From sequence record MZ501069: a stretch of 51,777 nucleotides of DNA, one strand, 5' to 3'. Made by a program: the position numbers and the translations under genes. The notes beneath the pieces are model-generated. The model did no database searches and had not been told where the DNA came from. It was given only the letters and a program-made list of their open reading frames with translations. Positions within the stretch are counted from its first letter, which is position 1; the number at the start of each line of letters is the position of its first letter. Shown piece by piece: positions 1 through 51,777 of this stretch. This DNA comes from Escherichia phage FritzSarasin.

Positions 1-528
1 ATGGCTAAAAATGTTGAGCCTGCTGTAAAGGCATTAAATTTCAAAGAGTTATACAATAAAACTTATGGCGATATTGTCACGCTAAATAACCGCCACAAGT
101 ACACGCCGGAACAGGTTTTTGATATGGCGATCCGCTATTTCACTTGGGCCGAAGAGAATCACATCCAGGCGGCTGAAACTGCTTCCTTTCAGGGTGACGT
201 GTACGAGAGCAGAGTTTACAAGCCTCGCGTTTTCACGGTTAACGGATTCAGCTTGTATCTCGGCGTTACTGAGGCTGCTGTAAGCAAATGGCGTAAAGAG
301 CCTGGATTCTGCGATGTGATGGAGTTTGTTGATAAAGTAATTTACGAGCAAAAATTCCAGCTTGCGGCAAATAACATGATTAACGCTGGATTTATCGGTA
401 AAGAGATCGGAGTGGAGAAGCCAGCAACAGTGAGCGTTGAAGCGAGCGCGGCAGCTAATGCAAGCATTGACGCAGTAACTGCCGATGAGGTGAAAGAGGC
501 TGTGATTGATATTCTGGAGCAACTTTAA
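1..528 (+). CDS. putative terminase small subunit
   Basis: 175-aa ORF at window start; stop overlaps start of large terminase (TAATG at 526-530); its RBS lies at the window end (AGGAGG 51766-51771). Assigned by position only. Confidence 0.5.
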   Translation: MAKNVEPAVKALNFKELYNKTYGDIVTLNNRHKYTPEQVFDMAIRYFTWAEENHIQAAETASFQGDVYESRVYKPRVFTVNGFSLYLGVTEAAVSKWRKEPGFCDVMEFVDKVIYEQKFQLAANNMINAGFIGKEIGVEKPATVSVEASAAANASIDAVTADEVKEAVIDILEQL

Positions 529-2096
529 TGATCATATGGGAAGATTTGACGGCGGCGCAAAAGCGAGCCATTAAAGAAATCAGTGAGCATTCATTCGAAA
601 AGATGATCAGAATCTGGTTCCAATTATTGCAGGGGCAAAAATTCCAGAGCAACTGGCATTTTAGCTTATTGTGCAGTGAGGTAGAGAAGATCATCAATGG
701 AGAGTCGCAGAATGTGATTTTCAACATTACGCCAGGTAGCGGCAAGACTGAGATTTTCTCGATCCACATGTCACCCTACGCGTCATTGAAAAGCCGGAAA
801 GTGAGAAACCTTAACCTTTCGTTTAGTGATGGCCTTGTCCAGCAAAACAGCAACCGGATAAAGGAGATTATCGGTTCTCCTGAGTGGCAAGAGCTATGGC
901 CTGGAAAACTGGCAAAGGCGAGCGCTAAAGATCTGATAGTCACCGAAGGCGGCAAGGTTAAATTGCAGGTTAACTCACGTTCTATTGGCGGCCAGGTAAC
1001 AGGTTTGCGTGGCGGCTATATGGATGATGGTTTTACTGGTATGCTGGTTCTTGACGATCCAGACAAGCCGGATGATATGCTTTCTAAGGTCAAGCGCGAG
1101 GCTATTCACATGCGGTTAAAAAACACAGTGCGATCGCGTCGAATGAAAGACACCACGCCAATTGTTATGGTGCAACAGCGACTACACGTTAATGATTCCA
1201 CCTGGTTCATGCTTAATGGCGGGATGGGTGGTATTGAGTTTAAAGTCGTGAGCATTCCGGCGCTGGTTACGAAAGAATACCGCGAAACGCTTCCTGATTG
1301 GTTGAAGCCTGAATTTGATCGTGATGTGCTGTCAAGTAAGCCAGTGATGATAGATGGCGTCGCTCATTATTCATTTTGGCCTGCGAAGGAAAGCGCGGAT
1401 GAGTTGCTTGCATTGCGCAATGCAGATCCTTACACGTTCGCCAGCCAATACCAACAGCAACCAATCGCGCTTGGCGGGAACGTGTTTAAAACAGAGTGGT
1501 TCCAGTATTACGGCAGCGGCGAAAAGTGCGCACTACCAAAACCGGATCGCTTTGAATACACATTTATTACTGGAGATACCGCGCAGAAGGCCGGAGAGCT
1601 TAACGACTATTCGGTTTTTTGTTATTGGGGGATGTATAAGAATCGCGTTTACTTCATTGATGGCATTCGCGGAAAGTGGGAAGCGCCGGATCTTGAATTA
1701 AATTTTATTGCCTTCGTTAACCAGTGCTGGAAGCGCAATAAGGAGTGTGGCAGCTTGCGACGTATCCACATTGAGGATAAGGCCAGCGGCACGGGTTTGA
1801 TTCAGGGGGCCAAAAAGAAGATCCCGATTGATATAAATCCCGTTCAGCGAAGCAATGACAAGGTAACGCGAGCAATGGACGCCGCGCCAGTGATGAGGGC
1901 CGGACGTGTGGCACTGCCAGAAAATCACCCCATGCTGCCTGAGATACTGGCAGAGGTTGCAGCATTCACTTTTGATGATTCTCATCCCCATGATGATATT
2001 GTCGATAATATAGTTGATGCTGTTAACGTCGAAATGAATTTGGCAGATGATCCGGTAGCAAGAATGAAAAAGCTGGCAGGTCTACGCAATAAATAG
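528..2096 (+). CDS. terminase large subunit
   Basis: 522 aa; Walker A-like GSGKT near N-terminus; size and position ahead of portal typical of TerL. Confidence 0.85.
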   Translation: MIIWEDLTAAQKRAIKEISEHSFEKMIRIWFQLLQGQKFQSNWHFSLLCSEVEKIINGESQNVIFNITPGSGKTEIFSIHMSPYASLKSRKVRNLNLSFSDGLVQQNSNRIKEIIGSPEWQELWPGKLAKASAKDLIVTEGGKVKLQVNSRSIGGQVTGLRGGYMDDGFTGMLVLDDPDKPDDMLSKVKREAIHMRLKNTVRSRRMKDTTPIVMVQQRLHVNDSTWFMLNGGMGGIEFKVVSIPALVTKEYRETLPDWLKPEFDRDVLSSKPVMIDGVAHYSFWPAKESADELLALRNADPYTFASQYQQQPIALGGNVFKTEWFQYYGSGEKCALPKPDRFEYTFITGDTAQKAGELNDYSVFCYWGMYKNRVYFIDGIRGKWEAPDLELNFIAFVNQCWKRNKECGSLRRIHIEDKASGTGLIQGAKKKIPIDINPVQRSNDKVTRAMDAAPVMRAGRVALPENHPMLPEILAEVAAFTFDDSHPHDDIVDNIVDAVNVEMNLADDPVARMKKLAGLRNK

Positions 2097-2112
2097 CACT
2101 AATTGCTAAAAA
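2092..2112 (+). promoter_or_regulatory. conserved promoter-module motif, variant copy (rightward)
   Basis: AATAGCACTAATTGCTAAAAA; followed by TATATAAT and a hairpin; portal ATG 75 nt downstream. Confidence 0.5.
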
Positions 2113-2125
2113 GTTATATAATCAA

Positions 2126-2150
2126 GGCTGGATTTTTCCAGCCTTTTTTA
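2126..2150 (+). terminator. rho-independent terminator-like hairpin
   Basis: GGCTGG-ATTTTT-CCAGCC followed by TTTTTTATT. Confidence 0.55.
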
Positions 2151-2166
2151 TTATGGAGATTTGACT

Positions 2167-3459
2167 ATGAGCGAAAAAACAAGGCTAGTTAAGGCCGATG
2201 GATACAACGAGATTTTCAAGGGTAGCAAGGGTAATGGGCGTGTGGAGTTGCCTTTCTTTATGCAAGGGTTCGAATACACCACGCACGCTGATTTTTACAT
2301 TCGCGACGGCCTAGCAAAAAGAATCATCGACGTTGTTCCAGAGGAAATGGTAACGCCTGGATTTAATATTGATGGCGTGGAAGATGAGGAAAGTTTCAGA
2401 TCTTTGTGGGATGAGAAGCGACTAAACGATAAAATCATTGATGCGCTTTGCTGGTCGCGTCTTTTTGGTGGCGCTGCAATCGTGGCAATCGTTCAGGATG
2501 GCAGGGCATTAAAGTCACCTGTAGCGCCTGGTGCAATCCTTGAAGATGTTCGCGTTTACGATCGCTTTCAGGTTCGCGTAGAAAAGCGCGAAACTAATCC
2601 ACGTAAGGTAAGATATGGCGAGCCGTTAATTTACACCATTTCACCTGGTGCGGACTTGCCAGAATATCAGGTTCACTATTCGCGAGTCTGTATTATCGAC
2701 GGTGAGCGGCTACCAAATCAGCGACGTCAATCAAATGATGGTTGGGGTGAGTCAATCCTGAATAAGCGATTGGTTGAGGCTATTTGTGATTACAACTACT
2801 GCGAAAACTTAGCAACTCAATTGTTGCGACGTAAGCAACAGGCGGTATGGAAGGCTAAAGGTCTTGCTGATCTTTGTGATGATGATGATGGTGTTAGCGC
2901 CGCACGTTTGCGCCTTGCTCAAGTTGATGATGAGGGTGGAGTAGGCCGTGCGATCGGCATTGATGCGGAAGATGAGGAATATGATGTTTTAAACTCTGAT
3001 ATTTCCGGCGTCGATTCATTCCTGGAAAAGAAGATGGATCGCATTGTATCTCTTTCCGGCATCCATGAAATCATCCTCAAAAACAAGAACGTTGGCGGTG
3101 TTAGTGCGAGCCAAAACACGGCGCTTGAAACCTTCTACAAGCTGATCGATAGAAAGAGAAAGGAGGAATACAAACCAATCCTTGAATTTCTGATCCCATT
3201 CCTGATTCAAGAGGAAGAATGGAGTATTCAGTTTGCGCCGTTAAGCGTTCCCAGCGAAAAGGACCAGGCCGAGATCTTGAACAAGAACATTGATTCTTTG
3301 AGCAAGGCTATTGACGGTCAATTCATGGATACAGAGGAGGCGCGCGACACATTGCGAGCCATTGCGCCTAACGTTAAACTAAAAGACGGCAATAACATTA
3401 AATTACCTGAGCAGGACGTAGAGCCGGAGCCAGGAACAACCGAGGGTAGCAATCAATGA
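2167..3459 (+). CDS. portal protein
   Basis: About 430 aa directly after TerL; GGAG RBS 8 nt upstream of ATG 2167 (track ORF starts at TTG 2161); acidic C-terminus. Confidence 0.7.
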   Translation: MSEKTRLVKADGYNEIFKGSKGNGRVELPFFMQGFEYTTHADFYIRDGLAKRIIDVVPEEMVTPGFNIDGVEDEESFRSLWDEKRLNDKIIDALCWSRLFGGAAIVAIVQDGRALKSPVAPGAILEDVRVYDRFQVRVEKRETNPRKVRYGEPLIYTISPGADLPEYQVHYSRVCIIDGERLPNQRRQSNDGWGESILNKRLVEAICDYNYCENLATQLLRRKQQAVWKAKGLADLCDDDDGVSAARLRLAQVDDEGGVGRAIGIDAEDEEYDVLNSDISGVDSFLEKKMDRIVSLSGIHEIILKNKNVGGVSASQNTALETFYKLIDRKRKEEYKPILEFLIPFLIQEEEWSIQFAPLSVPSEKDQAEILNKNIDSLSKAIDGQFMDTEEARDTLRAIAPNVKLKDGNNIKLPEQDVEPEPGTTEGSNQ

Positions 3460-4211
3460 TAGTGAAAGGCGTCGTTAAACAATGGCGCTTTCCTGAAGCA
3501 AGCGAGCGGCAATTGCGCCGCTCAATTCAGGAGGCGATAAGGGATCTTGTTGTGCTGATGCGCAGCAAAACAAAGGGGATGAAATTTGACGCGGACACCG
3601 AAGAAATCAACGCCGCAGAGGATGAGATTAGTAGCTTCGCGTTAAAGCTAATAGCTGGCATCGCCGCATCACTTCCGGCTATCGGCCTTGCTGTTTATAA
3701 ATTCAACGCAAAGCAATTTATTAACGTAGCGAAATCAACGGGAGGTAAGTCAAATTCAGCCGTTATCATCCTTATGGCTATTGGGGCCAATGCGAATGAG
3801 AGTTGGTATAGGACGCTATACGGTCAATGGCATGACATGACGATCGCATCTCTTCAAAAACTATTTGGAAACATCGTGTCTGACTGGTCAACCAATATTA
3901 GATCGGCAAACTTTCGCGGAATGAGAGATAGTCAGGTTAATGAATTGGCTGGTAAGAGATTTGCAGTGTATAGCTCTTGGGGTAAGACAAGGGCTGAAAA
4001 TATCATAGGCGCTTGGAATAGTAGACTCATGCGCCAGCGTCTTTATGATGCAAAAGTAACTCATTATTTTTGGCATGGTATGCTTGATGACAGAGAACGA
4101 TTGCAGCATGTACAATGGGAAGGTAAGCGCATTGCGCTAGATTCTGAACATGATTTTCCTGGTGAGCCTTTCGGTTGTCGTTGTTGGGCCATACCAGATT
4201 GGAACAGTTAA
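3456..4211 (+). CDS. head morphogenesis protein (Mu F / SPP1 gp7-like)
   Basis: 251 aa overlapping portal stop; C-terminal HYFWHGMLDDRER...CRCW motif block typical of F-like minor head proteins. Confidence 0.7.
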   Translation: MIVKGVVKQWRFPEASERQLRRSIQEAIRDLVVLMRSKTKGMKFDADTEEINAAEDEISSFALKLIAGIAASLPAIGLAVYKFNAKQFINVAKSTGGKSNSAVIILMAIGANANESWYRTLYGQWHDMTIASLQKLFGNIVSDWSTNIRSANFRGMRDSQVNELAGKRFAVYSSWGKTRAENIIGAWNSRLMRQRLYDAKVTHYFWHGMLDDRERLQHVQWEGKRIALDSEHDFPGEPFGCRCWAIPDWNS

Positions 4212-4221
4212 GAGGTGTTAA

Positions 4222-5337
4222 ATGAAGGCAAAACAAAGATTTGATAGCGCCAAAGTAAAGGCGCACTTTGATGATAACGGGTTTTTAGTTGATCGCCCTA
4301 TCGTGGCGCGAATTGGTTTACAAGTCTATCAGACTCCTTTCGGTGAGCGCAGAGAATTTCGTCCGGCGTCCGAAGTATTCAAGGCCGACTCACTCGCCAC
4401 CTTCGCAGGGAAGCCAGTCACGGTTGGTCACGTTACGGTAACTCCAGAAAACGCCGAAAAGGTTGTGGTTGGTTCTTGTGCTGGCGCTGGTGTGCCGAAC
4501 GGGATCGGCGTAGAGGTTCCGTTAAGCATTTACTCAAAACGAGCAATCGAAAGCGCGAAGAAGCGAGACACGGCTGAAATTTCAGTTGGTTACACATCGG
4601 TTGATATTGATAAACCAGGCTGGGGAAATAATAAAACTGGTGAGTACGTTTTCGATGAGGATGTTAGCGAAGACTGGAAACCTGACTCTCCTGATTGGGT
4701 TAAGTTTGATGCAATCCAGACTGAAATCAAGGTAAACCACATCGCTTTAGTTTTCCGAGGTCGAGCCGGTATTGCAAAATTAAACCTTGATAGCCAGCAA
4801 GATTTTCCGTATAGTGACGACGTTATTAACAACAAAGAGGATCAAATCATGACTGTAAAAATTAAACTGGATGGCGCTGTAGAATTTGATGTGCCGAAAG
4901 CAGTTGCGGATCACATTGAAACGCTTAAAGCTGATGCCAAAGCACAGAAAGAAAAGGCGGATGGCCTGGAAGCTGAGCGCGATGCGCTGCAAACCAAAGT
5001 AGATGGCATTCAGGATCAGATTGATGCCGCAGTCAAGAAGGCCAAAGAAGATGCCGAGCAATATGCTCAATTAGTGGCAGACGCCAAAGAGTTAGGCATC
5101 AAGTGCGACGGCCTGGATGCGAAAGCAATCAAGGTTGCATACATCAAAGAAGTTATGGGCAATGACGTTTCCGATAAAACTGATGCCTATATCGAAACAG
5201 CTTTCGACATCGCCAAAAACTCTGATAAAATGGCGGCGCAGCGTAAGAGCATTAAGGGTGACTCTTTCGCGAATGAAAAACAGGATGAAGCAGGTTCTAA
5301 GCTGAATCCTAACGCTCGTTTTGAGAAACTGAAATAA
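4222..5337 (+). CDS. putative scaffolding/prohead protein
   Basis: 371 aa; C-terminal half rich in K/E/A/D coiled-coil-like sequence; position between head morphogenesis and capsid genes. Confidence 0.45.
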   Translation: MKAKQRFDSAKVKAHFDDNGFLVDRPIVARIGLQVYQTPFGERREFRPASEVFKADSLATFAGKPVTVGHVTVTPENAEKVVVGSCAGAGVPNGIGVEVPLSIYSKRAIESAKKRDTAEISVGYTSVDIDKPGWGNNKTGEYVFDEDVSEDWKPDSPDWVKFDAIQTEIKVNHIALVFRGRAGIAKLNLDSQQDFPYSDDVINNKEDQIMTVKIKLDGAVEFDVPKAVADHIETLKADAKAQKEKADGLEAERDALQTKVDGIQDQIDAAVKKAKEDAEQYAQLVADAKELGIKCDGLDAKAIKVAYIKEVMGNDVSDKTDAYIETAFDIAKNSDKMAAQRKSIKGDSFANEKQDEAGSKLNPNARFEKLK

Positions 5338-5349
5338 GGAGTAATTAAA

Positions 5350-5859
5350 ATGGCTAAAATTGGAGCAAGTTATTTTGACACTATGGCGCGTGCGCTTCCT
5401 GGTCAGGTATCCGACACGTCAGCATATAACATCGACGGCGCTTGCGTTCTTGACAAGGAAGACGGCATCCCAATCCTGGTTGGCGTGGCTGTTAAGCTAA
5501 AAGGCGTTGACTCAATGGGTAATAAGCTGATCGACGCTATTTCTGGTGGTGGTGATGTTCCTTATGGCGTTGGCGTTCGTTCGCACTTTCAAACTACGGC
5601 TGATAATGGTCGAATGGTTTATGAGGCTGGCGGCGGAATCAACGTTATGACTGAGGGCCGTGTCTGGATGATTGGCGATGATTCCGATAAAAGCAAAAAG
5701 CCAGAATATCGTGAGCCTGTAAAAATTGATGAAAACTCTGGCAAGGTGAAAAGTGCTGGCGCTATCAATACAAACTGGGTTTACACTGGCGATAAAACCA
5801 CTTTTGGAACTGGCAATAATATGTTGACTTTGTTTGAAGTTCAGGTCTTCCCAAGCTAA
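5350..5859 (+). CDS. putative capsid structural/decoration protein (paralog A)
   Basis: 169 aa; shares YNIDG, AGVA and WxxTGD blocks with the next ORF. Confidence 0.5.
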   Translation: MAKIGASYFDTMARALPGQVSDTSAYNIDGACVLDKEDGIPILVGVAVKLKGVDSMGNKLIDAISGGGDVPYGVGVRSHFQTTADNGRMVYEAGGGINVMTEGRVWMIGDDSDKSKKPEYREPVKIDENSGKVKSAGAINTNWVYTGDKTTFGTGNNMLTLFEVQVFPS

Positions 5860-5864
5860 AATCA

Positions 5865-5890
5865 AGGCGCTCGCTTGAGCGCCTTTTTTA
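5865..5890 (+). terminator. rho-independent terminator-like hairpin
   Basis: AGGCGCTC-GCTT-GAGCGCCT followed by TTTTTTATT. Confidence 0.6.
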
Positions 5891-5909
5891 TTATGTAAGG
5901 AGAAATGAA

Positions 5910-6692
5910 ATGGCTAAAGATTATTCATCTGTTATGGGTCTTTCTTGCCCTGGTTGTTTGGTTGATTCTACTCGCTACAATATTGATGGTACTGGCGTTT
6001 GTGGTTCTGAATCGATCATTGCTGGTAAGGTTGTTTTCTTTAAGGAGAGAATCGACGGCTACAACATATTTGTTGACCACAAAGAGGGTGGTGCTGTGGT
6101 TGCGGGTGTTGCGCTAAGAAGCAACATAACAACGACAGTTAACGAGGAAGACGGGTATTCCGACTACAAGGAAGGAGACGCCATCAACATTTTGACAAGA
6201 GGTGTTGTATGGTGTGTAACTCAAACAATTGAATCTCCCCCTGAGCATGGGGATCTTGTTTATGTTAACAATGATGGTTTTGTAGCAAAGAGTGATGGCG
6301 ATGAAATCGTCGATGGCTGGATTTTTACTGGTGACTTCTACAAGTTTGATGAAACAATAAACATAGTCGGAGTCAGAATAACGCCGCTTTATCATAGAAA
6401 ATATCTTCTCACTGGTGCGATCATTGAGGCTGAAAATGGATACATAGAGGGAACAGAGACGATCAATAACGTTCAATTAAAGGTAACAGTTGTTCCAACT
6501 TGGGCTGATGACAAAACGGGTCAGTGGACAATTACAAATCCACAAGATCCAAGTGTTGCCAGTGTTAGCCGCACAGGTCTTGTTGTTCCTACTGGTGTAG
6601 GAGGTAGAGTTAACGTCAACTGGACTGCTAATGATGGTTCTGGAGTTGCTGACCAGTTTGATATTGTATTTACGAAAACCGCTGGCGAATAA
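5910..6692 (+). CDS. putative capsid decoration protein (paralog B) with Ig-like C-terminal extension
   Basis: 260 aa; N-terminal 150 aa paralogous to 5350-5859; C-terminal beta-rich region (VTVVPTWADD...VNVNWTANDG) resembles Ig-like domains. Confidence 0.5.
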   Translation: MAKDYSSVMGLSCPGCLVDSTRYNIDGTGVCGSESIIAGKVVFFKERIDGYNIFVDHKEGGAVVAGVALRSNITTTVNEEDGYSDYKEGDAINILTRGVVWCVTQTIESPPEHGDLVYVNNDGFVAKSDGDEIVDGWIFTGDFYKFDETINIVGVRITPLYHRKYLLTGAIIEAENGYIEGTETINNVQLKVTVVPTWADDKTGQWTITNPQDPSVASVSRTGLVVPTGVGGRVNVNWTANDGSGVADQFDIVFTKTAGE

Positions 6693-6717
6693 CTAATAGC
6701 ATAAAAAAACATTGCAC

Positions 6718-6736
6718 GTTTAACAAAAAGTGCTAT
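6718..6736 (-). promoter_or_regulatory. conserved motif copy, reverse orientation, upstream of capsid gene
   Basis: GTTTAACAAAAAGTGCTAT; pairs with partial AATAGCATAAAAAAAC at 6695-6710 as an inverted repeat. Confidence 0.45.
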
Positions 6737-6742
6737 CATCTA

Positions 6743-6769
6743 GGCCGTTACATTTAACGGCCTTTTTTA
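6743..6769 (+). terminator. rho-independent terminator-like hairpin
   Basis: GGCCGTTA-CATT-TAACGGCC followed by TTTTTTAT. Confidence 0.6.
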
Positions 6770-6782
6770 TGGAGGAAACAAA

Positions 6783-7754
6783 ATGGCTAAAAAATATGAT
6801 GAACTAGATGCTACGATTGTAGCGAATCATTTGCAGATTCAGGGTGTTAAGACCGACGCTTCTGATATGGGTATTTGGACCGCTCAAGAGCTACACAAGA
6901 TCCGCTCTACCGCATACGAGAAAGAGTATCCGGCAGGTTCCGCGCTTCGCGTATTCCCTGTAACAAACGAGCTTTCTGATACTGACAAGACTTTCGAATA
7001 TCAGACTTTTGATAAGGTTGGCTACGCGAAAATTATCGCCGACTACACCGATGATCTGCCGACTGTGGACGCGTTGATGACTTCTGAGTTTGGCAAAGTG
7101 TTCCGCCTGGGTAACGCTTATCTGATCTCCATTGATGAGATTAAAGCAGGTCAGCGAACTGGCAAGAGCCTGTCAACTCGCAAGGCTAACGCTGCGCAAA
7201 ATGCGCATGATCAGTTGATTAACTTCCTGGTGTTCAAAGGTTCCAAGCCTCATAAGATCGTTTCCGTTTTCGATCATCCTAACCTTACGAAAATTGCATC
7301 CAAAGGCTGGATGAGCAATGACGGCAATACCAAGTTCCCGCAGGTAGCAAGCGATGAACTGGAGGCCGCAATCGAAACGATCGAGGAAGTAACCAAAGGT
7401 CAGCACCGCGCGACCAATATCCTGATCCCGCCGTCCATGCGCAAAGTCCTGACGGTTCGAATGGAAAATACCACTGAAAGTTATCTGGAATACTTCCAGA
7501 AGCAAAACGGCGGTATCACTATCGACTCTATCGCAGAGCTTGAGGATATTGACGGCAAAGGTACGAAAGGTTGCTTGGTTTACGAAAAAGATCCAATGAA
7601 CATGAGCATTGAGATTCCAGAAGCGTTTAACATGCTTCCGGCGCAGCCAAAAGACCTACATTTCAAGGTTCCTTGCACTTCCAAGTGTACTGGCCTTACG
7701 ATTTATCGTCCGTTTACGATGGTGCTCATTACCGGCTTGAAAAAAGCTGAGTAA
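6783..7754 (+). CDS. major capsid protein
   Basis: 323 aa; strong RBS GGAGG; position and size typical of a siphovirus major capsid protein. Confidence 0.6.
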   Translation: MAKKYDELDATIVANHLQIQGVKTDASDMGIWTAQELHKIRSTAYEKEYPAGSALRVFPVTNELSDTDKTFEYQTFDKVGYAKIIADYTDDLPTVDALMTSEFGKVFRLGNAYLISIDEIKAGQRTGKSLSTRKANAAQNAHDQLINFLVFKGSKPHKIVSVFDHPNLTKIASKGWMSNDGNTKFPQVASDELEAAIETIEEVTKGQHRATNILIPPSMRKVLTVRMENTTESYLEYFQKQNGGITIDSIAELEDIDGKGTKGCLVYEKDPMNMSIEIPEAFNMLPAQPKDLHFKVPCTSKCTGLTIYRPFTMVLITGLKKAE

Positions 7755-7765
7755 TTAGATAACAT

Positions 7766-7794
7766 GGGGAGCCTTAAGGGTTCCCCTTTTTTTT
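7766..7794 (+). terminator. rho-independent terminator
   Basis: GGGGAGCCTTAAGGGTTCCCC followed by TTTTTTTT. Confidence 0.65.
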
Positions 7795-7812
7795 ATTTAT
7801 GGAGTGCATAAA

Positions 7813-8079
7813 ATGAGCAAAAATTTAAAACTTAAAGTAACTGGCGTTTGCATGATTATTATTGACGGTAAGCGTTATCATCCTGGTGATGAAATTGAAA
7901 TTGAATCTGAACGCATTAATGATTCCGCAATTGAATACCTGATCGCTCGCGGTGATGTGGAAGTTAAAGACAATTCCGAAATTAACGAGCAAATCAAGGC
8001 GAAAGCGGAGAAGAAGCGCAAAAAAGATCCTACCGAGGGCAAGAGCCGCAAAGAGCTAGAGGACGGCGGCGAATATTAA
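7813..8079 (+). CDS. hypothetical protein (head region)
   Basis: ATG 7813 with GGAG 8 nt upstream; 88 aa; K/E-rich C-terminus. Confidence 0.5.
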
Positions 8080-8125
8080 TAATTGGGGCGCTTATGCGCC
8101 CTTTGTCACATCTGGAGAAAACAAA

Positions 8126-8545
8126 ATGGTAGATGAATTTTACACAGACGCTGAAATCATGCAGCAAATCGTAAAGTTAGCGCCGCCAATGCAACAAGTT
8201 GATCCCGATTTAATTGTGGCATGGATTGAGCTTGCTAAAGAGTTTGTTTGCAAAAAGCGGTTTAAAAACTCATACCCGAAAGCGGTTGCGCTTTACACTC
8301 TTCACCTTATGACCTTAGACGGGGCAATGAAACAGGATGGTGAAAGCGTAGAAAGCTATTCCCGCCGCGTCGCCTCGTTCACTCTGACTGGTGAGTTTAG
8401 TCAGACGTTTGATCGAATCTCTTCCGATACAAGCGGAAAGCAGATCCGACAAACGCCGTGGGGCAAAATGTACGAAGTGTTAAACCGTAAGCACGGTGGC
8501 GGTTTTGGCCTTGTAACTGGATTGCGCCGGAGATGTTGCCGATGA
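8126..8545 (+). CDS. putative head-tail connector protein
   Basis: 139 aa with RBS; position between capsid and tail genes. Confidence 0.4.
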
Positions 8546-8913
8546 ACTACAATGAGATTGCAAGAATGGCTACGGCTGGGATTAACTTTTTCAGCGACGC
8601 TAACGGTATGTTTAAGTGCATCACGCAGCAGGGTGGAGTTGAGATTATCGGCGGAGAGGAAGTTACCAAGCCGGAGATTTCAGTGATGATAAAGGGGCTT
8701 GTTAGATCCCCTAGAACTAGAGAGGTTGACGGTGAAACAATCCGAGTAACCGACAAGTTGGGGATATTCACCAATGAAACTGAGATCAAAAATGGTTATC
8801 AGATTGAAATTGATGGCGAACGTTATGTTGTCGTTGAAGCAAGACCAGTCAGGCAGACTAACATCACGGCGGCTTATCGTCCGATATTAAGGAGGATTGC
8901 TGTGCATGGCTGA
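8533..8913 (+). CDS. putative head-tail adaptor protein
   Basis: 126 aa, overlaps previous gene; positional call. Confidence 0.4.
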
Positions 8914-9349
8914 TAACTATAAGATCAGGGAATTTCACGGTGATATAAGCAGGTGGATTGATTCAGTAAGCAGCGGCCTTGTTGATTGCGTTGAAATGTT
9001 CGCGACAAACGTCCACGAGGATCTTGTAAATCGCTCGCCAGTTGATACGGGCCGATATAAAGCCAACTGGCAGATAACAGCAAACAAGCCGCCGCTATAT
9101 GCGCTCAACCAATACGATCGCGATGGTAGTAAAACCATTGCAGAAGGCAAGCGAGCAATATATGCAATCATGCGTGGCGGTGGCGCGGTGCGGTCAATCT
9201 ATTTTTCAAACATGCTCATTTACGCCAACGCGCTTGAATACGGTCATTCAAAACAAGCGCCGTCCGGCGTACTTGGAATCGTGGCGGTAAAGCTGCGATC
9301 TTATATGGCTAAGGCAATAAAGGATTCGAGGGCAAAAAATGCACTATGA
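8906..9349 (+). CDS. putative tail completion protein
   Basis: ATG 8906 preceded by AGGAGG 8891-8896; 147 aa; positional call. Confidence 0.4.
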   Translation: MADNYKIREFHGDISRWIDSVSSGLVDCVEMFATNVHEDLVNRSPVDTGRYKANWQITANKPPLYALNQYDRDGSKTIAEGKRAIYAIMRGGGAVRSIYFSNMLIYANALEYGHSKQAPSGVLGIVAVKLRSYMAKAIKDSRAKNAL

Positions 9350-9740
9350 TTTAATGTTGGCGGCAAGAAAGGCGCTGGCGGCTGAATATGAATCACGATT
9401 TAAGATAGCATATGAAAACGTTGATTTTGTGCCGCCTGGAGATGGTTCTATGTGGTTAAAATTTGACTACATGGAAGCAGACACGGATCGCATATCTCTT
9501 GATAGAAAATGTGTTTCTTATATCGGTTTGGTTCAGGTTGGAATTGTCATTCCTCCTGGCGGCGGCACTGATAAAGCGCGTTTGCTGGCTAAAGAGATTG
9601 CGAGATTTTTCTATGATGGTAGAATGATTGAAACTGGCTATATTAGCGAGGGGGCAAACGTCCACACATTACTAAAAAGTGAAACAGGTTGGTTATTGCC
9701 GATCCGTTTCAGTGTTAGGCTTGATACAAAGGAGGAATAA
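9339..9740 (+). CDS. putative tail terminator protein
   Basis: 133 aa immediately upstream of the major tail gene; positional call. Confidence 0.4.
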   Translation: MHYDLMLAARKALAAEYESRFKIAYENVDFVPPGDGSMWLKFDYMEADTDRISLDRKCVSYIGLVQVGIVIPPGGGTDKARLLAKEIARFFYDGRMIETGYISEGANVHTLLKSETGWLLPIRFSVRLDTKEE

Positions 9741-9742
9741 TC

Positions 9743-10405
9743 ATGCACTTGCCTAATGGTTCTCAAATTTTCATCGGCGTTAATATGGGTGAGCCTATTA
9801 GCGCTACTCAAATCAGCAATGCTGATGATCCTGTTTTTACGACTGCAAACACTCAAAGCATCAAAAAAGGCGCTTATGTTCTTATTGAAACATCTTCTTG
9901 GGGTAAACTTGTTAGTCGCGTGCTTCGAGTTAAGGAAGTTTCAGATAATGCAAGTGTTACTCTTGAAGGTGTTAGCACTAAAGATACAAACGTATTTCCA
10001 GAAGGAGAGAACACAGCAACTTTCCGAGAGGTGAAATCTTGGGTAGAGATTCCTTGCGTACAGGATCTTGCGCAGGACGGCGGCGAACAACAGTATTACA
10101 CTTATCAGTGTTTGGCTGATGACCAGGAGCAGCAGTTACCGACCTATAAGAGCGCCGTTTCTCTTACCTACACTTTCGCGCATGAATATGATAACCCGAT
10201 TTATCCGATCTTGCGCGAGGCTGAGGAATCCGGCGACGTAACCGCTTTGCGTATGTACGTTCCGAAAGCTAAAGAGATGCGTTGCTGGGCTGGCGTATTG
10301 TCATTTAATGACATTCCGCAAACCACTATGAACGAAATGGAAACTGTTTCCCTTTCCGTATCTCTGAAAGGTCGATTTACGTTCTTATCTTCCGACATCA
10401 ATTAA
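9743..10405 (+). CDS. putative major tail protein
   Basis: 220 aa; strong RBS AAGGAGG; immediately before the G/G-T chaperone pair and tape measure, as in lambda-like tails. Confidence 0.55.
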   Translation: MHLPNGSQIFIGVNMGEPISATQISNADDPVFTTANTQSIKKGAYVLIETSSWGKLVSRVLRVKEVSDNASVTLEGVSTKDTNVFPEGENTATFREVKSWVEIPCVQDLAQDGGEQQYYTYQCLADDQEQQLPTYKSAVSLTYTFAHEYDNPIYPILREAEESGDVTALRMYVPKAKEMRCWAGVLSFNDIPQTTMNEMETVSLSVSLKGRFTFLSSDIN

Positions 10406-10410
10406 AACAA

Positions 10411-10431
10411 GGGGCGTTGCGCCCCTTTTTT
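10411..10431 (+). terminator. rho-independent terminator
   Basis: GGGGCG-TTG-CGCCCC followed by TTTTTT. Confidence 0.65.
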
Positions 10432-10471
10432 CATTCCTGTAAAATCAATCTATCAAATAAATCAATTCCAC

Positions 10472-10490
10472 TTTTAACAAAAAGTGCTAT
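10472..10490 (-). promoter_or_regulatory. conserved motif copy, reverse orientation, abutting RBS of chaperone gene
   Basis: TTTTAACAAAAAGTGCTAT directly followed by AAGGAG and ATG 10505. Confidence 0.45.
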
Positions 10491-10504
10491 AAGGAGATCT
10501 TGAG

Positions 10505-10822
10505 ATGGCAAAGATGAAACTAACGTTAGGCCCACTGCCTGATTTTAAGCTACCTGTTTCTTTTGTGCTTCCAAATGGTGATGAGCAAGTTATTGTTTTT
10601 ACCGTGCGCCACAAGAAGGCAAGCGAGATTCACGAACGATACACGGCAGAAAAGCCGATGAGCGACGTAGAAATGATCACCTTCCTTGCTTCCGGTTGGG
10701 ATCTGGAAGATGAATTTAACGAGGAAAACGTTGCTAAATTGCTGGATTATTACCCTTCTGCGTCATTATCGCTGACTGGTCATTATATGAAAGCACTTGC
10801 GGGGCAGCGGGTAAAAAACTAA
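10505..10822 (+). CDS. tail assembly chaperone (lambda G-like)
   Basis: 105 aa immediately upstream of tape measure; ends just after a slippery heptamer. Confidence 0.7.
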   Translation: MAKMKLTLGPLPDFKLPVSFVLPNGDEQVIVFTVRHKKASEIHERYTAEKPMSDVEMITFLASGWDLEDEFNEENVAKLLDYYPSASLSLTGHYMKALAGQRVKN

Positions 10823-11139
10823 AGCGGGCGGTTTACCTGTTTTACCTCAAGCCGCCAACTGACGCACAATTAGAGGCCGTCGGCCTATCCCGTTCAGACT
10901 ACGAAGGGGAGGAGCCGCCGGAGGTAATTTTTGATGAATCAATGTTTCAATCTTGGGATCTGTTTTGCGCTATGCAGACGCAATGGAGATCGACTAGCGG
11001 CAGTGTGTATGGGTTCGACTATAACGTTTTGCCTATGCTTTTTGACATTTACAAGATTGAGGATCGGGAGATGGCGCTAAATGATTTGCGCATCATGGAA
11101 CAAAAGGCGCTAGAAATGATTCATTCAAACAAAACATAA
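10505..11139 (+). CDS. tail assembly chaperone G-T fusion (via -1 frameshift)
   Basis: G frame to 10819, then -1 frame to stop at 11139; about 212 aa fusion; same arrangement as lambda G/GT. Confidence 0.55.
10813..10819 (+). other. programmed -1 ribosomal frameshift site (A AAA AAC)
   Basis: Heptamer A_AAA_AAC in the G frame, 3 nt before the G stop; the -1 frame is open with no stop from 10819 to 11139. Confidence 0.6.
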
Positions 11140-11159
11140 GCGCCGCAAGGCGCTTTTTT
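11139..11159 (+). terminator. terminator-like hairpin
   Basis: AGCGCCGCAAGGCGCT followed by TTTTTT. Confidence 0.5.
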
Positions 11160-11178
11160 AATATCTGGAGGTTTTAAA

Positions 11179-13860
11179 ATGGCTGAGAAATACGCTGGCC
11201 TAACGCTAGGCGTTGACGTGTCGCAGGTCAACAATGCTGTTAAATCATTGCAGCAATTCAAGAAGGCAAACGACGACGCAAAAAAAAGCGTTAATGAATT
11301 TGTTGATTCTGAGGTTGTGGCGCGACAGCAAGCTAAACAGTTTGCCGAAGAACTGGCGCGCCAGAAAGCAGAGTTTAAGAAAATCCAGGAGTCAATTGAT
11401 CCCACAGCGTCAAAGATGGATAAGCTGCGAAAAGCAGCGACACAGCTTGATGCGCTATGGAAAAAAGGCGTTGTTCCTGATGAGACTTTTTTTGAGCTTG
11501 GGGCAATTCTTGAGACACAGCAAAACAAGCTGATCGCAACCAAAAAGGCGATGACAGAGGAAGGCCGCGCGGCGCTTGAGGAATCAAAGAACAAGGCGCG
11601 TGCAGCGGAAGAGGCTAAAAAATTCATCCAGGCTTTGCGTGAGCAGGAAGAAGCAGCCGGAAAAAGCAAGTCTGAATTGCTGGAAATGAAAGCGGCACAG
11701 CTTGGAGTTAGCCAGGAGGCGGCGCCTTACATCGCAAGACTGAAAGAGCAGGAAAAGCAGATTCAAAAACTTGGGATTTCTACAGGCCAATACAATCAAG
11801 CAATGAAGCTATTGCCAATGCAGATCACAGACGTGGTGACTTCACTTGCTTCTGGTATGCCTGTTTGGCTGGTCGCAATCCAGCAGGGCGGACAGATTAA
11901 GGATTCTTTTGGTGGCGCATCCAATGCTTTAAAAGCGTTGCTATCTTTCCTGAATCCGGTAAACGTGGCTTTTGGCTTGCTTTCCGGCACGCTGGCAATT
12001 GCTGCATATAATGCCTACAAAACACAGACAGAGTTTGAGGCAATTAAAAAAACCGTTCAGGAAACAACTGGCTTGACTGGTGATTTTGCCGAAAAGATTG
12101 CTACAGGAATCCAGGAGCTTTCCGACAAGACGGGAGAAAGCGCAGAAGATCTGGCAAAGGCTTACATCACCACGAAAGACGGCGCGAGCGAGGCGATTAA
12201 AAAACTGGTTGACGTTGGCATGACTTATGATGATGCAAAAAAGAAAGTCAACGAGTACAAAGGCGCGTCTAGCTTTGTCAGCTTGAATAACGAAATTGCA
12301 AACCACAAAAACAAAGTCCTTGAGTTGGGCGACTCGTGGTATGAAGTTTTGAAAGCGAAGCGTGATTACGCTTCCCCGTCCGGCGGCCTGTTAGGTAAAG
12401 AGCTTGGCTATGTTAATCCTATGCTTAAGTTTGCACTTAACACTTATGAAGACATTGGAAAGGTCGTAAAAGATGCGAATAAGGACATGGCTGAACGAGC
12501 GGAGCGAATCGACAAAGAAAACCTTGCATTGAACAGAGTGAGAGCAGCGCAGGAGGCTTTAAACAAAGCCATTGAGGATCAGAAGGGTGTGGCGCGTTCG
12601 GCTGATGAAGAACTGAAAAAGCGTGCGGCTGAAAACGTGGAGTTCAGACGCAAAGAGCTTGAGGAGATCAAGAAGCAGGAGCAGAAAAAGAAAGAGGCTA
12701 AAGGCGGAATAGTTCGCGGACCAACTGAGCAGCTTGATAAAGAGTTGTACGTTTTAAAAGCGCAACTGGAAACGCTTAAAGAGCATCGCACTGTTAACGA
12801 TGTTATTTCTCGCCAGCGTAAATCTTTATGGAGCATCGAAAAGCAGATCGAGATCCTAGAGGATGCGCAGAGCAAGCGTAAATTGACCGGAGCGGAACAG
12901 GCGCTACTAAACGAGCAAAAAGCCGTTTTGGAAATGGCAAGGCAAAAGGCTGAATTAGGGGATCAGATTGTTTTGCAGGAGCGCAAAAACAAGCTGGAGC
13001 AAGATAGCATTAAGTTTATCCGTGAAACGCAGGCGGCTATTGATGTGCTTGGCCTTAAGCAACTTGGCTACACTGAAAAGCAGATCGAGCGTGAGCTAGA
13101 GTTACGCAAGCTGCGCACCGACTACGAGGCGCAAGGAGGAAGCGTTAGCGATGAAGTTTTTCAGCAAATGGGGGCGAAACTTAAGCAGTATTATCAGACA
13201 CAGGATGAGGTTCAAGGCAACTGGTTGGCAGGAGCAAAAAACGCATGGGAGCTATTCGCGGAAGATGCAAACAATGCCTATGGCAATGTTCAGCAGATCG
13301 CAAGCGAGGCGTTAAACGGCCTTACAAACCAATTAGCGAATTTTATCGCTACTGGCAAGGCAAACTTTAAAGACTTCTCGACGGCTATCATCAAAATGAT
13401 TATTCAGATGATCACGAAAATGGTTGTCTTTAATGCGTTATCTGGCCTGATGGGTGGTCAAACCTGGACGATGGGGAGCTTGCTTAAGAACATTGGCGGA
13501 TTTGCTGGCGGTGGATACACTGGCGACGGCGGGAAGTATGAGCCAGCCGGAATTGTCCATAAAGGTGAATTTGTCATGACGAAGGAGGCGACGCAGCGTA
13601 TCGGGGTAGGCAACTTGTACCGCATGATGCGAGGCTATGCTAACGGCGGCGTTGTTGGTAGTTCCGGCTATACTGGCGGTGGCGCTGTCACTGGTGGAGC
13701 ACCTCAATTTAACATTGGTGGGATTGATGTTAGCATCAATAACGGCAGCGATCCGAAGGGCATCGAAACTGGCGTTAAGATGATCTTTACTGATATGATT
13801 AAACGTTCCTGTATGCAGGGCGGAGAGGTTTACGAATTTGTTATGAGCAAGCGAGGTTGA
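11179..13860 (+). CDS. tail tape measure protein
   Basis: 893 aa; long coiled-coil-rich region, hydrophobic segments, glycine-rich C-terminus; position after G/G-T. Confidence 0.9.
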   Translation: MAEKYAGLTLGVDVSQVNNAVKSLQQFKKANDDAKKSVNEFVDSEVVARQQAKQFAEELARQKAEFKKIQESIDPTASKMDKLRKAATQLDALWKKGVVPDETFFELGAILETQQNKLIATKKAMTEEGRAALEESKNKARAAEEAKKFIQALREQEEAAGKSKSELLEMKAAQLGVSQEAAPYIARLKEQEKQIQKLGISTGQYNQAMKLLPMQITDVVTSLASGMPVWLVAIQQGGQIKDSFGGASNALKALLSFLNPVNVAFGLLSGTLAIAAYNAYKTQTEFEAIKKTVQETTGLTGDFAEKIATGIQELSDKTGESAEDLAKAYITTKDGASEAIKKLVDVGMTYDDAKKKVNEYKGASSFVSLNNEIANHKNKVLELGDSWYEVLKAKRDYASPSGGLLGKELGYVNPMLKFALNTYEDIGKVVKDANKDMAERAERIDKENLALNRVRAAQEALNKAIEDQKGVARSADEELKKRAAENVEFRRKELEEIKKQEQKKKEAKGGIVRGPTEQLDKELYVLKAQLETLKEHRTVNDVISRQRKSLWSIEKQIEILEDAQSKRKLTGAEQALLNEQKAVLEMARQKAELGDQIVLQERKNKLEQDSIKFIRETQAAIDVLGLKQLGYTEKQIERELELRKLRTDYEAQGGSVSDEVFQQMGAKLKQYYQTQDEVQGNWLAGAKNAWELFAEDANNAYGNVQQIASEALNGLTNQLANFIATGKANFKDFSTAIIKMIIQMITKMVVFNALSGLMGGQTWTMGSLLKNIGGFAGGGYTGDGGKYEPAGIVHKGEFVMTKEATQRIGVGNLYRMMRGYANGGVVGSSGYTGGGAVTGGAPQFNIGGIDVSINNGSDPKGIETGVKMIFTDMIKRSCMQGGEVYEFVMSKRG

Positions 13861-13862
13861 TA

Positions 13863-14213
13863 ATGAAGCTGGATCAGTTTAAGTGGTGTACGCAGGTTCA
13901 GAATGGCGGCGGGGCCATGACGTCATCGAATAACGATCGAGAGATTGCATTCGGTAACGGATACACACAGGTAGCATCTGGAGGTTTTAACACAATCCGG
14001 CGAGAGTTTAGCATTGTTTACGTTGGGCTTGACTACAGAGATGTTGTCAATTTCCTGAATGAGCACAGGCTAAAACCTTTCTTGTGGATCATGCCTGATG
14101 GAAGCCCTGGACTGTTCAGGGTGAAAAGCGGTAGCGTCGGCCTTACTCCACTGTCGCCAACCGTTCAGGAAGTAAAAGCCACTTTTACGGAGCAATTTAC
14201 ATCAATGCAGTAA
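13863..14213 (+). CDS. minor tail protein (lambda M-like)
   Basis: About 117 aa right after tape measure; order M-L-K-I-J. Confidence 0.75.
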   Translation: MKLDQFKWCTQVQNGGGAMTSSNNDREIAFGNGYTQVASGGFNTIRREFSIVYVGLDYRDVVNFLNEHRLKPFLWIMPDGSPGLFRVKSGSVGLTPLSPTVQEVKATFTEQFTSMQ

Positions 14214-14217
14214 TTTA

Positions 14218-14242
14218 AAGCCGCCTTTGTGCGGCTTTTTTA
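14218..14242 (+). terminator. terminator-like hairpin
   Basis: AAAGCCGC-CTTTGT-GCGGCTTT followed by TTTTATT. Confidence 0.5.
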
Positions 14243-14275
14243 TTGATGTTACAATGAGCAAAAAGGAGGTAGAAA

Positions 14276-15037
14276 ATGGCTAATAAAGAATCAGGTAGAG
14301 TTGAATTTGAGAACTGCCTACAAAGTTTGTACCCAGGAGAAATTATAACGCTTGTAGAGATTGACGGGACGAAGTTCGGGGCAAATATTTACCGATTTCA
14401 CAATGAGAACATCTCTTATACTGCCGAAGAATTAATGCAAGCGCAGCAAACCGGAATCTTGCCGCCGAAAGATATTATTTTCCGTGGTGAGGTTTACGGA
14501 GCGCGGCCTTTCGGTGTGAGCGGGATTAACTTCACAAGTAACGGCAGGGCAGATAAGCCTCAGCTTATAGTGTCAAACCTTGACAGCAGGGTTAGCTCCA
14601 TGATCAGAAATTACAATGGCATGATGCAAGCAAAGGTGACTTTCTGGATCACGGCAAGGGAATTTATCGGAGAAGACGGAGCAATCAAAGATGGCGCTTA
14701 CAGAAAATTGGTTTATTACATTGAGCGCCCAAGCCAGTACAATAGAGAGGTGGCGAAATTTGATCTGACATCGCCTTACGATATGGATGGATTAATGATC
14801 CCGCCTCGCATCACTCAAAGCGTTTGCTATTGGGCGCAAAGGGGGTGGTACAGGAGCGGAAAGGGTTGCTCTTATAACGGATCGGCAATGTTCGATAAAG
14901 ACAATAAGCCAGTAACAGATCCATCACAAGACTATTGCGCCGGAACTGTAACGGCTTGCAAATTGAGATTCGGTCAGCAAAACGAGTTGGATTTCGGCGG
15001 TTGCGCGGTGGCGTCACTGCTACGGAGGAATCAATAA
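14276..15037 (+). CDS. minor tail protein (lambda L-like)
   Basis: 253 aa; C-terminal cysteine cluster (C..C..C) as in the Fe-S-binding gpL family. Confidence 0.8.
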   Translation: MANKESGRVEFENCLQSLYPGEIITLVEIDGTKFGANIYRFHNENISYTAEELMQAQQTGILPPKDIIFRGEVYGARPFGVSGINFTSNGRADKPQLIVSNLDSRVSSMIRNYNGMMQAKVTFWITAREFIGEDGAIKDGAYRKLVYYIERPSQYNREVAKFDLTSPYDMDGLMIPPRITQSVCYWAQRGWYRSGKGCSYNGSAMFDKDNKPVTDPSQDYCAGTVTACKLRFGQQNELDFGGCAVASLLRRNQ

Positions 15038-15768
15038 TGATTAGTGCAAAAATTAAACTTGAAATAATGCAGCACGTTAAAGAGGAATACCCTAAAGAGG
15101 CTTGCGGCGTCATAACTCAAAAGTCACGGGTACAGAAATATCACCGCATAACCAACGTGCATGACGATCCAGAAAATCATTTTGAAATGGACGCCGTAGA
15201 ATACGCTGAATCGCTCGACAAAGGCGAATTAGTCGCGGTGGTGCATTCCCATTGCGGGGATGGTGCTAGTACGATACCGAGCGCGCACGACTCATGTATG
15301 TGCGATGAAATGGGTGTGTCGTGGATTATAGTGTCATGGCCCGAAGGTGATATGAGAATTGTCGAGCCGCAGGAGAGGCCGCTTATCGGTCGCCCGTGGT
15401 CGCTTGGGTCGTTCGATTGCTGGGGTCTTATCATGGCGTGGCATAAACAGCACGGAGTAGTATTGAATGACTTCCGAAAGCCTTACGAGTGGTGGAAGTC
15501 AGAATATGGTGAAAATCTTTACCAGGATAATTATTTAAAAGAGGGATTTATTGAAACTAACGAGCCTCCAAAACCTGGCGATATGGTGATTATGCAGCTA
15601 TCATCGCCAGTCTGGAATCATGCGGGGATTTATTTGGGTAACAACCAGCTATTACATCATGCGTTTGGAAAGTTATCTCGCATCGACTTGTATTCTGGAT
15701 GGTATCAGGAGCACACTGTAAAAATTTGCCGACATAAGGATCTGAAATATGACATTGAAAGTAATTAA
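15037..15768 (+). CDS. tail assembly protein (lambda K-like, MPN/JAB + NlpC/P60)
   Basis: ATG 15037 overlaps L stop (TAATG); JAB motif VVHSHCGDGASTIPSAHD; later Cys/His residues consistent with NlpC/P60. Confidence 0.8.
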   Translation: MISAKIKLEIMQHVKEEYPKEACGVITQKSRVQKYHRITNVHDDPENHFEMDAVEYAESLDKGELVAVVHSHCGDGASTIPSAHDSCMCDEMGVSWIIVSWPEGDMRIVEPQERPLIGRPWSLGSFDCWGLIMAWHKQHGVVLNDFRKPYEWWKSEYGENLYQDNYLKEGFIETNEPPKPGDMVIMQLSSPVWNHAGIYLGNNQLLHHAFGKLSRIDLYSGWYQEHTVKICRHKDLKYDIESN

Positions 15769-16348
15769 GTTATCTGGTTCCCTGGGTCGTAGATTTGGCG
15801 TCTTTCACAAAATGGCGGTTGACTCATACCCCGAGGCAATACGCGCGTTATCTTCCCAGGTTGAAGGGTTCAAAGACTACATGCAAAGCGAGGTTGGGTC
15901 GCGTATGCGTTACGCTGTTATTGTTGACGGCAAAGAGATTAGCCAGCATGACGAACGCACTTGGAAATGCGCGAAAGAGGTCAGGATAATTCCAATTCCC
16001 ACGGGGTCGAAGTCAGGAGGGCTGTTCCAATCCATACTTGGTGTTACCATCATGGCGGTGGCAGTGATTGCAAGTGGCGGCGTGGCGGCAATGATGGCTA
16101 GTTCGTTTGCGTCTTCTGCTTTCCTCATGGGTGGTGCTATCGCGCTTGGCGGTGTCATGCAAATGATCTCGCCGCAGCAGGGCGGAATGAAACTGCAAAG
16201 CCAATCAGCAGAAAACAGGCCTTCTTACGCTTTCGGCGGTGCAGTAAATACCACGGCGGCAGGTTATCCGGTTCCTTTGCCATATGGATATAGGACGGTA
16301 GGCGGCGCGATCTGGTCGGCTGGAAGCTACGCAGAAGATAAAGCATAA
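15749..16348 (+). CDS. tail assembly protein (lambda I-like)
   Basis: 199 aa; hydrophobic glycine/alanine-rich C-terminal region; between K and J. Confidence 0.7.
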   Translation: MTLKVIKLSGSLGRRFGVFHKMAVDSYPEAIRALSSQVEGFKDYMQSEVGSRMRYAVIVDGKEISQHDERTWKCAKEVRIIPIPTGSKSGGLFQSILGVTIMAVAVIASGGVAAMMASSFASSAFLMGGAIALGGVMQMISPQQGGMKLQSQSAENRPSYAFGGAVNTTAAGYPVPLPYGYRTVGGAIWSAGSYAEDKA

Positions 16349-16354
16349 AAAAAT

Positions 16355-16377
16355 ACCCGCCTTGCGCGGGTTTTTTT
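16355..16377 (+). terminator. rho-independent terminator
   Basis: ACCCGCC-TTG-CGCGGGT followed by TTTTTTT. Confidence 0.6.
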
Positions 16378-16426
16378 GTGCCTTTATAATGTGCAAACCA
16401 AGAAACAGCACAAAAGGTTAAAAGTC

Positions 16427-19400
16427 ATGGCTAAATATATGATAAGCGGCAGTAAGGGAGGCGGTCAAAAGCCCTACGTGCCAAAAGAGATGGAAGATAA
16501 CCTGATCTCGATAAACAAGATTAAAGTTTTGCTGGCTGTATCTGATGGCGAGTGCGATCCAGATTTTACGTTGCGCGATCTTTATCTTGATGATGTTCCG
16601 GTTATTGCCAGCGATGGCACTGTTAACTACGAGGGAGTTACGGCTGAATATAGACCAGGTACGCAGACGCAAGATTACATCCAGGGTTTTACTGACACAT
16701 CAAGTGAGGTTACAGTTGCCAGAGATATTACCGGAGACAATCCTTATGTTATTTCTGTTACAAATAAAAACCTATCTGCGGTAAGAATAAAGATCCTGAT
16801 GCCAGTAGGCATTAAGCAGGAGGATAACGGCGATCTTGTTGGCGTAAGGGTTGAGTATGCCGTAGATATGGCTGTTGATGGCGGTTCTTATAGCGAGGTT
16901 ATGAGAGATGTAATTGACGGCAAGACAAGATCAGGATACGACCGCAGCAGAAGGATTGATCTTCCTAAGTTTGATGAGCGCGTTTTAATCAGGGTTAAGC
17001 GACTTACCCCAGACAGCACATCTTCAAAGGTGACTGATAAAATCAAACTGCAAAGTTACGCTGAGGTTGTGGATGCAAAATTCCGTTATCCTCTGACTGG
17101 CCTTGTATTTGTAGAATTTGACAGCGAATTGTTTCCTACACAAATCCCTAACATTTCTATAAAAAAGAAATGGAAGATTATTAATGTGCCAAGCAACTAT
17201 GATCCAATATCAAGAGAATATCACGGGTCATGGGATGGGACTTTTAAAAAAGCGTGGTCAAATAATCCTGCATGGGTTCTTTATGATCTGGTGACGAATC
17301 AGCGTTATGGACTTGACCAGCGAGAGTTAGGAATACAGATCGACAAGTGGAGCTTATACGAGGCAGGCGTTTACTGTGATCAGAAAGTTCCAGACGGCAA
17401 GGGCGGTACAGAGCCTCGCTACCTATGCGATGTGGTGATCCAGAATCAGGTTGAGGCTTATCAGCTAATCCGTGACATTTGCTCAATCTTTCGCGGAATG
17501 AGCTTTTGGAATGGAGAGAGCTTATCAATCGTAATTGATAAACCGCGCGATCCATCATACGTGTTTACTAATGAAAACGTCATCAACGGTGATTTTCAGT
17601 ACACAGCAGCAAGCGAAAAAAGCATGTACACGCAATGTAATGTGACGTTTGACGACGAACAAAACATGTATCAGCAGGACGTAGAGGGGGTTTTTGATAC
17701 TGAGGCGGCATTACGATTTGGATACAATCCAACAAGCATTACAGCGATCGGGTGTACACGCAGGAGCGAAGCGAATCGTCGCGGTCGGTGGGTTTTGAAA
17801 ACAAACCTTAGAAGCACTACTGTAAACTTTGCTACCGGACTAGAGGGGATGATTCCATCCATAGGTGATGTGATTGCTATCGCTGATAATTTTCAGAGCA
17901 GCAATATAACGTTAAATCTTTCGGGCCGAGTAATGGAAGTTTCAGGCTTGCAAGTTTTCGTTCCGTTTAAAGTTGATGCGCGCCCTGGTGATTTTATTAT
18001 CATCAATAAGCCGGACGGCAAGCCAGTTAAGCGAACGATCTCAAAGGTGAGCGCAGACGGAAAAACCATTGAGTTAAATATTGGCTTTGGTTTTGATGTT
18101 AAGCCTGATACTGTTTTTGCGATTGACCGTACTGACCTTGCGTTGCAGCAATACGTTGTGACAACTATCAGCAAGGGTGATGACGAAAACGAGTTTACCT
18201 TTTCAATCACGGCTGTGGAGTACGATCCGAACAAATACGACGAGATTGATTATGGCGTAAACATTGATGACAGGCCAACTTCAATTGTTCAGCCTGACGT
18301 GATGGCAGCGCCGGAGAATGTTCAGATCTCATCTTATTCTCGCGTCGTGCAGGGTGTTAGCGTTGAAACTATGGTTGTTTCATGGGATAAGGTTCCTTAC
18401 GCATCGCTTTATGAAATGCAGTGGCGAAAAGGTGATGGTAACTGGCTGAATACGCCGCAGACCGCTAACAAAGAGATAGAGGTAGAAGGAATTTATTCAG
18501 GCAACTACCAAGTAAGGGTTAGATCTGTTTCTGCAAGTGGGAACACCTCCCCGTGGTCAAAGATTGTAACCGCCACCCTGACAGGTAAAGTTGGCGAGCC
18601 AGGAGCGCCGATTAATCTTACAGCTTCTGATAATGAAGTTTTTGGCATTCGTGTCAAATGGGGTATGCCGGAAGGATCAGGAGATACGGCTTACATTGAG
18701 CTTCACCAATCGCCAGATGGAACGGTGGAAAACTCAAGTTTGCTTACGCTGATCCCGTATCCTCAATATGAGTATTGGCATAGTACGTTACCAGCGGGGA
18801 AAGTTGTATGGTATAGAATCCGTAGCGTTGACAGAATAGGAAACGTTTCCGGCTGGACTGACTTTGTTCGTGGCATGGCGTCAGATGATGTTGAATCTGT
18901 TTTAGGCGACATTCTGGACAAGATTTTTGATACCGAAGCTGGTCAAGAAATCAAAGAGAACGCCATAGACAGTGCCAACAAAATCAAAGACCAAGCGCAA
19001 TCAATCATCCAGAACGCTTTGGCAAATGATTCTGATGTTAGAGTTATGAGAAAGGAGAATGGGAAACGGAAAGCTGAATTTAGGCAATCTATACAGATGA
19101 TTGCTGATGAAACAGAGGCAAGGGTAACAGCGTTAACGCAATTAAAAGCAGAATTTGATGAGGAGATAACTAGCGAAGTAACAAGACTTGATCAGGCGAT
19201 CGCAACAGAATCAGAAACGCGAGCAACAGCTATAGAGGAATTAAAATCACAGATTGGTGATGATATACAGGGGCAGTTAACGAGAGTTGAGGAAGCGATT
19301 GCAAGCGAAACAGAGGCGCGCGTTTCTGCCGATACTGCATTAACGGCAAAGTTTGGTGATCTTGAGTCGGCACTTACTGAAAAACTTGATTCATGGGCTG

Positions 19401-19852
19401 GCGTTGATTCCGTTGGTGCTCAATATTCAATGAAGCTGGGCCTAACCTATAACGGTCAGCAGTACAGCGCCGGAATGGTTATGCAGTTAACGCAATCACC
19501 GCAAGGATTAATATCACAGATTCTGTTTGACGCTAACAGATTCGCGATCATGACAAGTTCTAGCGGCGGGGCATATACGCTTCCTTTCGTGGTTGAGAAT
19601 AACCAGGTTTTCATCAATAGCTTACTTGTGAAAGATGGTTCAATAACTAATGCCATGATTGGAAACTTTATTCAGTCAAACAATTTTGTTCAAAATCAGC
19701 AAGGTTGGAGGCTTGATAAAAACGGAACATTTGAAAACTACGGATCAACTCCAGGAGAGGGAGCTACTAAATTCACCAACGAAGGATTGAAGGTAAAAGA
19801 TGCAAACGGAGTATTGAGGGTTGAAGTCGGAAGGATTACCGGAAGCTGGTAA
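16427..19852 (+). CDS. host specificity protein / central tail fibre (lambda J-like)
   Basis: About 1140 aa from ATG 16427 (track start 16376 lies inside the terminator); last gene of the tail module. Confidence 0.85.
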   Translation: MAKYMISGSKGGGQKPYVPKEMEDNLISINKIKVLLAVSDGECDPDFTLRDLYLDDVPVIASDGTVNYEGVTAEYRPGTQTQDYIQGFTDTSSEVTVARDITGDNPYVISVTNKNLSAVRIKILMPVGIKQEDNGDLVGVRVEYAVDMAVDGGSYSEVMRDVIDGKTRSGYDRSRRIDLPKFDERVLIRVKRLTPDSTSSKVTDKIKLQSYAEVVDAKFRYPLTGLVFVEFDSELFPTQIPNISIKKKWKIINVPSNYDPISREYHGSWDGTFKKAWSNNPAWVLYDLVTNQRYGLDQRELGIQIDKWSLYEAGVYCDQKVPDGKGGTEPRYLCDVVIQNQVEAYQLIRDICSIFRGMSFWNGESLSIVIDKPRDPSYVFTNENVINGDFQYTAASEKSMYTQCNVTFDDEQNMYQQDVEGVFDTEAALRFGYNPTSITAIGCTRRSEANRRGRWVLKTNLRSTTVNFATGLEGMIPSIGDVIAIADNFQSSNITLNLSGRVMEVSGLQVFVPFKVDARPGDFIIINKPDGKPVKRTISKVSADGKTIELNIGFGFDVKPDTVFAIDRTDLALQQYVVTTISKGDDENEFTFSITAVEYDPNKYDEIDYGVNIDDRPTSIVQPDVMAAPENVQISSYSRVVQGVSVETMVVSWDKVPYASLYEMQWRKGDGNWLNTPQTANKEIEVEGIYSGNYQVRVRSVSASGNTSPWSKIVTATLTGKVGEPGAPINLTASDNEVFGIRVKWGMPEGSGDTAYIELHQSPDGTVENSSLLTLIPYPQYEYWHSTLPAGKVVWYRIRSVDRIGNVSGWTDFVRGMASDDVESVLGDILDKIFDTEAGQEIKENAIDSANKIKDQAQSIIQNALANDSDVRVMRKENGKRKAEFRQSIQMIADETEARVTALTQLKAEFDEEITSEVTRLDQAIATESETRATAIEELKSQIGDDIQGQLTRVEEAIASETEARVSADTALTAKFGDLESALTEKLDSWAGVDSVGAQYSMKLGLTYNGQQYSAGMVMQLTQSPQGLISQILFDANRFAIMTSSSGGAYTLPFVVENNQVFINSLLVKDGSITNAMIGNFIQSNNFVQNQQGWRLDKNGTFENYGSTPGEGATKFTNEGLKVKDANGVLRVEVGRITGSW

Positions 19853-19875
19853 AAAAAAGGGGGCGTAGCCCCCTT
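19853..19875. terminator. bidirectional terminator
   Basis: AAAAAAAA-GGGGGCGTAGCCCCC-TTTAATT between convergent genes. Confidence 0.6.
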
Positions 19876-19880
19876 TAATT

Positions 19881-20507
19881 TTAATCATAGTGTGATGCAT
19901 TTATAACCAAAACAGATGAAGCGGTGTAAATACCAACAGGTCCAGGGGTTTGTGCAACCTGCCTAGAAAAAGAGTAGATCCCGTTACCATACGCGGCAGC
20001 TTGAGACTCAAAAATCATAAATCCACCTAAAGCCGGATTAGGTACAGAGTTTAACGCTGTTAGTGATGGCATTATTGCGCAAGGGTAGCCCAGGTTAACA
20101 TCAAACGCGATCCCGCTCACACCAACTTGCTTTGCATCAAGCGGCCTCATTTTTCCATGATAAACCATTTCACCATGAGCGTTATAAAACGCTATGCCGT
20201 GACTACCTGGAGGAGTCACCATGTTACTAAAAGCATAAACAATAACCTCCCCTTGATTATCAGATCTATCAATTCTTATTGCGTGCCTTCCACCATTGTT
20301 AAATTGCGTAAATGATATGTATGATTTAGCAGTCAATCTAACAAAGAAAAAACATACCCTATCAACAGGAATTGACGAAGTAAAAACGGTTCCGGTATTA
20401 GCAGATATTACGGCCCGATCAATTAGATTAACTGGAGTGAAATCTGGACTTAACCATAACGATCCGTCTGGTTTTTTTATGCTCATCCCGTACATTATCA
20501 CCCCCAA
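19881..20507 (-). CDS. hypothetical protein (cor-like operon, distal gene)
   Basis: 208 aa; start overlaps stop of upstream ORF by 10 nt. Confidence 0.55.
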   Translation of the reverse strand: MGVIMYGMSIKKPDGSLWLSPDFTPVNLIDRAVISANTGTVFTSSIPVDRVCFFFVRLTAKSYISFTQFNNGGRHAIRIDRSDNQGEVIVYAFSNMVTPPGSHGIAFYNAHGEMVYHGKMRPLDAKQVGVSGIAFDVNLGYPCAIMPSLTALNSVPNPALGGFMIFESQAAAYGNGIYSFSRQVAQTPGPVGIYTASSVLVINASHYD

Positions 20508-20776
20508 AAAGTATATATATATCTTGAATCAGATCCAGAAAGTCCACTCCATGTAACGGTGTCGCCACTTACTCCTAAGCTTGGTGCGCCAGGGTCGCCA
20601 CCGCGCCAGGAATTCATGCCAACATATATTGCTTTCAATGATTTACCTGGCGGCCTGTTTTGGTAAGTCTTGCTACCTGATGGCTGAGTGAATTTATCAA
20701 GAAAGAAAACAGGCGTTAAAAGTCCTGTAACTTCCCTCCCTCGATCGTCATATATTGCATAACCATATTGCGCCAT
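20498..20776 (-). CDS. hypothetical protein (cor-like operon, middle gene)
   Basis: 92 aa; start overlaps lipoprotein stop by 1 nt (TAATG). Confidence 0.5.
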   Translation of the reverse strand: MAQYGYAIYDDRGREVTGLLTPVFFLDKFTQPSGSKTYQNRPPGKSLKAIYVGMNSWRGGDPGAPSLGVSGDTVTWSGLSGSDSRYIYTFWG

Positions 20777-21051
20777 TAATTACACCTCAAATCAATAAAT
20801 TTACTTTCATTTTGCCAGCGGTTGATAAATTTAACTTCTTTATTGTCAACGCTCAACCTGTATTGCTTTTGGCTGAATCTGTTTTCGCGGACTGCATTAA
20901 TTTTGACCTCATGGAATCCGTTAACAGGGAATGTTTTAACGTTAAATTTTGCCGTGCAATCGATCTCTTTGAAGCCGCCAGTAGGCGACGCTGCGCATCC
21001 GGTCAGAGCGGCTACGGTGGCGATAACTGCGATTAATTTTTTCATCTTCAA
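20776..21051 (-). CDS. small lipoprotein, Cor-like superinfection-exclusion candidate
   Basis: 91 aa; signal peptide with lipobox LTGC; Cor-like by size, lipoprotein character and proximity to tail genes; homology not verified. Confidence 0.5.
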   Translation of the reverse strand: MKMKKLIAVIATVAALTGCAASPTGGFKEIDCTAKFNVKTFPVNGFHEVKINAVRENRFSQKQYRLSVDNKEVKFINRWQNESKFIDLRCN

Positions 21052-21100
21052 TACTCCTTAGTTGTCGTTGCCTGTAACTATACACGATCCGACAAGCGGC

Positions 21101-21120
21101 GTTTAGCAAAAAGTGCTACT
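21101..21120 (-). promoter_or_regulatory. conserved promoter-module motif, variant copy (leftward)
   Basis: Minus-strand reading AGTAGCACTTTTTGCTAAAC, about 21 nt, then TATAGT; lipoprotein ATG about 70 nt downstream. Confidence 0.5.
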
Positions 21121-21488
21121 TGTTATTTTTTGTTTTTCGGTGTTATCGAATTTAAGACGGCGTAAATTTAGCTCAAATTTTAGCCAACATGAGAGCGATA
21201 AACAATCAATAAAATAGATATATACATATAAAATCAATAGTTTATTTATTTATGTATGTATATTTGTTTTTTCTTGTTATCTGTGTTTCTTGTGGTTTTG
21301 GTTGTTTGTGGTGATTTTTCTTTCTGAGTATCTGTATGTGCCATCATTCATGTGTATGTATATAATCCGGCGTATCTGAGAGAACAAGGGAACAAGAAAA
21401 ATAACACATATTAATCATTGACTTACATTTCAAATTTGTTTTCTTGCAATCTAAGAACGTTTAGAAAACAGAAAAAACAAAACAACTA

Positions 21489-21516
21489 TTGACTAAATCA
21501 ACCAAATGGCTACAAT
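21489..21516 (+). promoter_or_regulatory. sigma70-type promoter (TTGACT-N16-TACAAT)
   Basis: Near-consensus -35 and -10 about 30 nt upstream of exonuclease ATG. Confidence 0.55.
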
Positions 21517-21546
21517 GCACACACAAAGCAACAAGGAGCATCAAAG

Positions 21547-22602
21547 ATGAGTGATTTTAACGCCTACACTAGCGAAGAAATGAGCAATGAGCTTTATCAT
21601 GATCCTAACGCGTGGACGGCTGAATACGTCAGCGGTTCCAGCTTGGCGGAGATTTACAGCACTTGCCCGGCGTACTGGAAGTACAAGCCTCGCCAGGAAA
21701 CTAAGGCACTTGTTTTCGGTACGCAGTCGCATACCAATTTTGAAAGCAATGAGTTATTCGAAAAAACATATCGCCGCGCACCGTCGCAGGATGATTTTAA
21801 AGATCTGATCACAAGTCAAACGGCGTTAGCCTCAAAGCTGAAATCTTTTGGCCTGAAAGGTACAACGGGTAAGCAATACCCAGAATTGCTGGAAATGCTG
21901 TACAAGTGCGGTGAGGATCTCAATGTATGGTGGCTTATCGAAATGATGGCAGAATGCCAGGCCGCAGCGGACGGCGTGCAGTTAATCGACGCGAAAGATT
22001 ATGATGCCTGTGTAGCGATGCGGCGCGTACTTGAGGCAATACCTGAGCATAATGCTTGCATGAATAGCCCAACCGCGCAGCGTGAAATGTCAATATTCGG
22101 GATCATCAATGGCGTAAAAGTTAAAGTGCGCCTTGATCACGTTGACGTAAACAAGGATGTAAAGGCCACAATCATTAACGGTTACGACGAAAAAGGCCGA
22201 CCGATTTATGAAGAAGTCATCTATCCAGAAGCTGTGATTATCACTGACTATAAAACAACGGTTAGCGCAAATCCGGTTGACTTCCAGCGCCTGGCTTACA
22301 ATCACGGCTATTATCTCAAAATGGCTTTGCAGCATGATTTATTTAAAAAGGCGTATCCAGACGAGGAAAGGCCAGTAATTGTGAGATTGCTTGCTCAAGA
22401 GAAGAAAGAGCCTTACTTGCCGCTCGCATTCCGCATGAACATTGAGCAATTGAAGATCGGGCGTATCCAGTACATGAGCGTGATCAACAAGTTCAACGTT
22501 TGCCAACAGTTAGATGAATGGCCTTCGTATGCAAACGGGCAGCCAGAAATTGATCTTGATACTCCTGATTGGGTGCGCGCTCAATTCAGGCAGTATCTAT
22601 GA
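21547..22602 (+). CDS. putative recombination exonuclease (PD-(D/E)XK type)
   Basis: 351 aa; block VIITDYKTT resembles the D...(D/E)xK nuclease core; first gene of an exo-Erf-SSB module. Confidence 0.5.
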   Translation: MSDFNAYTSEEMSNELYHDPNAWTAEYVSGSSLAEIYSTCPAYWKYKPRQETKALVFGTQSHTNFESNELFEKTYRRAPSQDDFKDLITSQTALASKLKSFGLKGTTGKQYPELLEMLYKCGEDLNVWWLIEMMAECQAAADGVQLIDAKDYDACVAMRRVLEAIPEHNACMNSPTAQREMSIFGIINGVKVKVRLDHVDVNKDVKATIINGYDEKGRPIYEEVIYPEAVIITDYKTTVSANPVDFQRLAYNHGYYLKMALQHDLFKKAYPDEERPVIVRLLAQEKKEPYLPLAFRMNIEQLKIGRIQYMSVINKFNVCQQLDEWPSYANGQPEIDLDTPDWVRAQFRQYL

Positions 22603-22677
22603 CAAACTAAACAAATAGCTAAACTTTTATAATGGTTGGTGATATAATTCGCCAACCAGATAACGGGAGAATGAGAG

Positions 22678-22935
22678 ATGACAGATAAAGACAATGCCAC
22701 ATTATTGCATTTAGAGCGATTCATTGATCGAGTAACCATTGCAATGAAAGAATTTATTAAGCCGATGAACATTAAAGAGTCGGAAGAAATGAAGACTTAC
22801 ATCAAGGACGTGGTTGCATCCATTGACAACGTTATCCTTGTTGCAACGATGAGCAAGGGAAACAAAGAGCGCGAGAGGTTGGTTGCTGAATCAACAGAAG
22901 AATTTATTAAAATGCTTGAAAGCGAGAAGGAATAA
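22678..22935 (+). CDS. hypothetical protein
   Basis: 85 aa with RBS GGGAGAATGAGAG upstream; between exonuclease and Erf. Confidence 0.5.
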   Translation: MTDKDNATLLHLERFIDRVTIAMKEFIKPMNIKESEEMKTYIKDVVASIDNVILVATMSKGNKERERLVAESTEEFIKMLESEKE

Positions 22936-23592
<657 letters not shown>

Positions 23593-23635
23593 TAAACGGG
23601 GCGCTTGCGCCCCTTTTGTCATAGGAGAAAACAAA

Positions 23636-24082
23636 ATGCACGTTATTACAGGTGAGATCCGAAAAGAGCCAAAAGTAAAGCAAATGCCTAACGGTAGCAC
23701 GCTATATGTTGTTGAGCTTTCCGAACGATATAAAGACCGTGAAGGCAATTGGCAGTATACAAACTATGTATTTTTCTTTAACGCGAAAACAGACGGCCTG
23801 AATGGTTGGTATGCTGAGGCGTTCCAGGTAGGCAAGGTTATTTCTGTTTCCTGCGATACCTTGCGAGTTGAAACGCGAGAATACAACGGAAAGATTTACA
23901 GCACCGTGCAGCCTGGCGGATTTGCAAACTTGCTATTTAGCCAGCGTGGGGAAAGCCAGCAACAATATCAGCAGCGCACTCAAGGTGGATGGGGGCAACC
24001 ACAACAGCAACAAATCCCTCAACAGCAACCACAGCAAAGCAATCAGCCGCCGATTGACTTTGATGACGATATACCTTTCTGA
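23636..24082 (+). CDS. ssb: single-stranded DNA-binding protein
   Basis: 148 aa; OB-fold-like N-terminus, Q/G/P-rich linker, acidic tail ending DFDDDIPF. Confidence 0.85.
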   Translation: MHVITGEIRKEPKVKQMPNGSTLYVVELSERYKDREGNWQYTNYVFFFNAKTDGLNGWYAEAFQVGKVISVSCDTLRVETREYNGKIYSTVQPGGFANLLFSQRGESQQQYQQRTQGGWGQPQQQQIPQQQPQQSNQPPIDFDDDIPF

Positions 24083-24083
24083 T

Positions 24084-24113
24084 AAAAAGCCCCGCACATG
24101 CGGGGCTTTTTTT
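24084..24113. terminator. bidirectional terminator
   Basis: AAAAA-GCCCCGCACATGCGGGGC-TTTTTTT between convergent SSB and tail-fibre genes. Confidence 0.65.
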
Positions 24114-26721
24114 AGTCTGTATCTGTTGGATTGTTGATTAATTTCGCTACCGCTTTTCTTAGATCATCTATCTCTTTCTCCATTTTCTCAATTTTCCCCC
24201 CCATGTAGACCATAGCGCAAGCCATATCTGTTAGCATAACATTGCTATCTAGCGCCAATGTGTCATCATTTCTGTCAGTTTCAATCTGACGATCAATGTA
24301 TTCCTCACCATTTTCATCAACTCCAATCACATCCTCAAATACCGGCGAGCCTGGAACTAGCTTTACATATTGTGGATCGATTTTTAACAGATCTTGAGCT
24401 ATCAGGCCAAAACGTTGAACATCAGATCCGTTATATTTAAACATAGCAGGCAACCATTGCATTACGCGATCGTAGCTTTCCTTTCCGTCTGTGTATTTAA
24501 TGTCGTGTTTCAAATCACGATCGGACGTTGGGTTTTTTGCGAAAATAAAAGCACCTCCGCCGAAACCTTGCTCCCATGTAGTAATGTCACCAGCATATGT
24601 AAAATGATAAGCACGATGAAAACGACCATCACCATTTAACTTTAGCGCTACATCAGGCCACGCGGCATTTCCGTTTGATACAACACCAAGCCCAACTCGC
24701 ATATGATAACCGCCAGTTGATAAAGAGCCACCAGAAACAACAGGACTCCAACCAGAGTCATTGTTTGTAACTGAGTTTGCGTAGTATGGCGCCCCCATGT
24801 GATCCCATTCAAGACCCCATGCGCCTTGTACACACTGACCATTAAAACCACGCTGCGCAGTCATGTATCCACCGTAATCATTGTGGAATCTAAACTCTTT
24901 GACGTCAGATCCTTGATTATTAACCAATACTTTTACATGGGCTATATCAGTAGAGCCGCCTCTTACAGCGCCAAATTGCCAGAATCCACCGTACCAGTTG
25001 CCTTGTAGCAAGTTTACCCATCCATAAGCTCCACCATCTCCTGATGCGTTTGTCAGGTAAATATCTTTATCACCTCCTTCGGCAGTTCCGCAGCCAACTC
25101 GCATTGCCTGTTTTGCAGTAATCCACCCGTTAGAGTAAAGCCCACCAGTTCCATTGATTTCAACATGATGTAGACCTGATAACTTTGAGTTTTCATCAAA
25201 TTGCAGGTATCCGTGCTTGTCTCCTTCATTGTTTGCTGTATGTATTGTTGTTTTCCATAATCCGCCTTGCTTTTCAGCGTATACCCGAGAATAACCCCGA
25301 GAAACACCATCATCACCCTTTGCGTGTAAATTCAAGATTCCACTAAGCTCAGCAGCTCCAGCATATTGATGAACAAGATCTAGATCGGAAAATCTTGGTG
25401 TTTGTCTCTCACCCAATCCAAGACCATCCCTAAACAAAAGAATATCGCGGATAACATAATCATTAATCGCATAGAATCCTGTGTTAGTTAAAACCATTGC
25501 CCTTACTTCTGTACATTCAGCGGCAGGATCTGTCGCACCAAACTTAAAAACTGTTGCGTTTTCAACAAAACCATCTGGCGCATAATCTGATGTTGGGACA
25601 ACAACATCAATATTGCTTTCACAGTGAATGCTAACAGGAAATGCGCCGCCTCGAATGTAAACTGCAAACGCCTTTTGTGTTGCTTTCGCTGGCATCAAAA
25701 TAGAATCAATAGTTCTTTCATCTTTCTGATAGATGGTGAAATTACCATAAACGCTATCAACGCCGTCAGACCATCCAGAAGTACGAGCATAGCCAGCAAA
25801 TGACGCTGAATTATAAGGATAATCACCAGTCCTATTACTAGTTGAGATCTGGAAGAAAACGCCTAATTGACTCATATCACCAACGTTCTTTTCTTGGAAG
25901 ATCACAGGGTAATATTTTGCATCTTCCGCACCCGCTGGAGCGTTTACAGTTCTTTCGTATTTCCAGCCCTGATAACCTACAACTGCTTGATGCGCTCTAT
26001 CAGCTTCCATTTCGGCGCGGTTTGCTTGCTGCAATGCGTTGGCTGAATGGTTAGCAGCCTGATCTCGCGCACTTTCTGCGCCTGTTTTAGCCTCAATCGC
26101 CTGATCTTTTAGCGACGATGTATCGCTTTTAATCTGATTCATTTCAACAACAGCTTGATCTTTAGTCTGGTTTACAGTCAGCACACCCTGATCTCGCGCC
26201 GAGTTAATTTCCGCTACCGCTGAATCTTTGATCTGTTGCGTTTGTTGCATGTAGCCTTTTGCTGATTCAGCATGATTAAAAGATTGACCAGCCCATGTTT
26301 GCGCGTTTTGTTCGCTTTGTGCTGCTGATGCCGCATTTCTCACTGTTTCATCACGTAAGTCAATCAGCTTTTGCAGATCAAAGTTCCTGAAAAATTCAAT
26401 TGCTTCCTCTATCTGCGTTTCCTTGCTTTGATAGTAGCGCAGCGTTTCAGCTACATCTTGCGCCAGACCGTCAACAGTGATCGAGTCATGCAGTAAAATG
26501 ATGTAATTGCTTCGCGCAATTTCAGATCCGCCAGTTGTGATGGCGCGGATTTGCGTATCACTAATAACCTCACTGATTACCGCCGCCTGAAAAGGGGCGT
26601 CAATAAAAAATATTGTCGCACCTGGGCGAATCAAGGTTAATTGCTCACGCCATTTTGTGTCGTAACCAGTTACATAACCTTGCGCGTCCATAGACGCTTG
26701 GCCTTGTCTGTAAATTGCCAT
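24112..26721 (-). CDS. tail fibre protein with C-terminal intramolecular chaperone (S74-like) domain
   Basis: 869 aa from ATG at 26721 (AGGAGG RBS); C-terminal block DLKHDIKYTD...RFGLIAQDL...LINNPTDTD resembles self-cleaving chaperone domains. Confidence 0.8.
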   Translation of the reverse strand: MAIYRQGQASMDAQGYVTGYDTKWREQLTLIRPGATIFFIDAPFQAAVISEVISDTQIRAITTGGSEIARSNYIILLHDSITVDGLAQDVAETLRYYQSKETQIEEAIEFFRNFDLQKLIDLRDETVRNAASAAQSEQNAQTWAGQSFNHAESAKGYMQQTQQIKDSAVAEINSARDQGVLTVNQTKDQAVVEMNQIKSDTSSLKDQAIEAKTGAESARDQAANHSANALQQANRAEMEADRAHQAVVGYQGWKYERTVNAPAGAEDAKYYPVIFQEKNVGDMSQLGVFFQISTSNRTGDYPYNSASFAGYARTSGWSDGVDSVYGNFTIYQKDERTIDSILMPAKATQKAFAVYIRGGAFPVSIHCESNIDVVVPTSDYAPDGFVENATVFKFGATDPAAECTEVRAMVLTNTGFYAINDYVIRDILLFRDGLGLGERQTPRFSDLDLVHQYAGAAELSGILNLHAKGDDGVSRGYSRVYAEKQGGLWKTTIHTANNEGDKHGYLQFDENSKLSGLHHVEINGTGGLYSNGWITAKQAMRVGCGTAEGGDKDIYLTNASGDGGAYGWVNLLQGNWYGGFWQFGAVRGGSTDIAHVKVLVNNQGSDVKEFRFHNDYGGYMTAQRGFNGQCVQGAWGLEWDHMGAPYYANSVTNNDSGWSPVVSGGSLSTGGYHMRVGLGVVSNGNAAWPDVALKLNGDGRFHRAYHFTYAGDITTWEQGFGGGAFIFAKNPTSDRDLKHDIKYTDGKESYDRVMQWLPAMFKYNGSDVQRFGLIAQDLLKIDPQYVKLVPGSPVFEDVIGVDENGEEYIDRQIETDRNDDTLALDSNVMLTDMACAMVYMGGKIEKMEKEIDDLRKAVAKLINNPTDTD

Positions 26722-26737
26722 TTGTAAAATCCTCCTA

Positions 26738-26755
26738 AATAGCACTTTTTGCTAA
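26738..26755 (+). promoter_or_regulatory. conserved motif copy abutting RBS of tail-fibre gene (reverse relative to gene)
   Basis: AATAGCACTTTTTGCTAA on the plus strand; on the minus strand it sits directly 5' of AGGAGG and the tail-fibre ATG. Confidence 0.45.
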
Positions 26756-26785
26756 TGACAATGCAGATAATAGCATTTTCAAATG

Positions 26786-26811
26786 CAAAAAAAAACCCCG
26801 CATAAGCGGGG
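26786..26811 (-). terminator. rho-independent terminator (minus strand)
   Basis: On the minus strand CCCCGCTTATGCGGGG followed by a T9 run, downstream of the primase gene. Confidence 0.65.
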
Positions 26812-26827
26812 TAATACTAGCGGAGTT

Positions 26828-27784
26828 TTATAGCAGTGATTCGGGCTTGTAGAGTTTTCTTTCTACGCCCTGTTTAAAATTATCGTTAACAGGCATCATT
26901 ATGTCAAGACCTCTTTCCTCTGCCGCGATTATCACATCACGATCATCCTTCCGGCAGACTACGCGCATTCTTCTTTCTCCTTTATATCTATGCGCAACCA
27001 TTTCAAGATTTGAAGGAGTAAAGCAAGCCCACACCTCTTGACCAGTTGATAAATGAACATGCTGGGAATCAACCCAATCAAGGCACAAATAGATCGTCTT
27101 ATCCGTGCTACCTGTTTTAACAACAGATCCGCGCGTGTAGTCGCGAGCTAAAAACCAATCCTTTCCATCCTCATCAATGAAAAGCACGTTACACATTTCA
27201 TCATCCAGCCCGTCATCATGCACCAGGTGACAAGGTAGCGCGTGAATGTATCGACCATCCTTGACGCCGCAATCATAATGACAATCTTCCGGCGGATATA
27301 TCCCCTCATAAACGCTTAAGGGTGTGCGATCGAATTTTAATGTTTTTGCCATCACTTTTTCGCAGCATTCATGACTTGCCTGTTTCCCGAACGAGTAGCC
27401 AGAAGAACGTGAAGCGCGCTTGTTTGCTCTGATCCTGTAATCTTGTGGCACTTTGCCGAGGAAGCGGCCCAAAATGTTGATGGCCTCGCTGTAAGGTTCG
27501 CCAGTTAATTTCATTAACCAACCGATCCCTGTGTCGTTACCGCATACGTTGCAGATCGCGCCGCCGTCGCCCTCTTCATTTAGCTTATCAGTCCATCTAA
27601 AACGATCCTTACCGCCGCAGTGTGGGCAAGGCTGATGCTTTTTGTTGAAAACATCGCTATGCAGTCCGCAAATGCTTTGTAGTGCTTCACGCCATAACCC
27701 CTTCATATATGGCAAAACATCTTCTTTCTGATAGGTCATAAAGTTTTCAGTATTCATAGCAACCTCAATAAAAAAGCCCAGCAA
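26828..27784 (-). CDS. putative DNA primase (zinc-ribbon type)
   Basis: 318 aa; CPHCGG...CNVCG zinc-ribbon motif near N-terminus; adjacent to helicase region. Confidence 0.55.
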   Translation of the reverse strand: MLGFFIEVAMNTENFMTYQKEDVLPYMKGLWREALQSICGLHSDVFNKKHQPCPHCGGKDRFRWTDKLNEEGDGGAICNVCGNDTGIGWLMKLTGEPYSEAINILGRFLGKVPQDYRIRANKRASRSSGYSFGKQASHECCEKVMAKTLKFDRTPLSVYEGIYPPEDCHYDCGVKDGRYIHALPCHLVHDDGLDDEMCNVLFIDEDGKDWFLARDYTRGSVVKTGSTDKTIYLCLDWVDSQHVHLSTGQEVWACFTPSNLEMVAHRYKGERRMRVVCRKDDRDVIIAAEERGLDIMMPVNDNFKQGVERKLYKPESLL

Positions 27785-27811
27785 ATATTATCATTTCGCT
27801 GGGCCTTATCA

Positions 27812-28288
27812 TTAGCTATTCGTGCTGTTATCACCTTTGTAGAATCGTCCGCCTGGTTCGTAGTCTGAATTTTTGACTACGCGCAACATTTCGTATTTGT
27901 CGCAACGGGTAGTAAGAGGCTTGCCGTTAGAATCAAACCGCAGATCTGGACGACAAAACGAGGCGCGGTATCCTTTGCATCCATTATATTTGTAGTCGTT
28001 ATGCACCTTTTGTGCTCCAGCGGCTGAAATCATACCACGCTTTCGCCATTGGTTAACAACTTGCTGAGATACGCGCAGACGTCGAGCCATAGCAGGAACG
28101 CCGCCGTAATACTCGATCAGAATGTCAAGGCGAGATTTCAGGCTTGCTTTTACCTCATCTCGCAGGATAAGAAATCCGGTTCGGTGTTTTCGTGGCTTTT
28201 TGTCTTTACCTCGTCGCGTTCCGTTGTTACCGTTAATAGTGCGCTTGTCGATCTCACCCGTAGATACTGCAATTCGTGCATCTTTCAT
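27812..28288 (-). CDS. putative HTH DNA-binding protein
   Basis: 158 aa; basic N-terminus and HTH-like segment RRLRVSQQVVNQWRKRGMIS; RBS GAGGTGA. Confidence 0.45.
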   Translation of the reverse strand: MKDARIAVSTGEIDKRTINGNNGTRRGKDKKPRKHRTGFLILRDEVKASLKSRLDILIEYYGGVPAMARRLRVSQQVVNQWRKRGMISAAGAQKVHNDYKYNGCKGYRASFCRPDLRFDSNGKPLTTRCDKYEMLRVVKNSDYEPGGRFYKGDNSTNS

Positions 28289-28299
28289 CTAGTCACCTC

Positions 28300-28319
28300 A
28301 TAGCATTTTTTGTTAAAAC
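28300..28319 (+). promoter_or_regulatory. conserved promoter-module motif copy (rightward)
   Basis: ATAGCATTTTTTGTTAAAAC, 22-nt spacer, TATTAT; helicase ATG 77 nt downstream. Confidence 0.55.
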
Positions 28320-28375
28320 AGTTTATTGTAATGAGTCTATTATATACTCCAAATGGCATTTTTTAAAGGTTTAAG

Positions 28376-30373
28376 ATGATTCCAAATATCGAAAAACAAA
28401 TATCAGCGTTAGGCGAGGCAGTAATAAAAAGCATCCAAGAGCGATTCACGGTTGGCAATATAGTGCCTTATCCTTATCAGTGCGTTGCGTATGCCGAGAT
28501 CGCAAAGCGCATGAAAAACTATGAGCATCCTTTCTTTGTTAAGGCTTCTGTGTCGGCTGGCAAAACATTGATGTTTGCGATGGTTGCTGCGCAATGCCGC
28601 AAAATGGGATTGAAAATGATGGTCCTTGCTCGCCAGGCTGAAATTGTTGATCAGGATTCGGAAGAGATCAGCAATCTTGGCGTGCCAAACTCAATCTATT
28701 GCGCCGGACTGAAAACAAAAAGCGCATACTTTCCGATCGTAGTCGGTTCTGAGGGCACTGTAGTAAACGGATTGTTTAAGTCGTTAGGTGATTATGTTCC
28801 GCACGTTATCGGTATTGATGAATGTCACCAGGTGGATTGGGAGGATCTCGCCGACGCGATAGAAAATAATGAATCTTACCAGCAGATGACCACTAAGAAG
28901 GATTTGCCTGTACTGATTGGAGAAGAACAGCAATTTGATTCCAATGGCGATCCAATGTTCGGAACAGGGCGCACACAGTACACCGTAATAATCATGGAAA
29001 TGATGCGCAGGTGTCGCGAGGCATACGGGCACGAATTGCGAATATTCGGTATGACTGGATCTGAGTTTCGCGGCGTGGTTCCAATACTGGTCGAAGATAA
29101 GAACAAAAAGGGATTCTGGCGTGAGCAGGTGACTAACATAGACACAAACTACTTAATCAAATTTGGTTCGGTAGTGCCAACAAATTTCGGCGACGTAGGC
29201 GACCTGGGGTATGACCTTTCAGAGTTCGAAGCCAGTAGCGAGGATGGCGTTTCAGACTTTGACGCTAAAACATTGCGCAAGATGGAAGAAAAAATCCATC
29301 AAGACGCAACAATGACACAGAAAATCATGGCTAAAGTCCATGAGATATGCAAAGACAGGAACGGAGTTTTAGTTACATGCGCAGGGGAAAGACATTGCAA
29401 GGAGGCCGCCGCCGCACTGCCGCAAGGCGTTGAATACAGGATCATAACTGGCAAAACTGGAGATAATCAGCGTAAAGAGTGGCTGAGGGAGGCATACGAG
29501 GGGAAAGTAAAATACATCTTCCAGGTACAGGCGCTTACCACTGGCGTTAACGTTCCGTTTTGGGATACTTCGGTAATACTGAGAAAGATAGGATCTCTAA
29601 CATTGCTTATCCAGCTTTTGGGGCGCGGTATGCGACTGCTTAAGCAATGGCACATTGAGCAGGGATTCAAGAAAAAAGACCATCTTGTATTGGATTTTGC
29701 CGGTACTATGGATGAGTTAGGGGATTTGTATTTCGATCCAATCCTTGAGCAAGCGCAATTCCAAAAGAGATTTACAAACGGGAAAGAGCCTAAGACTTGT
29801 CCGATATGTGGAACGCTAAACAGCTTTTACGCTCGCCGATGTATGCACGTAGACGATAACGGGAAGAGATGCGAGCATTTTTGGACTTACAGAATTTGCG
29901 AGGACCAGGTAGATCCGAGAACGAAAAAGATAATCAAGCGCGGTTGCGGAACAAAAAACGACGTAGTGGCGAGAGTTTGCCGTTGTTGCGATATTTCTCT
30001 TGTCGATCCTAACGAGAAGTTAAGCGGTAAGCACTACACCAAAAACGATTGGTGCAACGTTAAATCTTTCCGCGTTGATATGACGAAAAACCAGAAAGGA
30101 ATTGTTTTTTGCTATGAGCTTGAGGCCAACGGCGACACGTTCAAGGCATACGAAAGATTTTTCCCTGAGTCAGAAAGCAACATTTGCCGGACGATATGGA
30201 GAAAAATAGCATTGCAGCACATACCGGATCGCAAGATTGCTGGTATGGTGGCGAGCTATAGAAATGCGCGTAAAATAATGTCATACGCTCATCACATCAT
30301 GCCTCCTGTACGCGTAACGCATCGCAAAAACGGCAAAGGTGAGGATAACATTGCAAAACGGGAGTTTGTTTAA
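28376..30373 (+). CDS. SF2 DEAD/DEAH-box-like helicase
   Basis: 665 aa; Walker A ASVSAGKT, motif II IGIDECHQ (DExH); Cys-rich C-terminal region. Confidence 0.8.
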   Translation: MIPNIEKQISALGEAVIKSIQERFTVGNIVPYPYQCVAYAEIAKRMKNYEHPFFVKASVSAGKTLMFAMVAAQCRKMGLKMMVLARQAEIVDQDSEEISNLGVPNSIYCAGLKTKSAYFPIVVGSEGTVVNGLFKSLGDYVPHVIGIDECHQVDWEDLADAIENNESYQQMTTKKDLPVLIGEEQQFDSNGDPMFGTGRTQYTVIIMEMMRRCREAYGHELRIFGMTGSEFRGVVPILVEDKNKKGFWREQVTNIDTNYLIKFGSVVPTNFGDVGDLGYDLSEFEASSEDGVSDFDAKTLRKMEEKIHQDATMTQKIMAKVHEICKDRNGVLVTCAGERHCKEAAAALPQGVEYRIITGKTGDNQRKEWLREAYEGKVKYIFQVQALTTGVNVPFWDTSVILRKIGSLTLLIQLLGRGMRLLKQWHIEQGFKKKDHLVLDFAGTMDELGDLYFDPILEQAQFQKRFTNGKEPKTCPICGTLNSFYARRCMHVDDNGKRCEHFWTYRICEDQVDPRTKKIIKRGCGTKNDVVARVCRCCDISLVDPNEKLSGKHYTKNDWCNVKSFRVDMTKNQKGIVFCYELEANGDTFKAYERFFPESESNICRTIWRKIALQHIPDRKIAGMVASYRNARKIMSYAHHIMPPVRVTHRKNGKGEDNIAKREFV

Positions 30374-30792
30374 TGGCTATAACTGATAAAGGCGATTATC
30401 TTGAGTTTTACGAAAGGGATCCAACCGACACGAGAAGGGAAGTTAATCACCAGATAGATAGTTTTCAGTGGTTGACTTATGCTCATCCTTATTTGCTGGC
30501 GTGGCATACGGTAAACGAGAATGAGAAGTCTAAAGTAACGGCGATGATTGATCAGCAGTCCGGCTTGGTTAAGGGAGTAAGCGATTTCATCATCCTGATT
30601 GGTTTAAACGGAAAATACCCCTTTGCAGCGATTGAGATCAAACGAGTGAATAAATCAGGCAAGGGGAAAGCATCACCAGTCAGCGATGAACAAAAGGCTT
30701 TTTTGCGTCGCGTTCGCAGCTTAGGAGGATTCGCTGCGGTAGCCTACGGATTCAATCAGTTTAAGTTGGCTATTGAATACATGCTTAAATAG
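30373..30792 (+). CDS. VRR-NUC domain nuclease
   Basis: 139 aa; core GVSDFIILIGLNGKYPFAAIEIKR fits the D...E.K pattern; start overlaps helicase stop. Confidence 0.55.
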   Translation: MAITDKGDYLEFYERDPTDTRREVNHQIDSFQWLTYAHPYLLAWHTVNENEKSKVTAMIDQQSGLVKGVSDFIILIGLNGKYPFAAIEIKRVNKSGKGKASPVSDEQKAFLRRVRSLGGFAAVAYGFNQFKLAIEYMLK

Positions 30793-30808
30793 CACTTTTT
30801 GTTAAAAC
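30788..30808 (+). promoter_or_regulatory. conserved promoter-module motif copy (rightward)
   Basis: AATAGCACTTTTTGTTAAAAC, inverted repeat GGCGCGATGGATTGCGCC, CATAAT; contains stop TAG of the upstream gene; Dam ATG 85 nt downstream. Confidence 0.6.
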
Positions 30809-30872
30809 TGGCGCGATGGATTGCGCCATAATTCAATAACACGAGATGGCTTTTAATAGCGGAGAAATGAAA

Positions 30873-31598
30873 ATGGCTAAAGATATTTTAGATAAAGACA
30901 CCCATGACGCATTCGTTAGCTTTGAGCAGTTGGAGAGAGAAACGTTTATAGGGAATGCCCTTGCAACTGGAGGCCATTACCAGGCAGTAAAGCCAAATCA
31001 ATATTATAAGGTAAGCGGAAACCGATACGCTGGAAGCACTACGCCGGACGTTGTGCGCGATATGTGGAGTACGCCTCAAGAGATCGTGGAGTGGATGGAA
31101 TCAGAATTTGGTGAATACGATCTCGACGCGGCAGCAAGCCAGGAAAACGCAGTTTGCGAGAAGTTCTATAGCAAGGAGACAAACTGCTTAAAGCGTTGGT
31201 GGGGTAGCAACAAGCACGTATGGCTTAACCCGCCGTACAGCAACCCAACTCCATTTATCAAGAAAGCAATTGAGCAAATGGAGCACAACAACCAAATTGA
31301 TGTTTTGTTGCCAGCAGACAACTCTACAGCATGGTTTTATGAGGCGCAGAAAAACGCGGCTGAAATCATCTGGATCACTGGTGAGGTTTACGAAGAGGGT
31401 GGAGTAGAATACTCCCGCACCGGAAGAATCGCCTTTGTGTCTGGATTGACTGGCGAGCCTGTGCAGGGCAACAACAAGGGAAGCGTGATTTTTGTCATGC
31501 GCAAACTTAAAGAAGGCGAGGAGCAGAAAACGCGATACGTTAAGATCAGCGATATTTGCCCTTCTGTAACCGAACGTCGCGCACGCAAACGGAGCTAA
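30873..31598 (+). CDS. dam: DNA N6-adenine methyltransferase (Dam-like)
   Basis: About 241 aa from ATG 30873 (GGAG RBS); NPPY catalytic motif and DLDAAAS block. Confidence 0.75.
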   Translation: MAKDILDKDTHDAFVSFEQLERETFIGNALATGGHYQAVKPNQYYKVSGNRYAGSTTPDVVRDMWSTPQEIVEWMESEFGEYDLDAAASQENAVCEKFYSKETNCLKRWWGSNKHVWLNPPYSNPTPFIKKAIEQMEHNNQIDVLLPADNSTAWFYEAQKNAAEIIWITGEVYEEGGVEYSRTGRIAFVSGLTGEPVQGNNKGSVIFVMRKLKEGEEQKTRYVKISDICPSVTERRARKRS

Positions 31599-31602
31599 CA
31601 CG

Positions 31603-31860
31603 ATGGAAAAAGAGAGAAGCGTTTATTTAAATGAAACTGGCGAGTGGTTGTTATTTCGCGCTATGGTGTGCGATGCACTTGATAAAAACCCTAACGTGAA
31701 AAAGATGATTGATTGCGATCCGTGGGAATTTTCAAGCGCATTAGATATGAGCTTTGAGGAGACAAGAAAACTCCCGCTTGAAAAATGGCACGAACAAATC
31801 AGAAATGACATGCAAGAGTTTGTCGATTCGTGGAATTTTCAGCACGGAATGATCCACTAA
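31603..31860 (+). CDS. hypothetical protein
   Basis: 85 aa with GGAG RBS; stop TAA embedded in the next motif copy. Confidence 0.55.
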   Translation: MEKERSVYLNETGEWLLFRAMVCDALDKNPNVKKMIDCDPWEFSSALDMSFEETRKLPLEKWHEQIRNDMQEFVDSWNFQHGMIH

Positions 31861-31879
31861 TAGCACTTTTTGTTAAAAC
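31859..31879 (+). promoter_or_regulatory. conserved promoter-module motif copy (rightward)
   Basis: AATAGCACTTTTTGTTAAAAC, hairpin GCCCGGCCTAGTGTCGGGC, CATAAT; ATG 77 nt downstream. Confidence 0.6.
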
Positions 31880-31935
31880 GCCCGGCCTAGTGTCGGGCAT
31901 AATTATTTCAACGAAGCAAACATGAGGAAATAAAA

Positions 31936-32115
31936 ATGGTGGTATTCGATAAACGCGCTTTTAATCTTGCTCAAGAAGTAGCAAAAGGTTCAGTGGATGG
32001 CGGTTCAAAGGAAGGATTCCAGTTTGATTGGGAGATCGCAATGTTTTTACTGAAAGTTGCATACGGTCACGCACCAATTGAACAAGCGGAGGCATATTAT
32101 AAGCATGAAGGTTGA
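31936..32115 (+). CDS. hypothetical small protein (not in ORF track)
   Basis: 59-aa ORF with GAGGA RBS at the expected distance from the motif copy. Confidence 0.4.
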   Translation: MVVFDKRAFNLAQEVAKGSVDGGSKEGFQFDWEIAMFLLKVAYGHAPIEQAEAYYKHEG

Positions 32116-32347
32116 GCAAGGAAGAGATGCGGTATGGAATCACGCTAAAGAATGCGGTATTGCCGACGATATAAAGAAGATCGCGCAATACTTTGATATT
32201 GCAGATGTGAGCATAATTAGCGGCGACAAGATGACTTTCCTCAAGGAAAGGCCGCGAAAAATGGTAAGAGTTCCAGCAGTTCCAACAAAAATTGATTTCA
32301 AAGAGGCAATGGCTAAAATCCGAGAGCCTCGCAAATATTATAAATGA
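32105..32347 (+). CDS. hypothetical protein
   Basis: 80 aa from ATG 32105 (MKVEQGRD...); overlaps previous small ORF. Confidence 0.4.
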   Translation: MKVEQGRDAVWNHAKECGIADDIKKIAQYFDIADVSIISGDKMTFLKERPRKMVRVPAVPTKIDFKEAMAKIREPRKYYK

Positions 32348-32441
32348 GGATAGTTATCATGTGGCGCTTGTTTGTTCTACCGTTACCCGTTATCATCGCT
32401 GTTACAGTTATGTACCATATAGTGATGAGATAGGTAGCAGA

Positions 32442-33557
32442 ATGAAAAATGTAAAAATTACAGATGAGCAATTCAAGATCGAACGGGCGGCAGGTAAGAC
32501 ATATAAACAGATCGCTCAAGAGTACGGGATGAATGTGAGAAGCGTCGAGCGTCGCGCGGCGCGTCTTGCAAAGCAAGGACAGTTATCGACCATCGGAGCG
32601 CCTGGTTTTGGTGTTCATGGTGAGTCAGTAATGACTGACAAAGAAGGAAATATAATCCTCAAGTGGACCAAAACCAGCAAGGATAAAGAGCAATTAGAGG
32701 CACTGATGCGCGCAGCTATGGAGGCGTTTAGCGAGGAAGTGCCGCGATTAGATCCAGTTCCATTTCAGGAGCGTAATTATAATGAAACGCTTTCATTGTA
32801 TCCGATCTTTGACATGCACTTAGGAGCTATGGCCCATAAGCACGAATGCGGCGAAAATTGGGATACTGCGACGGCAGAGCGCGTTATGAATAACTTTATC
32901 GACTATGCTTTGATGTGCGCGCCGGACAGCGAAAAGGCTGTTATCCTGATTGGTGGCGATATGCTTCATAGCGATGGCCTGGAGGCTGTGACACCTGCAA
33001 GCGGTCACGTACTTGATCAAGATAGCCGATATGCAAAATTGGTTTACGTTGCAATCCGTGCAATGCGTCGCGCAATTAATAAAATGCTGTTAAAGCATAA
33101 ACATGTTGAGGTCCAGATCGTAGAGGGGAATCACGACCAATCAGGAATGATTTGGCTACGCGCAGCAATGGCGGCAGCATATGAGAACGAGCCGCGCGTT
33201 TACGTTGATGTTTCTCCTCGCGTTGTTCACCACACGCAATACGGAAAAACTTTCCTTGCGTACCATCACGGGCACACAGTGCGTAAACCGGAGGCTTTGC
33301 TAATGATGTGCGCGTCAGATTGGCGGGAGGACTTCGGAAACTCAAAAACGATGTATGCGCACGTAGGGCACTGGCATCACCAGACCGTGACAGAAACGTC
33401 GCTTGGCATCGTGGAGGTGCATAGCACCCTGGCGGCAAAAGACGCATACGCCGCGCGAGGTGGCTGGAGATCTCGACGCCGTGCGGCGGTTATCATTTAC
33501 GACAAAGAGCATGGAGAAGTCGGGCGATTTGTTCACTATCCAGAAATGATGAATTGA
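32442..33557 (+). CDS. calcineurin-like metallophosphoesterase with N-terminal HTH-like region
   Basis: 371 aa from ATG 32442; motifs DMHLG, GGDMLHSD, GNHD, HHGH, GHWHH match the metallophosphoesterase series (SbcD/Mre11-like); N-terminal KQIAQEYGMNVRSVERRAARL resembles an HTH. Confidence 0.6.
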   Translation: MKNVKITDEQFKIERAAGKTYKQIAQEYGMNVRSVERRAARLAKQGQLSTIGAPGFGVHGESVMTDKEGNIILKWTKTSKDKEQLEALMRAAMEAFSEEVPRLDPVPFQERNYNETLSLYPIFDMHLGAMAHKHECGENWDTATAERVMNNFIDYALMCAPDSEKAVILIGGDMLHSDGLEAVTPASGHVLDQDSRYAKLVYVAIRAMRRAINKMLLKHKHVEVQIVEGNHDQSGMIWLRAAMAAAYENEPRVYVDVSPRVVHHTQYGKTFLAYHHGHTVRKPEALLMMCASDWREDFGNSKTMYAHVGHWHHQTVTETSLGIVEVHSTLAAKDAYAARGGWRSRRRAAVIIYDKEHGEVGRFVHYPEMMN

Positions 33558-33604
33558 TGAATTTTTATTTAACTCAATGACAAATTAAATCAAAAACTTG
33601 CAAA

Positions 33605-33632
33605 GGGGCGGCGTTTGTCGCCTCTTTTTTTT
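33605..33632 (+). terminator. rho-independent terminator
   Basis: GGCGGCG-TTTGT-CGCCTC followed by TTTTTTTTG. Confidence 0.55.
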
Positions 33633-33704
33633 GTTTAAATTTTTATCATGTGCGTTTATTATGCGGTTAATATATTGACTTTTAATTAATATGGAGCATT
33701 AAAA

Positions 33705-33920
33705 ATGAAAGATTTTATTAACGCAGCTACCGCCGGATCTGGCGGTTCATCTATCGCAAGCGCCGCTACAGGTCAGTTAACCATTGCTATTGCCAGCTTT
33801 GTTTTAATGGCTGCATTCGGTGCGTGGGGCGCTTACCTTCGCTGGCGTGATAGTAAAAAATTCCACGAGGCGATCGAAAAAGGTGATATTCAAAAAGCTA
33901 TTGAAATCAGGGGCAAGTAA
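33705..33920 (+). CDS. putative holin
   Basis: 71 aa; one hydrophobic transmembrane stretch and charged C-terminus; directly precedes endolysin with overlapping TAATG. Confidence 0.6.
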
Positions 33921-34411
33921 TGAGCATCAAGAACAGGGTGGCGGCGGCGGCCTTTGGCGTTGCGGTTGCCTTGACTTCTCCACTTCTTGAAGAGATCGAA
34001 GGGGTAAGATACAAGCCATACAAAGATATTGCGGGAGTATGGACGGTTTGCGCAGGAATCACCGGACCCGATGTTATCCTGGGGAAAACGTACACTAAAA
34101 AAGAGTGTGATGATTTGTTGGCTAAGCATATCCAGGTTGCTAAAAAGGAAGTTGACAAGCAAGTTAAGGTTGACATTCCTGATAGTATGCGTGCAGCAAT
34201 GTACTCATTCACTTACAATGCAGGTGTGGGAGCTTTCAGAAATTCAACAATGCTGAAACTCATCAACCAGGGGAAATTAAAAGATGCTTGCGATCAGCTT
34301 TATCGTTGGACGTATTACCATAACCCCAAAACAGGAAAGCGCGAGAAGTCTAAAGGCTTACTTAACAGGCGCAAGGTCGAATACAAATATTGCACAATGG
34401 ATCTGAAATGA
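33920..34411 (+). CDS. endolysin (lysozyme-like, probable signal-anchor-release type)
   Basis: 163 aa; hydrophobic N-terminal segment [17 protein letters not shown] followed by a lysozyme-like catalytic region; lysis-cassette position. Confidence 0.8.
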
Positions 34412-34803
34412 TGAAGAAATTTTTACTTACACCAATCGCAATGGCGGTGATCTTGTCTGGATGTTCAAGCGTTACGCCACTGACCGGATTAATCGGCAGT
34501 AAGCCGGAAATCACAGCACAGGCTGGCGCGGAGAACGTGAGGCAGACAGTTGGCATTACAGCAAAGCAGGACGCCAGCACAAAACAGGAAACCACAATAA
34601 AGGAATCTGCGGTTGACAAGGTGGACACGTCCAGCAAGAAGGATTTCACAACATCAACCATTCAGGCCAATACCATCAAGGCAGACAAAATTCAGATCGT
34701 GCAGGGTAATAACGGCAGATGGTACGATCCAATAATCATATGCGTGGTTGTGTTAATTGTGCTGATTTGTCTTTACTGGAGAGAAAAGAAAAAGGAGGCT
34801 TAA
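34408..34803 (+). CDS. unimolecular spanin
   Basis: ATG 34408 overlaps endolysin stop; N-terminal lipoprotein signal with lipobox ILSGC and C-terminal transmembrane helix [16 protein letters not shown]. Confidence 0.75.
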
Positions 34804-34819
34804 TGCCTCCTTTATTTTT
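34794..34819. terminator. bidirectional terminator
   Basis: AAAAA-GGAGGCTTAATGCCTCC-TTTATTTTT between convergent spanin and leftward gene. Confidence 0.6.
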
Positions 34820-35042
34820 ATGCGTCGGGCCACATATGAGTTTCGTTTGTTGGCTTGTTCGATTCGTCATACTGCCTTACTTCAATGCTGCAAGTGTCGC
34901 CATACATTTCTGCAATCTTGCGCTCATTTTCAACAGCCGATTGCTCACTCCATCCAAAATCCCTGTCATAAATTGTCGGGATTTCAGCAGAAGATCCGTT
35001 GTCATGATTATATACGCGAACTACTAAAAACTTGCTGGACAT
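34818..35042 (-). CDS. hypothetical protein
   Basis: 74 aa; driven by the leftward motif module at 35103-35123. Confidence 0.55.
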   Translation of the reverse strand: MSSKFLVVRVYNHDNGSSAEIPTIYDRDFGWSEQSAVENERKIAEMYGDTCSIEVRQYDESNKPTNETHMWPDA

Positions 35043-35102
35043 AATTTTACCTTTTGGTTGTTTCGTTTCGATGAAACAAATATACCCGACACTAGGCCGG
35101 GC

Positions 35103-35123
35103 GTTTTAACAAAAAATGCTATT
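35103..35123 (-). promoter_or_regulatory. conserved promoter-module motif copy (leftward)
   Basis: Minus-strand reading AATAGCATTTTTTGTTAAAAC + GCCCGGCCTAGTGTCGGG + TATAT; nearly identical to the inverted copy at 31859. Confidence 0.6.
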
Positions 35124-35239
35124 CCATACGCTTTACCGTAACCAGTAATACACCATCATCATTGCATAAAACATGTTCAGTGGTGCTAAAAGCGCGCATA
35201 TCTGAATAAAGTATCGTAAGTAAAGCATGAATAAAATCC

Positions 35240-35635
35240 TCATGTGATATTGAATTTACGGCGCAGTGCTTCAAGATCTTGTCTATTAGCTTTTGCCTGG
35301 AACAATTCATCATCGCCCATCTCCCCTATTCTAGCCATATCCCTGATCCAGTCGTTGCGCATACCATCCAGGCTATACAATTCGAATCCGAAAGGCCGCT
35401 TTGACGATCCTTTGGACCAGTATTTACCGCAGACCCCATCTATATAGCCAGCCGTCATCATTCTTGCGCAAAATTCCTTAGATGCAAGGCTGGCGAACAT
35501 TCGCGGCGTAAGTCCGGCGGCCCGTGCGAGCCGCTCACATTCTCTATGATGATAGATAAATTTGGCTATGTGCTGCCTGTTAAACCAGTCGTATGACTCA
35601 CACCATTTATACAGATCAAGCAAAAACATAATCAT
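35240..35635 (-). CDS. hypothetical protein, coupled to upstream P-loop ATPase
   Basis: About 131 aa; start overlaps stop of the ATPase gene (ATGA); no recognisable motif. Confidence 0.5.
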   Translation of the reverse strand: MIMFLLDLYKWCESYDWFNRQHIAKFIYHHRECERLARAAGLTPRMFASLASKEFCARMMTAGYIDGVCGKYWSKGSSKRPFGFELYSLDGMRNDWIRDMARIGEMGDDELFQAKANRQDLEALRRKFNIT

Positions 35636-37212
35636 CCCAGCAGTATTGGATTGACAAAAATAACACCATTAATCACACAAACATAATTTCTTTCTTCCAG
35701 CATTGGCAGCAAGTGCCCTTCTATCCTCTTCATTACGCCAGCTTGACCAACGAAAGGTTTTACCTTTCTCGCTGATTCGTACAGGGCGCGAATATTCAGA
35801 ATCCCTTTATTAGCCTTGCCGTGTCTAGTGATCAATTCAATCAATTTGCCCATTTCAGCATCATCACCAGCATAACCAGAAGCATTGGCGGCGCTAATGT
35901 ATGTTTTGCTCAATTCCTGAAACATGATCAGCGCCTCTTGCATTGTTTCCACGTCGATCTCTTTCGACTTCTGCGGGTATCCAGCAGGATTAAACCAGTT
36001 GCGGATAACATGCAGGACGGAAGCAAGCCTGATCACCTGTTTATCCATTTTACCCAGCGCACCGCGTAACATTGTATGAGAATACTTTCCGCCGTCTGCA
36101 AGATGCGGTTCCATATCCTGGCGAGCAATGTTGAGCACTCGCATAGCTGAACGGCTTATTTTCAGCGATATATTTGATTCGCTCATGATGTTATGCACCA
36201 ATTGATAATATTGGGCCTTCAATTCAGGATCCACCGCCTCATAGGTAGAATCACCATTTTCATCAATGAATGAGCGACGGCCTAAGAATGATTCCTCACG
36301 GACCAACAAAAAGCGCTCACTCACACCGATACCGCGCGATCCAGCGTCCATGATTCCGCTTATCGTTTCATCCTGGGCTATAACGCTCATACATCCAAGT
36401 GCGCGAAAACTCATGTTATTGTCAGCATTAGCACGGGCAATTGATACGTGACCATTATCCCACGCCTTAAGCACTAGCTCGCTGTTAGTCTTCCTTTCGC
36501 TATTGGCATAGGTCAAGCCTAACAGGCTGTTAATACTTGTTGCTTCGTCAGATATTACGGCAAAGTTACCTTGCTTGTTGTTGATTTTCGCCAAGCCTTC
36601 TGGAGTGGTATCTGAAACAGGGAAAGTTATATCACACATCTTTTCCAGCTTCTCCTCCAGATCCTCTTTTTCCTGGTATAGAGATTCCATATCAGCGCCT
36701 GATCTTTCGCTTTTCATCTCCTTTGCAAGACCTGCCAACTTTGCCTGTATTTTCTTTCTTTCCTTGCGGCGTTGCTCGTTGATCTTCTCAACTTCCGCAA
36801 TCATCGGAGCAATAGCCATACTGTTGATCGCAGATTTACCAGTTGACGGCGGCTGGCTTGTAACTACGTAAAGCGCAGTCGGCTGATCGGTTCCGTGATA
36901 GTCAACTGTAAAGCGCCCAAGCATAGCGGCAGAAATGCAGCCGATAAAGTGCATGTAAGCCGATGATTCAGGGAATTGAACTGATCGCGCAATGCTGCGT
37001 GATAACTTGCCGACAACATCAATATCATTACCAAGAGAAATTACGGGGTAGCGATCGTGACCGCTATTTACATCCTTTACGTCGCCCCAAAAGCTGGACG
37101 ACTGGCGATAGCCGTTAGCCTGAATTGATACGCGAACTGGCGAAAGGTTCTGGCTTTCAGCCATAGCGATTATTTGCTGTGGAGTTAATTTGTTCGTTTC
37201 TAATGAAAACAT
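35632..37212 (-). CDS. P-loop NTPase of unknown function (DUF3987-like, unverified)
   Basis: 526 aa; Walker A-like PPSTGKS and Walker B-like AVISDEA; charged coiled-coil segment; long C-terminal domain with no recognisable motif. Confidence 0.6.
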   Translation of the reverse strand: MFSLETNKLTPQQIIAMAESQNLSPVRVSIQANGYRQSSSFWGDVKDVNSGHDRYPVISLGNDIDVVGKLSRSIARSVQFPESSAYMHFIGCISAAMLGRFTVDYHGTDQPTALYVVTSQPPSTGKSAINSMAIAPMIAEVEKINEQRRKERKKIQAKLAGLAKEMKSERSGADMESLYQEKEDLEEKLEKMCDITFPVSDTTPEGLAKINNKQGNFAVISDEATSINSLLGLTYANSERKTNSELVLKAWDNGHVSIARANADNNMSFRALGCMSVIAQDETISGIMDAGSRGIGVSERFLLVREESFLGRRSFIDENGDSTYEAVDPELKAQYYQLVHNIMSESNISLKISRSAMRVLNIARQDMEPHLADGGKYSHTMLRGALGKMDKQVIRLASVLHVIRNWFNPAGYPQKSKEIDVETMQEALIMFQELSKTYISAANASGYAGDDAEMGKLIELITRHGKANKGILNIRALYESARKVKPFVGQAGVMKRIEGHLLPMLEERNYVCVINGVIFVNPILLG

Positions 37213-37264
37213 TCGTTAGCTTCTCCTTTGTGGGCCGTAAATTTTAACGGCCCAATACTACCCC

Positions 37265-37285
37265 GTTTTGTCAAAAAGTGCTATT
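37265..37285 (-). promoter_or_regulatory. conserved promoter-module motif, variant with TTGACA (leftward)
   Basis: Minus-strand reading AATAGCACTTTTTGACAAAAC, 22 nt, TAAAAT inside hairpin GGGCCG...CGGCCC; ATPase ATG 74 nt downstream. Confidence 0.55.
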
Positions 37286-37502
37286 TGATCCGCTCTATTG
37301 CAACCAGAAGTCGATCAGGCTGGCGGTCGCTGTAGCATTCTCCTGTAATCCCATCCTTAAACGTAAAGTAAAGCGCCTTATGATATGAAAAACCAATCAG
37401 CCAACCTACCGCCGTTTTTTTGATGGGCCTGACTATATCGCCAGGCTTGAAAGTCTTTGTGGTAGAATTCGTTACTTTGTAACGGTTTTCACTGTTTATC
37501 AC
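37281..37502 (-). CDS. hypothetical small protein (KxGD motif)
   Basis: 73 aa; contains FKPGDIV motif. Confidence 0.5.
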   Translation of the reverse strand: MINSENRYKVTNSTTKTFKPGDIVRPIKKTAVGWLIGFSYHKALYFTFKDGITGECYSDRQPDRLLVAIERIK

Positions 37503-37885
37503 AGATATTTGCCCTCAAACAGATAACAGCCGCCAGCAGAGAATCCGACCTCTTCACGGTACAGGTTCCAGCGGTCGCCGCACTCATCAAAAACATAACC
37601 CGCAACGCTTCCAAGCGGTCGCCCTTTCTCGATCTGGTATCGCTTGCCCTGCTTAAAGTGCTTTTTGCACGGCATGTTATGATCTACAAACGTGCAAAGA
37701 ACGGTTTTTGTGTTAATGGCGCGGTAATCATCTCGGTTTGCTGGAATCCAGCGACTACCCTTAACAAGCGTCTTAACTTGGAACTCTTCCACCTCGATCA
37801 CATCATCACTTCCTGCAATCTTCTGATAAACCGTTTTAAAACGGCCTTTCATCAATACGTTGGTTTCATTACAGATAACATTCAT
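37499..37885 (-). CDS. hypothetical protein
   Basis: 128 aa; driven by motif module at 37939-37959. Confidence 0.55.
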   Translation of the reverse strand: MNVICNETNVLMKGRFKTVYQKIAGSDDVIEVEEFQVKTLVKGSRWIPANRDDYRAINTKTVLCTFVDHNMPCKKHFKQGKRYQIEKGRPLGSVAGYVFDECGDRWNLYREEVGFSAGGCYLFEGKYL

Positions 37886-37938
37886 GATCAGATCTCCTTT
37901 GTTTGTTCGATGTGATTATGCCAGGTTTTTACACCTGG

Positions 37939-37959
37939 CTTTTAACAAAAAGTGCTATT
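37939..37959 (-). promoter_or_regulatory. conserved promoter-module motif copy (leftward)
   Basis: Minus-strand reading AATAGCACTTTTTGTTAAAAG + hairpin CCAGGTGTAAAAACCTGG + CATAAT. Confidence 0.6.
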
Positions 37960-38662
37960 TTGAGTTTGACTCAAAGACGGCGCGAGCAAATCCGCGCGGA
38001 GTGAGGGAGCGGATCATCTTTGTGCGCGATGACTTACCGCCAGTTTTGGCCCAGCCTGGATTATCTTTGTCTTCCTCTTTCGGCAGGATTAAAGCGCGCG
38101 GAGGAATAACAAAGCCGTTGCCAGTCCAGAGGCACGTTTTCTTAAAATAGCGATCCCGTGCCGGAATAATATCAGGGAAGTCGGGATGTTTATCATCTTC
38201 CGGCAGATAGCCAGCGTAATCGCACGGATGGAACGTATAATCAGGCTTTCGCCATAACGTTGACAACTTGCCAACCGGATTTTCGATCATGTAAGGAACA
38301 CCGAAATAATCAGCTATATCAGCCGCGATTCTGCAAGTGTCGGCGGCCTCATCCTGGAACGATGGATTCTCAAGGCGTTTTTTGGCCCAATGGCGAGATC
38401 CGCTATTTGCAAGGTCGGTGCATGGTGGGAAGGCCATAATAAAATCAGGATTGCCCCACTCATTATTGATTGCCTTAACATAAAAAGCATCATCAATCCA
38501 GACGTTAACGTATTCGATATTCTCATGCTGTATGCGCACTGACTGGTAATCACCGTGATCGCCGCCGTCAGCATTAAAGCAAATGCACTTATAGCCATTA
38601 TCAGCCCAATCTTTAACAGCTTTACCAGATCCATCAAATAGGGAGAATATTAAACCTTTATA
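37955..38662 (-). CDS. compact DNA (cytosine-5)-methyltransferase-like protein
   Basis: About 236 aa from ATG 38662 (MYKGLIFSLFDGSGK); motif I FSLFDGSG, PC motif AFPPCTD, ENV-like MIENPVG; shorter than typical C5 methyltransferases. Confidence 0.55.
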   Translation of the reverse strand, partial: YKGLIFSLFDGSGKAVKDWADNGYKCICFNADGGDHGDYQSVRIQHENIEYVNVWIDDAFYVKAINNEWGNPDFIMAFPPCTDLANSGSRHWAKKRLENPSFQDEAADTCRIAADIADYFGVPYMIENPVGKLSTLWRKPDYTFHPCDYAGYLPEDDKHPDFPDIIPARDRYFKKTCLWTGNGFVIPPRALILPKEEDKDNPGWAKTGGKSSRTKMIRSLTPRGFARAVFESNSK

Positions 38663-38675
38663 CATCGTAATTACC

Positions 38676-38900
38676 TCAAAACGGAAAACAGCGCGCACAA
38701 CCATGATCGAAATCGCATCCACAATCATTAACAATCATAGTGGGATCTGCAAATATTGCGCTTGATTCAAGATCCATATCCATATCACCTAAAGCCTCAT
38801 CAAGAGTCTTAATTTTATATGCCACTTCAAGCGCCGCCTCTTTATTTAGTCCGGCATCTTCTGCCATTTGAAGGCGCTCAAAAAAACCGTCCTGACTCAT
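38676..38900 (-). CDS. hypothetical acidic protein with C-terminal cysteine cluster
   Basis: 74 aa; about 16 acidic versus 5 basic residues; ends CGCDFDHGCARCFPF. Confidence 0.5.
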   Translation of the reverse strand: MSQDGFFERLQMAEDAGLNKEAALEVAYKIKTLDEALGDMDMDLESSAIFADPTMIVNDCGCDFDHGCARCFPF

Positions 38901-39013
38901 CGCATAACTCCCTTAATAACAGCCAAGATAATAGCCAGGCCAGCAGCAGTAACCAAAAATCCAACCGCGCCAATAATCGAATAAAAAAAGAAATCAATAG
39001 CTTTATCTATCAT
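38897..39013 (-). CDS. putative small membrane peptide (not in ORF track)
   Basis: 38-aa hydrophobic ORF MIDKAIDFFFYSIIGAVGFLVTAAGLAIILAVIKGVMR with RBS GAGGTGA; stop overlaps next ATG. Confidence 0.3.
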   Translation of the reverse strand: MIDKAIDFFFYSIIGAVGFLVTAAGLAIILAVIKGVMR

Positions 39014-39055
39014 TTTTCACCTCATTTAAAAGGCGGCAAAACGCCGCCAGATTAA

Positions 39056-39283
39056 TTAAAGAGCGCGCCAACTTTGAATATAGAAAGCGTTTTCTTCCAG
39101 TAATTCTTTTACCTGATCTTTATTGTATTTGCGCACCTTACCGCCTGGATGGATACCAATAAGATAGCCGCCTTTGCCCTCGGTGATAGTGATTTGGCTA
39201 ATTCCGCAGGACTTATCAAGTTTTACAGCCACGCGGTGATGAGCGTCAATAGTTGCCATAATGTTTAAAACTTTTGCTTTCAT
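39056..39283 (-). CDS. hypothetical protein
   Basis: 75 aa ORF in leftward operon. Confidence 0.5.
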   Translation of the reverse strand: MKAKVLNIMATIDAHHRVAVKLDKSCGISQITITEGKGGYLIGIHPGGKVRKYNKDQVKELLEENAFYIQSWRAL

Positions 39284-39391
39284 TTAAATATCCTCAATTG
39301 AAATATGAATGACGTGGCGCTCTTTTTCCGTCGCCGCCGTAATGGTCATTTGCAACCGCCACCATCCAAGCGTTTTTGAAAATAAATAGCC

Positions 39392-39604
39392 TCATTTCTT
39401 ATTTTTCAGCTTAAATTTATGACCTGGAACACCAGCGCCAATATACCCATCGTTGTATTCCATTAAATAAAGGTGAAGACCATTATCTGAAATTAAATGA
39501 GGATCTTCTTTGATATTTCCCATTAGCGGGTATTCTTTTCCGCGCGTAAATTTCCAAATTGAGTTATAAGTTTCTACGCATTTAAGTTTTAATTGCTTTG
39601 CCAT
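39392..39604 (-). CDS. hypothetical small protein (FxRGxEY motif)
   Basis: 70 aa; contains WKFTRGKEY. Confidence 0.5.
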   Translation of the reverse strand: MAKQLKLKCVETYNSIWKFTRGKEYPLMGNIKEDPHLISDNGLHLYLMEYNDGYIGAGVPGHKFKLKNKK

Positions 39605-39885
39605 TATGCGATCCCAGTTACGTTAAAACTTACAGCCCTTGTTGCGCTAAATACATAAGCATCAACAGCGCCGCCAAATACACGAATTTTACCCTGGCCG
39701 TACTGCGCATTCATATTTCGCCAAACCGTTCTATTAGAGCAGAATGCGCTACCAGTCTTAATAAGCATATCCATCTCTTTTCTTAGATCGCGATAGTCAA
39801 GCCAGAATCTAAAGGCGCGCTGTTTAATTCGCGCCGCCTTGATTTTTTCTCTTGCGCTATTGAAATCATTCTTTTCGTATGCCAT
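39604..39885 (-). CDS. hypothetical protein
   Basis: 93 aa; start overlaps upstream stop. Confidence 0.5.
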   Translation of the reverse strand: MAYEKNDFNSAREKIKAARIKQRAFRFWLDYRDLRKEMDMLIKTGSAFCSNRTVWRNMNAQYGQGKIRVFGGAVDAYVFSATRAVSFNVTGIA

Positions 39886-40082
39886 TAAATGATCTCCATG
39901 TATGTTTCAAAGCCATTTAACTTGAACAGGCCGTTTTCACATTTGCGCACGTTCCAAGTTAGCCCTGAGTGGTACGCCTCCATATCATCAAGGTCAATGG
40001 TGATTTCAGCACCTTTCTTAAATAAACCTTTTTCGTGAGACTTGTCGCGCTTAACAACTTTAACATCAACCTGATTTTCCAT
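39885..40082 (-). CDS. hypothetical small protein (FKKGAE motif)
   Basis: 65 aa; internal repeat GLFKKGAE / GLFKLNGFE. Confidence 0.5.
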   Translation of the reverse strand: MENQVDVKVVKRDKSHEKGLFKKGAEITIDLDDMEAYHSGLTWNVRKCENGLFKLNGFETYMEII

Positions 40083-40137
40083 CTTTAAATCCTCGTTTGT
40101 TGTCGATGCGGTAAATATACCAACTTACCGCATACGA

Positions 40138-40158
40138 CTTTTAACAAAAAGTGCTTTT
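40138..40158 (-). promoter_or_regulatory. conserved promoter-module motif, variant copy (leftward)
   Basis: Minus-strand reading AAAAGCACTTTTTGTTAAAAG + hairpin GCGGTAAGTTGGTATATTTACCGC (TATATT in loop). Confidence 0.55.
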
Positions 40159-40565
40159 TATTCCGTGGTGTCGATAGTGATTGGCCGCAACTCCTGGAGC
40201 GTCACACGATGATCGCGAATAATTGATTCTTTATCTTTCAGGCCATTGTAGCAATTTTGCGCTCTCTCTTTAAATCGGCCTGCATAACAAAGGGTGGCCC
40301 GTCCATTCTCGCGATTCGTTGCAATTACGCGGTAAATAGGCCGTAATTCCTCTTCAAATACTGGTCGGAAAGCGTAACTTTCAAAGCCAGTGCCATAGAA
40401 TCGGTTATCATCGTCACGCGAGATGTAAAGAGGTTCGCGATAATCATCAAGAACATACTCATCGCCATATTTTTCATCGCGCAATACGGCGTATTCAGCG
40501 CCTTTTGTGAAAGTCCATGCGTGACTGGTGTTTTCGCCAATGAATTTAAGAGACTGCGATACCAT
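40158..40565 (-). CDS. hypothetical protein (FTKGAEY motif)
   Basis: 135 aa; contains WTFTKGAEY. Confidence 0.55.
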   Translation of the reverse strand: MVSQSLKFIGENTSHAWTFTKGAEYAVLRDEKYGDEYVLDDYREPLYISRDDDNRFYGTGFESYAFRPVFEEELRPIYRVIATNRENGRATLCYAGRFKERAQNCYNGLKDKESIIRDHRVTLQELRPITIDTTE

Positions 40566-40579
40566 TTTTTGATCTCCTG

Positions 40580-40807
40580 TTAGTAAGTGATTGAAGAAAT
40601 ATCATCAAAGCCCTGGAATTCCGCATTCCATACCAGGAAGTTTGAGAGATTCTCACAACGATACCAGCCGCCGCTCAATTCCATGTATGTAGCATAACCG
40701 CCAGGGATAGCCTTAACAGCGTAGCGCTTATGGTTGCGAGTGATGAAAATCGCAAAACGTTTGTCGTTTGTCTGGTCGATTGCTTTCTGGTTGGCGACTA
40801 CTGACAT
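40580..40807 (-). CDS. hypothetical protein
   Basis: 75 aa; driven by motif module at 40864-40885. Confidence 0.55.
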   Translation of the reverse strand: MSVVANQKAIDQTNDKRFAIFITRNHKRYAVKAIPGGYATYMELSGGWYRCENLSNFLVWNAEFQGFDDISSITY

Positions 40808-40863
40808 TTTGAAAATCCTCTGTTTCGTTTCGATGCGCTTACTATACCAATCAGCAGCGCATC

Positions 40864-40885
40864 GTTTTTAACAAAAAGTGCTATT
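40864..40885 (-). promoter_or_regulatory. conserved promoter-module motif copy (leftward)
   Basis: Minus-strand reading AATAGCACTTTTTGTTAAAAAC + hairpin GATGCGCT...AGCGCATC with TATAGT. Confidence 0.6.
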
Positions 40886-41148
40886 TAGTCCAGGAATTCG
40901 ATTTCACGCTCTCCAGTTAACGGATCCACAAGCCAGAATCCGAGCGCTTCGCCGTGAACACCGCCATAGAATCCAAGAGCCGTCAGATCTTCACCTTTAA
41001 CGAATACCAGGTTTCCGCTACGGCTTACGTGAGACACGTTAACGATAACCGGAAATGTGCGATCCTTAAATGCTGGCCGCAGGGCGTAACACCCGTTATT
41101 GAGCAAACGTGCTTTGCGCTTAACTGGAATAGGTGCATTAATTTTCAT
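40885..41148 (-). CDS. hypothetical protein (FVKGEDL motif)
   Basis: 87 aa. Confidence 0.55.
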   Translation of the reverse strand: MKINAPIPVKRKARLLNNGCYALRPAFKDRTFPVIVNVSHVSRSGNLVFVKGEDLTALGFYGGVHGEALGFWLVDPLTGEREIEFLD

Positions 41149-41160
41149 GGTTATTACTCC

Positions 41161-41586
41161 TTATCGTAAAGATTTAAAGACGTATAGTTTATTGCGGTAA
41201 CTATATATCCGCATTGTTATTTCTCGCAGTGCAATATATTCCTTCCTGTTTTCCGGCAGACTGGCGAGCAATAACAGGCAGTATTTATAAGCGCGGTCAA
41301 GATTCCTTTCCGTGCCCCTGCAATATCCCTTGTTGCGCCTAGAGCGGTACAGCCATAACAATTTCTTGAACATTTCAGATACGCCCATACAGATCACAGA
41401 CTTCGTTGATAAAACAGCGTTGAGACTCTTTATCCTGTTTCTCAAACATCGCACGGCACTCATAGCGGTGATTATGCACGATGACAACAACCATATTTCA
41501 GGCGCTGACGGGTGACGCGCGGAAGCGTCGCAGATTGAAACATCCATACCCATCTCATGTGCTTTCTTGATCACATCCAACATTTT
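41161..41586 (-). CDS. hypothetical protein
   Basis: About 141 aa from ATG 41586 (RBS AGGAG); unusual composition, coding status less certain. Confidence 0.4.
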   Translation of the reverse strand, partial: KMLDVIKKAHEMGMDVSICDASARHPSAPEIWLLSSCIITAMSAVRCLRNRIKSLNAVLSTKSVICMGVSEMFKKLLWLYRSRRNKGYCRGTERNLDRAYKYCLLLLASLPENRKEYIALREITMRIYSYRNKLYVFKSLR

Positions 41587-41837
41587 TTCTTCTCCTGCAA
41601 TAAGCAAACATCATTGATAAAATCAGCACGGCCCTTAATGTTGCTGATGTGGAACGTCTTTTCAGCGTACAGGCCATCACCTTCAATCACGATCATTACG
41701 CGAGTCGGTTTATTCACGGGCGCACACGAAAAGAGTGGTCGCGCCGGAAGAAATTTAGTAGCCACATCCAGGTTAGCCCTGGCGGCCCTGCAAAACGCCT
41801 CCGCCAGATCCAAATCATTTTCGGTAATCACCGCCAT
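41571..41837 (-). CDS. hypothetical protein
   Basis: 88 aa; start overlaps upstream stop. Confidence 0.45.
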   Translation of the reverse strand: MAVITENDLDLAEAFCRAARANLDVATKFLPARPLFSCAPVNKPTRVMIVIEGDGLYAEKTFHISNIKGRADFINDVCLLQEKKKCWM

Positions 41838-42109
41838 TACTTCTTGATCTCCTCACTGATAAATTTCAGCACCTGACGCAAGAAAACCTCGTTGTTGATG
41901 GTCGCTGGCAATTCTTCTTTCACTTCTTGCGGCAGATAGATATTGCCGTGCCAGGTCAAGCAATCGTAGTTGATACGATAAGAGCAAAGCCACTCGCAAT
42001 CGTTATCTGCTTCCCAAATGCAGAGTTGCAGAACATCGCCAAAATCTTCAACAGTCAGATCCAGACCGTGACGCTTAGCGAAGTTGAAAGTGGTTTTGCT
42101 GATGTTCAT
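41837..42109 (-). CDS. hypothetical protein
   Basis: 90 aa; first gene of leftward unit from the 42168 module. Confidence 0.55.
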   Translation of the reverse strand: MNISKTTFNFAKRHGLDLTVEDFGDVLQLCIWEADNDCEWLCSYRINYDCLTWHGNIYLPQEVKEELPATINNEVFLRQVLKFISEEIKK

Positions 42110-42167
42110 TGCTATCTCCTGAGCGGTTCGTTTCGATGTGTGTAATGTACCCGATCAGACGGCCTGA

Positions 42168-42188
42168 GTTTTAACAAAAAGTGCTATT
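42168..42188 (-). promoter_or_regulatory. conserved promoter-module motif copy (leftward)
   Basis: Minus-strand reading AATAGCACTTTTTGTTAAAAC, about 22 nt, TACATT; ATG about 80 nt downstream. Confidence 0.55.
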
Positions 42189-42742
42189 TGACGGTTAGCG
42201 CCAGGATTGTGATCGAAATAATCAAAAGTAATCATTCGTAATCAAATCAAGTCAAAATGATGATTGCCTTTGCAAATTTGATGAGAAAAGTAATCACGTT
42301 TAATCATTGGTTGCAGGGGAGATAGTGAAACCTTCCCCTCTTGCCTCACTTTTTTGCCTGGCTGTCAGTGGTTGTTGTCTTTTGTTCACCCCTGTTACCG
42401 ATTTCAGGCGGCGTGTTTCCGCGCGGTTTTCCGGTGTAGCGAAAACGGAAAAAACAAAGAAAATCCTTTATAATACATTGAAAATAAAGATTATTTATTT
42501 ATATATATCTATAATGTTTTCTTTTTGTTCTCACTGTTACAGTGCTTTTTGTTGGTTATGGTGTGGTTGTGTGTGGGCATATATGGATAGTTGCGCGCGC
42601 GGCGGATTGCATATGTATATATACTTTTTCCGGCGGATTGCGTTAACAGCGTGAACAGAAAAATAACAGCCGTGAAATCAATAACTTGCGCATGATTTTG
42701 TAGTTTTTTGATATTGGTAACGTTTTGAATACAACAAAAACA

Positions 42743-42770
42743 TTGACACGCACCAAATAGCTTTTATAAT
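42743..42770 (+). promoter_or_regulatory. consensus sigma70 promoter (TTGACA-N16-TATAAT)
   Basis: Perfect -35 and -10 hexamers about 30 nt upstream of ATG 42802. Confidence 0.65.
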
Positions 42771-42801
42771 GCGCCAACAGTCAACAACTGGAGGAAAGGA
42801 A

Positions 42802-43266
42802 ATGGAACAGAAGACCACTAAGGACTATTGCGATTGGCTTCGCGAGCTTGGTCGCCGCCTGGCTAGTGGCGATATTGAAGAGTATAAAATGTCACTAATT
42901 GACCTGGCCGGAATGTTAAGCGGTGACGACTGCTACAAGATCACGCGCAGTTCATCCTACAGCCGGACCATTATCAACCGCGTTCCAGAAGTAAGGGCCG
43001 CAGGTCGGGTAAGTATCAAGGTCGAGGAAACGGAAGATGATAAATTTTACGTTTTCCGCATGGTGCGCGAATCGAAAAGGAAAATCATCACACCCGAAGA
43101 ATTGCCAGCCATAAAGGCAAGGGCGATCAAAAAGTTTGCCGATCGCTTACTGGCAGCAATCCCGAACATCGTGGACCTGGAGGGTGATAAACTGGCTGGA
43201 GCTTGTGAGGGCGTAAGCCGCTACCAGGATATGATTCGCGAAATCATCAAAGAGGAGGAGCAATAA
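42802..43266 (+). CDS. hypothetical early protein
   Basis: 154 aa from ATG 42802 (RBS GGAGGAAAGG); track start 42769 lies inside the -10. Confidence 0.55.
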   Translation: MEQKTTKDYCDWLRELGRRLASGDIEEYKMSLIDLAGMLSGDDCYKITRSSSYSRTIINRVPEVRAAGRVSIKVEETEDDKFYVFRMVRESKRKIITPEELPAIKARAIKKFADRLLAAIPNIVDLEGDKLAGACEGVSRYQDMIREIIKEEEQ

Positions 43267-43526
43267 TGAAAAAGGCATTAATCGGCGTTTTGGCGGCAAT
43301 GACACTCCTGACCGGATGCGAAAAGGCATCAGAATCAACGGTTGTCGTAGGCGTGGAGTCAGATTTCAAAGTCGGTCGCCTGTTCACTGTTGACGGATGC
43401 ACAGCATACAGATTCTATGATAACGGTCGCGCGATCTATTACACCAATTGCAAAGGCGCAACGGATAGCACGTACAACAGCGGAAAGAACGTAATGCACC
43501 AGCAAGTCACAACAGATATTAAATAG
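43266..43526 (+). CDS. putative lipoprotein
   Basis: 86 aa; signal peptide with lipobox LLTGC; stop TAG embedded in the next motif copy. Confidence 0.6.
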   Translation: MKKALIGVLAAMTLLTGCEKASESTVVVGVESDFKVGRLFTVDGCTAYRFYDNGRAIYYTNCKGATDSTYNSGKNVMHQQVTTDIK

Positions 43527-43542
43527 CACTTTTTGTTAAAAC
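43522..43542 (+). promoter_or_regulatory. conserved promoter-module motif copy (rightward)
   Basis: AATAGCACTTTTTGTTAAAAC + hairpin GCCAGGCGCAAAGCCTGGC + CATAAT; ATG 77 nt downstream. Confidence 0.6.
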
Positions 43543-43598
43543 GCCAGGCGCAAAGCCTGGCATAATAGCCTCATCGAAACGAGATTGAGGAAACAAAA

Positions 43599-43784
43599 AT
43601 GGCACGTCGCATCACCAAAGACCTTAAAGTCCTGAACAAAGAAAACGTAGTTAAAATCCTAGTTATCTGGGGCTACAACGAAGAAACAGCAAAGCAGAAG
43701 GTAGAGGCGGGTTATGACCTGGCTGTAAAAGCAATGCCAAACGACGACGCCAAAGGCATTGCAAACTATGTAGCTTTCTTTTAA
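43599..43784 (+). CDS. hypothetical small protein
   Basis: 61 aa with RBS GAGG. Confidence 0.5.
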   Translation: MARRITKDLKVLNKENVVKILVIWGYNEETAKQKVEAGYDLAVKAMPNDDAKGIANYVAFF

Positions 43785-43799
43785 TTAGCAGGTGAATAA

Positions 43800-43985
43800 A
43801 TGAAAACGAAATTAGTCCATAAATCAGAAATCAAGATCGGCGATACTGTGATTCACAACGGAGAGCTTAGAACGGTTGGCAAAGAGTCAATAAGCCACGA
43901 TGAATTTATGGGGATCTTGTTGTTCGGTGACTCTTATCGTCTTGGTTACAAGATGGTTGAGCTTGTGGAAGAAGTGAAATTCTAA
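43800..43985 (+). CDS. hypothetical small protein
   Basis: 61 aa; stop TAA embedded in the next motif copy. Confidence 0.5.
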   Translation: MKTKLVHKSEIKIGDTVIHNGELRTVGKESISHDEFMGILLFGDSYRLGYKMVELVEEVKF

Positions 43986-44005
43986 ATAGCACTTTTTGTT
44001 AAAAC
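43985..44005 (+). promoter_or_regulatory. conserved promoter-module motif copy (rightward)
   Basis: AATAGCACTTTTTGTTAAAAC then CCAGGCATAAT. Confidence 0.55.
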
Positions 44006-44084
44006 TCAAAAACGATAACCAGGCATAATAAATCACATAGGGCGGCACGGCGTCGCCCAGTTAAACCAATCAGGAGAAAGCACC

Positions 44085-44978
44085 ATGTTAAAACTTGCTG
44101 ACATTAAATTCCCGATCACCTTCGAATCTCGTGGTGTTGGTCATTACGTTTTTACCGATGAGAAAACATGCCATAACGTTTGGTTGCACAGCGATAAGTT
44201 AAGCCCATCAACAATGGAGATTCAGCACTTTATTGATGCGCATAATCAGCACTACAACTCAATCCGTGACTACGGCTACGCAATGCCAGGCTACACATGC
44301 TTGCACTACAAGCCATATAAGGGCCAGGTGTTACCAGTGCGCTCACCGGAACGTGCAGAGATTCCGATGGTCCACATGAAAACCTGCGACTACAAAAAGC
44401 TGTGGTGCTTAAGTGTGGACAATATCAAGTATCCGATCACGTTCTACACGGTTGGTAATTCAACGATTCGCTTCACATCGCGCGACAATGGCGTTTATAG
44501 CGATGGTACGAAATCAGAGTTGAAAGTTGATTTCTTTGTCAACGGTCACAACAAATTCAATCCGCACAACGAAGAGGATAAAGTGTACTACGTGGAAGAC
44601 ATTACAAAACACTTGTTTGGAGAAACTCCATTCGGCGGCGGAAAGACGTCAATTCAAAAAATCATTGGCGAGGAGATCCACAAAGCGGCTGCCGAAATGA
44701 AAGCGCCTGGAGGCTGGCGTATTGATAAGAGCGCCTTTGCAAATCAAGAAATCGTAACGCAGGGCGCGATTGAAGATATGCCAGTTGCAGCCACGCTAAA
44801 AGGAGTCCGGCTTGATGATGGTGTGTGGTTTGAAGTAACGGCCACACCAAAGACGATCGAGATTCATGATGATGTTGTTATCCTCCTGCTTCACTACGGC
44901 GGCACTAAAAATCGGACTGTTGCAGGTGAGATCAGCATCAAGCGCGGAACGATGGTTAAGTGGAAGGTGAAGATTTGA
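44085..44978 (+). CDS. hypothetical protein with internal tandem repeat
   Basis: 297 aa; N-terminal repeats IKFPITFESRGVGHYVFTDEKT and IKYPITFYTVGNSTIRFTSRDNG. Confidence 0.6.
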   Translation: MLKLADIKFPITFESRGVGHYVFTDEKTCHNVWLHSDKLSPSTMEIQHFIDAHNQHYNSIRDYGYAMPGYTCLHYKPYKGQVLPVRSPERAEIPMVHMKTCDYKKLWCLSVDNIKYPITFYTVGNSTIRFTSRDNGVYSDGTKSELKVDFFVNGHNKFNPHNEEDKVYYVEDITKHLFGETPFGGGKTSIQKIIGEEIHKAAAEMKAPGGWRIDKSAFANQEIVTQGAIEDMPVAATLKGVRLDDGVWFEVTATPKTIEIHDDVVILLLHYGGTKNRTVAGEISIKRGTMVKWKVKI

Positions 44979-45054
44979 GTTTGTTCACTGCGGCGCACGT
45001 CGCCGCATGGATCGGATTGTTTGCCTACCTGTTTAGCTTTTATTGAGGTGAGAG

Positions 45055-45207
45055 ATGGCTACCTGGATTTTGCTGATTCTTATGATTGATGGCGGCGTTG
45101 ACCATATCGAAATGAATAGCCAGCAATCTTGCATTGAGGCACGAGAACAGATCAAGAACGACAACAGGTTTTATGCGTACACTCACACGCTATGTATTAA
45201 GAAATAG
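45055..45207 (+). CDS. putative small membrane peptide (not in ORF track)
   Basis: 50-aa ORF with RBS GAGGTGAGAG; hydrophobic N-terminus; stop TAG embedded in the next motif. Confidence 0.35.
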   Translation: MATWILLILMIDGGVDHIEMNSQQSCIEAREQIKNDNRFYAYTHTLCIKK

Positions 45208-45223
45208 CACTTTTTGTTAAAAC
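45203..45223 (+). promoter_or_regulatory. conserved promoter-module motif copy (rightward)
   Basis: AATAGCACTTTTTGTTAAAAC + GGGGCCAGG TATAAT GGCC; ATG 74 nt downstream. Confidence 0.6.
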
Positions 45224-45276
45224 TCAAATGTGGGGCCAGGTATAATGGCCTCACTTTCAACGAAGGAGATAAAACG

Positions 45277-45507
45277 ATGTACATTAAAAAGAAGATGAAA
45301 TGCGTTTCCGTTAACTATGCTTGCTCTGGTATGTTCAAGCCTGGCGAAATCTATACAGCGCAAAAACTGAAATCATCAACCGGATCTTTTTACGTGAGCA
45401 ATAGTAAGGGGCATCGCATGTTCCTGAACGGCGGCGAAGGCACTAAGGTTATGGCACACGCTATGGTAATGGCTGAATTTGAGGAAGTGAAAGATGAAAA
45501 CAAATAA
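45277..45507 (+). CDS. hypothetical small protein (FKPGEIY motif)
   Basis: 76 aa from ATG 45277 (RBS AAGGAG); track start 45214 lies inside the promoter module. Confidence 0.5.
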   Translation: MYIKKKMKCVSVNYACSGMFKPGEIYTAQKLKSSTGSFYVSNSKGHRMFLNGGEGTKVMAHAMVMAEFEEVKDENK

Positions 45508-45715
45508 TCGCGTCAAGCACAGGTTTACTGATAACCACGGCGACGCGATTGATGTATACAAGTTCGGCGATCGCGTGTTTATTGATGGCACGTTTGAAGG
45601 TGGGCGCAGGCCGGATTTTAGGTCGATACTTACCGTTGACCAAGTGCGCAAGCTGGCAGATAAGTTAAATGATCTGGCAGATGAAATAGAATACAAGCAA
45701 ATCCATTTTAATTGA
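45494..45715 (+). CDS. hypothetical small protein
   Basis: 73 aa; overlaps upstream gene. Confidence 0.5.
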   Translation: MKTNNRVKHRFTDNHGDAIDVYKFGDRVFIDGTFEGGRRPDFRSILTVDQVRKLADKLNDLADEIEYKQIHFN

Positions 45716-45726
45716 TAGGTTTGATA

Positions 45727-46269
45727 ATGAAAAAATACACTTTCGAACTGTGGGGCAAAAAGTACGAATTAATCACCAGCAAGCCGATTGTTATCGTTGA
45801 CCTGGACGGCACACTATCGGACGGATCGCATCGTTTGCATTTGCTGCCAACTGAAAACTTGCACCTTACGGAATCGTGGCGCGAGTTTAACAGGGCCGCC
45901 GCCGGAGATTCACCTATTAAAAGCACTATCGCGGTTATTAACGGTTTATGGGTGTCGGGATTTGCCATCGTCATCTTGACCGGACGCAGCGACGAGGTTC
46001 GCTATGAAACCTGCAAATGGTTGAATGAGAACGGCGTGAAGTTTGACGAAATCATCATGCGCCGCCAGGAGGACAACCGAAAGGATACGGTTATCAAAGA
46101 AGAAGCCTTGCGCGCTATTGGCCTGGACAACATTGTTTGCGCCTTTGACGATTCGCCGAACGTGGTTAAGCACTTCCGCAGCCTGGCAATCACAACCTAT
46201 CAGGTCACGGAATACGACAAGCCGCACGCTCACCTGCAATCTCACGGCGTGGAGGAGTTGCAGAAATGA
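45727..46269 (+). CDS. HAD-superfamily phosphatase (nucleotidase / polynucleotide 3-phosphatase-like)
   Basis: About 180 aa; HAD motif I IVIVDLDGTLSDG, motif II ILTGR, C-terminal FDDS. Confidence 0.6.
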   Translation: MKKYTFELWGKKYELITSKPIVIVDLDGTLSDGSHRLHLLPTENLHLTESWREFNRAAAGDSPIKSTIAVINGLWVSGFAIVILTGRSDEVRYETCKWLNENGVKFDEIIMRRQEDNRKDTVIKEEALRAIGLDNIVCAFDDSPNVVKHFRSLAITTYQVTEYDKPHAHLQSHGVEELQK

Positions 46270-46475
46270 TCCTGAATGTAGCATATGCTAACCCTCGCGG
46301 CTGCAATATATACGGCTTTAAGGTTGGCGCGATGGTCAACGCCAGGATAAACGAAAAAGGCGTATTAGTTGTCAAGTCCCCTAAAACTGGCATGGATATG
46401 CGCATCAAGGAGAACGGCGGAAGATTGTTTATCAGGTCAATATCTGGTCAAACGCTCGCAACGTTCACAAAATAG
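46266..46475 (+). CDS. hypothetical small protein
   Basis: 69 aa; stop TAG embedded in the next motif copy. Confidence 0.5.
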   Translation: MILNVAYANPRGCNIYGFKVGAMVNARINEKGVLVVKSPKTGMDMRIKENGGRLFIRSISGQTLATFTK

Positions 46476-46491
46476 CACTTTTTGCAAAAAC
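46471..46491 (+). promoter_or_regulatory. conserved promoter-module motif copy (rightward)
   Basis: AATAGCACTTTTTGCAAAAAC + hairpin GGGCTTGCGGTATAGTAAGCCC. Confidence 0.6.
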
Positions 46492-46546
46492 AGATTATCG
46501 GGCTTGCGGTATAGTAAGCCCATCGACAACGAAAGAGGAAGCGGCG

Positions 46547-46846
46547 ATGTTAGTACGCAATGCGATTTATAAATTCACAAACGAGATGGGGGTTCACCTT
46601 TACCACGTAAACCATCAAGGCAACACCTCAATCGCGATGTATCGCGACGCTCGCGGGAAGTGTAGGCCTTCTCTGCGTGGCAGAATTTCTCCTGCGTTCT
46701 TCATGTTTAGATGGTATGCAACAGAACAAAGCAACCATAACCATTGGAATAAAGTATTGATTGCAGGAGGCCGAATTGTTGCCAGTCACGTAGTCGATCC
46801 TTGCAAACTAACCAGTCGCCAGCTTCGCAAAATGGCGCGCAAATAG
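46547..46846 (+). CDS. hypothetical protein
   Basis: 99 aa; flanked by near-identical modules at 46471 and 46842. Confidence 0.5.
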   Translation: MLVRNAIYKFTNEMGVHLYHVNHQGNTSIAMYRDARGKCRPSLRGRISPAFFMFRWYATEQSNHNHWNKVLIAGGRIVASHVVDPCKLTSRQLRKMARK

Positions 46847-46861
46847 CACTTTTTGTTAAAA
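46842..46861 (+). promoter_or_regulatory. conserved promoter-module motif copy (rightward)
   Basis: AATAGCACTTTTTGTTAAAA + hairpin CGGCTTGCGGTATAGTAAGCCC. Confidence 0.6.
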
Positions 46862-46917
46862 TCAACTTTACGGCTTGCGGTATAGTAAGCCCATCAACAA
46901 CAAACGAGGATTAAATC

Positions 46918-47181
46918 ATGGCTAACAAGATCGAGTTTTTTAAAGCGGTAGACATTATCGACGGCGCGCCTAGCTTCTTTGCCATCCATTCTATTGACGG
47001 CAAGGATATTGGGTACAACGTTATCCGTCGAGATGGAATCTCAAAACTTAGTGATCTGGTAGGTCATGTTGTGGCAAACGGTAAATGTGCATGGCCCGAT
47101 TCACCGCGAGAGCCACGCCGCCGCGACATGGTAGAGCCTGTTCTGCTTTACACTCTGTTAGTAGAAGGAGAAAATAAATGA
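46918..47181 (+). CDS. hypothetical protein
   Basis: 87 aa with RBS GAGGA. Confidence 0.5.
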   Translation: MANKIEFFKAVDIIDGAPSFFAIHSIDGKDIGYNVIRRDGISKLSDLVGHVVANGKCAWPDSPREPRRRDMVEPVLLYTLLVEGENK

Positions 47182-47363
47182 TTTGGTTACTTGCTTTTTT
47201 GGTTGTTTTTCTTTACATTTCAGGCTTATTCACGTTCCGCGCGTTGGTGAAATATTCTGACACGACAGACAAGGACGATAAAATCGTTCTCGCTTTCTGG
47301 TTTGTTTGGGTGTGGTTAGCAATTTACGAGATCATCAGAGACAAACAGAAATTTGAGTGGTGA
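47178..47363 (+). CDS. putative small membrane protein
   Basis: 61 aa with two hydrophobic helices. Confidence 0.45.
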   Translation: MIWLLAFLVVFLYISGLFTFRALVKYSDTTDKDDKIVLAFWFVWVWLAIYEIIRDKQKFEW

Positions 47364-47423
47364 TTCTTGCTATGGCGCATTCATGCAGTGCGCCATGTTG
47401 AGAAAACCTAAAGGGGGGGGGGA

Positions 47424-47576
47424 ATGATGCGTAACTTTGAAAAAATCATTACCAAAAAGAAGCTTCGCGGGTACGATGAGCATGTGGAGCTTGTGAAAAA
47501 GCAACGCAAGAAGCGCAACGAAGACAAGAAGCGCGGGAAAAAATTTAATGCGATTTTTCGCTATGGAGGAAACTAA
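47424..47576 (+). CDS. putative small basic protein (not in ORF track)
   Basis: 50-aa K/R-rich ORF directly after a G10 homopolymer; stop abuts next ATG. Confidence 0.3.
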   Translation: MMRNFEKIITKKKLRGYDEHVELVKKQRKKRNEDKKRGKKFNAIFRYGGN

Positions 47577-47768
47577 ATGCAATTGCCACCATTTAACGAA
47601 AAAAGCGAAGAGATTGCCAAAACTGCATGTCACCTTCGAGAGCTTGCCGACATGATAGAGCGCGGTCAGGTTATGATTGTCAATATGACTATCAAAAGCG
47701 AGAATAGAAATTTCAAGGTTTTAAGCGAGACAACAGAAATTACCGTCTTGAAAGCAAGGGGAGAGTAA
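47577..47768 (+). CDS. hypothetical small protein
   Basis: 63 aa with RBS GGAGGA. Confidence 0.45.
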   Translation: MQLPPFNEKSEEIAKTACHLRELADMIERGQVMIVNMTIKSENRNFKVLSETTEITVLKARGE

Positions 47769-47770
47769 TC

Positions 47771-48361
47771 ATGAAACGAGACATTATCATCCTTAATGGG
47801 CCTCCAGGTTGCGGGAAGGACACTATTGCAGCTTACCTAACGGGCCATCGTTACCCAGCGGTTAAGGCATCGTTCAAGCAACCTATGTTCGACATTGCTT
47901 TTTCTATGCTTGGCCCGACTCGATACGATGAATTTATGGATCTGTACAACGACCGAGAGCAAAAAGAAAAGCCTCAAGTTATCTTAGGCGGCAAGTCACC
48001 TCGACAATTCATGATCTGGATTAGCGAGGATGTAATGAAGCCAGTTTTTGGGGATCACTATTTCGGGCGTCGAATGGTTGAAGAGATTCACGAGATGTAC
48101 CGAGATTTGGCGGTTGTGATCAGTGATGGCGGATTCCCCGAAGAAATCAAGCCGCTTGTTAAGGAAGGGCATGAAGTGCATATTTGCCGATTGCATCGCG
48201 ACGGCTTCACGTTTGCTGGCGATTCGAGAGACTACATTGACCTGAGCGGTTATCACTATCGAATCCATCACTATGACTTCCAATTGCAGGACGGCAAGCC
48301 GGAAATGGCTGTAAACGAGATCGTCAATACGGTCAAATGGAAGCACACACAGATTAAATAG
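47771..48361 (+). CDS. P-loop kinase, dNMP-kinase-like
   Basis: 196 aa; N-terminal P-loop ILNGPPGCGKDT; later VISDGG and HICRLHR blocks resemble phage dNMP kinases (from memory). Confidence 0.55.
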   Translation: MKRDIIILNGPPGCGKDTIAAYLTGHRYPAVKASFKQPMFDIAFSMLGPTRYDEFMDLYNDREQKEKPQVILGGKSPRQFMIWISEDVMKPVFGDHYFGRRMVEEIHEMYRDLAVVISDGGFPEEIKPLVKEGHEVHICRLHRDGFTFAGDSRDYIDLSGYHYRIHHYDFQLQDGKPEMAVNEIVNTVKWKHTQIK

Positions 48362-48376
48362 CACGAATTGCTAAAC
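48357..48376 (+). promoter_or_regulatory. conserved promoter-module motif, variant copy (rightward)
   Basis: AATAGCACGAATTGCTAAAC + hairpin GCGGGGTTATCTGCCCCGC + TATAAT; ATG 75 nt downstream. Confidence 0.55.
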
Positions 48377-48431
48377 GCGGGGTTATCTGCCCCGCTATAA
48401 TGCGCACATCAACAAGCAAGAGGAAATTACA

Positions 48432-48812
48432 ATGGTTAACATCCGAAAAATCCGCGTCGGCACTAAATTCTTAGTTACTTATGCAATTCCCGATAGCGGA
48501 ATGAAGAAGGGCCAGATTGTTAAGGTTGATAGCAAAAGGTTCGGAATCCCTGGTATCAATGGCTATCTAATCAATAAAGATCTTGGATTCGACGGCTTCG
48601 CTATCCGTGCGCTTGAGGGTATTGTTGCCACTCTTAAGCGAATCACTAATCATCGCGGTTGTCCAATCAAGACGATTAAAGCGCCAATAAATTACGGCAA
48701 ACTGGATAATCGTCGAATCCGCCGCCTGGCGCGTAACGCGTTAAAATTCCGTGGCGTAGGCGATGATTTCTACTATGGATACAAGAGGATTGCGCGCAAT
48801 GCTGGGAAATAA
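48432..48812 (+). CDS. hypothetical protein
   Basis: 126 aa; basic. Confidence 0.55.
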   Translation: MVNIRKIRVGTKFLVTYAIPDSGMKKGQIVKVDSKRFGIPGINGYLINKDLGFDGFAIRALEGIVATLKRITNHRGCPIKTIKAPINYGKLDNRRIRRLARNALKFRGVGDDFYYGYKRIARNAGK

Positions 48813-48911
48813 CAATAACGCAACGAATCCTAAGCCACCTTTTGATTTTCATTCCGCAATGATTGCGGTATTATCAATGCTACTTTTTCTTTATAGCATG
48901 AGGGCGCTACT

Positions 48912-49160
48912 ATGGTTTTTAACGCATTGAAACGACTGTTTAAGCCGGAATACCGGATCGTATTTTGCCGCGACTGTTCTACTTATCATGTGCAGCGACG
49001 CAGCTTAGGCGGCAATTGGCACTATGTTACAGACGACTTTTTCGGCATCATTGCCACTGAATTTAAGTATTACAGTGATGCTTATATGTACGTCAAGAAT
49101 CGCCACCGCTTACGCAAGTGTCGTTTTTCCGTGCTGATTCACGTTAATGATTGTTACTGA
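48912..49160 (+). CDS. hypothetical protein
   Basis: 82 aa ORF. Confidence 0.45.
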   Translation: MVFNALKRLFKPEYRIVFCRDCSTYHVQRRSLGGNWHYVTDDFFGIIATEFKYYSDAYMYVKNRHRLRKCRFSVLIHVNDCY

Positions 49161-49167
49161 GGTGAAA

Positions 49168-49350
49168 ATGAAAACTGGCATTATTATTCTTTTTCTGATC
49201 CTTTTCGGCAGCTATTTAACCATTAACTATGAGGGCATTATGGCCTTTTGGGGCAACTTGATGATGTTTACCGCTGGTTCGATTGCTGGCTACTCTGACG
49301 GGAAAAAGGATGGCGTTCGCAAGATGCTGATGGGGCTTAAACAAAAATAA
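49168..49350 (+). CDS. putative small membrane protein
   Basis: 60 aa from ATG 49168 (RBS GAGGTGAAA); two hydrophobic segments. Confidence 0.4.
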   Translation: MKTGIIILFLILFGSYLTINYEGIMAFWGNLMMFTAGSIAGYSDGKKDGVRKMLMGLKQK

Positions 49351-49361
49351 GGGGATCTGAA

Positions 49362-49652
49362 ATGGCAAACAAAACTTACCGCAAACTACTGGTTAACGCT
49401 TTTGAAAATATCGCGCAGTGTAACAAGTGGAACGACTCTAAACACTCGCCAATCACAATGAAGCGCGCCGGATTCAAAAATGCTCGTTCATGGGCGCGAG
49501 CTTTCGCAGCTTGCTATATGCCGGATGGTGGACTAGGAGCGATGAACGAGTTTTTGATCAACATGATAGAGGAAGCTGCGCGAGAGGATCGACCGCTGAC
49601 ACAGCGAGATTTTGATGATTTCGCGCGCGATGAGCTTTACTATCTGAGCTAA
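49362..49652 (+). CDS. hypothetical protein
   Basis: 96 aa; stop TAA embedded in the next motif copy. Confidence 0.5.
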   Translation: MANKTYRKLLVNAFENIAQCNKWNDSKHSPITMKRAGFKNARSWARAFAACYMPDGGLGAMNEFLINMIEEAAREDRPLTQRDFDDFARDELYYLS

Positions 49653-49671
49653 TAGCACTTTTTGTTAAAAC
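49651..49671 (+). promoter_or_regulatory. conserved promoter-module motif copy (rightward)
   Basis: AATAGCACTTTTTGTTAAAAC + hairpin GGGCATTTGGTAAAGTGCCC; ATG 77 nt downstream. Confidence 0.6.
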
Positions 49672-49727
49672 TTCCGCAAGGGCATTTGGTAAAGTGCCCT
49701 TATTGAAGCGAAACAGAGGAAAGCGCA

Positions 49728-49940
49728 ATGAAAATCAAAATCACCAAAATCGACACTATCAACGGCGACGGATCAATCACTCTTGAGCAATGCGGTTTGG
49801 TTGTTGGTGATGTGCTGGAAGTTGACGGACATTTCAGCGACGGATCTTATTGTGTTATTGCGCCGCGTAACAGCGAGTTTATCAAGGCTGGCGACAATAT
49901 TAGTGTTAACCATGACGAATGCGAGGTAGTAGAAGAATGA
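49728..49940 (+). CDS. hypothetical small protein
   Basis: 70 aa with RBS GAGGAAAG. Confidence 0.5.
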   Translation: MKIKITKIDTINGDGSITLEQCGLVVGDVLEVDGHFSDGSYCVIAPRNSEFIKAGDNISVNHDECEVVEE

Positions 49941-50200
49941 TCACGATTAACCTGTCAGAGCAGCAAGCGCGCATTATGTTGTCGGCCTTCGGTTGGCGAG
50001 ACAATGACGGTTTACAGGCCACAGTTAAAATTTATGAGCCAGTGGCGCGTGAAGTTTTCAGCCAGCTAGAACACGCATTTGATCCTGCTGGGACTGAGCA
50101 AGCGGAAACTGCCGCATGGTTCGGAGAGAACGGATACAGAGATCAGCAAGTCGAAAACTGGAAGCGCATAAACGAGACTATGGAGGAATCAGGTTTATGA
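49937..50200 (+). CDS. hypothetical protein
   Basis: 87 aa from ATG 49937 (RBS GAGGTAG); overlaps upstream stop. Confidence 0.5.
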   Translation: MITINLSEQQARIMLSAFGWRDNDGLQATVKIYEPVAREVFSQLEHAFDPAGTEQAETAAWFGENGYRDQQVENWKRINETMEESGL

Positions 50201-50511
50201 TTTACATTCACTACTACCAAATCGGAACTAACGAGAACAAAAAAGAGCATCGTTTCATCCACGATGATTTGGACAAGGCAAAGGCCCAGCAACAGGTTTT
50301 AGGCGGCGTCATTCAGGCTTTTGAGCCTGTAGAAGATATTGAGTACCGCGAGAATTTAAAAGATGTTGTTATTGATGAGATCTCTTGCTTGATTGATGAT
50401 ATGACAAATCACGGCCCTGGTTCCCCGTGGGAAGATGCAGGATCTGTAACGTGGGATAAGGCAAAAGTTAAGACGCTAAACAACTTTCGAGAGATTCTCG
50501 ACGGTTTTTAA
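50197..50511 (+). CDS. hypothetical protein
   Basis: 104 aa from ATG 50197 (RBS GGAGGA); overlaps upstream stop. Confidence 0.5.
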   Translation: MIYIHYYQIGTNENKKEHRFIHDDLDKAKAQQQVLGGVIQAFEPVEDIEYRENLKDVVIDEISCLIDDMTNHGPGSPWEDAGSVTWDKAKVKTLNNFREILDGF

Positions 50512-50581
50512 TTAAAAACGCATAGCCGTTAGAGCGCCTCAATCGCATTCTAACGAGCTATTTTTCTGGTAAGGTGATTTA

Positions 50582-50710
50582 ATGGATGAGTACAAACAAC
50601 CTTCGCAGTGGTGCAAAGAGAAGCAAGAAGAGGCACTGGAGCGCGGAGATGTGGAAGAAGCTATGAACTATTTCAAACTTGCGGAAGAATGGAAGGGGAG
50701 AGGATACTGA
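50582..50710 (+). CDS. putative micro-ORF (not in ORF track)
   Basis: 42-aa ORF with RBS AAGGTGA; stop overlaps next ATG. Confidence 0.3.
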   Translation: MDEYKQPSQWCKEKQEEALERGDVEEAMNYFKLAEEWKGRGY

Positions 50711-50940
50711 TGTTCGGCATGAATGAGGCGCAATTCAACGCAGCTAAACGCCAGGCTAAAAAGTGCGGCGAGGCGATGAAAGCGGATGTGGAAAAGCGCG
50801 GGAAGTATGTTGATGAAGTAATGAAGGGCATCATTGCAGAACACTACCAGCCAATCGCGCCAATGTTGACGATCACTCAATTCATTTGGCTATGTGGTTA
50901 CTTGCGTGGACGTTGGGGGAACGCTTTCGACAGGGAATGA
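50710..50940 (+). CDS. hypothetical protein
   Basis: 76 aa from ATG 50710 (RBS GGGGAGAGGA). Confidence 0.45.
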   Translation: MFGMNEAQFNAAKRQAKKCGEAMKADVEKRGKYVDEVMKGIIAEHYQPIAPMLTITQFIWLCGYLRGRWGNAFDRE

Positions 50941-51102
50941 TTGACAACTCTTTCCTGATTGGTTAGCATGGCGTCGTTTACATAAGAGCGGCTTAGTCCG
51001 AACGCGTGACGCGATAGTCACACAACAACGGCGATATGCAGGAGGTTTTTGCAACGCAAAATAATCCATAAGACGTATCGCCTTTTTTAATGGAGATCCA
51101 AA

Positions 51103-51336
51103 ATGATTAAATACAAATTAACAGTTTCTTTCCGTGATACCGTTATTCATCCTTTCTACAATAGCTTTGTTAACAGCTTTACGGTAGAGGCGACAGAGGA
51201 TCAGCTGGACGGTGACGAAACTTGCATTTCTATTGGAAATGTTGCCTACCCGATTCACAACATTACCAGCATTAAGCGTGAGGTTGTCGCTGATGAATTA
51301 CAAAGTGAAGATGACGATCCGGCGAATGGGGCGTAA
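51103..51336 (+). CDS. hypothetical protein
   Basis: 77 aa with RBS GGAGA. Confidence 0.45.
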   Translation: MIKYKLTVSFRDTVIHPFYNSFVNSFTVEATEDQLDGDETCISIGNVAYPIHNITSIKREVVADELQSEDDDPANGA

Positions 51337-51474
51337 TTGCCAATCATGCAAACAGGAATATGAATGCGTAGTTGATGCTCTTGATGAACTGGAAGCAGTA
51401 GCAAAAGCAAAAGAGCAATCGGGCGCTAATCCTGAAACACATCAATTTTCAATTAATCTTGTGAGGGCTTTACA

Positions 51475-51699
51475 ATGATCGCATTATCTTTCTGCATTGG
51501 TTTTATCATGGCTATCATTATCTTTTCCGTTGTCATGCGCTTTGTTTATAAGTTCGTGATTAATAAAGGTTGGTACGCTTCTGCCATCTGGAGCGAAAAA
51601 CAAAAGAAATGGCTTGTTCGTGGTCAATACCTGACAATCGGTAGCAAGATCCTAAATTCCATTCGAGCCAAAGATGGAAAAGTAAAATATACAGCTTAA
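51475..51699 (+). CDS. putative membrane protein
   Basis: 74 aa; N-terminal hydrophobic helix; followed by terminator. Confidence 0.45.
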   Translation: MIALSFCIGFIMAIIIFSVVMRFVYKFVINKGWYASAIWSEKQKKWLVRGQYLTIGSKILNSIRAKDGKVKYTA

Positions 51700-51704
51700 A
51701 AATT

Positions 51705-51728
51705 ACCCGCCGCACGGCGGGTTTTTTA
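51705..51728 (+). terminator. rho-independent terminator
   Basis: ACCCGCCGCACGGCGGGT followed by TTTTTTATT; then TGGTATAAT and AGGAGG feed the terminase gene at position 1. Confidence 0.65.
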
Positions 51729-51777
51729 TTGCCCGTTGTCTGGTATAATCAGGCATCTAACCAAAGGAGGATTAATA

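Follow-up and report, generated by a model that had tools for sequence, protein, structure and literature searches.

The window, by which we mean the whole stretch of DNA that was analysed, is a complete T1-like coliphage genome of 51,777 bp (Drexlerviridae, Warwickvirus) with 97-99% DNA identity to the Warwickvirus phages tonijn, tiwna, Sip, and NorthRox. A sequence-only reading of this genome had described two DNA methyltransferase open reading frames of different classes, and we found both at the places given. The gene at 30873-31598 on the + strand had been called a Dam-like N6-adenine methyltransferase with an NPPY motif, and its span and its identity were both confirmed. Its 241-residue product scored above the curated cutoffs of Pfam PF05869 (E-value 9.8e-62, 208 bits against a cutoff of 28.1) and of the TIGR01712 phage_N6A_met equivalog (181 bits against a cutoff of 97), and it matched phrog_111 at 5e-88. 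On direct translation, the NPPY catalytic motif (motif IV of the amino-methyltransferases) occupies residues 119-122 (31227-31238, + strand), and a SAM-binding-type motif, DLDAAAS, begins at residue 83. The protein thus shares NPPY with the coliphage T1 Dam family (PF05869, TIGR01712), far exceeds both of that family's cutoffs, and differs from it in nothing notable. A protein of phage JLBYU19 annotated as an N-6-adenine-methyltransferase is 100% identical to it, and homologs were present in 1,876 phage records; a sequence search found no solved structure of a relative. The ATG at 30873 has GGAG at -13 to -10 and the stop codon lies at 31596-31598, while a start at another in-frame ATG, at 30846, would yield a 250-residue protein, the longer form being the one annotated in relatives. 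The gene adjoins a helicase gene and a VRR-NUC nuclease gene within the T1-like replication/recombination module. Judged by these matches, one of the two enzymes is a Dam-type N6-adenine methyltransferase; it would transfer a methyl group from SAM to adenine N6 through NPPY, with GATC as its target by family precedent. We take GATC, from the older literature, to be the specificity of T1 Dam.

The second gene, annotated here as a compact orphan C5-cytosine DNA methyltransferase ("phage Dcm"), lies on the - strand at 37955-38665 and is 711 bp long including the stop codon. Its end had earlier been placed at 38662, which is 3 nt short: translation of 37955-38662 begins at Tyr2, and the ATG is at 38663-38665. 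A Shine-Dalgarno sequence, GAGG, could be read at -12 to -9 of this start (38674-38677, - strand), position -9 being its final G, which reads as C on the + strand. The mechanical open reading frame begins instead at a TTG at 38734 and would encode 259 residues; we consider this start unlikely, as it overlaps the upstream gene at 38676-38900. The prediction of a protein of about 236 residues with FSLFDGSG, FPPCTD, and IENPVG in that order proved correct, these falling at residues 7-14, 79-84, and 127-132 of a 236-residue product.

To describe conservation we used an alignment of 70 homologs with 35-56% identity. FSLFDGSG (38624-38647, - strand), identified by translation and alignment as motif I, the SAM-binding loop, has the family consensus SLFDxTG, a variant resembling the SLFDGIATG of DNMT3, and only L9 in it reaches 90% conservation. 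FPPCTD (38414-38431, - strand) aligned as motif IV with the PC motif of both E. coli Dcm and DNMT3; its Cys82, the catalytic nucleophile (38420-38422), never varies, and at least 90% of the homologs keep F79 and P80. IENPVG (38270-38287, - strand) aligned as an ENV-type motif VI, lines up with the LENV of E. coli Dcm, and contains Glu128; here P130 is invariant, and at least 90% of the homologs retain E128 and N129. Given the invariance of C82 and P130 and this level of conservation at F79, P80, E128, and N129, we conclude that these motifs are not chance occurrences. Alignment and model together placed two further regions on the - strand. The first, RDRYFKKTCLWTGNGF (residues 170-185, 38111-38158), is the probable motif VIII region with strand beta-7, in which Y173 is invariant, at least 90% of the homologs share D171, K175, T177, and W180, and K175 and K176 are proposed to be substrate-binding residues. 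The second, IRSLTPRGFARAVF (residues 218-231, 37973-38014), is a C-terminal helix region probably equivalent to motifs IX/X, with R219, P223, G225, and A229 conserved in at least 90%. Elsewhere in the protein P147 and P188 are invariant and D31 is conserved in at least 90% of the same homologs.

The earlier reading had proposed a check of the methyltransferase fold by structure prediction, and the AF2 model (pLDDT 94.6, pTM 0.91) predicts a class I methyltransferase fold of the C5-methyltransferase kind. Foldseek comparison of this model with the PDB ranked DNMT3A/B/C at the top and with BFVD returned phage cytosine methylases. About 190 of the 236 residues align to catalytic domains. The model has a strand at 177-182 and helices at 213-220 and 224-234, so that only ~35 residues (183-217) lie between strand beta-7 and the C-terminal helices, where canonical enzymes carry the target recognition domain (TRD). 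This agrees with the suggestion that the enzyme is smaller than typical C5 enzymes and has no standard TRD, and with VIII and IX assigned as above it probably lacks any sizeable recognition domain between those motifs. The model and the alignment support a genuine C5-cytosine methyltransferase fold with intact catalytic residues in a protein much shorter than usual, one made up of little more than a Rossmann-type catalytic domain.

Curated domain libraries miss the protein. Pfam returned no family for it at E-values up to 1, PF00145 (DNA_methylase) included, NCBIfam returned none, none of the 120 homologs listed had a precomputed Pfam domain, and a search of PDB sequences with the family profile found no C5-methyltransferase. 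The protein does match phrog_757, and it shows no difference of substance from the genes of PHROG 757, labeled "DNA methyltransferase", "Dcm", or "putative C-5 cytosine DNA methylase". The family comprised 1,193 representatives at 50% identity, mostly of 210-260 residues, and occurred in 1,498 of 50,697 phage records, among them Drexlerviridae, Dhillonvirus, rV5-like, Webervirus, and Arthrobacter phages. Its usual annotation is DNA methyltransferase or Dcm, with some records labeled "hypothetical protein" or given a longer upstream start. The closest proteins noted are those of Escherichia phages orkinos (100% identity) and tunus (98%). There is also a natural fusion, P0241, of the compact module with a D12-class N6-adenine methyltransferase (PF02086 at 2.5e-48).

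The compact enzyme shares its chemistry and superfamily fold with E. coli Dcm and M.EcoRII-type enzymes, its PC and ENV motifs align with theirs, and its target is presumed to be the same. However, it is half the size of E. coli Dcm (236 versus 472 residues) and lacks both the N-terminal Dcm domain and the large TRD: the host Dcm orthologs all carry PF00145 and PF18284, the latter being the N-terminal Dcm domain, which had no Pfam match in the compact enzyme. When the compact-family profile was aligned by hhalign with a profile of 23 Dcm orthologs, the probability was 0.5% (E-value 0.13). By sequence, then, the name Dcm marks a functional analogy with the host enzyme and not orthology. Sequence similarity was detectable only to the catalytic domains of DNMT3A/3B/3C, over motifs I-IV (SLFDG...PCxDL) and at 13-18% identity; hhalign against a DNMT3 motif I-IV profile gave an E-value of 3.3e-5 and a probability of 72%, and phmmer gave an E-value of 0.6. 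A small recognition region is common to both, but the compact enzyme is ~50 residues shorter than the DNMT3 catalytic domains, has no regulatory domains, and is a viral enzyme with a probable pentanucleotide target, whereas the target of DNMT3 is CpG.

This protein has apparently been published already, from phage K42. K42 (KarlJaspers strain Hzau42, a KarlJaspers-like member of the Drexlerviridae of ~51.7 kb) has a dcm gene of 711 bp, and its Dcm raises 5mC on the msDNA of retron Ec86, which triggers Ec86/Eco1 defence (Wang et al., bioRxiv 10.1101/2023.08.16.553469; Cell Rep 2024;43:114857). By LC-MS, msDNA 5mC was high with wild-type K42 Dcm and not with a C82A/E128A/K175A/K176A quadruple mutant; K42 phages that escaped Ec86 had dcm deleted, frameshifted, or mutated at -9, the last being a C-to-A substitution 9 bp upstream from the gene's start codon; 34 of 35 Ec86-sensitive phages encode dcm; and K42 Dcm was tolerated in MG1655 without the retron (bioRxiv 10.1101/2023.08.16.553469). 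The window protein has C, E, K, and K at residues 82, 128, 175, and 176, in numbering identical to that of K42 Dcm. The apparent identity of the two rests on gene length, this residue numbering, and phage type, and the Shine-Dalgarno base at -9 matches the position of the escaper mutation. Methylation of cytosine in the msDNA stem-loop, with activation of the Ec86/Eco1 abortive-infection filament, would thus be the known cost of the gene as published for K42, and, by analogy with that work, alerting retron Ec86 to the phage is the sole effect on record for the short enzyme.

In the standard C5-methyltransferase mechanism, as it would apply here, Cys82 of motif IV (PPC) attacks C6 of a flipped-out cytosine, Glu128 of motif VI (ENP) protonates N3, and SAM, held by the SLFDG loop and Asp31, gives its methyl group to C5. 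Where a large TRD is usual, this protein would instead use its conserved stretch 137-217 (WRKPD...YAGYLP...RDRYFKKTCLWTGNGF...). By analogy the target is likely CCWGG; in the K42 preprint this specificity was assumed by analogy with host Dcm, and the msDNA CCTGG mutants AATGG, ACTGG, and CATGG all abolished defence (bioRxiv 10.1101/2023.08.16.553469). The likely benefit of the two enzymes would be that replicating phage DNA becomes methylated quickly and to a high level at GATC and CCWGG, whatever the Dam/Dcm status of the host. The explanation that we favor with high confidence is a joint one, a complete T1-like genome with two orphan DNA methyltransferases, Dam and a compact C5-cytosine enzyme, that have no partner endonuclease.

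We weighed two readings in which the compact protein does not make 5mC in phage DNA. CmoX (PDB 8yf3; PMC12783734) is a phage DNA cytosine C5-carboxymethyltransferase of 333 or more residues with an SPPC motif and a conserved Arg350; it has GC as its target and shows linkage to phage CmoA and CmoY (PMC12783734). An enzyme of this kind in the window would use host-made carboxy-SAM to form 5-carboxymethylcytosine; both proteins have Pro-Pro-Cys in motif IV, an Arg is usual near motif X in the compact family (R224 in PRGF) and the CmoX Arg stands where HhaI has Asn304, and E. coli CmoA supplies Cx-SAM. We nevertheless think this very improbable, as the motif is FPPC and not SPPC, R224 is not constant and gives way to K, Y, A, or L in some of the 70 homologs, the scanned ORFs of the window included no gene of CmoA or CmoY type, and wild-type K42 Dcm raised 5mC as measured by LC-MS against a 5mC standard. 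It also counts against this reading that DNMT3, an ordinary SAM enzyme, likewise has Arg at the motif X position matching R224. The missing canonical TRD and the lack of a Pfam DNA_methylase match could instead point to an RNA (DNMT2-like) m5C methyltransferase, or to an inactive DNA binder with a methyltransferase fold. We give this even less credence: the 70 diverse homologs show conservation of the catalytic Cys and Glu, the module also occurs fused to a D12 DNA adenine methyltransferase, and the published rise in msDNA 5mC was accompanied by loss of function in the catalytic mutant of K42.

It is less far-fetched, though still unlikely, that the compact enzyme does methylate DNA at cytosine C5 but has a target other than CCWGG: its vestigial recognition domain might read a site that is shorter, degenerate, or different, or the enzyme might favor substrates resembling hairpins or ssDNA, such as msDNA. 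No relationship to host Dcm can be detected in its sequence, by structure and sequence alike it stands nearest to the DNMT3 enzymes, which read a dinucleotide, only ~35 residues separate beta-7 from the motif IX/X helices, and the preprint claim combines analogy with loss of defence in msDNA mutants that could also disturb effector contacts. Against this, all three of those mutants lose defence, and the window genome does not avoid CCWGG yet strongly avoids its siblings CCSGG and GGWCC. McrBC of K-12 restricts R-5mC DNA. The K42 enzyme is tolerated in retron-less MG1655, where abundant methylation of cytosines that follow a purine would be expected to be toxic. A related and rather doubtful proposal is that the compact ~230-residue phage enzymes, common yet invisible to Pfam/NCBIfam, form a distinct minimal C5-methyltransferase clade closest to eukaryotic DNMT3 catalytic domains and not to bacterial Dcm-type enzymes, with recognition by the ~35 residues, maybe of a shorter or different site than CCWGG, and possibly with a DNMT3-like dimer.

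We compared observed and expected site counts in the genome. Neither GATC (315 observed, 323 expected) nor CCWGG (120 and 126) is avoided, whereas CCSGG is (3 and 22), with no such avoidance in a 50-kb control of E. coli DNA (95 and 94). GGWCC is strongly avoided, as are many other palindromes; TCCGGA was found 0 times against 21 expected, AAGCTT 2 against 22, and GATATC 0 against 14. Methylation at GATC and CCWGG would shield phage DNA from restriction enzymes aimed at those sites, which may amount to the layered protection that the sequence-only reading suggested; the non-avoidance of both could equally reflect methylation by host Dam/Dcm, or Dam+ Dcm+ hosts without such restriction enzymes. 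Both enzymes might also be active as described with their main value lying outside restriction evasion, in mimicry of host methylation against MutH/mismatch-repair nicking and SeqA binding or in adjusting how the phage expresses its genes or replicates. Its usual hosts are Dam+ Dcm+ in any case, the phage depends to a large degree on avoiding many other restriction sites, and the BASEL study found most Drexlerviridae very restriction-sensitive, with no simple pattern tying methyltransferase genes to restriction phenotype. Even so, we regard such a role as rather improbable, with no direct evidence for any alternative, phage orphan methyltransferases being classically anti-restriction, and the retron literature treating Dam as an anti-RM function.

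The novelty implied for the gene pair did not survive comparison: Dam with a small cytosine methylase is already known and is a routine annotation in T1-like phages, across hundreds of genomes. Because the pair is so annotated and K42 Dcm is already published as the retron Ec86 trigger, the finding is a known one and as a discovery matters little: T1-like phages carry the pair as a matter of course, and a role for the small enzyme has been published. The compact enzyme is nevertheless among the smallest natural C5-methyltransferases, with nearly no recognition domain, and a methyltransferase so small with defined specificity could be of interest for how DNA methyltransferases read sequence. 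It could also matter to those who edit genomes with retron Ec86/Eco1 in strains that encounter such phages.

Among the small leftward genes without an assigned function in the FritzSarasin genome, we located on the minus strand a 711-bp gene (37955-38665, stop included) encoding a compact protein of 236 residues. The sequence-only reading had placed a gene for a protein of about 236 residues at 37955-38662; the gene stands, but its upper coordinate was 3 nt short, as translation of that interval begins at Tyr2, and the ATG is found at 38663-38665, preceded by a Shine-Dalgarno GAGG at -12 to -9 (38674-38677). The C5-cytosine methyltransferase motifs it had listed occur in the order given, with FSLFDGSG at residues 7-14, FPPCTD at 79-84 and IENPVG at 127-132. 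Searches of Pfam and NCBIfam with this protein gave no match at E-values up to 1, and none of 120 listed homologs carried a precomputed Pfam domain; PHROGs holds the family as phrog_757, "DNA methyltransferase" (6.7e-85). The family had 5,596 matches in 90% clusters, and clustering at 50% identity left 1,193 representatives, nearly all 210-260 residues long. A tblastn search found the enzyme in 1,498 phage records out of 50,697, and phage orkinos encodes a copy that is 100% identical. That a family so common in phages is without a Pfam or NCBIfam model is itself worth recording.

A search of PDB sequences with a 70-sequence family profile returned only short-chain dehydrogenase (Rossmann) matches and no C5 enzyme, phmmer against the same sequences gave DNMT3B as the sole, non-significant match (E-value 0.6), and the C-terminal half of the protein, searched alone by sequence, retrieved nothing. 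In an alignment of 70 full-length members (35-56% identity), C82, P130, P147, Y173 and P188 were invariant, and D31, F79, P80, E128, N129, K175, T177, W180, R219, P223 and G225 were conserved in at least 90%. AlphaFold2 run on this alignment produced a confident model (pLDDT 94.6, pTM 0.91) in answer to the earlier call for a fold prediction, and Foldseek searches with it placed DNMT3A, DNMT3B and DNMT3C at the top in the PDB (E-values about 1e-7) and found phage cytosine methylases among viral models. Since the predicted fold, the catalytic cysteine and the ENV-type glutamate are all in place, the identification of the short protein as a C5-cytosine methyltransferase is right.

The catalytic domain accounts for about 190 of the 236 residues. 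In the alignment and model only ~35 residues lie between strand 177-182, within the conserved RDRYFKKTCLWTGNGF, and the C-terminal helices (IRSLTPRGFARAVF), stretches that we infer to be motif VIII plus beta-7 and the equivalent of motif IX/X, respectively. Canonical C5 enzymes have their target-recognition domain (TRD) at this position, so that, with the motifs assigned in this way, the suggestion that a standard TRD is missing is borne out. A single-sequence hhalign comparison with E. coli Dcm was not significant, and one of the family profile with 23 Dcm orthologs gave a probability of 0.5% (E-value 0.13), PC and ENV being aligned in both; PF18284 was found in all 23 orthologs, whereas the compact enzyme lacks it. 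The profile comparison and the absent PF18284 rule out an ortholog of host Dcm. Against a DNMT3 profile limited to motifs I-IV, because the DNMT3 homologs we retrieved were exon-sized fragments, hhalign gave an E-value of 3.3e-5 and a probability of 72% (SLFDG...PCxDL); with an approximate DNMT3A catalytic-domain sequence, a comparison treated as a lead only, motifs I-IV alone aligned (7e-4). Eukaryotic DNMT3, over motifs I-IV, is the family's only detectable outside sequence similarity, in contrast to bacterial Dcm, to which none was detected, and kinship with DNMT3 is possible. The name "Dcm" in many records is therefore a functional nickname.

A close counterpart has been studied in phage K42, a KarlJaspers-like member of the Drexlerviridae of about 51.7 kb (Wang et al., bioRxiv 10.1101/2023.08.16.553469; Cell Rep 2024;43:114857). 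All four K42 escapers of retron Ec86 had lost function of a 711-bp dcm gene, Dcm expression was toxic only with Ec86 in the cell, and 34 of 35 Ec86-sensitive phages encoded the enzyme (bioRxiv 10.1101/2023.08.16.553469). From an AlphaFold model superposed on DNMT3A those authors picked C82, E128, K175 and K176; LC-MS found high 5mC in the retron DNA (msDNA) with wild-type Dcm and not with the quadruple mutant, and defence was lost when CCTGG in the stem-loop of the msDNA was altered (bioRxiv 10.1101/2023.08.16.553469). The gene in the window is likewise 711 bp long, residues 82, 128, 175 and 176 of its product are precisely C, E, K and K, and the base at -9 is the final G of GAGG (C on the plus strand), which fits an escaper mutation of K42 (C to A, 9 bp before the dcm start). 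By gene length, residue positions, phage type and the -9 base, it is hard to doubt that the compact enzyme corresponds to K42 Dcm. With retron Sen2, Bobonis et al. showed that the cell's own Dam leaves the multicopy msDNA under-methylated and that the system is triggered only when Dam is overexpressed or comes from a phage; this logic can plausibly be extended to Dcm, and because of the under-methylation seen with Sen2 the presence of MG1655's own Dcm does not contradict the Ec86-trigger model.

Following what is known of the C5 family, Cys82 would attack C6 of a flipped cytosine whose N3 would be protonated by Glu128, and the methyl group would come from SAM bound by the SLFDG loop together with Asp31. 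The conserved stretch 137-217, including K175 and K176, may contact DNA in place of a TRD. Analogy and the msDNA mutants make CCWGG a plausible target, and the literature searched contained no phage methylome or direct specificity measurement for the compact family. A recognition region this vestigial, together with the resemblance to DNMT3, would suit a different or shorter site, to which we assign a small share of the probability next to CCWGG. Beside distant homologs we found no recurrent neighbor that could serve as a conserved partner or specificity subunit, only ordinary phage genes (e.g., terminase, portal). That the protein is an RNA methyltransferase or inactive is very unlikely, because its residues are conserved across the family, because one larger homolog (P0241, 563 residues, metagenomic) is a natural fusion of the compact C5 module to a D12-class N6-adenine methyltransferase (PF02086), and because of the published K42 data. 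The extensions of other larger homologs showed no Pfam domain. A carboxymethyltransferase was also considered and set aside as unlikely. Very large phage proteins of helicase type (BFVD A0A6J5SE15, 1397 residues; A0A6J5NPY6, 1126 residues) also contain the compact module as one domain.

The second methyltransferase gene (30873-31598, plus strand) is part of a rightward replication/recombination block. The ORF starts at ATG 30873, 9 nt after a GGAG, and its stop ends at 31598; the translation is 241 residues long with NPPY at 119-122; a second in-frame ATG at 30846 would give the 250-residue form annotated in relatives. The protein matched Pfam PF05869 "Dam" (9.8e-62), the NCBIfam equivalog TIGR01712 "phage N-6-adenine-methyltransferase" (181 bits against a cutoff of 97) and phrog_111, in agreement with its earlier description as a Dam-like N6-adenine methyltransferase. 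Homologs were present in 1,876 phage records, and an annotated protein of phage JLBYU19 is 100% identical. Judged by their sequences, both Dam and the compact enzyme have intact methyltransferase active sites, and no third methyltransferase was found among the other mid-sized ORFs of the window. Dam is preceded on the plus strand by a 665-residue helicase (28376-30373) and, directly upstream, a VRR-NUC nuclease (30373-30792; PF08774, 6e-10), whose start overlaps the helicase stop, base 30373 being common to both. It is followed by a plus-strand DNA-repair exonuclease (32442-33557; phrog_704, 1.3e-148), whose true start is uncertain because the mechanical ORF runs 50 codons further upstream, to TTG 32292, and then by the lysis cassette (33705-34803). 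The exonuclease N-terminus has a weak helix-turn-helix signal (Sigma70_r4_2, 0.0017, below cutoff).

The two enzymes had been read as layered protection against restriction, and we consider this plausible. Dam would be expected from its family to methylate GATC. Under a maximal-order Markov model of the whole window (1-51777), GATC (315 observed, 323 expected), CCWGG (120, 126) and GCGC (354, 367) were at expectation, and many restriction-type palindromes were strongly and selectively depleted: TCCGGA (0/21 observed/expected), AAGCTT (2/22), CCSGG (3/22), GATATC (0/14), GGCGCC (2/17), GCCGGC (0/12), CTGCAG (0/9) and GGWCC (14/42). CCSGG showed no depletion in a 50-kb sample of E. coli K-12 (95/94). 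The phage thus loses many sites and keeps two that are covered by its own or host methyltransferases, which is circumstantial support for an anti-restriction role; host methylation alone could account for the same retention of GATC and CCWGG. In the BASEL collection Drexlerviridae were mostly very restriction-sensitive, with no simple pattern tied to methyltransferase genes. For Shigella phage 2019SD1, the published description lists a "putative Dam" plus a "cytosine DNA methylase" and likewise guesses at restriction escape, and the pairing of Dam with a compact cytosine methylase is already known biology that is routinely annotated.

The terminase genes stand at the start of the 51,777-bp genome, whose gene order is that of a T1-like siphovirus; searches for tRNAs, Rfam families and tandem repeats found none in the window. 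Around both methyltransferase genes the DNA shares 98-99% identity with Escherichia phages tonijn, tiwna, tonnikala and vB_Eco_Sip, the last classified as Drexlerviridae; Tempevirinae; Warwickvirus, and a 25-kb stretch matched NorthRox, mar001J1 and tonijn at 96-98% identity over 85-91% of its length. A DUF7174 protein of unknown function (4e-51) lies in the rightward accessory block (42769-43266, plus strand). The compact methyltransferase is flanked by small minus-strand genes (73, 128, 74 and 75 residues; 37281-37885 and 38676-39283), among them the 74-residue ORF upstream at 38676-38900. The only matches of these genes are PHROG families without an assigned function (phrog_12725, 2684, 9323 and 4344); they appear dispensable, since one K42 escaper had deleted 2,262 bp comprising dcm and three adjoining genes. 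Downstream on the minus strand is a 526-residue DUF3987 helicase-like protein (35632-37212; 5.9e-44) that matches phrog_2373 "DNA helicase" (3.6e-244). It contains a P-loop-like PPSTGKS and is annotated merely as a hypothetical protein in close relatives and in T1.

What the first reader, a model, noticed from the sequence alone, without database searches (positions are those of the whole stretch)
31859..35125. Near-identical 42-bp promoter modules in inverted orientation flank a 3.2-kb block
The module at 31859-31900 (AATAGCACTTTTTGTTAAAACGCCCGGCCTAGTGTCGGGCAT) recurs almost base-for-base as its reverse complement at 35083-35125. Both promoters point into the intervening block, which holds the metallophosphoesterase and the holin, endolysin and spanin genes. 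The pair could be a substrate for inversion or module exchange, or a recent duplication.
Basis: seen in the sequence. Interest (0 to 1): 0.5.

Follow-up and report, generated by a model that had tools for sequence, protein, structure and literature searches.

The report
Paired promoter–hairpin cassettes in T1-like phage
The two inverted sequences are real, but they are two of about twenty copies of a regulatory repeat already described in T1-like phages; they probably act as combined promoter and hairpin cassettes and as gene-swapping joints, and no relative shows the block between them inverted.

Summary
The inverted repeat is real and longer than reported: 31859-31920 versus 35062-35123, 62 nt at 89%. 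The window is a Warwickvirus (Drexlerviridae), 99% identical to phage tiwna. The pair is not a private feature. It is two of 20 copies of the published 21-nt "DR" repeat of T1-like phages (aaATAGCACnnnTTGnTAAAA, PMC11447400), whose function is unsettled. Across 124 unique copies the box sits exactly 19 nt upstream of a sigma70 -10-like hexamer, followed by a CA start, a conserved leader, SD and ATG. This fits a promoter that lacks a -35 element. What the two copies share beyond the family is a 7-bp sense-strand spacer hairpin, kept at both junctions across genera through compensatory changes. Gene order is the same out to T1. 94 GenBank genomes are collinear, and all 43 junctions from relatives and metagenomes are parental, none chimeric. 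So there is no inversion and no recent duplication. Their near-identity here is best explained by short-patch sequence exchange. "Module exchange" is supported for the family: a cassette swap starts at the right module, and a 371-nt indel lies between two direct modules. The closest working analogue is the PeSL promoter-terminator cassette of T4-like phages. Overall this is an ordinary member of a known family, with modest new detail.

The parts
31603..31860 (+). Upstream 85-aa gene (PHROG 2676, unknown function). Its TAA stop (31858-31860) overlaps the start of the left DR box.
31858..31878 (+). Left DR box (21-nt repeat taATAGCACTTTTTGTTAAAA), inferred to span -52 to -32
31880..31898 (+). 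Left spacer hairpin GCCCGGC-CTAGT-GTCGGGC (7 bp including one G.U), followed by AUAAUUAUUU
31898..31903 (+). Left -10-like hexamer CATAAT. Predicted start is A31910 (CA at 31909-31910), with leader 31910-31935.
   Evidence: inferred, no RNA data
31936..32115 (+). 59-aa gene (PHROG 2180, unknown function), first gene after the left module
32105..32347 (+). 80-aa gene (PHROG 2817, unknown function)
32361..33557 (+). SbcD-like DNA repair exonuclease / phosphoesterase (PHROG 704)
33602..33627 (+). Strong intrinsic-terminator-like hairpin plus T-run, between the exonuclease and the holin
33705..33920 (+). Holin
33920..34411 (+). Endolysin
34408..34803 (+). Spanin (start taken by homology to the tiwna annotation)
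34791..34813 (.). Bidirectional terminator hairpin where the two convergent units meet. It is also the 3' boundary of the swappable cassette.
34818..35042 (-). 74-aa gene (PHROG 27210, unknown function), the only gene driven by the right module. It is replaced by an unrelated gene in phiE31-2 and CF1.
35079..35084 (-). Right -10-like hexamer TATATT. Predicted start is A35072, with leader 35072-35043.
   Evidence: inferred
35084..35102 (-). Right spacer hairpin GCCCGGC-CTAGT-GTCGGGT, followed by AUAUUUGUUU
35104..35124 (-). Right DR box (gaATAGCATTTTTTGTTAAAA)
35119..35313 (-). Upstream 64-aa ORF whose stop overlaps the right box. It is annotated in phiE31-2 and EC147 but not in tiwna.
30789..30807 (+). 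Family member upstream of the Dam gene, with a spacer hairpin
28300..28318 (+). Family member upstream of the helicase gene. It lies in the leader of the divergent Cro-like regulator gene.
27812..28288 (-). 158-aa Cro-like HTH protein (PHROG 2856), the candidate DR-box-binding regulator (hypothesis)
37266..37284 (-). Family member (hairpin encloses the -10)
37940..37958 (-). Family member (spacer hairpin)
40139..40157 (-). Family member (hairpin encloses the -10)
40866..40884 (-). Family member (hairpin encloses the -10)
42169..42187 (-). Family member at an operon start (no hairpin)
43523..43541 (+). Family member (spacer hairpin), next most similar to L/R
43986..44004 (+). Family member (no hairpin)
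45204..45222 (+). Family member (hairpin encloses the -10)
46472..46490 (+). Family member, in direct repeat with 46843. The 371-nt unit between them is absent from phage tonijn.
46843..46861 (+). Family member, partner of 46472
49652..49670 (+). Family member (hairpin encloses the -10)
21101..21119 (-). Family member (3 mismatches, TGCTA half-site)
2093..2111 (+). Divergent family member (A-type, TAGCA-N5-TGCTA) after the large terminase gene
6718..6736 (-). Box copy antisense to the structural genes
10472..10490 (-). Box copy antisense to the structural genes
26739..26757 (+). Degenerate box copy with no -10-like hexamer

Best explanation
The two sequences are the 'left' and 'right' members of the dispersed DR repeat family of T1-like phages. 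Each is an intergenic regulatory cassette of about 80 nt. Its parts, in order, are: the stop codon of the upstream gene; the DR box (an imperfect dyad, TAGCA-N5-TGTTA, inferred at -50 to -32 with its centre near -42); a 19-nt spacer; a sigma70 -10-like hexamer with G at -14; a CA start; an A-rich leader (CATCGAAACGAAAC); an SD; and an ATG. No -35 hexamer lies at the canonical distance. The box therefore most likely substitutes for it, either as the binding site of a dimeric phage protein or as an UP-like element. The best candidate protein is the Cro-like 158-aa product of 27812-28288, whose own leader contains a box. In the left and right cassettes the spacer forms a 7-bp hairpin on the sense strand. 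That hairpin most likely attenuates, terminates or 3'-stabilises transcripts arriving from the upstream operon, while the cassette starts transcription of the next unit. The two resulting units converge on the bidirectional terminator at 34791-34813. The pair is unusually alike for two reasons: both junctions carry an old, related hairpin type (CCCGRY...RYCGGG), and in the tiwna-like lineage a short patch of 31 nt or less was homogenised between them by ectopic gene conversion or recombination. The pair is not an inversion switch and not a recent duplication. As a family, these cassettes are joints at which genes are swapped, inserted or lost. Shown here: the repeat, family membership, fixed architecture, hairpin covariation, synteny and mosaic breakpoints. 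Inferred: promoter activity, the start sites, the role of the hairpin, the binding protein and the conversion event.
For: Family: 20 box copies against 0.05 expected. The consensus, orientation and distance of about 76 nt to the ATG match the DR repeats published for TLS, T1, Rtp and Rogue1. Promoter architecture, from 124 unique modules: hexamer T/C-A(0.92)-T-A-A-T(0.94) exactly 19 nt after the box, G-14 at 0.85, CA 6-7 nt downstream with A at 0.84, and the ATG most often 75-76 nt from the box start. Hairpin: 95.5% of cells paired, 3 of 7 pairs with changes on both sides, 0 of 500 shuffles reach the covariation score, and slid controls give 17-46% paired. Further swapped stems occur in K50 and an IMG/VR contig. 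G.U pairs occur, and the sense fold is better than the antisense fold for L (-13.0 vs -10.4) and R (-10.9 vs -5.3), and in 72 of 94 hairpin-bearing modules. A hairpin is present in 94 of 110 modules that follow a co-directional ORF, against 10 of 20 operon-start-like modules. The hairpin at the orthologous left junction of TLS is annotated as terminator T62 directly after DR12, and both L and R score as terminator-like in a simple scan. Age: both modules are present at the same junctions in four genera. Homogenisation: the window's right spacer differs from the right spacers of orkinos and Hanrivervirus at 3 sites, and all 3 match its own left copy. Warwickvirus contigs carry mixed left/right combinations. 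L/R is the most similar pair of the 20 (19/19 spacer, 84% over 43 nt, against a median of 35%). Exchange joints. Regulator candidate: Cro-like HTH with a box between its near-canonical promoter and its start codon, and -10 hexamers that overlap those of the divergent helicase promoter.
Against: I found no transcript 5' or 3' end data for any Drexlerviridae phage in the searchable library, so promoter and terminator activity rest on sequence alone. The U-tract after the hairpins is mediocre (6-7 U in 10 nt, interrupted). Many family hairpins have no U-tract and enclose the -10, so termination may not be their role. The module counts include orthologous copies from related phages and are not independent, so the p-values are optimistic. 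The box is asymmetric in most copies and always keeps one orientation relative to the -10, which a symmetric dimer would not need. The 3-site conversion argument rests on few sites, an intermediate right-hand state exists (cgcccgAcctaTt), and stepwise mutation cannot be excluded. Two boxes in the structural region point against transcription, which a pure promoter model does not explain.
Confidence: 0.62

Rival explanations
1. The inverted pair is the crossover site of an invertible segment, or a regular substrate for homologous inversion of the 3.2-kb block. Phage populations would then carry both orientations.
For: The arms include 31 nt of perfect identity in inverted orientation. T1-like phages encode their own recombination functions (established knowledge). 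Sequence exchange between the arms probably did occur.
Against: 94 GenBank genomes cover at least 80% of window:31000-36000 as one collinear piece, which is impossible if the block (64% of that query) were inverted. Orientation is the same in orkinos, EC147, phiE31-2, IsaakIselin, K50, CF1 and T1. Of 43 junctions, 0 are chimeric. Chimeric patterns are absent from IMG/VR and from metagenomes. No recombinase or invertase family was found among the block genes or their neighbours. Assemblies report consensus sequence, so rare subpopulations would be missed.
Confidence: 0.04
2. The pair is a recent duplication of one promoter module within this genome.
For: It is the highest similarity of any module pair in the window, with an identical 19-nt spacer.
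Against: Both modules occupy the same two junctions in Warwickvirus, Hanrivervirus, Tlsvirus and Tunavirus-like contigs, each keeping its own side-specific -10 and leader (CATAATTATTTCA versus TATATTTGTTTCA). The flanking genes are unrelated. Similarity stops at the cassette edges.
Confidence: 0.03
3. The DR box is not a promoter element. It is a 'stoperator' or roadblock operator: a phage repressor bound to oriented sites between genes blocks elongating or initiating polymerase. This is one of the ideas raised in the TLS paper.
For: There are many oriented intergenic copies. One box lies downstream of the near-canonical promoter of the Cro-like gene, a classic autorepression position. Two copies lie antisense in the late region. 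The box has dyad character.
Against: The exact 19-nt phasing to a -10-like hexamer with G-14 and a CA start, seen in 124 modules, is what a promoter element predicts, not a roadblock. These phages have almost no other promoters for their early genes: only 3 canonical ones in TLS. A single protein could both activate at -42 and repress elsewhere, so the two readings can coexist.
Confidence: 0.15
4. The box works without any phage protein, as an UP-like A/T-rich element contacted by the alpha subunit of host RNA polymerase. These would then be host-only early promoters of the extended -10 type.
For: The box has AAA, TTTTT and AAAA tracts resembling UP subsites. G-14 is conserved. The early genes of a phage with no RNA polymerase of its own must be read by host polymerase alone. 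The TLS paper raises this possibility.
Against: The most strongly conserved part is the non-A/T core ATAGCAC. The box lies about 5-7 bp closer to the -10 than a canonical UP element (my own recollection of the UP consensus). The three sub-types (TTT, GAA, AAA) with perfect TAGCA-N5-TGCTA dyads suggest recognition by a specific protein.
Confidence: 0.2
5. The spacer palindrome acts at the DNA level, as an operator for a second dimeric protein or as a cruciform, rather than as an RNA hairpin.
For: It lies inside the promoter spacer, where operators often sit. The left and right stems share CCCGRY...RYCGGG across genera.
Against: Stem sequences are swapped or replaced at orthologous sites while pairing is kept (GCGGGGC/GTCCCGC, GCCCCGC/GTGGGGC, GCCAGGC/GTCTGGC). 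G.T pairs occur on the sense strand only. Other modules carry unrelated stems in the same place or around the -10. Hairpin presence tracks an upstream co-directional gene.
Confidence: 0.1

Closest known systems
21-nt direct repeats (DR1-DR18) of phage TLS, also reported in T1, Rtp and Rogue1 (PMC11447400, Phage 2024)
   Same: The consensus is the same (aaATAGCACnnnTTGnTAAAA). [quoted passage not shown] The same TTT/GAA/AAA sub-types occur. At the orthologous left junction, TLS DR12 is followed directly by a hairpin annotated as terminator T62.
   Different: Nothing essential differs: this is the same family in a sister genus (Warwickvirus). The paper leaves the function open (stoperator, enhancer site or UP element). 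In the passages I read, it does not report the fixed 19-nt phasing to a -10, the covarying hairpins, the left/right pair or the mosaic breakpoints.
PeSL (promoter-early stem-loop) cassettes of T4-like phages (PMC2839356, PMC4122927)
   Same: Both are small repeated intergenic cassettes. The upstream gene's stop codon sits at the 5' edge and the SD and ATG at the 3' edge. A stem-loop with G-T pairs lies between the upstream promoter element and the -10, or overlaps the -10. In PeSLs the stem-loop acts on upstream transcripts. Both kinds of cassette mark the points of indels and gene replacements between close relatives.
   Different: PeSLs carry a consensus sigma70 -35 plus an AT-rich upstream region. 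Here the -35 is missing and a specific 21-nt box lies 5 bp further upstream. PeSLs occur in the hyperplastic regions of large myoviruses and were tested experimentally (lacZ termination and promoter assays, mini-circles). Nothing here has been tested. No paper in the searched library links PeSLs to T1-like phages.
Phage middle or activator-dependent promoters lacking a -35 (T4 MotA-box promoters; class II CRP/FNR-type promoters with a site centred at -41.5)
   Same: Both have a sigma70 -10 with no usable -35, and a conserved upstream element at a fixed distance, repeated in front of many phage genes. The inferred box centre near -42 matches the class II position.
   Different: The MotA box is a 9-bp element centred at -30 and needs AsiA (recalled from memory, not tested). 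No activator has been identified here, and the box sequence resembles neither CRP nor FNR sites.
Stoperators of mycobacteriophage L5 (Brown et al. 1997, cited in PMC11447400)
   Same: Both are many oriented copies of a short site in intergenic regions, in a fixed orientation relative to transcription.
   Different: L5 sites are 13-bp asymmetric repressor sites of a temperate phage and are not phased to a -10. This phage is of a virulent type, and its boxes are phased to a -10.
Invertible DNA segments flanked by inverted repeats (Mu G segment / P1 C segment, Gin/Cin)
   Same: Short inverted repeats flank a block of a few kb in a phage genome.
   Different: There is no invertase gene, no orientation variants among relatives, and the repeats here are ordinary members of a 20-copy regulatory family.

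Membership tests
Drexlerviridae DR repeat family (TLS DR1-18) | Match to the consensus aaATAGCACnnnTTGnTAAAA | tested here: met
   L matches the 19-nt core with 0 mismatches and R with 1. Consensus taken from PMC11447400.
Drexlerviridae DR repeat family (TLS DR1-18) | About 20 dispersed copies per genome, far above chance | tested here: met
   20 copies at up to 3 mismatches against 0.05 expected.
Drexlerviridae DR repeat family (TLS DR1-18) | Intergenic, oriented with transcription, about 76 nt upstream of a start codon | tested here: met
   L: box start 31860 to ATG 31936 is 76 nt. R: 35122 to 35042 is 80 nt. Both follow a co-directional ORF. The family mode is 75-76 nt.
Drexlerviridae DR repeat family (TLS DR1-18) | Host genome is a T1-like phage | tested here: met
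   99% identity to Warwickvirus tiwna, Drexlerviridae.
PeSL composite promoter-terminator cassettes | Consensus sigma70 promoter with both -35 and -10 | tested here: not met
   The -10 signature is present (A2 0.92, T6 0.94), but there is no -35 at 16-18 bp. TTGTTA lies 22 bp upstream.
PeSL composite promoter-terminator cassettes | Stable stem-loop inside or overlapping the promoter | tested here: met
   L -13.0 and R -10.9 kcal/mol in the spacer. 13 of 20 window modules reach -10 or better. Covariation.
PeSL composite promoter-terminator cassettes | Stem-loop terminates or attenuates upstream transcription | not testable with these tools
   Indirect evidence only: the hairpin correlates with an upstream co-directional ORF, a simple scan flags L and R, and the TLS orthologue is annotated as terminator T62.
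PeSL composite promoter-terminator cassettes | Cassettes coincide with indel or replacement breakpoints between close relatives | tested here: met
   Gene replacement starting at the 3' edge of the R module. Breakpoints at module edges and a 371-nt unit indel in tonijn.
PeSL composite promoter-terminator cassettes | Located in hyperplastic regions of T4-like myoviruses | tested here: not met
   The genome is a T1-like siphovirus.
Site-specific invertible segment (Gin/Cin/Hin type) | Both orientations exist among genomes or populations | tested here: not met
   Read-level data were not available.
Site-specific invertible segment (Gin/Cin/Hin type) | Adjacent serine invertase gene | tested here: not met
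   No recombinase family among the 8 genes in and beside the block, and none in the annotation of relatives.
Intrinsic (rho-independent) terminator | G+C-rich stem-loop immediately followed by a U-run | tested here: inconclusive
   The stems are good, and the tails are AUAAUUAUUU (L) and AUAUUUGUUU (R). They are flagged by the simple scan, but the U-tracts are interrupted.
Class II activator-dependent promoter | Dyad site centred near -41.5 that replaces the -35 | tested here: inconclusive
   The imperfect dyad TAGCA-N5-TGTTA has its centre at -42 relative to the predicted start site. The start site itself is only inferred.
Class II activator-dependent promoter | An identified activator protein that binds the site | not testable with these tools
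   A candidate only: the Cro-like 158-aa protein with a box in its own leader.
Curated RNA families (Rfam 15) | Match to any covariance model | tested here: not met
   No hit at gathering scores in the whole window, and nothing relevant at E<=1 in 31700-35300.

The most novel reading that the evidence does not exclude
The DR cassettes of T1-like phages are a siphovirus counterpart of the T4 PeSLs. They would be mobile promoter-plus-hairpin units that depend on a phage Cro-like protein bound at -42. That would explain how these phages run their early and middle programme with only about three canonical sigma70 promoters. The cassettes would also drive the phages' mosaicism, through recombination and ectopic gene conversion between cassettes. 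The left/right pair here would be a caught example of such conversion between inverted copies.
Probability: 0.35. Interest if true: 0.55.

Novelty: new member of a known kind. Interest (0 to 1): 0.3.

Why it matters
For the finding as stated, it matters little. The inverted pair is not a switch, and the repeat family is already in the literature. The wider picture is more useful. T1-like phages are common laboratory and industrial contaminants and are phage-therapy candidates, yet how they are transcribed is essentially unknown. The TLS reannotation found only three canonical promoters and left the function of the repeats open. This analysis shows that the repeats are phased to a -10 element, carry covarying sense-strand hairpins and mark recombination breakpoints. 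That turns an unexplained repeat into a concrete model with predicted start sites and a named candidate regulator, testable by ordinary reporter, EMSA and transcript-end mapping experiments.

Tried and rejected
1. Canonical sigma70 promoter: TTGTTA lies 22 bp from the -10, too far to serve as a -35.
2. Sigma54 promoter: the box TAGCAC-N3-TTGY resembles TGGCAC-N5-TTGC, but the spacing is 2 nt short and the GG is missing. Rejected by inspection; the sigma54 consensus is from memory.
3. Antisense-strand terminator (hairpin followed by GTTTTAAC): the conserved G.T pair becomes an A.C mismatch on that strand, and the antisense folds are weaker.
4. N4-type hairpin promoter or single-strand promoter: no virion RNA polymerase is annotated in the relatives examined. 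Considered from memory only and dropped.
5. Known RNA family: none.
6. Paralogous genes downstream of the two modules: none.
7. Literature searches for transcription start data on T1 or Drexlerviridae returned nothing relevant. An exact-sequence search for the box found no paper.
8. (126 collinear records) was first taken as evidence against inversion. The block alone is 82% of that query, so the 80% criterion is not diagnostic. I rely instead, where the block is 64% of the query, and on the junction classification.
9. Record MT360681 (2019SD1) shows rearranged modules and a helicase on the other strand, but it is flagged UNVERIFIED_ASMBLY and has homopolymer errors, so I did not count it as an inversion.
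10. Pfam gave no Metallophos hit for the 'phosphoesterase' at E<=0.01. PHROG 704 'DNA repair exonuclease' and the T1 SbcD annotation support its identity.

Full report
**Observation.**
The sequence at 31859-31900 does recur as its reverse complement at 35082-35123, with 2 mismatches in 42 nt. Gapless similarity runs on to 62 nt at 89% (31859-31920 vs 35062-35123). The 22-nt core occurs only at these two places in the window and never in 100 shuffles. Each copy starts at the stop codon of a gene on its own strand (31603-31860 +; 35119-35313 -) and precedes a start codon 76-80 nt further on (31936 +; 35042 -), so both point into the block.

The block holds the following:
- two small ORFs, an SbcD-like exonuclease/phosphoesterase, holin, endolysin and spanin on the + strand;
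- a strong terminator at 33602-33627;
- a bidirectional terminator at 34791-34813;
- one 74-aa gene on the - strand.

**What genome this is.**
The window is a T1-like siphovirus. It is 99% identical over this region to Escherichia phage tiwna (Drexlerviridae, Tempevirinae, Warwickvirus).

**The pair belongs to a family.**
A repeat search over the whole window showed that the left half of the module is not private to these two sites. ATAGCACTTTTTGTTAAAA occurs 20 times at up to 3 mismatches, against 0.05 expected by chance.

Written in their own orientation, the copies share one architecture:
- the 19-nt box;
- a 19-nt variable spacer;
- a hexamer such as CATAAT, TATAGT or TATATT;
- a leader resembling CATCGAAACGAAAC;
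- an SD and an ATG.

Over 124 unique modules from the window and 27 related loci:
- the hexamer reads T/C, A (0.92), T, A, A, T (0.94), which is the signature of a sigma70 -10;
- G is conserved at -14 (0.85);
- a CA dinucleotide with A at 0.84 lies 6-7 nt after the hexamer, the expected start site;
- the ATG is most often 75-76 nt from the box start.

With that start site the box spans -50 to -32. There is no -35 at the canonical distance, because TTGTTA lies 22 bp from the -10. The box is an imperfect dyad, TAGCA-N5-TGTTA, and a perfect TGCTA in several copies. Its centre is near -42.

All of this is read from sequence. I found no transcript-end data for any Drexlerviridae phage.

**The family is already published.**
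The 2024 reannotation of phage TLS (a sister genus, Tlsvirus) describes a 21-nt direct repeat, aaATAGCACnnnTTGnTAAAA (PMC11447400). Its findings:
- it is also present in T1, Rtp and Rogue1;
- only three canonical sigma70 promoters were found in TLS;
- the function was left open, with stoperators, enhancer-binding sites and UP elements suggested.

Its Supplementary Table S1 places a hairpin annotated as terminator T62 directly after DR12, at the junction orthologous to the left module here. It places another terminator (T57) directly after DR10.

**What is special about the two copies.**
Beyond the family features, they share the whole 19-nt spacer and part of the leader. They are the most similar of all 190 module pairs in the window: 19/19 spacer matches and 84% over the 43 nt after the box. 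The next pair reaches 79%, and the median is 35%.

The shared spacer folds into a 7-bp hairpin, GCCCGGC-CTAGT-GTCGGG(C/T). The hairpin is conserved at both junctions across genera, with compensatory changes:

| Junction | Phage or contig | Stem arms |
|---|---|---|
| Left | L010 | GCCAGGC/GTCTGGC |
| Left | Klebsiella phage K50 | GCGGGGC/GTCCCGC |
| Left | L018 | GCCCCGC/GTGGGGC |
| Left | T1 | ACCCGGC/GTCGGGT |
| Right | Hanrivervirus, Tlsvirus, Tunavirus-like contigs | CCCGAT/ATCGGG |

On 16 distinct left and right spacers:
- 95.5% of cells pair;
- 3 of 7 pairs change on both sides;
- 0 of 500 shuffles reach the observed covariation score;
- sliding the partner columns drops pairing to 17-46%.

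A G.T pair is kept on the sense strand, where the opposite strand would have A.C. The sense fold is better than the antisense fold for L (-13.0 vs -10.4 kcal/mol) and R (-10.9 vs -5.3). No Rfam family matches.

**What the hairpins do.**
In the window, 13 of 20 modules have a stable hairpin, either inside the spacer or enclosing the -10. If the hairpins act on RNA arriving from upstream, they should be present where a co-directional gene ends at the module and absent at operon starts.

Across 130 non-identical modules:
- a hairpin of -9 kcal/mol or better is present in 94 of 110 modules that follow a co-directional ORF;
- it is present in 10 of 20 operon-start-like modules (Fisher p about 0.001);
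- the sense strand folds better than the antisense in 72 of 94 hairpin modules.

These modules include orthologues from related phages, so the p-values are optimistic.

This is the architecture of the PeSL cassettes of T4-like phages, as described in PMC2839356 and PMC4122927:
- a promoter plus a stem-loop that lies between the upstream element and the -10, or overlaps the -10;
- G-T pairs in the stems;
- the upstream stop codon at the 5' edge, and the SD and ATG at the 3' edge;
- the stem-loop was shown experimentally to terminate upstream transcription.

By analogy, I infer that the left and right hairpins attenuate, terminate or 3'-stabilise the upstream operons while the cassette starts the next unit. 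The U-tracts (AUAAUUAUUU and AUAUUUGUUU) are only moderate, so this step has medium confidence.

**Who reads the box.**
This is inference. The 158-aa product of 27812-28288 has a Cro-like HTH. The evidence is PHROG 2856 'transcriptional regulator' at 1.6e-72, weak Pfam YdaS/P22_Cro hits below the curated cut-offs, and weak PDB Cro hits.

The gene has a near-canonical promoter on the - strand, TTTAAA-N17-TATAAT. A box lies between that promoter and its start codon. The same box sits at -42 of the divergent helicase promoter, and the two -10 hexamers overlap. A protein that binds the box could therefore shut off its own gene and turn on the box promoters.

Rival readings cannot be excluded without experiments. 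One is a repressor-only 'stoperator'. The other is an UP-like element read by host polymerase alone.

**Inversion.**
I found no evidence for it:
- 94 GenBank records cover at least 80% of window:31000-36000 as one collinear piece. The block is only 64% of that query, so these genomes cannot be inverted.
- The annotations of orkinos, EC147, phiE31-2, IsaakIselin, K50, CF1 and T1 all show helicase-nuclease-Dam-hyp, then hyp-hyp-exonuclease-lysis genes on one strand, then the small gene, HTH gene and helicase on the other.
- A crossover inside the repeat would join the left upstream flank to the right -10 and leader. No such junction exists in IMG/VR or in the metagenome collection.
- All 43 left- or right-type modules in 37 loci are parental: 18 left-left, 25 right-right and 0 chimeric.

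The one odd record, 2019SD1, is flagged as an unverified assembly. Assemblies cannot exclude rare subpopulations.

**Duplication or homogenisation.**
Both modules are old. Each keeps its side-specific -10 and leader (CATAATTATTTCA on the left, TATATTTGTTTCA on the right) in four genera, and the genes around them are unrelated. A recent duplication is therefore excluded.

Within Warwickvirus the spacers are mosaic:

| Genome or contig | Left spacer | Right spacer |
|---|---|---|
| Window, tiwna and several metagenome contigs | CTAGT type | CTAGT type |
| orkinos | ATTTT loop | cTcccgAccTTGT |
| L012, L016 | CTAGT type | cgcccgAcctaTt |
| L024 | ATTTT loop | CTAGT type |

Relative to orkinos and Hanrivervirus, the window's right spacer differs at three sites, and all three match its own left copy. 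Meanwhile the box and the -10 on either side keep their right-specific bases. One short-patch exchange of 31 nt or less explains this better than three parallel substitutions. The sites are few and an intermediate state exists, so I put this at roughly 0.55.

**Module exchange.**
- EC147 and phiE31-2 are in the same genus. They are identical through the right module up to CATCGRAACGAA, then carry unrelated genes (19% identity), and re-converge at the bidirectional terminator.
- The direct-repeat pair 46472/46843 flanks one small ORF. Only 2 of 126 related records are collinear across it.
- Homology breakpoints there fall at query positions 322, 391 and 692/693, which are the module edges.
- Phage tonijn has one module where the window has two plus the ORF. 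That is a 371-nt unit difference with its junction inside the module, and the non-homologous upstream segment ends exactly at the box.

No paper in the searched library links PeSLs to T1-like phages.

**Verdict.**
It is wrong on the more exciting points: no inversion, no recent duplication, and not a unique pair. The element is a new member of a known repeat family. The added value is a concrete, testable model for that family.

Noticed in passing
window 6718-6736 (-) and 10472-10490 (-): Two box copies lie between + strand structural genes but point against them. The second is followed about 45 nt downstream by the bidirectional terminator after 9743-10405, so it could make only a tiny antisense RNA or act as a protein-binding roadblock. 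A pure promoter model does not explain either copy.
   Followed up: no
window 28289-28375: Divergent intergenic region. A - strand promoter (TTTAAA-N17-TATAAT) for the Cro-like 158-aa gene overlaps the -10 of the + strand helicase promoter, and a DR box lies inside the regulator's leader. The layout looks like a small genetic switch.
   Followed up: partly
window 46472-46910; L038 (tonijn NC_049818 40130-41124): Two directly repeated modules, 371 nt apart, flank ORF 46547-46846. Tonijn has a single module and lacks the unit. Only 2 of 126 related records are collinear across this 1.1-kb stretch, and the breakpoints sit at module edges.
   Followed up: yes
window 21231-21320 and 42488-42531: AT-rich clusters of short repeats (TTTATTTATTTATGTATGTATA...) in two non-coding stretches. 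The second lies between the divergent early operons. They may be origin-like or packaging-related, but were not examined.
   Followed up: no
L008 (MT360681 Shigella phage 2019SD1) around 3270-3310 and 7800-9611: This record, flagged UNVERIFIED_ASMBLY, has the box and spacer of the Dam-upstream module inverted relative to its leader, 1-nt homopolymer differences in the boxes, and the right-hand helicase on the opposite strand. It is probably an assembly artefact at repeated modules, but it is the only apparent rearrangement I saw.
   Followed up: partly
GenBank records MG065649, MG065640, MG065679, MG065663 and others: About 20 records named 'Campylobacter phage' (host given as C. jejuni) match this coliphage-type genome at 76-95% identity. 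This suggests mislabelled or contaminant T1-like phages.
   Followed up: no
window 32361-33557 (residues 34-117 of the exonuclease): The N-terminal part of the SbcD-like exonuclease gives weak hits to Sigma70_r4_2 (E 0.0019, below cut-off) and to PHROG 323 'transcriptional regulator, D5-like' (E 2e-4). There was no Pfam Metallophos hit at E<=0.01. It may carry an N-terminal HTH-like domain.
   Followed up: no
window 2093-2111, 21101-21119, 26739-26757, 48358-48376: These box variants have a perfect dyad, TAGCA-N5-TGCTA, with CTAAT or CGAAT centres. They correspond to the 'A' and 'G' sub-types of TLS. Most copies are the 'T' type with TGTTA. The sub-types might mark different temporal classes.
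   Followed up: no
window 35119-35313 (-): A 64-aa ORF whose stop codon overlaps the right box is not annotated in tiwna, but it is annotated in phiE31-2 and, in shorter form, in EC147.
   Followed up: no
all modules, leader positions +1 to about +14: The transcribed leader (C)ATCGAAACGAAAC is conserved across most modules and genera, independently of the downstream gene. It may be a translation or RNA-processing signal.
   Followed up: no

What the first reader, a model, noticed from the sequence alone, without database searches (positions are those of the whole stretch)
32442..33557. Metallophosphoesterase fused to an N-terminal HTH-like region, next to the lysis cassette
The protein carries the full metallophosphoesterase motif series (DMHLG, GDMLHSD, GNHD, HHGH, GHWHH), closer to the SbcD/Mre11 nuclease pattern than to Ser/Thr phosphatases. 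There is no SbcC-like ATPase partner in the window. An N-terminal segment (KQIAQEYGMNVRSVERRAARL) looks like a helix-turn-helix, an unusual combination. A cluster of short repeats (TTATCATGTGG / TTATCATCGCTG) lies just upstream.
Basis: partly seen in the sequence, partly recalled or inferred. Interest (0 to 1): 0.5.

Follow-up and report, generated by a model that had tools for sequence, protein, structure and literature searches.

The report
Phage DNA-binding metallophosphoesterase, SbcD-like nuclease
This gene of a T1-like coliphage encodes a DNA-binding helix-turn-helix domain fused to an Mre11/SbcD-type metal-dependent phosphodiesterase; the family is catalogued in thousands of phage genomes as a putative "DNA repair exonuclease", so the gene is real but ordinary, and nobody has tested what it does.

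Summary

It is not unusual. The window is almost certainly Escherichia phage FritzSarasin (Bas04, Drexlerviridae). The protein matches PHROG 704 "DNA repair exonuclease" over its full length, with relatives in about 2,040 phage records. The T1 orthologue is already annotated as SbcD-like, and the exonuclease-holin-endolysin-spanin order is published for 508 of 522 Drexlerviridae.

A strong terminator separates the gene from the holin gene. It therefore closes the helicase / VRR-NUC / Dam DNA-metabolism unit and is not part of the lysis operon.

The "repeats" upstream are not regulatory. They are codons of a conserved hydrophobic 24-29-codon mini-ORF that most records leave unannotated.

Best reading: an HTH-tethered, SbcC-independent DNA nuclease used for DNA-end processing and nucleotide salvage. 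This is inferred and has not been shown. Interest is low to moderate.

The parts
32442..33557 (+). HTH-metallophosphoesterase gene, 371 aa (bas04_0039-type; PHROG 704)
   Evidence: ORF and motifs. PHROG 704 at E 1.3e-148 over residues 5-370. The exact protein is QXV79396.1 of Escherichia phage FritzSarasin.
32463..32573 (+). N-terminal helix-turn-helix, residues 8-44 (three helices)
   Evidence: AF2 helices at 8-16, 21-27 and 32-44. Sub-threshold Pfam HTH hits at residues 16-46. HTH hits across the family. N-terminal profile against PDB HTH regulators.
32613..32735 (+). Beta-hairpin (possible 'wing', with conserved G69 and W75) plus a long helix, residues 58-98, linking the HTH to the catalytic core
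   Evidence: AF2 strands 58-65 and 71-78, helix 79-98. G69 is conserved in 91% and W75 in 93% of 150 representatives.
32787..33536 (+). Compact binuclear metallophosphoesterase core, residues about 116-365, with motifs I-V; no capping domain follows
32344..32433 (+). Conserved hydrophobic mini-ORF. It is 29 aa from the ATG at 32344, which overlaps the upstream stop as ATGA, or 24 aa from the ATG at 32359, which has a GAGGA Shine-Dalgarno.
   Evidence: Present with conserved hydrophobicity and a '..MY..VM' end in nearly all Drexlerviridae loci sampled, including T1. Synonymous codon differences make up 35% in this frame against 16% and 7% in the other two frames. The 29-aa form is annotated in a few records.
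32105..32347 (+). 80-aa ORF of unknown function immediately upstream; conserved within Drexlerviridae only
   Evidence: Annotated in tiwna. tblastn hits in Drexlerviridae loci. No Pfam hit. No homologue next to the MPE gene in other lineages.
31936..32115 (+). 59-aa ORF of unknown function, the first gene after the upstream terminator-like hairpin
33602..33637 (+). Intrinsic terminator (11-bp stem, 6 G-C pairs, T-run) that closes the transcription unit ending with the MPE gene
   Evidence: A rho-independent terminator is annotated at the same place in T1.
33634..33662 (+). Sigma-70-like promoter candidate (TTTAAA-17-TATTAT) for the lysis cassette
   Evidence: This is a consensus match only.
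33705..34803 (+). Lysis cassette: holin 33705-33920, lysozyme 33920-34411, spanin to 34803. A neighbour, not part of the same operon.
   Evidence: Phage_lysozyme at E 7.7e-39.
28376..31860 (+). Upstream DNA-metabolism genes on the same strand: SF2 helicase 28376-30373, VRR-NUC nuclease 30373-30792, Dam methylase 30846-31598, and an 85-aa ORF 31603-31860. A terminator-like hairpin follows at 31880-31898.
   Evidence: Pfam; tiwna annotation; hairpin.

Best explanation
The gene encodes a two-part enzyme. An N-terminal HTH, probably a winged helix, binds DNA. It is joined by a hairpin and helix linker to a compact binuclear (Mn2+-type) metallophosphoesterase whose active site is of the Mre11/SbcD nuclease kind.

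The protein lacks the capping domain of Mre11/SbcD and has no Rad50/SbcC ATPase. I infer that the HTH supplies the DNA grip that those parts provide in the classical enzymes. On this reading the protein is a self-sufficient DNA phosphodiesterase, acting as an endo- or exonuclease on ends, single-stranded regions, hairpins or branched molecules.

It is transcribed as the last gene of the phage's DNA-metabolism unit (SF2 helicase, VRR-NUC nuclease, Dam methylase) and is closed off from the lysis genes by a terminator. Its most likely job is DNA processing during phage replication and recombination, together with breakdown of DNA to nucleotides for reuse. This would parallel the dual role of T4 gp46/47.

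Shown here: the domain architecture, the strict conservation of the catalytic residues, the fold, the operon boundaries and the gene neighbourhoods. Inferred: the substrate (DNA), the role of the HTH and the biological role.
For: 1. Active enzyme. All metal ligands are invariant across relatives sharing 30-54% identity with the window protein.

3. DNA-binding module. There is family-wide HTH evidence. Some members carry two HTHs in tandem.

4. Neighbours are DNA or nucleotide enzymes in unrelated phages:
- SF2 helicase, VRR-NUC and Dam in this window.
- Exonuclease, endonuclease and polynucleotide kinase (PNK) in the T7-like phage ECBP5.
- PNK and dNMP kinase in Yersinia phage 281, and frequently in Drexlerviridae (PMC13164509).
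- DNA ligase and a Holliday-junction resolvase in Campylobacter Fletchervirus.
- A DnaB helicase directly downstream in mEp010-like prophages.
- DNA polymerase A and a MazG-like gene in L097; ThyX in an N4-like roseophage; primase in Jedunavirus.

5. Precedents. A stand-alone mycobacteriophage MPE degrades DNA in vitro and host DNA in vivo (PMC12287305). P. putida MPE is a cap-less ssDNA endonuclease encoded beside an SF2 helicase.
Against: - No biochemical or genetic data exist for any member of this family; literature searches found none.
- Generic phosphodiesterases (MJ0936, Vps29, YfcE, LpxH, Rv0805) score nearly as well in the fold searches.
- The family profile aligns to the E. coli SbcD sequence only at motif III, with probability 2.5%.
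- Neither Pfam Metallophos nor any NCBIfam nuclease model reaches its cut-off.
- The spacing between motifs III and IV (45 residues) resembles small phosphodiesterases, not Mre11.
- An HTH can also mean gene regulation.
- The recurrent position beside lysis cassettes in about 10 of 18 lineages is not explained by a DNA-metabolism role. At best it reflects a location at the boundary between early and late gene modules.
Confidence: 0.55

Rival explanations
1. It is a phosphodiesterase for a small or non-DNA substrate: cyclic (oligo)nucleotide immune signals, Ap4A-type dinucleotides, or 2',3'-cyclic phosphate RNA ends healed together with polynucleotide kinase. The HTH would have only an accessory or autoregulatory role.
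Confidence: 0.15
2. It is a replication factor and not a degradative nuclease. For example, it could be a helicase-associated scaffold or a DP1/B-subunit-like 3'-5' editing exonuclease working with the replicative helicase or polymerase.
Against: No OB-fold domain of the DP1/B-subunit type is seen between the N-terminus and the MPE core; there is only one hairpin and a helix. Drexlerviridae encode no DnaB and no polymerase. The gene sits in non-replication contexts in many phages.
Confidence: 0.12
3. It is mainly a transcription regulator of late or lysis genes (a Q-like or sigma-region-4-like factor). The MPE domain would act as a sensory or accessory module.
For: The HTH resembles sigma-70 region 4 and LuxR/GerE domains. 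The gene lies at the early/late boundary, directly upstream of the lysis cassette in Drexlerviridae, upstream of terS/terL in Dhillonvirus and Jedunavirus, and beside lysis genes in about 10 of 18 lineages.
Against: Every catalytic residue is under strict conservation. Homologues without an HTH exist, such as the 317-aa Campylobacter phage protein and representatives of about 310 aa, so the enzyme is the core of the family. In alphaproteobacterial phages the gene follows the lysis cassette and faces convergent genes, so it has nothing downstream to activate. The type of HTH drifts between lineages.
Confidence: 0.07
4. It is a protein Ser/Thr phosphatase like lambda phosphatase (NinI), which also lies upstream of the late and lysis region in lambdoid phages.
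For: It belongs to the same superfamily and has a comparable map position (lambda map from established knowledge).
Confidence: 0.03

Closest known systems
SbcD / Mre11 nucleases (E. coli SbcD, archaeal Mre11, T4 gp47)
   Different: No capping domain: the protein ends about 59 residues after motif V. No SbcC/Rad50/gp46 partner is encoded. It has an N-terminal HTH plus hairpin and helix. The spacing between motifs III and IV is short. The family profile aligns to the SbcD sequence only at motif III (probability 2.5%), and no NCBIfam SbcD hit was found.
Pseudomonas putida MPE / PdeM, the Lhr-associated Mn2+-dependent ssDNA endonuclease (PMC7826289)
   Same: A stand-alone compact MPE without a capping domain or SMC partner, encoded with an SF2 helicase. 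The two histidines essential for DNA cleavage (DxxH and N-H) have conserved equivalents here, H176 and H231. Its 3'-PO4 products would make a neighbouring 3'-phosphatase (PNK) useful; this last point is inference.
Mycobacteriophage A10ZJ24 Gp48 (Cluster A MPE; PMC12287305)
   Same: A phage-encoded stand-alone MPE with all five motifs, expressed early. The purified protein is a phosphodiesterase and degrades linear, plasmid and genomic DNA. It breaks down host DNA in vivo.
   Different: The motif I Asp is at residue 10, so there is no N-terminal HTH region. No Mycobacterium phages appear among the leading host groups of the 2,040 tblastn hits. No sequence relationship was shown here.
PHROG 704 'DNA repair exonuclease', including T1 ORF16 (CPTT1_064) and Jerseyvirus 'oxidoreductase / wHTH domain-containing protein'
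   Same: The same protein family over its full length (E 1.3e-148; T1 orthologue 55% identical). The position before the lysis cassette is the same and is a persistent feature of 508 of 522 Drexlerviridae (PMC13164509).
   Different: Nothing: this is the family the gene belongs to. The family name is a prediction; no member has been characterised.
Archaeal PolD small subunit DP1 and eukaryotic polymerase B-subunits
   Different: No OB-fold domain and no polymerase partner. Unlike the eukaryotic B-subunits, the active site here is intact.

Membership tests
Calcineurin-like binuclear metallophosphoesterase superfamily | Motifs I-V (DxH, GDxx[DH], GNH[DE], H, GHxH) that supply the seven metal ligands | tested here: met
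   D124, H126, D173, N230, H276 (or H278), H310 and H312 are present and invariant or nearly so in 101 relatives.
Calcineurin-like binuclear metallophosphoesterase superfamily | Alpha/beta-sandwich MPE fold | tested here: met
Calcineurin-like binuclear metallophosphoesterase superfamily | Pfam PF00149 Metallophos at its gathering score | tested here: not met
   16.5 bits against a cut-off of 21.5 for the window protein. Of 101 relatives, 22 hit at E <= 0.01. The family is too divergent for the model, which says nothing against the fold.
PHROG 704 (phage 'DNA repair exonuclease') | Full-length match to the family profile | tested here: met
   E 1.3e-148, residues 5-370 against profile positions 3-389 of 390.
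SbcD / Mre11 nuclease family | Catalytic phosphodiesterase domain with GDxxH and GNH[DE] histidines | tested here: met
   G172-D173-M-L-H176 and G229-N230-H231-D232 are conserved. These are the best fold matches.
SbcD / Mre11 nuclease family | Capping domain C-terminal to the phosphodiesterase domain | tested here: not met
SbcD / Mre11 nuclease family | Partner SMC-like ATPase (SbcC/Rad50/gp46) encoded with it | tested here: not met
   None in the window or in the near-identical phage tiwna, as far as its annotation was read. The nearby 526-aa ATPase is DUF3987. No such neighbour was found in 18 other lineages examined.
SbcD / Mre11 nuclease family | Sequence-level membership (profile similarity to SbcD) | tested here: inconclusive
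   hhalign of the family profile against the single E. coli SbcD sequence aligns 16 columns at motif III, probability 2.5%. No NCBIfam SbcD hit was found. However, the T1 record cites HHpred 99% to SbcD 4LTY. A profile-profile search against PDB70 could not be run.
SbcD / Mre11 nuclease family | Mn2+-dependent DNA exo/endonuclease activity; homodimer | not testable with these tools
   Needs biochemistry or multimer modelling.
PdeM / P. putida MPE clade (TIGR04123) | Match to the NCBIfam equivalog model | tested here: not met
   16.8 bits against a cut-off of 150; only residues 210-238 match.
PPP Ser/Thr protein phosphatases (lambda phosphatase type) | Motif II GDxVDRG and motif III GNHE; PPP fold as the closest match | tested here: not met
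Helix-turn-helix DNA-binding domains (LuxR/sigma-4/Lrp/LysR-like) | Three-helix unit with a profile match to known HTH domains | tested here: met
   AF2 helices at 8-16, 21-27 and 32-44. Family members hit HTH_1, HTH_8, Sigma70_r4_2 (1.5e-9) and GerE (2.4e-8). The N-terminal profile hits LrpA at 2.5e-4, RhlR 7.7e-4, GerE 1.4e-3 and CnrH 1.9e-3. The window protein alone stays below the Pfam cut-offs.
Helix-turn-helix DNA-binding domains (LuxR/sigma-4/Lrp/LysR-like) | Actual DNA binding | not testable with these tools
   Needs a gel-shift assay or ChIP.
PolD DP1 / polymerase B-subunit family | OB-fold domain between the N-terminal domain and the MPE domain; a polymerase catalytic partner | tested here: not met
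   Only a two-strand hairpin and one helix lie between the HTH and the core. The phage encodes no DNA polymerase.
Known anti-phage defence proteins (PADLOC) | Match to any model | tested here: not met
   No hit at E <= 0.01.

The most novel reading that the evidence does not exclude
The family could be a self-contained, Rad50-independent version of the Mre11/SbcD machine, in which an HTH replaces both the capping domain and the ATPase clamp. In T1-like phages it would be the enzyme that breaks down the host chromosome and feeds the neighbouring PNK and dNMP-kinase salvage genes. That would make it a candidate for the genetically defined but unassigned T1 host-DNA-degradation function, 'gene 2.5', whose loss raises transduction frequency (this is my recollection of the 1981 T1 literature and was not checked here). 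The translationally coupled hydrophobic mini-protein and the recurrent placement beside lysis cassettes could further mean that its activity is tied to the membrane or to the timing of the lysis programme.
Probability: 0.15. Interest if true: 0.55.

Novelty: new member of a known kind. Interest (0 to 1): 0.3.

Why it matters
As an observation it adds little. The protein, its two domains and its place before the lysis cassette are already in public annotation and in a 2026 paper.

Its value lies in scale. The same architecture occurs in about 4% of deposited phage genomes (2,040 of 50,697 records). These include Drexlerviridae, Guernseyvirinae, Dhillonvirus, some T7-like and N4-like phages, marine Vibrio and roseobacter phages, and E. 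coli prophages. No member has ever been assayed.

If it proves to be an SbcC-independent Mre11-type nuclease, it would show a minimal way to build such an enzyme. It could also explain host-DNA breakdown and nucleotide salvage in T1-like phages, which bears on their transduction behaviour and on their use in therapy.

Two practical points follow:
- The RefSeq start codon of the orthologues (398-aa and 421-aa forms) is probably wrong.
- A conserved small membrane-type ORF in front of the gene is usually left unannotated.

Tried and rejected
1. Repeats as regulatory sites. TTATCATGTG has three exact copies (32354, 33643, 48983), but with one mismatch allowed it is not enriched. The local repeat is a single 8-mer pair. 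Alignment of relatives showed that the strings are codons of a mini-ORF. I rejected the repeat-cluster reading.

2. A conserved protein partner. All-against-all BLAST of the ORFs flanking the gene in 16 diverse loci found no small partner shared across lineages. Only endolysins, HNH endonucleases, DnaB (within prophages) and the PNK module recurred.

3. SbcC. The 526-aa neighbour is DUF3987, not an SMC ATPase.

4. Sequence-only searches of the PDB. The single protein or the full-length profile gave nothing for the catalytic part. Only the fold searches worked.

5. hhalign of the family profile against one SbcD sequence was uninformative.

7. Literature. No paper on the function of this family was found. 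The T1 gene 2.5 literature could not be retrieved.

8. Defence or anti-defence role. No PADLOC hit was found.

9. A leader RNA structure in 32340-32460 is only weakly better than shuffles (z -2.3, 5 of 200). I did not pursue it.
Full report
**What the window is.** The region around the finding is 98.8% identical to Escherichia phage tiwna (Drexlerviridae, Tempevirinae, Warwickvirus) and similar to more than 100 other T1-like phages. The exact protein sequence is on record as QXV79396.1, "hypothetical protein bas04_0039" of Escherichia phage FritzSarasin, on a contig of 51,777 bp. That is exactly the length of the window. The window is therefore almost certainly phage Bas04 of the BASEL collection.

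**Checking the observation.** The ATG at 32442 opens a 371-codon reading frame that ends at 33557.

I aligned two sets of relatives: 28 that are 38-85% identical to the query (A1) and 101 cluster representatives that are only 30-54% identical (A2). In the second set D124, H126, D173, T184, N230, H231, H276, G277, G309 and H312 are invariant. H176, D178, D232, H278 and H310 are at least 90% conserved. This is an enzyme under strict selection and not a chance set of motifs.

PHROG 704, "DNA repair exonuclease", matches residues 5-370 at E 1.3e-148. Pfam and NCBIfam have no model that reaches its cut-off.

**The N-terminal domain.** For the window protein alone the HTH signal is weak: Sigma70_r4_2 at E 0.0017 and HTH_28 at 0.0095, both below the gathering scores. 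At family level it is solid.
- Among the 101 relatives, 20 hit LysR-type HTH_1, 12 hit Fis-type HTH_8 and 10 hit Sigma70_r4_2 (best E 1.5e-9). GerE is hit at 2.4e-8.
- A profile of the first 100 residues of 33 diverse members finds 107 PDB chains at E <= 1. Nearly all of the 60 listed are HTH regulators or other HTH-containing proteins, after a designed repeat protein ranked first: LrpA 2.5e-4, RhlR 7.7e-4, GerE 1.4e-3, the sigma factor CnrH 1.9e-3 and FixJ 2.3e-3.
- The AlphaFold2 model (pLDDT 79) has helices at residues 8-16, 21-27 and 32-44. A beta-hairpin follows at 58-65 and 71-78 and carries the conserved G69 and W75. Then come a long helix (79-98) and a linker to the catalytic core, which starts at residue 116.
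- Almost all of 150 representatives have 115-170 residues before motif I. A few long members have two HTHs in tandem. A few short ones, including a 317-aa Campylobacter phage protein, have none.

The fusion is thus the normal state of the family, and the enzyme domain is its constant part.

Foldseek puts M. jannaschii Mre11 first at E 4.6e-7. Small generic phosphodiesterases are nearly as close, however.

Two sequence features point to a nuclease. In Pseudomonas putida MPE, His81 (three residues after the motif II Asp78) and His113 (next to the motif III Asn112) are essential for DNA cleavage but dispensable for hydrolysis of a generic diester (PMC7826289). The corresponding residues here, H176 and H231, are 97% and 100% conserved.

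Other features set the protein apart from SbcD/Mre11.
- There is no capping domain; the chain ends about 59 residues after motif V.
- The spacing between motifs III and IV is short.
- The family profile aligns to the E. coli SbcD sequence only over motif III (probability 2.5%). The curated T1 record does cite HHpred 99% to SbcD 4LTY.
- A family-specific conserved loop, V-T184-P-x-S-G-H-x-L191-D192-x-D194-x-R196, lies between motifs II and III. It is modelled with low confidence, and its role is unknown.

**No partner ATPase.** The 526-aa protein at 35632-37212 (-) is DUF3987 (E 5.9e-44). All other large proteins of the near-identical phage tiwna are accounted for as terminase, portal, tape measure, tail proteins, SF2 helicase and so on. 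No SbcC/Rad50-like gene was seen beside the homologue in any of 18 other lineages examined.

**Operon structure.** The gene lies on the + strand after the following genes:
- an SF2 helicase (28376-30373)
- a VRR-NUC nuclease (30373-30792)
- a Dam methylase (30846-31598)
- three small ORFs

A terminator-like hairpin lies at 31880-31898 within this run of genes. A strong intrinsic terminator (33602-33627 plus a T-run) follows the gene. A promoter-like site (33634-33662) then precedes the holin gene. T1 has an annotated terminator at the same place. The gene therefore closes a DNA-metabolism transcription unit, and its closeness to the lysis cassette is positional.

That position is nevertheless conserved. 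[quoted passage not shown] Where extra genes are inserted after the exonuclease, they are most often polynucleotide kinase and dNMP kinase (PMC13164509).

**Distribution and neighbourhoods.** tblastn finds the protein in 2,040 of 50,697 phage records. An exhaustive HMMER search finds 4,601 clusters at 50% identity. I examined 18 lineages.

In about 10 of them a lysis gene lies within five genes:
- Drexlerviridae
- Dhillonvirus JL1
- Yersinia phage 281
- Rhizobium phage Y5A
- two Vibrio phage groups
- Rhodobacter phage RcMaeve
- Sulfitobacter phage NYA-2014a
- two metagenomic phages

The other recurrent neighbours are DNA and nucleotide enzymes:
- T7-type exonuclease and endonuclease plus PNK in ECBP5
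- PNK and dNMP kinase in Yersinia phage 281
- DNA ligase and a Holliday-junction resolvase in Campylobacter Fletchervirus
- DNA polymerase A and a MazG-like gene
- ThyX in an N4-like roseophage
- dUTPase and dCMP deaminase in Gorganvirus
- primase, with terS/terL following, in Jedunavirus
- a DnaB-type helicase directly downstream in mEp010-like E. coli prophages, where the gene sits between the replication initiator and the helicase

No small partner protein is shared across lineages. The simplest reading is that the gene is the terminal member of the DNA-metabolism module, and that this module commonly abuts the lysis or packaging genes.

**How it most likely works.** The architecture, the conservation and the contexts are shown. 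The rest is inference. I conclude that the protein is a DNA phosphodiesterase in which the HTH provides the hold on DNA that the capping domain and the Rad50/SbcC clamp provide in the classical enzymes.

Two characterised stand-alone MPEs show that this is feasible. P. putida MPE is a cap-less, monomeric, Mn2+-dependent ssDNA endonuclease encoded beside an SF2 helicase. Mycobacteriophage A10ZJ24 Gp48 degrades DNA in vitro and host DNA in vivo.

The link with PNK and dNMP kinase, and the textbook precedent of T4 gp46/47, suggest DNA-end processing together with breakdown of DNA to reusable nucleotides. T4 gp46/47 is needed both for recombination-dependent replication and for converting host DNA to nucleotides.

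My confidence that the protein is an active phosphoesterase is about 0.9. My confidence that DNA is the substrate is about 0.55-0.6. The precise role remains open.

The rivals are a non-DNA substrate, a replication factor, a late-gene regulator and a protein phosphatase. They are weighed in their own section of this report.

**The upstream 'repeats'.** Aligning the 94-nt gap before the gene in 20 relatives showed that it is not intergenic. It holds a small ORF, MRIVIMWRLFVLPLPVIIAVTVMYHIVMR.
- The first ATG (32344) overlaps the stop of the upstream 80-aa ORF as ATGA.
- A second ATG (32359) has a GAGGA Shine-Dalgarno eight bases upstream.
- The stop codon lies eight bases before the ATG of the MPE gene.
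- A hydrophobic peptide of 21-31 residues (GRAVY 1.3-2.3), usually ending in '..MY..(I/V)M', sits at the same place in nearly all Drexlerviridae loci sampled. In T1 it is MKLYFAVVLTPLISFSVMYFIIM.
- Synonymous changes make up 35% of codon differences in this frame, against 16% and 7% in the other two frames.
- The 7% frame is the one RefSeq uses to extend the MPE gene to GTG 32361, so that extension is probably an error.
- The 29-aa form is annotated in a few phage records, such as tunus and vB_EcoS-G3B1, but not in T1 or tiwna.

**Verdict.** The finding is real and correctly read at the domain level, but it is an ordinary, already catalogued phage gene. It is a member of PHROG 704, and this exact sequence is in GenBank. 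What remains open is its function, which nobody has tested. I rate interest at 0.3.

Noticed in passing
window 32344-32433 (+); also L098 (T1) 4862-4933: A conserved, mostly unannotated hydrophobic mini-ORF of 23-31 codons (single transmembrane-like helix) lies directly upstream of the metallophosphoesterase gene and is apparently translationally coupled to it. It occurs throughout Drexlerviridae. Its function is unknown.
   Followed up: yes
window 32361-32441 (+): RefSeq and GenBank orthologues of 398 aa (start at GTG 32361) and 421 aa (start at TTG 32292) carry N-terminal extensions. These overlap the mini-ORF in the frame with the fewest synonymous changes (7%). The 371-aa start at 32442 is the one conserved across genera, so the extensions are probably mis-annotations.
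   Followed up: yes
L098 6150-6632 (T1), L003 6028-6537 (Vibrio phage), L011 8070-8660 (mEp010), L096 7148-7852, L005 7042-8034: Homing-type endonuclease genes sit immediately beside the metallophosphoesterase gene in unrelated phages: mutually related HNH genes, a GIY-YIG gene and a T5orf172/DUF4379 gene. This suggests that the conserved gene is a recurrent homing target.
   Followed up: partly
L008 5220-6278 (Yersinia phage 281), L100 5087-6237 (ECBP5); Drexlerviridae per PMC13164509: A polynucleotide kinase/3'-phosphatase gene, with or without a dNMP kinase gene, follows the metallophosphoesterase gene in three different phage groups.
   Followed up: partly
L005, L011-L014 (E. coli prophages / phage mEp010): In these temperate phages the homologue (65% identical) always lies between a variable replication initiator (HTH_36 or Lin1244_N type) and a DnaB-type helicase. 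That is the slot where a helicase loader would be expected.
   Followed up: partly
about 10 of 18 lineages examined (e.g. L007, L009, L095, L097, L099, L103, L104): The gene lies within five genes of an endolysin or holin in distantly related phages, sometimes before and sometimes after the lysis cassette. This is more often than a random position would give. It is not explained beyond a likely module-boundary effect.
   Followed up: partly
window 33643-33652 and 48983-48992: Two further exact copies of TTATCATGTG exist, followed by C in both. One lies in the promoter-like region before the holin gene. Three exact copies of a 10-mer is more than the roughly 0.1 expected for a random 10-mer, but this was a post-hoc choice, and the one-mismatch count is not enriched.
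   Followed up: partly
window 32340-32460 (+): The RNA across the mini-ORF can fold into a hairpin reaching the start region of the MPE gene. Minimum free energy is -28.4 kcal/mol, z -2.3, and 5 of 200 shuffles fold as well. The signal is weak.
   Followed up: no
phage collection hits: About 20 records named 'Campylobacter phage' (e.g. C4 and A16a, about 50 kb) are T1-like genomes 77-85% identical to this coliphage at the protein level. A 'Streptococcus phage MBBL140' protein and an 'Acinetobacter baumannii' protein are likewise T1-like or Jersey-like. These are probably host mislabels or contaminants.
   Followed up: no
protein residues 183-196 (window 32988-33029): A family-specific, almost invariant loop, V-T-P-x-S-G-H-x-L-D-x-D-x-R, lies between motifs II and III. 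It has no counterpart noted in Mre11/SbcD and is modelled with low confidence. It may be a substrate-binding element.
   Followed up: no

What the first reader, a model, noticed from the sequence alone, without database searches (positions are those of the whole stretch)
37281..42109. Leftward array of 15 small genes with no recognisable functions
Fifteen ORFs of 38-141 aa on the minus strand, organised in short units each headed by a conserved promoter module (37939, 40138, 40864, 42168). Apart from the methyltransferase-like gene, none shows a motif I can assign. This is the layout expected for early host-takeover or anti-defence genes, and is the most likely place for an undescribed function in this genome.
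Basis: inference. Interest (0 to 1): 0.6.

Follow-up and report, generated by a model that had tools for sequence, protein, structure and literature searches.

The report
Accessory small-gene arm of T1-like phage
This is the variable block of small accessory genes of a known T1-family coliphage (nearly identical to SECphi27 and atuna); its genes and repeated promoter boxes are real, one gene belongs to a family already studied as a trigger of a bacterial immunity protein, and the rest have no known function, so it is an ordinary though useful place to look for new phage-host functions.

Summary
The window is a Warwickvirus (Drexlerviridae), 98.7% identical here to phage atuna and 98.1% to SECphi27. 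The leftward array is real, but it holds 16-17 genes, not 15. The "141-aa" ORF comes from a 1-bp deletion that fuses two genes. A conserved 33-aa gene was missed. All ORFs tested except g6, which had no informative pair, show purifying selection.

The four promoter modules are at the stated sites. They are not array-specific: about 19 copies occur in the genome and 134 distinct copies in relatives. Each has a 17-nt box, a fixed 19-nt spacer that often forms a hairpin, and a -10 box. There is no -35 at canonical spacing.

Functions are not all blank. g7 is a full-length Pfam Gp54 member ("phage antiviral trigger") and is identical to SECphi27 Gp19, which was tested and does not activate CapRelSJ46. 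g13 is a compact C5-methyltransferase-like protein outside Pfam. g1 has an RWD-like fold and g14 an SH3-like barrel. No anti-defence function is shown.

The array combines a conserved core with swappable cassettes. Cassette junctions are enriched at the promoter boxes, resembling the PeSL cassettes of T4-type phages.

Verdict: a known kind of phage accessory region, with "early" expression supported only indirectly. Interest is modest.

The parts
42110..42187 (-). Promoter module P1: 17-nt box 42169-42185, 19-nt spacer, -10 TACATT 42144-42149, leader CATCGAAACGAAC, SD; heads g1-g4
41837..42109 (-). g1, 90 aa, acidic (pI 4.7). RWD/UBC-like alpha-beta4-alpha fold. phrog_6147. The family also occurs in T-even, RaK2-like and lambdoid early regions.
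   Evidence: dN/dS 0.05
41571..41837 (-). g2, 88 aa, sporadic accessory gene with no family match
   Evidence: SECphi27 gp24
41375..41583 (-). g3a, orthologue of SECphi27 gp23 (69 aa). It is frameshifted in this window by loss of one A at 41496-41498, which creates the spurious 140-aa ORF 41161-41583.
41161..41373 (-). g3b, 70-aa very basic ORF (pI 10.3). It is intact in the window, SECphi27 and atuna but unannotated there. Its coding status is only weakly supported.
   Evidence: one pair, dN/dS 0.17
40885..41148 (-). g4, 87 aa; matches the C-terminal part of phrog_9595
40808..40884 (-). Promoter module P2: box 40866-40882, -10 TATAGT 40841-40846, with a hairpin whose loop holds the -10; heads g5-g6. 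It is the left junction of the swappable cassette.
40580..40807 (-). g5, 75 aa, phrog_11449; part of the swappable cassette
40158..40565 (-). g6, 135 aa, two domains. The N-terminal domain is a paralogue of g9. The C-terminal domain is homologous to Bas11 gp53 (phrog_6503).
40083..40157 (-). Promoter module P3: box 40139-40155, -10 TATATT 40114-40119, strongest hairpin (-21.5 kcal/mol); heads g7-g13. It is the right junction of the swappable cassette.
39885..40082 (-). g7, 65 aa, Pfam PF25180 Gp54 family. It is identical to SECphi27 Gp19 and 53% identical to Gp54 of Bas11 (PDB 9axb).
39604..39885 (-). g8, 93 aa, basic, sporadic, no family match
39392..39604 (-). g9, 70 aa, paralogue of the g6 N-terminal domain; absent from SECphi27
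39056..39283 (-). g10, 75 aa, core gene (36 of 46 loci), phrog_4344
39032..39048 (-). Intrinsic-terminator-like hairpin GGCGGCGTTTTGCCGCC followed by TTTTAAA, between g10 and g11
38897..39013 (-). g11, 38-aa hydrophobic peptide (GRAVY 1.63); its stop overlaps the g12 start
38676..38900 (-). g12, 74 aa, very acidic (pI 4.05, net charge -11). C-terminal CxC-x5-CxxC motif. Core gene that co-occurs with g13.
37955..38665 (-). g13, 236 aa, compact C5-cytosine-methyltransferase-like protein with invariant FDGSG, FPxC, ENPV and RSLTPRG motifs; phrog_757
37886..37958 (-). Promoter module P4: box 37940-37956, spacer hairpin GCCAGGT/ACCTGGC, -10 CATAAT 37915-37920; heads g14-g15
37499..37885 (-). g14, 128 aa, core gene. 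N-terminal SH3-like beta-barrel plus a conserved C-terminal domain. phrog_2684.
37281..37502 (-). g15, 73 aa, GTG start overlapping the g14 stop; core gene, phrog_12725
37213..37284 (-). Promoter module P5 (box variant with TTGACA, 37266-37282) heading the DUF3987 helicase gene 35632-37212; marks the downstream end of the array

Best explanation
The segment is the leftward accessory-gene arm of a Warwickvirus, a T1-family phage close to SECphi27 and atuna.

Layout (shown). It carries 16-17 genuine small genes in four transcription units that run towards the DUF3987 helicase gene. Each unit starts with a regulatory cassette shared across the whole family. The cassette has an invariant 17-nt box at about -48 to -32, a 19-nt variable spacer that often forms a hairpin, a -10 box that often has an extended TG, a CATCGAAACGAAAC leader and a Shine-Dalgarno sequence. 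One internal terminator-like hairpin follows g10.

Expression (partly shown, partly inferred). Host RNA polymerase alone can read this type of promoter. That was shown for the Bas11 orthologue and is inferred here. The genes are therefore probably expressed from the start of infection.

Mosaic structure (shown). The array combines a conserved core (g1, g7, g10, g12-g15) with exchangeable cassettes (g2-g6, g8-g9b).

Shuffling mechanism (inferred). The repeated boxes supply short homology at which cassettes are swapped or deleted. This is comparable to the PeSL cassettes of T4-type phages.

Products (shown as family or fold assignments):
- g7: a Gp54-family small protein, in the allele that does not trigger CapRelSJ46.
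- g13: a compact C5-methyltransferase-like enzyme.
- g12: an acidic protein with a cysteine-knuckle motif, which co-occurs with g13.
- g1: an RWD-like protein.
- g14: a protein with an SH3-like barrel.
- g11: a 38-aa membrane peptide.

Function (inferred). Most products are small binding modules that modulate host or defence proteins, and g13 protects phage DNA from restriction. None of this is shown.
For: - Identity of the phage and its annotation.
- ORFs, ribosome-binding sites and purifying selection.
- Module statistics: 21 matches against 0.47 expected.
- Module in relatives: 134 distinct copies, with a spacing of exactly 19 nt in 125 of them.
- Hairpins: mean MFE -8.6 against -4.9 kcal/mol for shuffles, and 48% with z < -2.
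- The same module precedes Bas10 gene 57 and Bas11 gene 54.
- PMC11578894 shows that the native Bas11 promoter expresses Gp54 from pBR322 in uninfected MG1655. Escape mutations just upstream of the gene lower that expression. Deletions of gene 54 plus its neighbours are viable.
- Core versus flexible gene matrix.
- The g5-g6 unit (40866..40158) is replaced by an unrelated 480-bp two-ORF cassette in six loci, with both junctions at the boxes.
- 7.9% of 969 homology breakpoints lie within 5 bp of a box, against 1.2% for random positions.
- Gene assignments: g7; g13; g1; g14.
Against: - No transcript or timing data exist for this phage or a close relative in the searched literature.
- The box lies 22 nt from the -10 if TTGTTA is read as a -35, so the promoter is not canonical. 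A phage or host factor may act on it.
- Only about 10-12% of mosaic breakpoints lie near boxes. Most lie at gene boundaries.
- Many of the six loci that share the cassette swap probably descend from a single event.
- Hairpins are absent or weak in about half of the modules.
- No product has a demonstrated function for the phage.
Confidence: 0.72

Rival explanations
1. The 17-nt box is the binding site of a dedicated regulator, either phage-encoded (for example the annotated transcriptional regulator at window ~26769-27245) or a host protein. On this reading the units are activator-dependent middle genes, or early genes that are later repressed, rather than constitutive early promoters.
For: - The box is nearly invariant across phages whose helicases are only 63-80% identical.
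- It sits at a fixed distance of 19 nt from the -10.
- It does not provide a -35 at 16-18 nt. The simple sigma-70 scan does not call these sites.
- atuna carries a putative transcriptional regulator.
- T4-type phages have analogous middle-promoter cassettes (PmSL with a Mot box; PMC4122927).
Against: - The Bas11 gene 54 promoter, which carries the box, expresses protein in uninfected cells (PMC11578894). An activator is therefore not required.
- Many -10 boxes have an extended TG, which can replace a -35.
- Repression by a factor is not excluded.
Confidence: 0.25
2. The conserved genes next to the helicase (g10, g12-g15) are parts of the phage's DNA replication or modification machinery. They would not be host-takeover or anti-defence factors. 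Only the sporadic genes would be true accessory cargo.
For: - g12, g13, g14 and g15 occur in 32-45 of 46 loci and have low dN/dS (0.075-0.14).
- g12 is 81% identical between the window and Bas11, about as conserved as the helicase.
- They are read in the same direction as the DUF3987 helicase, with no terminator between them and it.
Against: - There are no matches to replication protein families.
- g14 and g12 are confined to T1-like phages.
- A methyltransferase is more readily explained as protection from restriction.
- BASEL found no simple link between methyltransferase genes and restriction resistance (PMC8594841).
Confidence: 0.3
3. Many of the short ORFs are chance open frames in a transcribed leader or spacer region and are not genes.
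For: - Several are under 75 aa and have no family match (g2, g8, g3b).
- The 140-aa ORF is indeed spurious.
Against: - dN/dS is below 1 for every ORF with an informative pair, including the 33-aa and 38-aa ones.
- 12 of 16 match PHROG families.
- Ribosome-binding sites or coupled stop/start codons are present throughout.
- GC skew is consistent with minus-strand coding.
Confidence: 0.05

Closest known systems
Gp54 of phage Bas11 and Gp19 of SECphi27 (Pfam PF25180; PDB 9axb, 9erv; Zhang et al., Nature 2024, PMC11578894)
   Same: g7 matches the whole Pfam model (130.7 bits against a cut-off of 27). It is 53% identical to Gp54 of Bas11 and 100% identical to Gp19 of SECphi27. It sits in the same array behind the same promoter module. 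It is small and, by analogy, non-essential.
   Different: g7 has V7 and A25 where the activating Bas11 allele needs A7 and I25. The identical SECphi27 protein did not activate CapRelSJ46. What the family does for the phage is unknown.
PeSL (promoter-early stem-loop) cassettes in hyperplastic regions of T4-type phages (PMC2839356, PMC4122927)
   Same: Both are repeated composite regulatory motifs (promoter, stem-loop, Shine-Dalgarno) placed in front of small ORFs of unknown function in variable regions. Insertions, deletions and replacements between close relatives have junctions at the motifs.
   Different: - Here the conserved element is a 17-nt box at -48 to -32, with no canonical -35.
- The hairpin lies inside the promoter, either in the spacer or around the -10. 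In PeSLs it lies upstream as a terminator.
- The hairpin has no U-tract.
- The phage family is unrelated.
- Mini-circle excision has not been tested.
Phage accessory regions as defined by Silas et al. (bioRxiv 10.1101/2023.04.06.535777)
   Same: It is a cluster of short, fast-changing, non-essential genes flanked by conserved genes. Some members are sensed by host immunity.
   Different: The text of that paper does not mention Drexlerviridae, and its supplementary lists were not checked. No counter-defence activity is known for any gene in the present array.
Dcm-type C5-cytosine DNA methyltransferases (Pfam PF00145; DNMT3B catalytic domain)
   Same: g13 has motif I (FDGSG), the catalytic Pro-Cys motif (FPPC), the ENV motif (ENPV) and a motif IX-like RSLTPRG. 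The only PDB profile hits are DNMT3B.
   Different: g13 has only 236 aa and a very short region where the target-recognition domain should be. It falls below the Pfam threshold. Only 1 of 42 diverse relatives touches PF00145. Its substrate and target site are unknown.

Membership tests
Pfam PF25180 (phage antiviral trigger protein Gp54), for g7 | Full-length match to the family model above the gathering score | tested here: met
   E 1.7e-38, 130.7 bits against a cut-off of 27; residues 1-65 match model positions 1-65
Pfam PF25180 (phage antiviral trigger protein Gp54), for g7 | Sequence relationship to the solved Gp54 of Bas11 | tested here: met
   phmmer E 3.7e-16 to 9axb_A; 53% identity over 66 residues
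Pfam PF25180 (phage antiviral trigger protein Gp54), for g7 | Ability to activate CapRelSJ46 (residues A7 and I25 needed in Bas11 Gp54) | tested here: not met
   g7 has V7 and A25 (alignment). It is identical to SECphi27 Gp19, which caused no CapRelSJ46 toxicity in PMC11578894. The activity itself cannot be tested here.
Pfam PF25180 (phage antiviral trigger protein Gp54), for g7 | Small beta-barrel fold | not tested
   No model of g7 was made. The fold is inferred from 53% identity to the crystal structure.
C5-cytosine DNA methyltransferase (PF00145), for g13 | Match to the family profile at the curated threshold | tested here: not met
   No Pfam or NCBIfam hit. 1 of 42 relatives hits PF00145, at E 0.0067.
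C5-cytosine DNA methyltransferase (PF00145), for g13 | Catalytic and cofactor motifs I (FxGxG), IV (PC) and VI (ENV) | tested here: met
   F10-D11-G12-S13-G14, F79-P80-x-C82 and E128-N129-P130-V131 are invariant in 15 diverse homologues. The profile aligns motifs I-IV to DNMT3B at E 0.16.
C5-cytosine DNA methyltransferase (PF00145), for g13 | Target-recognition domain and DNA methylation activity | not testable with these tools
   Only about 75 residues lie between the ENV region and the motif IX-like segment. No methylome data are available.
PeSL-like mobile regulatory cassette | Repeated conserved promoter motif in front of small ORFs in variable regions | tested here: met
PeSL-like mobile regulatory cassette | Associated stem-loop | tested here: inconclusive
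   48% of 119 distinct modules fold with z < -2. The stem-loop lies inside the promoter and lacks a U-tract, unlike the upstream terminator of PeSLs.
PeSL-like mobile regulatory cassette | Insertion, deletion or replacement junctions coincide with the motif | tested here: met
   The g5-g6 unit is replaced with both junctions at the boxes. Enrichment within 5 bp of a box is 6.6-fold. The breakpoints are not phylogenetically independent.
Canonical sigma-70 early promoter | -35 hexamer 16-18 nt upstream of a -10 hexamer | tested here: not met
   TTGTTA lies 22 nt from the -10. The consensus scan does not call these sites. The -10 is good and often preceded by TG.
Canonical sigma-70 early promoter | Activity with host RNA polymerase alone | not testable with these tools
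   Indirect only. The Bas11 gene 54 promoter, which carries the same module, is active in uninfected E. coli (PMC11578894).
Known anti-defence or defence-related protein families | Match of any array protein to a described family | tested here: not met
   Pfam, PHROGs (all 'unknown function' except the methyltransferase), NCBIfam, PADLOC and PDB gave nothing beyond g7 and g13.

The most novel reading that the evidence does not exclude
The 17-nt box, fixed spacer and hairpin form a dedicated, family-wide mobile regulatory cassette of Drexlerviridae. It would be a counterpart of T4 PeSLs with a different architecture: an upstream box at -48 to -32, no -35, and a hairpin inside the promoter. This cassette would both drive early expression and assemble and reshuffle the array. 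Its cargo would include at least one undescribed inhibitor of host defence. The best candidates are the acidic cysteine-knuckle protein g12 paired with the compact methyltransferase g13, and the RWD-like g1, which is shared with T-even, jumbo and lambdoid early regions.
Probability: 0.3. Interest if true: 0.55.

Novelty: new member of a known kind. Interest (0 to 1): 0.33.

Why it matters
SECphi27 and the BASEL T1-like phages are standard tools for studying bacterial immunity. This array is where one trigger of such immunity (Gp54) was found.

A gene-by-gene map helps in choosing candidates for defence-inhibition screens and in designing phage deletions. The map separates core genes from swappable ones and flags the frameshifted gene and the missed 33-aa gene. 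It also shows which genes share folds or recur in other phage families.

The promoter-box cassettes give a concrete, testable account of how T1-like phages gain and lose such genes. The searched literature does not appear to describe them.

None of this changes the general picture of phage accessory regions.

Tried and rejected
1. Are g6N, g9, g14 and g15 paralogues of the Gp54 barrel? A shared F-K-x-G-x-E-Y-like motif suggested this.
   - g6N and g9 are related (phmmer E 6e-6; same BLAST cluster).
   - hhalign gives only a weak link between the g6/g9 family and the g14 C-terminal domain (probability 29%, E 6e-4). It gives nothing to g7.
   - Rejected as homology. Kept as a resemblance at fold level only.
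2. Family HMMs searched against all window ORFs found no further paralogues.
3. Rfam over the whole window gave no family.
4. PADLOC and NCBIfam gave no hits.
5. A sequence search of all array proteins against PDB gave only Gp54.
6. A literature search for the box sequence and for T1-family transcriptomes or promoter descriptions found nothing relevant.
7. The RAZR paper (PMC13017515) concerns SECphi27 Gp77 (Erf-like) and portal proteins, which lie outside this array.
8. The daunorubicin paper (PMC13250531) has no T1-family gene-level data.
9. The supplements of PMC11578894 do not give the coordinates of the Bas11 escape deletions.
10. The afdb50 fold library was unavailable.
11. Reading the spacer hairpins as intrinsic terminators was rejected. 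They lack a U-tract on the sense strand, and the 3' arm often lies upstream of the expected start site.

Full report
**Identity of the window**

The 4.9-kb segment is 98.7% identical over its whole length to Escherichia phage atuna. It is 98.1-98.8% identical to tonnikala and SECphi27, and 137 phage records match it. atuna and SECphi27 are Drexlerviridae, subfamily Tempevirinae, genus Warwickvirus. In every record the genes here are annotated 'hypothetical protein', apart from a DNA methyltransferase. The window is therefore a known type of T1-family coliphage. The array corresponds to SECphi27 gp12-gp25.

**Checking the observation: the ORFs**

The minus strand of 37281-42109 is filled with short ORFs. 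GC skew fits minus-strand coding from about 35 to 42 kb. I named the ORFs g1 to g15 in order of transcription.

| Gene | Coordinates | Length (aa) |
|---|---|---|
| g1 | 41837-42109 | 90 |
| g2 | 41571-41837 | 88 |
| g3 | 41161-41583 | 140 |
| g4 | 40885-41148 | 87 |
| g5 | 40580-40807 | 75 |
| g6 | 40158-40565 | 135 |
| g7 | 39885-40082 | 65 |
| g8 | 39604-39885 | 93 |
| g9 | 39392-39604 | 70 |
| g9b | 39294-39395 | 33 |
| g10 | 39056-39283 | 75 |
| g11 | 38897-39013 | 38 |
| g12 | 38676-38900 | 74 |
| g13 | 37955-38665 | 236 |
| g14 | 37499-37885 | 128 |
| g15 | 37281-37502 | 73 (GTG start) |

- Almost all have an AGGAG-like ribosome-binding site or an overlapping stop/start codon.
- dN/dS against diverged homologues in related loci is below 1 for every ORF with an informative pair. 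Medians include g1 0.05, g14 0.075, g12 0.10, g15 0.10, g13 0.14, g9b 0.18, g10 0.28 and g11 0.54. g6 had no informative pair.
- These are real genes, with two corrections.

*Correction 1: g3 is a fusion.* SECphi27, atuna and locus L039 have CTGAAAATATG where the window has CTGAAATATG, so one A is lost at 41496-41498. In those phages a 69-aa gene (SECphi27 gp23, atuna gp68) ends at the position of window 41375. It is followed by an intact 70-aa, very basic ORF (window 41161-41373) that nobody annotates. The window's 140-aa ORF joins the first 29 codons of the first gene to out-of-frame sequence and then to the second ORF. Whether the deletion is a real mutation or a homopolymer sequencing error cannot be decided here.

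*Correction 2: g9b was missed.* This 33-aa gene matches phrog_32259 at E 1e-19 and is conserved in 19 of 46 loci.

**Checking the observation: the promoter modules**

A TTGACA variant at 37266-37282 sits in front of the helicase gene.
- The box is not special to this array. The window has 21 matches with up to 3 mismatches against 0.47 expected by chance. About 19 of them have the full promoter-like context. Most lie in front of the non-structural gene blocks at 28-51 kb.
- In 47 related loci plus the window's array region I found 154 copies, 134 of them distinct. This includes phages whose helicase is only 63-70% identical.
- The consensus is aAATAGCACTTTTTGtTAAAAC, then a variable stretch, then tGGtATAaT, then CAtCGAAAcgAAa and a Shine-Dalgarno sequence.
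- The distance from the box to the -10 hexamer is exactly 19 nt in 125 of 134 copies.
- If TTGTTA is read as a -35 hexamer, it lies 22 nt from the -10. That is outside the working range, and the simple sigma-70 scan does not call these sites. Many copies have TG just upstream of the -10 (an extended -10).
- The 19-nt spacer and the bases after the -10 differ between copies but tend to form a hairpin. Over 119 distinct copies the mean folding energy is -8.6 kcal/mol, against -4.9 for shuffles, and 48% have z < -2. The stem lies either wholly in the spacer (P4: GCCAGGT...ACCTGGC) or around the -10 (P2, P3). It is not followed by a U-tract, so it is not an ordinary terminator.
- The one good terminator-like site in the array is GGCGGCGTTTTGCCGCC followed by TTTTAAA at 39032-39048, between g10 and g11.
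- The transcription units are therefore P1: g1-g4; P2: g5-g6; P3: g7-g10, terminator, g11-g13; P4: g14-g15; then P5: helicase.

**What is known about the genes: g7**

- g7 matches Pfam PF25180, 'Phage antiviral trigger protein Gp54', over its full length (E 1.7e-38, 130.7 bits against a cut-off of 27).
- Its only relative in the PDB is Gp54 of phage Bas11 (9axb, 9erv; E 3.7e-16).
- Zhang et al. (PMC11578894) showed that Gp54 of Bas11 is a 66-aa beta-barrel protein of unknown function. It binds the antitoxin domain of the fused toxin-antitoxin CapRelSJ46 and activates it.
- They also showed that the homologues from SECphi27 (Gp19), Bas5, Bas8 and Bas10 do not activate CapRelSJ46. The substitutions A7V or I25V abolish activation.
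- g7 is 100% identical to SECphi27 Gp19. It is 53% identical to Bas11 Gp54 and carries V7 and A25. It belongs to the family but is the non-triggering allele.
- The same paper reports that Gp54 is not essential and that escape phages with deletions of gene 54 and nearby genes are viable. The authors speculate that the protein may inhibit some other defence system.

**Evidence that the module is a promoter**

I fetched Bas11 (JohannLBurckhardt, MZ501085) and Bas10. Gene 54 of Bas11 and gene 57 of Bas10 are each preceded by the same box, 19-nt spacer, -10 (TATCAT) and leader. Zhang et al. cloned gene 54 'with its native promoter' in pBR322 and detected the protein in uninfected MG1655. Two escape mutations immediately upstream of the gene lowered its level. 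This is the only experimental evidence that bears on the module. A promoter of this type works with host RNA polymerase alone. That fits early expression but does not measure timing. I found no transcriptome or promoter study of T1-family phages, and no paper containing the box sequence.

**The other genes**

*General searches.* Pfam, NCBIfam, PADLOC and a PDB sequence search gave nothing else. PHROGs places 12 of the 16 ORFs in families of unknown function, and g13 in phrog_757, 'DNA methyltransferase'.

*g13.*
- It has no Pfam hit. Fifteen diverse homologues share invariant FDGSG, FPxC, ENPV and RSLTPRG segments.
- These correspond to motifs I, IV, VI and IX of C5-cytosine methyltransferases. 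That correspondence rests on established knowledge of the family.
- A profile of the homologues finds only DNMT3B catalytic domains in the PDB, weakly (E 0.16, motifs I-IV).
- The family is large, with 1195 clusters at 50% identity at E <= 1e-3. Only 1 of 42 diverse members touches PF00145, at E 0.0067.
- I file it as C5-methyltransferase-like. It is compact, with little room for a target-recognition domain, and its activity is untested.

*g12.*
- It lies just upstream of g13 and co-occurs with it (42 and 44 of 46 loci).
- It is very acidic (pI 4.05, net charge -11) and ends in CGCDFDHGCARC.
- It is unusually conserved: 66-99% identity among 97 homologues, all from T1-like contigs, with dN/dS 0.10.
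- A role as a partner of the methyltransferase or as a DNA mimic is only an inference from charge and position.

*g14.*
- It is found only in T1-like contigs, with 94 homologues and no Pfam domain.
- The AlphaFold model has mean pLDDT 75.7. The N-terminal 63 residues score above 90 and form an all-beta domain.
- The C-terminal half is the more conserved part and recurs with other N-termini.

*g1.*
- The model is confident (pLDDT 92, pTM 0.82). Its topology is helix, four strands, helix.
- Its viral relatives are all uncharacterised and include the jumbo phage RaK2.
- The family is not confined to T1-like phages. A 64-66% identical copy lies in a 168-kb T-even-like contig, among small ORFs upstream of a GmrSD_N-like gene and the Alt ADP-ribosyltransferase. 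A 43% identical copy lies in the operon of small genes downstream of the repressor gene of a lambdoid prophage of Photorhabdus.
- This placement supports the view that g1 is mobile early accessory cargo. It does not reveal its function.

*g6, g9 and g11.*
- g6 is a two-domain protein. Its N-terminal half is a paralogue of g9 (E 6e-6).
- Its C-terminal half is homologous to Bas11 gp53, the gene that follows gene 54 in Bas11.
- g11 is a 38-aa hydrophobic peptide.

**Mosaic structure**

A presence/absence matrix over 46 related loci shows a gradient.

| Gene | Loci with the gene (of 46) |
|---|---|
| g14 | 45 |
| g13 | 44 |
| g12 | 42 |
| g10 | 36 |
| g15 | 32 |
| g1 | 29 |
| g7 | 20 |
| g9b | 19 |
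| g9 | 12 |
| g6 | 11 |
| g4 | 9 |
| g11 | 8 |
| g8 | 6 |
| g3 | 3 |
| g2 | 2 |
| g5 | 2 |

- Bas11 keeps the order g1, g7, g6C-like, one unique gene, g10, g12, g13, g14, g15, helicase.
- SECphi27 lacks g9 and g9b.
- In six loci, including two that are about 97-98% identical to the window on both sides, homology stops exactly at 40866 (the end of the P2 box) and resumes at 40158 (just before the P3 box). The g5-g6 unit is replaced there by an unrelated cassette of about 480 bp. That cassette has its own spacer, -10 and leader and two other small ORFs.
- Over all pairs of loci, 7.9% of 969 homology breakpoints lie within 5 bp of a box, against 1.2% of random positions. Within 25 bp the figures are 12.4% against 3.0%.
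- The other breakpoints in the array fall at gene boundaries: 41841, 41596, 41143, 39880 and 39600.
- The breakpoints are not independent events, so the enrichment is indicative rather than a formal test.

**Comparison with known systems**

The arrangement matches what Arbiol, Comeau and Krisch described as PeSLs in T4-type phages. PeSLs are repeated promoter, stem-loop and Shine-Dalgarno cassettes in hyperplastic regions, with insertions, deletions and replacements at the cassettes (PMC2839356, PMC4122927). The present modules differ in three ways. The conserved element is an upstream box with no canonical -35. The hairpin lies inside the promoter rather than upstream as a terminator. The phage family is unrelated. 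The array also fits the general notion of phage 'accessory regions' (10.1101/2023.04.06.535777). I therefore class the finding as a new member of a known kind.

**How it most likely works**

*Shown*
- The genes are real and under selection.
- Four units are headed by a family-wide module.
- There is one internal terminator-like site.
- The array is a mosaic of core genes and cassettes, with one cassette swap bounded by boxes.
- g7 is the non-triggering Gp54 allele.
- g13 has methyltransferase motifs.

*Shown elsewhere for an orthologue*
- The module is active in uninfected cells.
- Gene 54 and its neighbours are dispensable.

*Inferred*
- The array is expressed early from host-polymerase promoters.
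- The boxes act as short homologies for cassette exchange.
- Most products are small binding modules aimed at host or defence proteins, and g13 (perhaps with g12) protects phage DNA.

*Main rival*
- The box could be a regulator's binding site. This is not excluded as far as repression is concerned.

**Verdict**

The interpretation as an early accessory or anti-defence region is plausible and partly supported, but no anti-defence function is shown. One gene is already in a described family. The region is not unique in the genome, because a larger rightward array of small genes starts at 42769. Interest is modest.

Noticed in passing
window, whole genome: box copies at 6718-6734(-), 10472-10488(-), 21101-21117(-), 28302-28318(+), 30791-30807(+), 31862-31878(+), 35104-35120(-), 43525-43541(+), 43988-44004(+), 45206-45222(+), 46474-46490(+), 46845-46861(+), 49654-49670(+): The promoter box is a genome-wide motif that heads most non-structural gene units. 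No good copy is co-oriented with the structural operon (plus strand, about 1-19.5 kb). Three copies lie on the opposite strand in or next to that block (6734, 10488, 21117). What those three drive is unclear.
   Followed up: partly
window 42186-42768: This is a 580-bp non-coding divergent region between the two small-gene arrays. It holds repeated TAATCA/GATTAC motifs, AT-rich palindromes around 42495-42514 and 42611-42623, a direct repeat CGGCGGATTGC at 42600 and 42631, and a perfect consensus sigma-70 promoter (TTGACA, 16 nt, TATAAT) at 42743-42770 on the plus strand. It may be a control region or an origin.
   Followed up: partly
window 42769-51777 (+), continuing into 1-1170: A second, larger rightward array runs into the terminase genes. 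It holds about 26 small genes of unknown function plus a polynucleotide kinase, and has six box-type promoters. It is at least as likely a place for undescribed functions as the array under review.
   Followed up: no
window 41496-41498: A one-base deletion in an A-run, unique to this window among the relatives compared, frameshifts the orthologue of SECphi27 gp23. It is either a real mutation or a homopolymer sequencing error.
   Followed up: yes
window 41161-41373 (-): A 70-aa very basic ORF (pI 10.3) is intact in the window, SECphi27 and atuna but annotated in neither of those records. The only informative pair gives dN/dS 0.17.
   Followed up: partly
L048 (Bas11, MZ501085) 4201-4395 and window 40158-40565: Bas11 gp53, the gene right after the CapRel trigger gene 54, is homologous to the C-terminal domain of g6. 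In the window this domain is fused to a g9-like domain and sits in the cassette just upstream of g7.
   Followed up: partly
L051 (168-kb T-even-like contig) 4001-4270; L054/L055 (Photorhabdus) 6001-6294: g1 homologues occur in a T-even hyperplastic region next to a GmrSD_N-like gene and the Alt ADP-ribosyltransferase. They also occur among small ORFs downstream of the repressor gene of a lambdoid prophage. The family moves between unrelated phage types.
   Followed up: partly
window 37955-38665 (g13) and proteins P0292-P0441: The compact C5-methyltransferase-like family has at least 1195 clusters at 50% identity in public data, yet it is essentially not covered by Pfam PF00145.
   Followed up: partly
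public records matched: Twenty records named as Campylobacter phages (host Campylobacter jejuni) match this coliphage array. Some relatives also carry evidently spurious product names for these small ORFs. Examples are 'translocation/assembly module TamB' for the 38-aa g11 homologue in SECphi27, and phosphoglucomutase or polyribonucleotide nucleotidyltransferase in JLBYU26.
   Followed up: no
window 35632-37212 (-) and 42769-43266 (+): The genes flanking the array match DUF3987 (the helicase-annotated protein, E 6e-44) and DUF7174 (E 4e-51).
   Followed up: no
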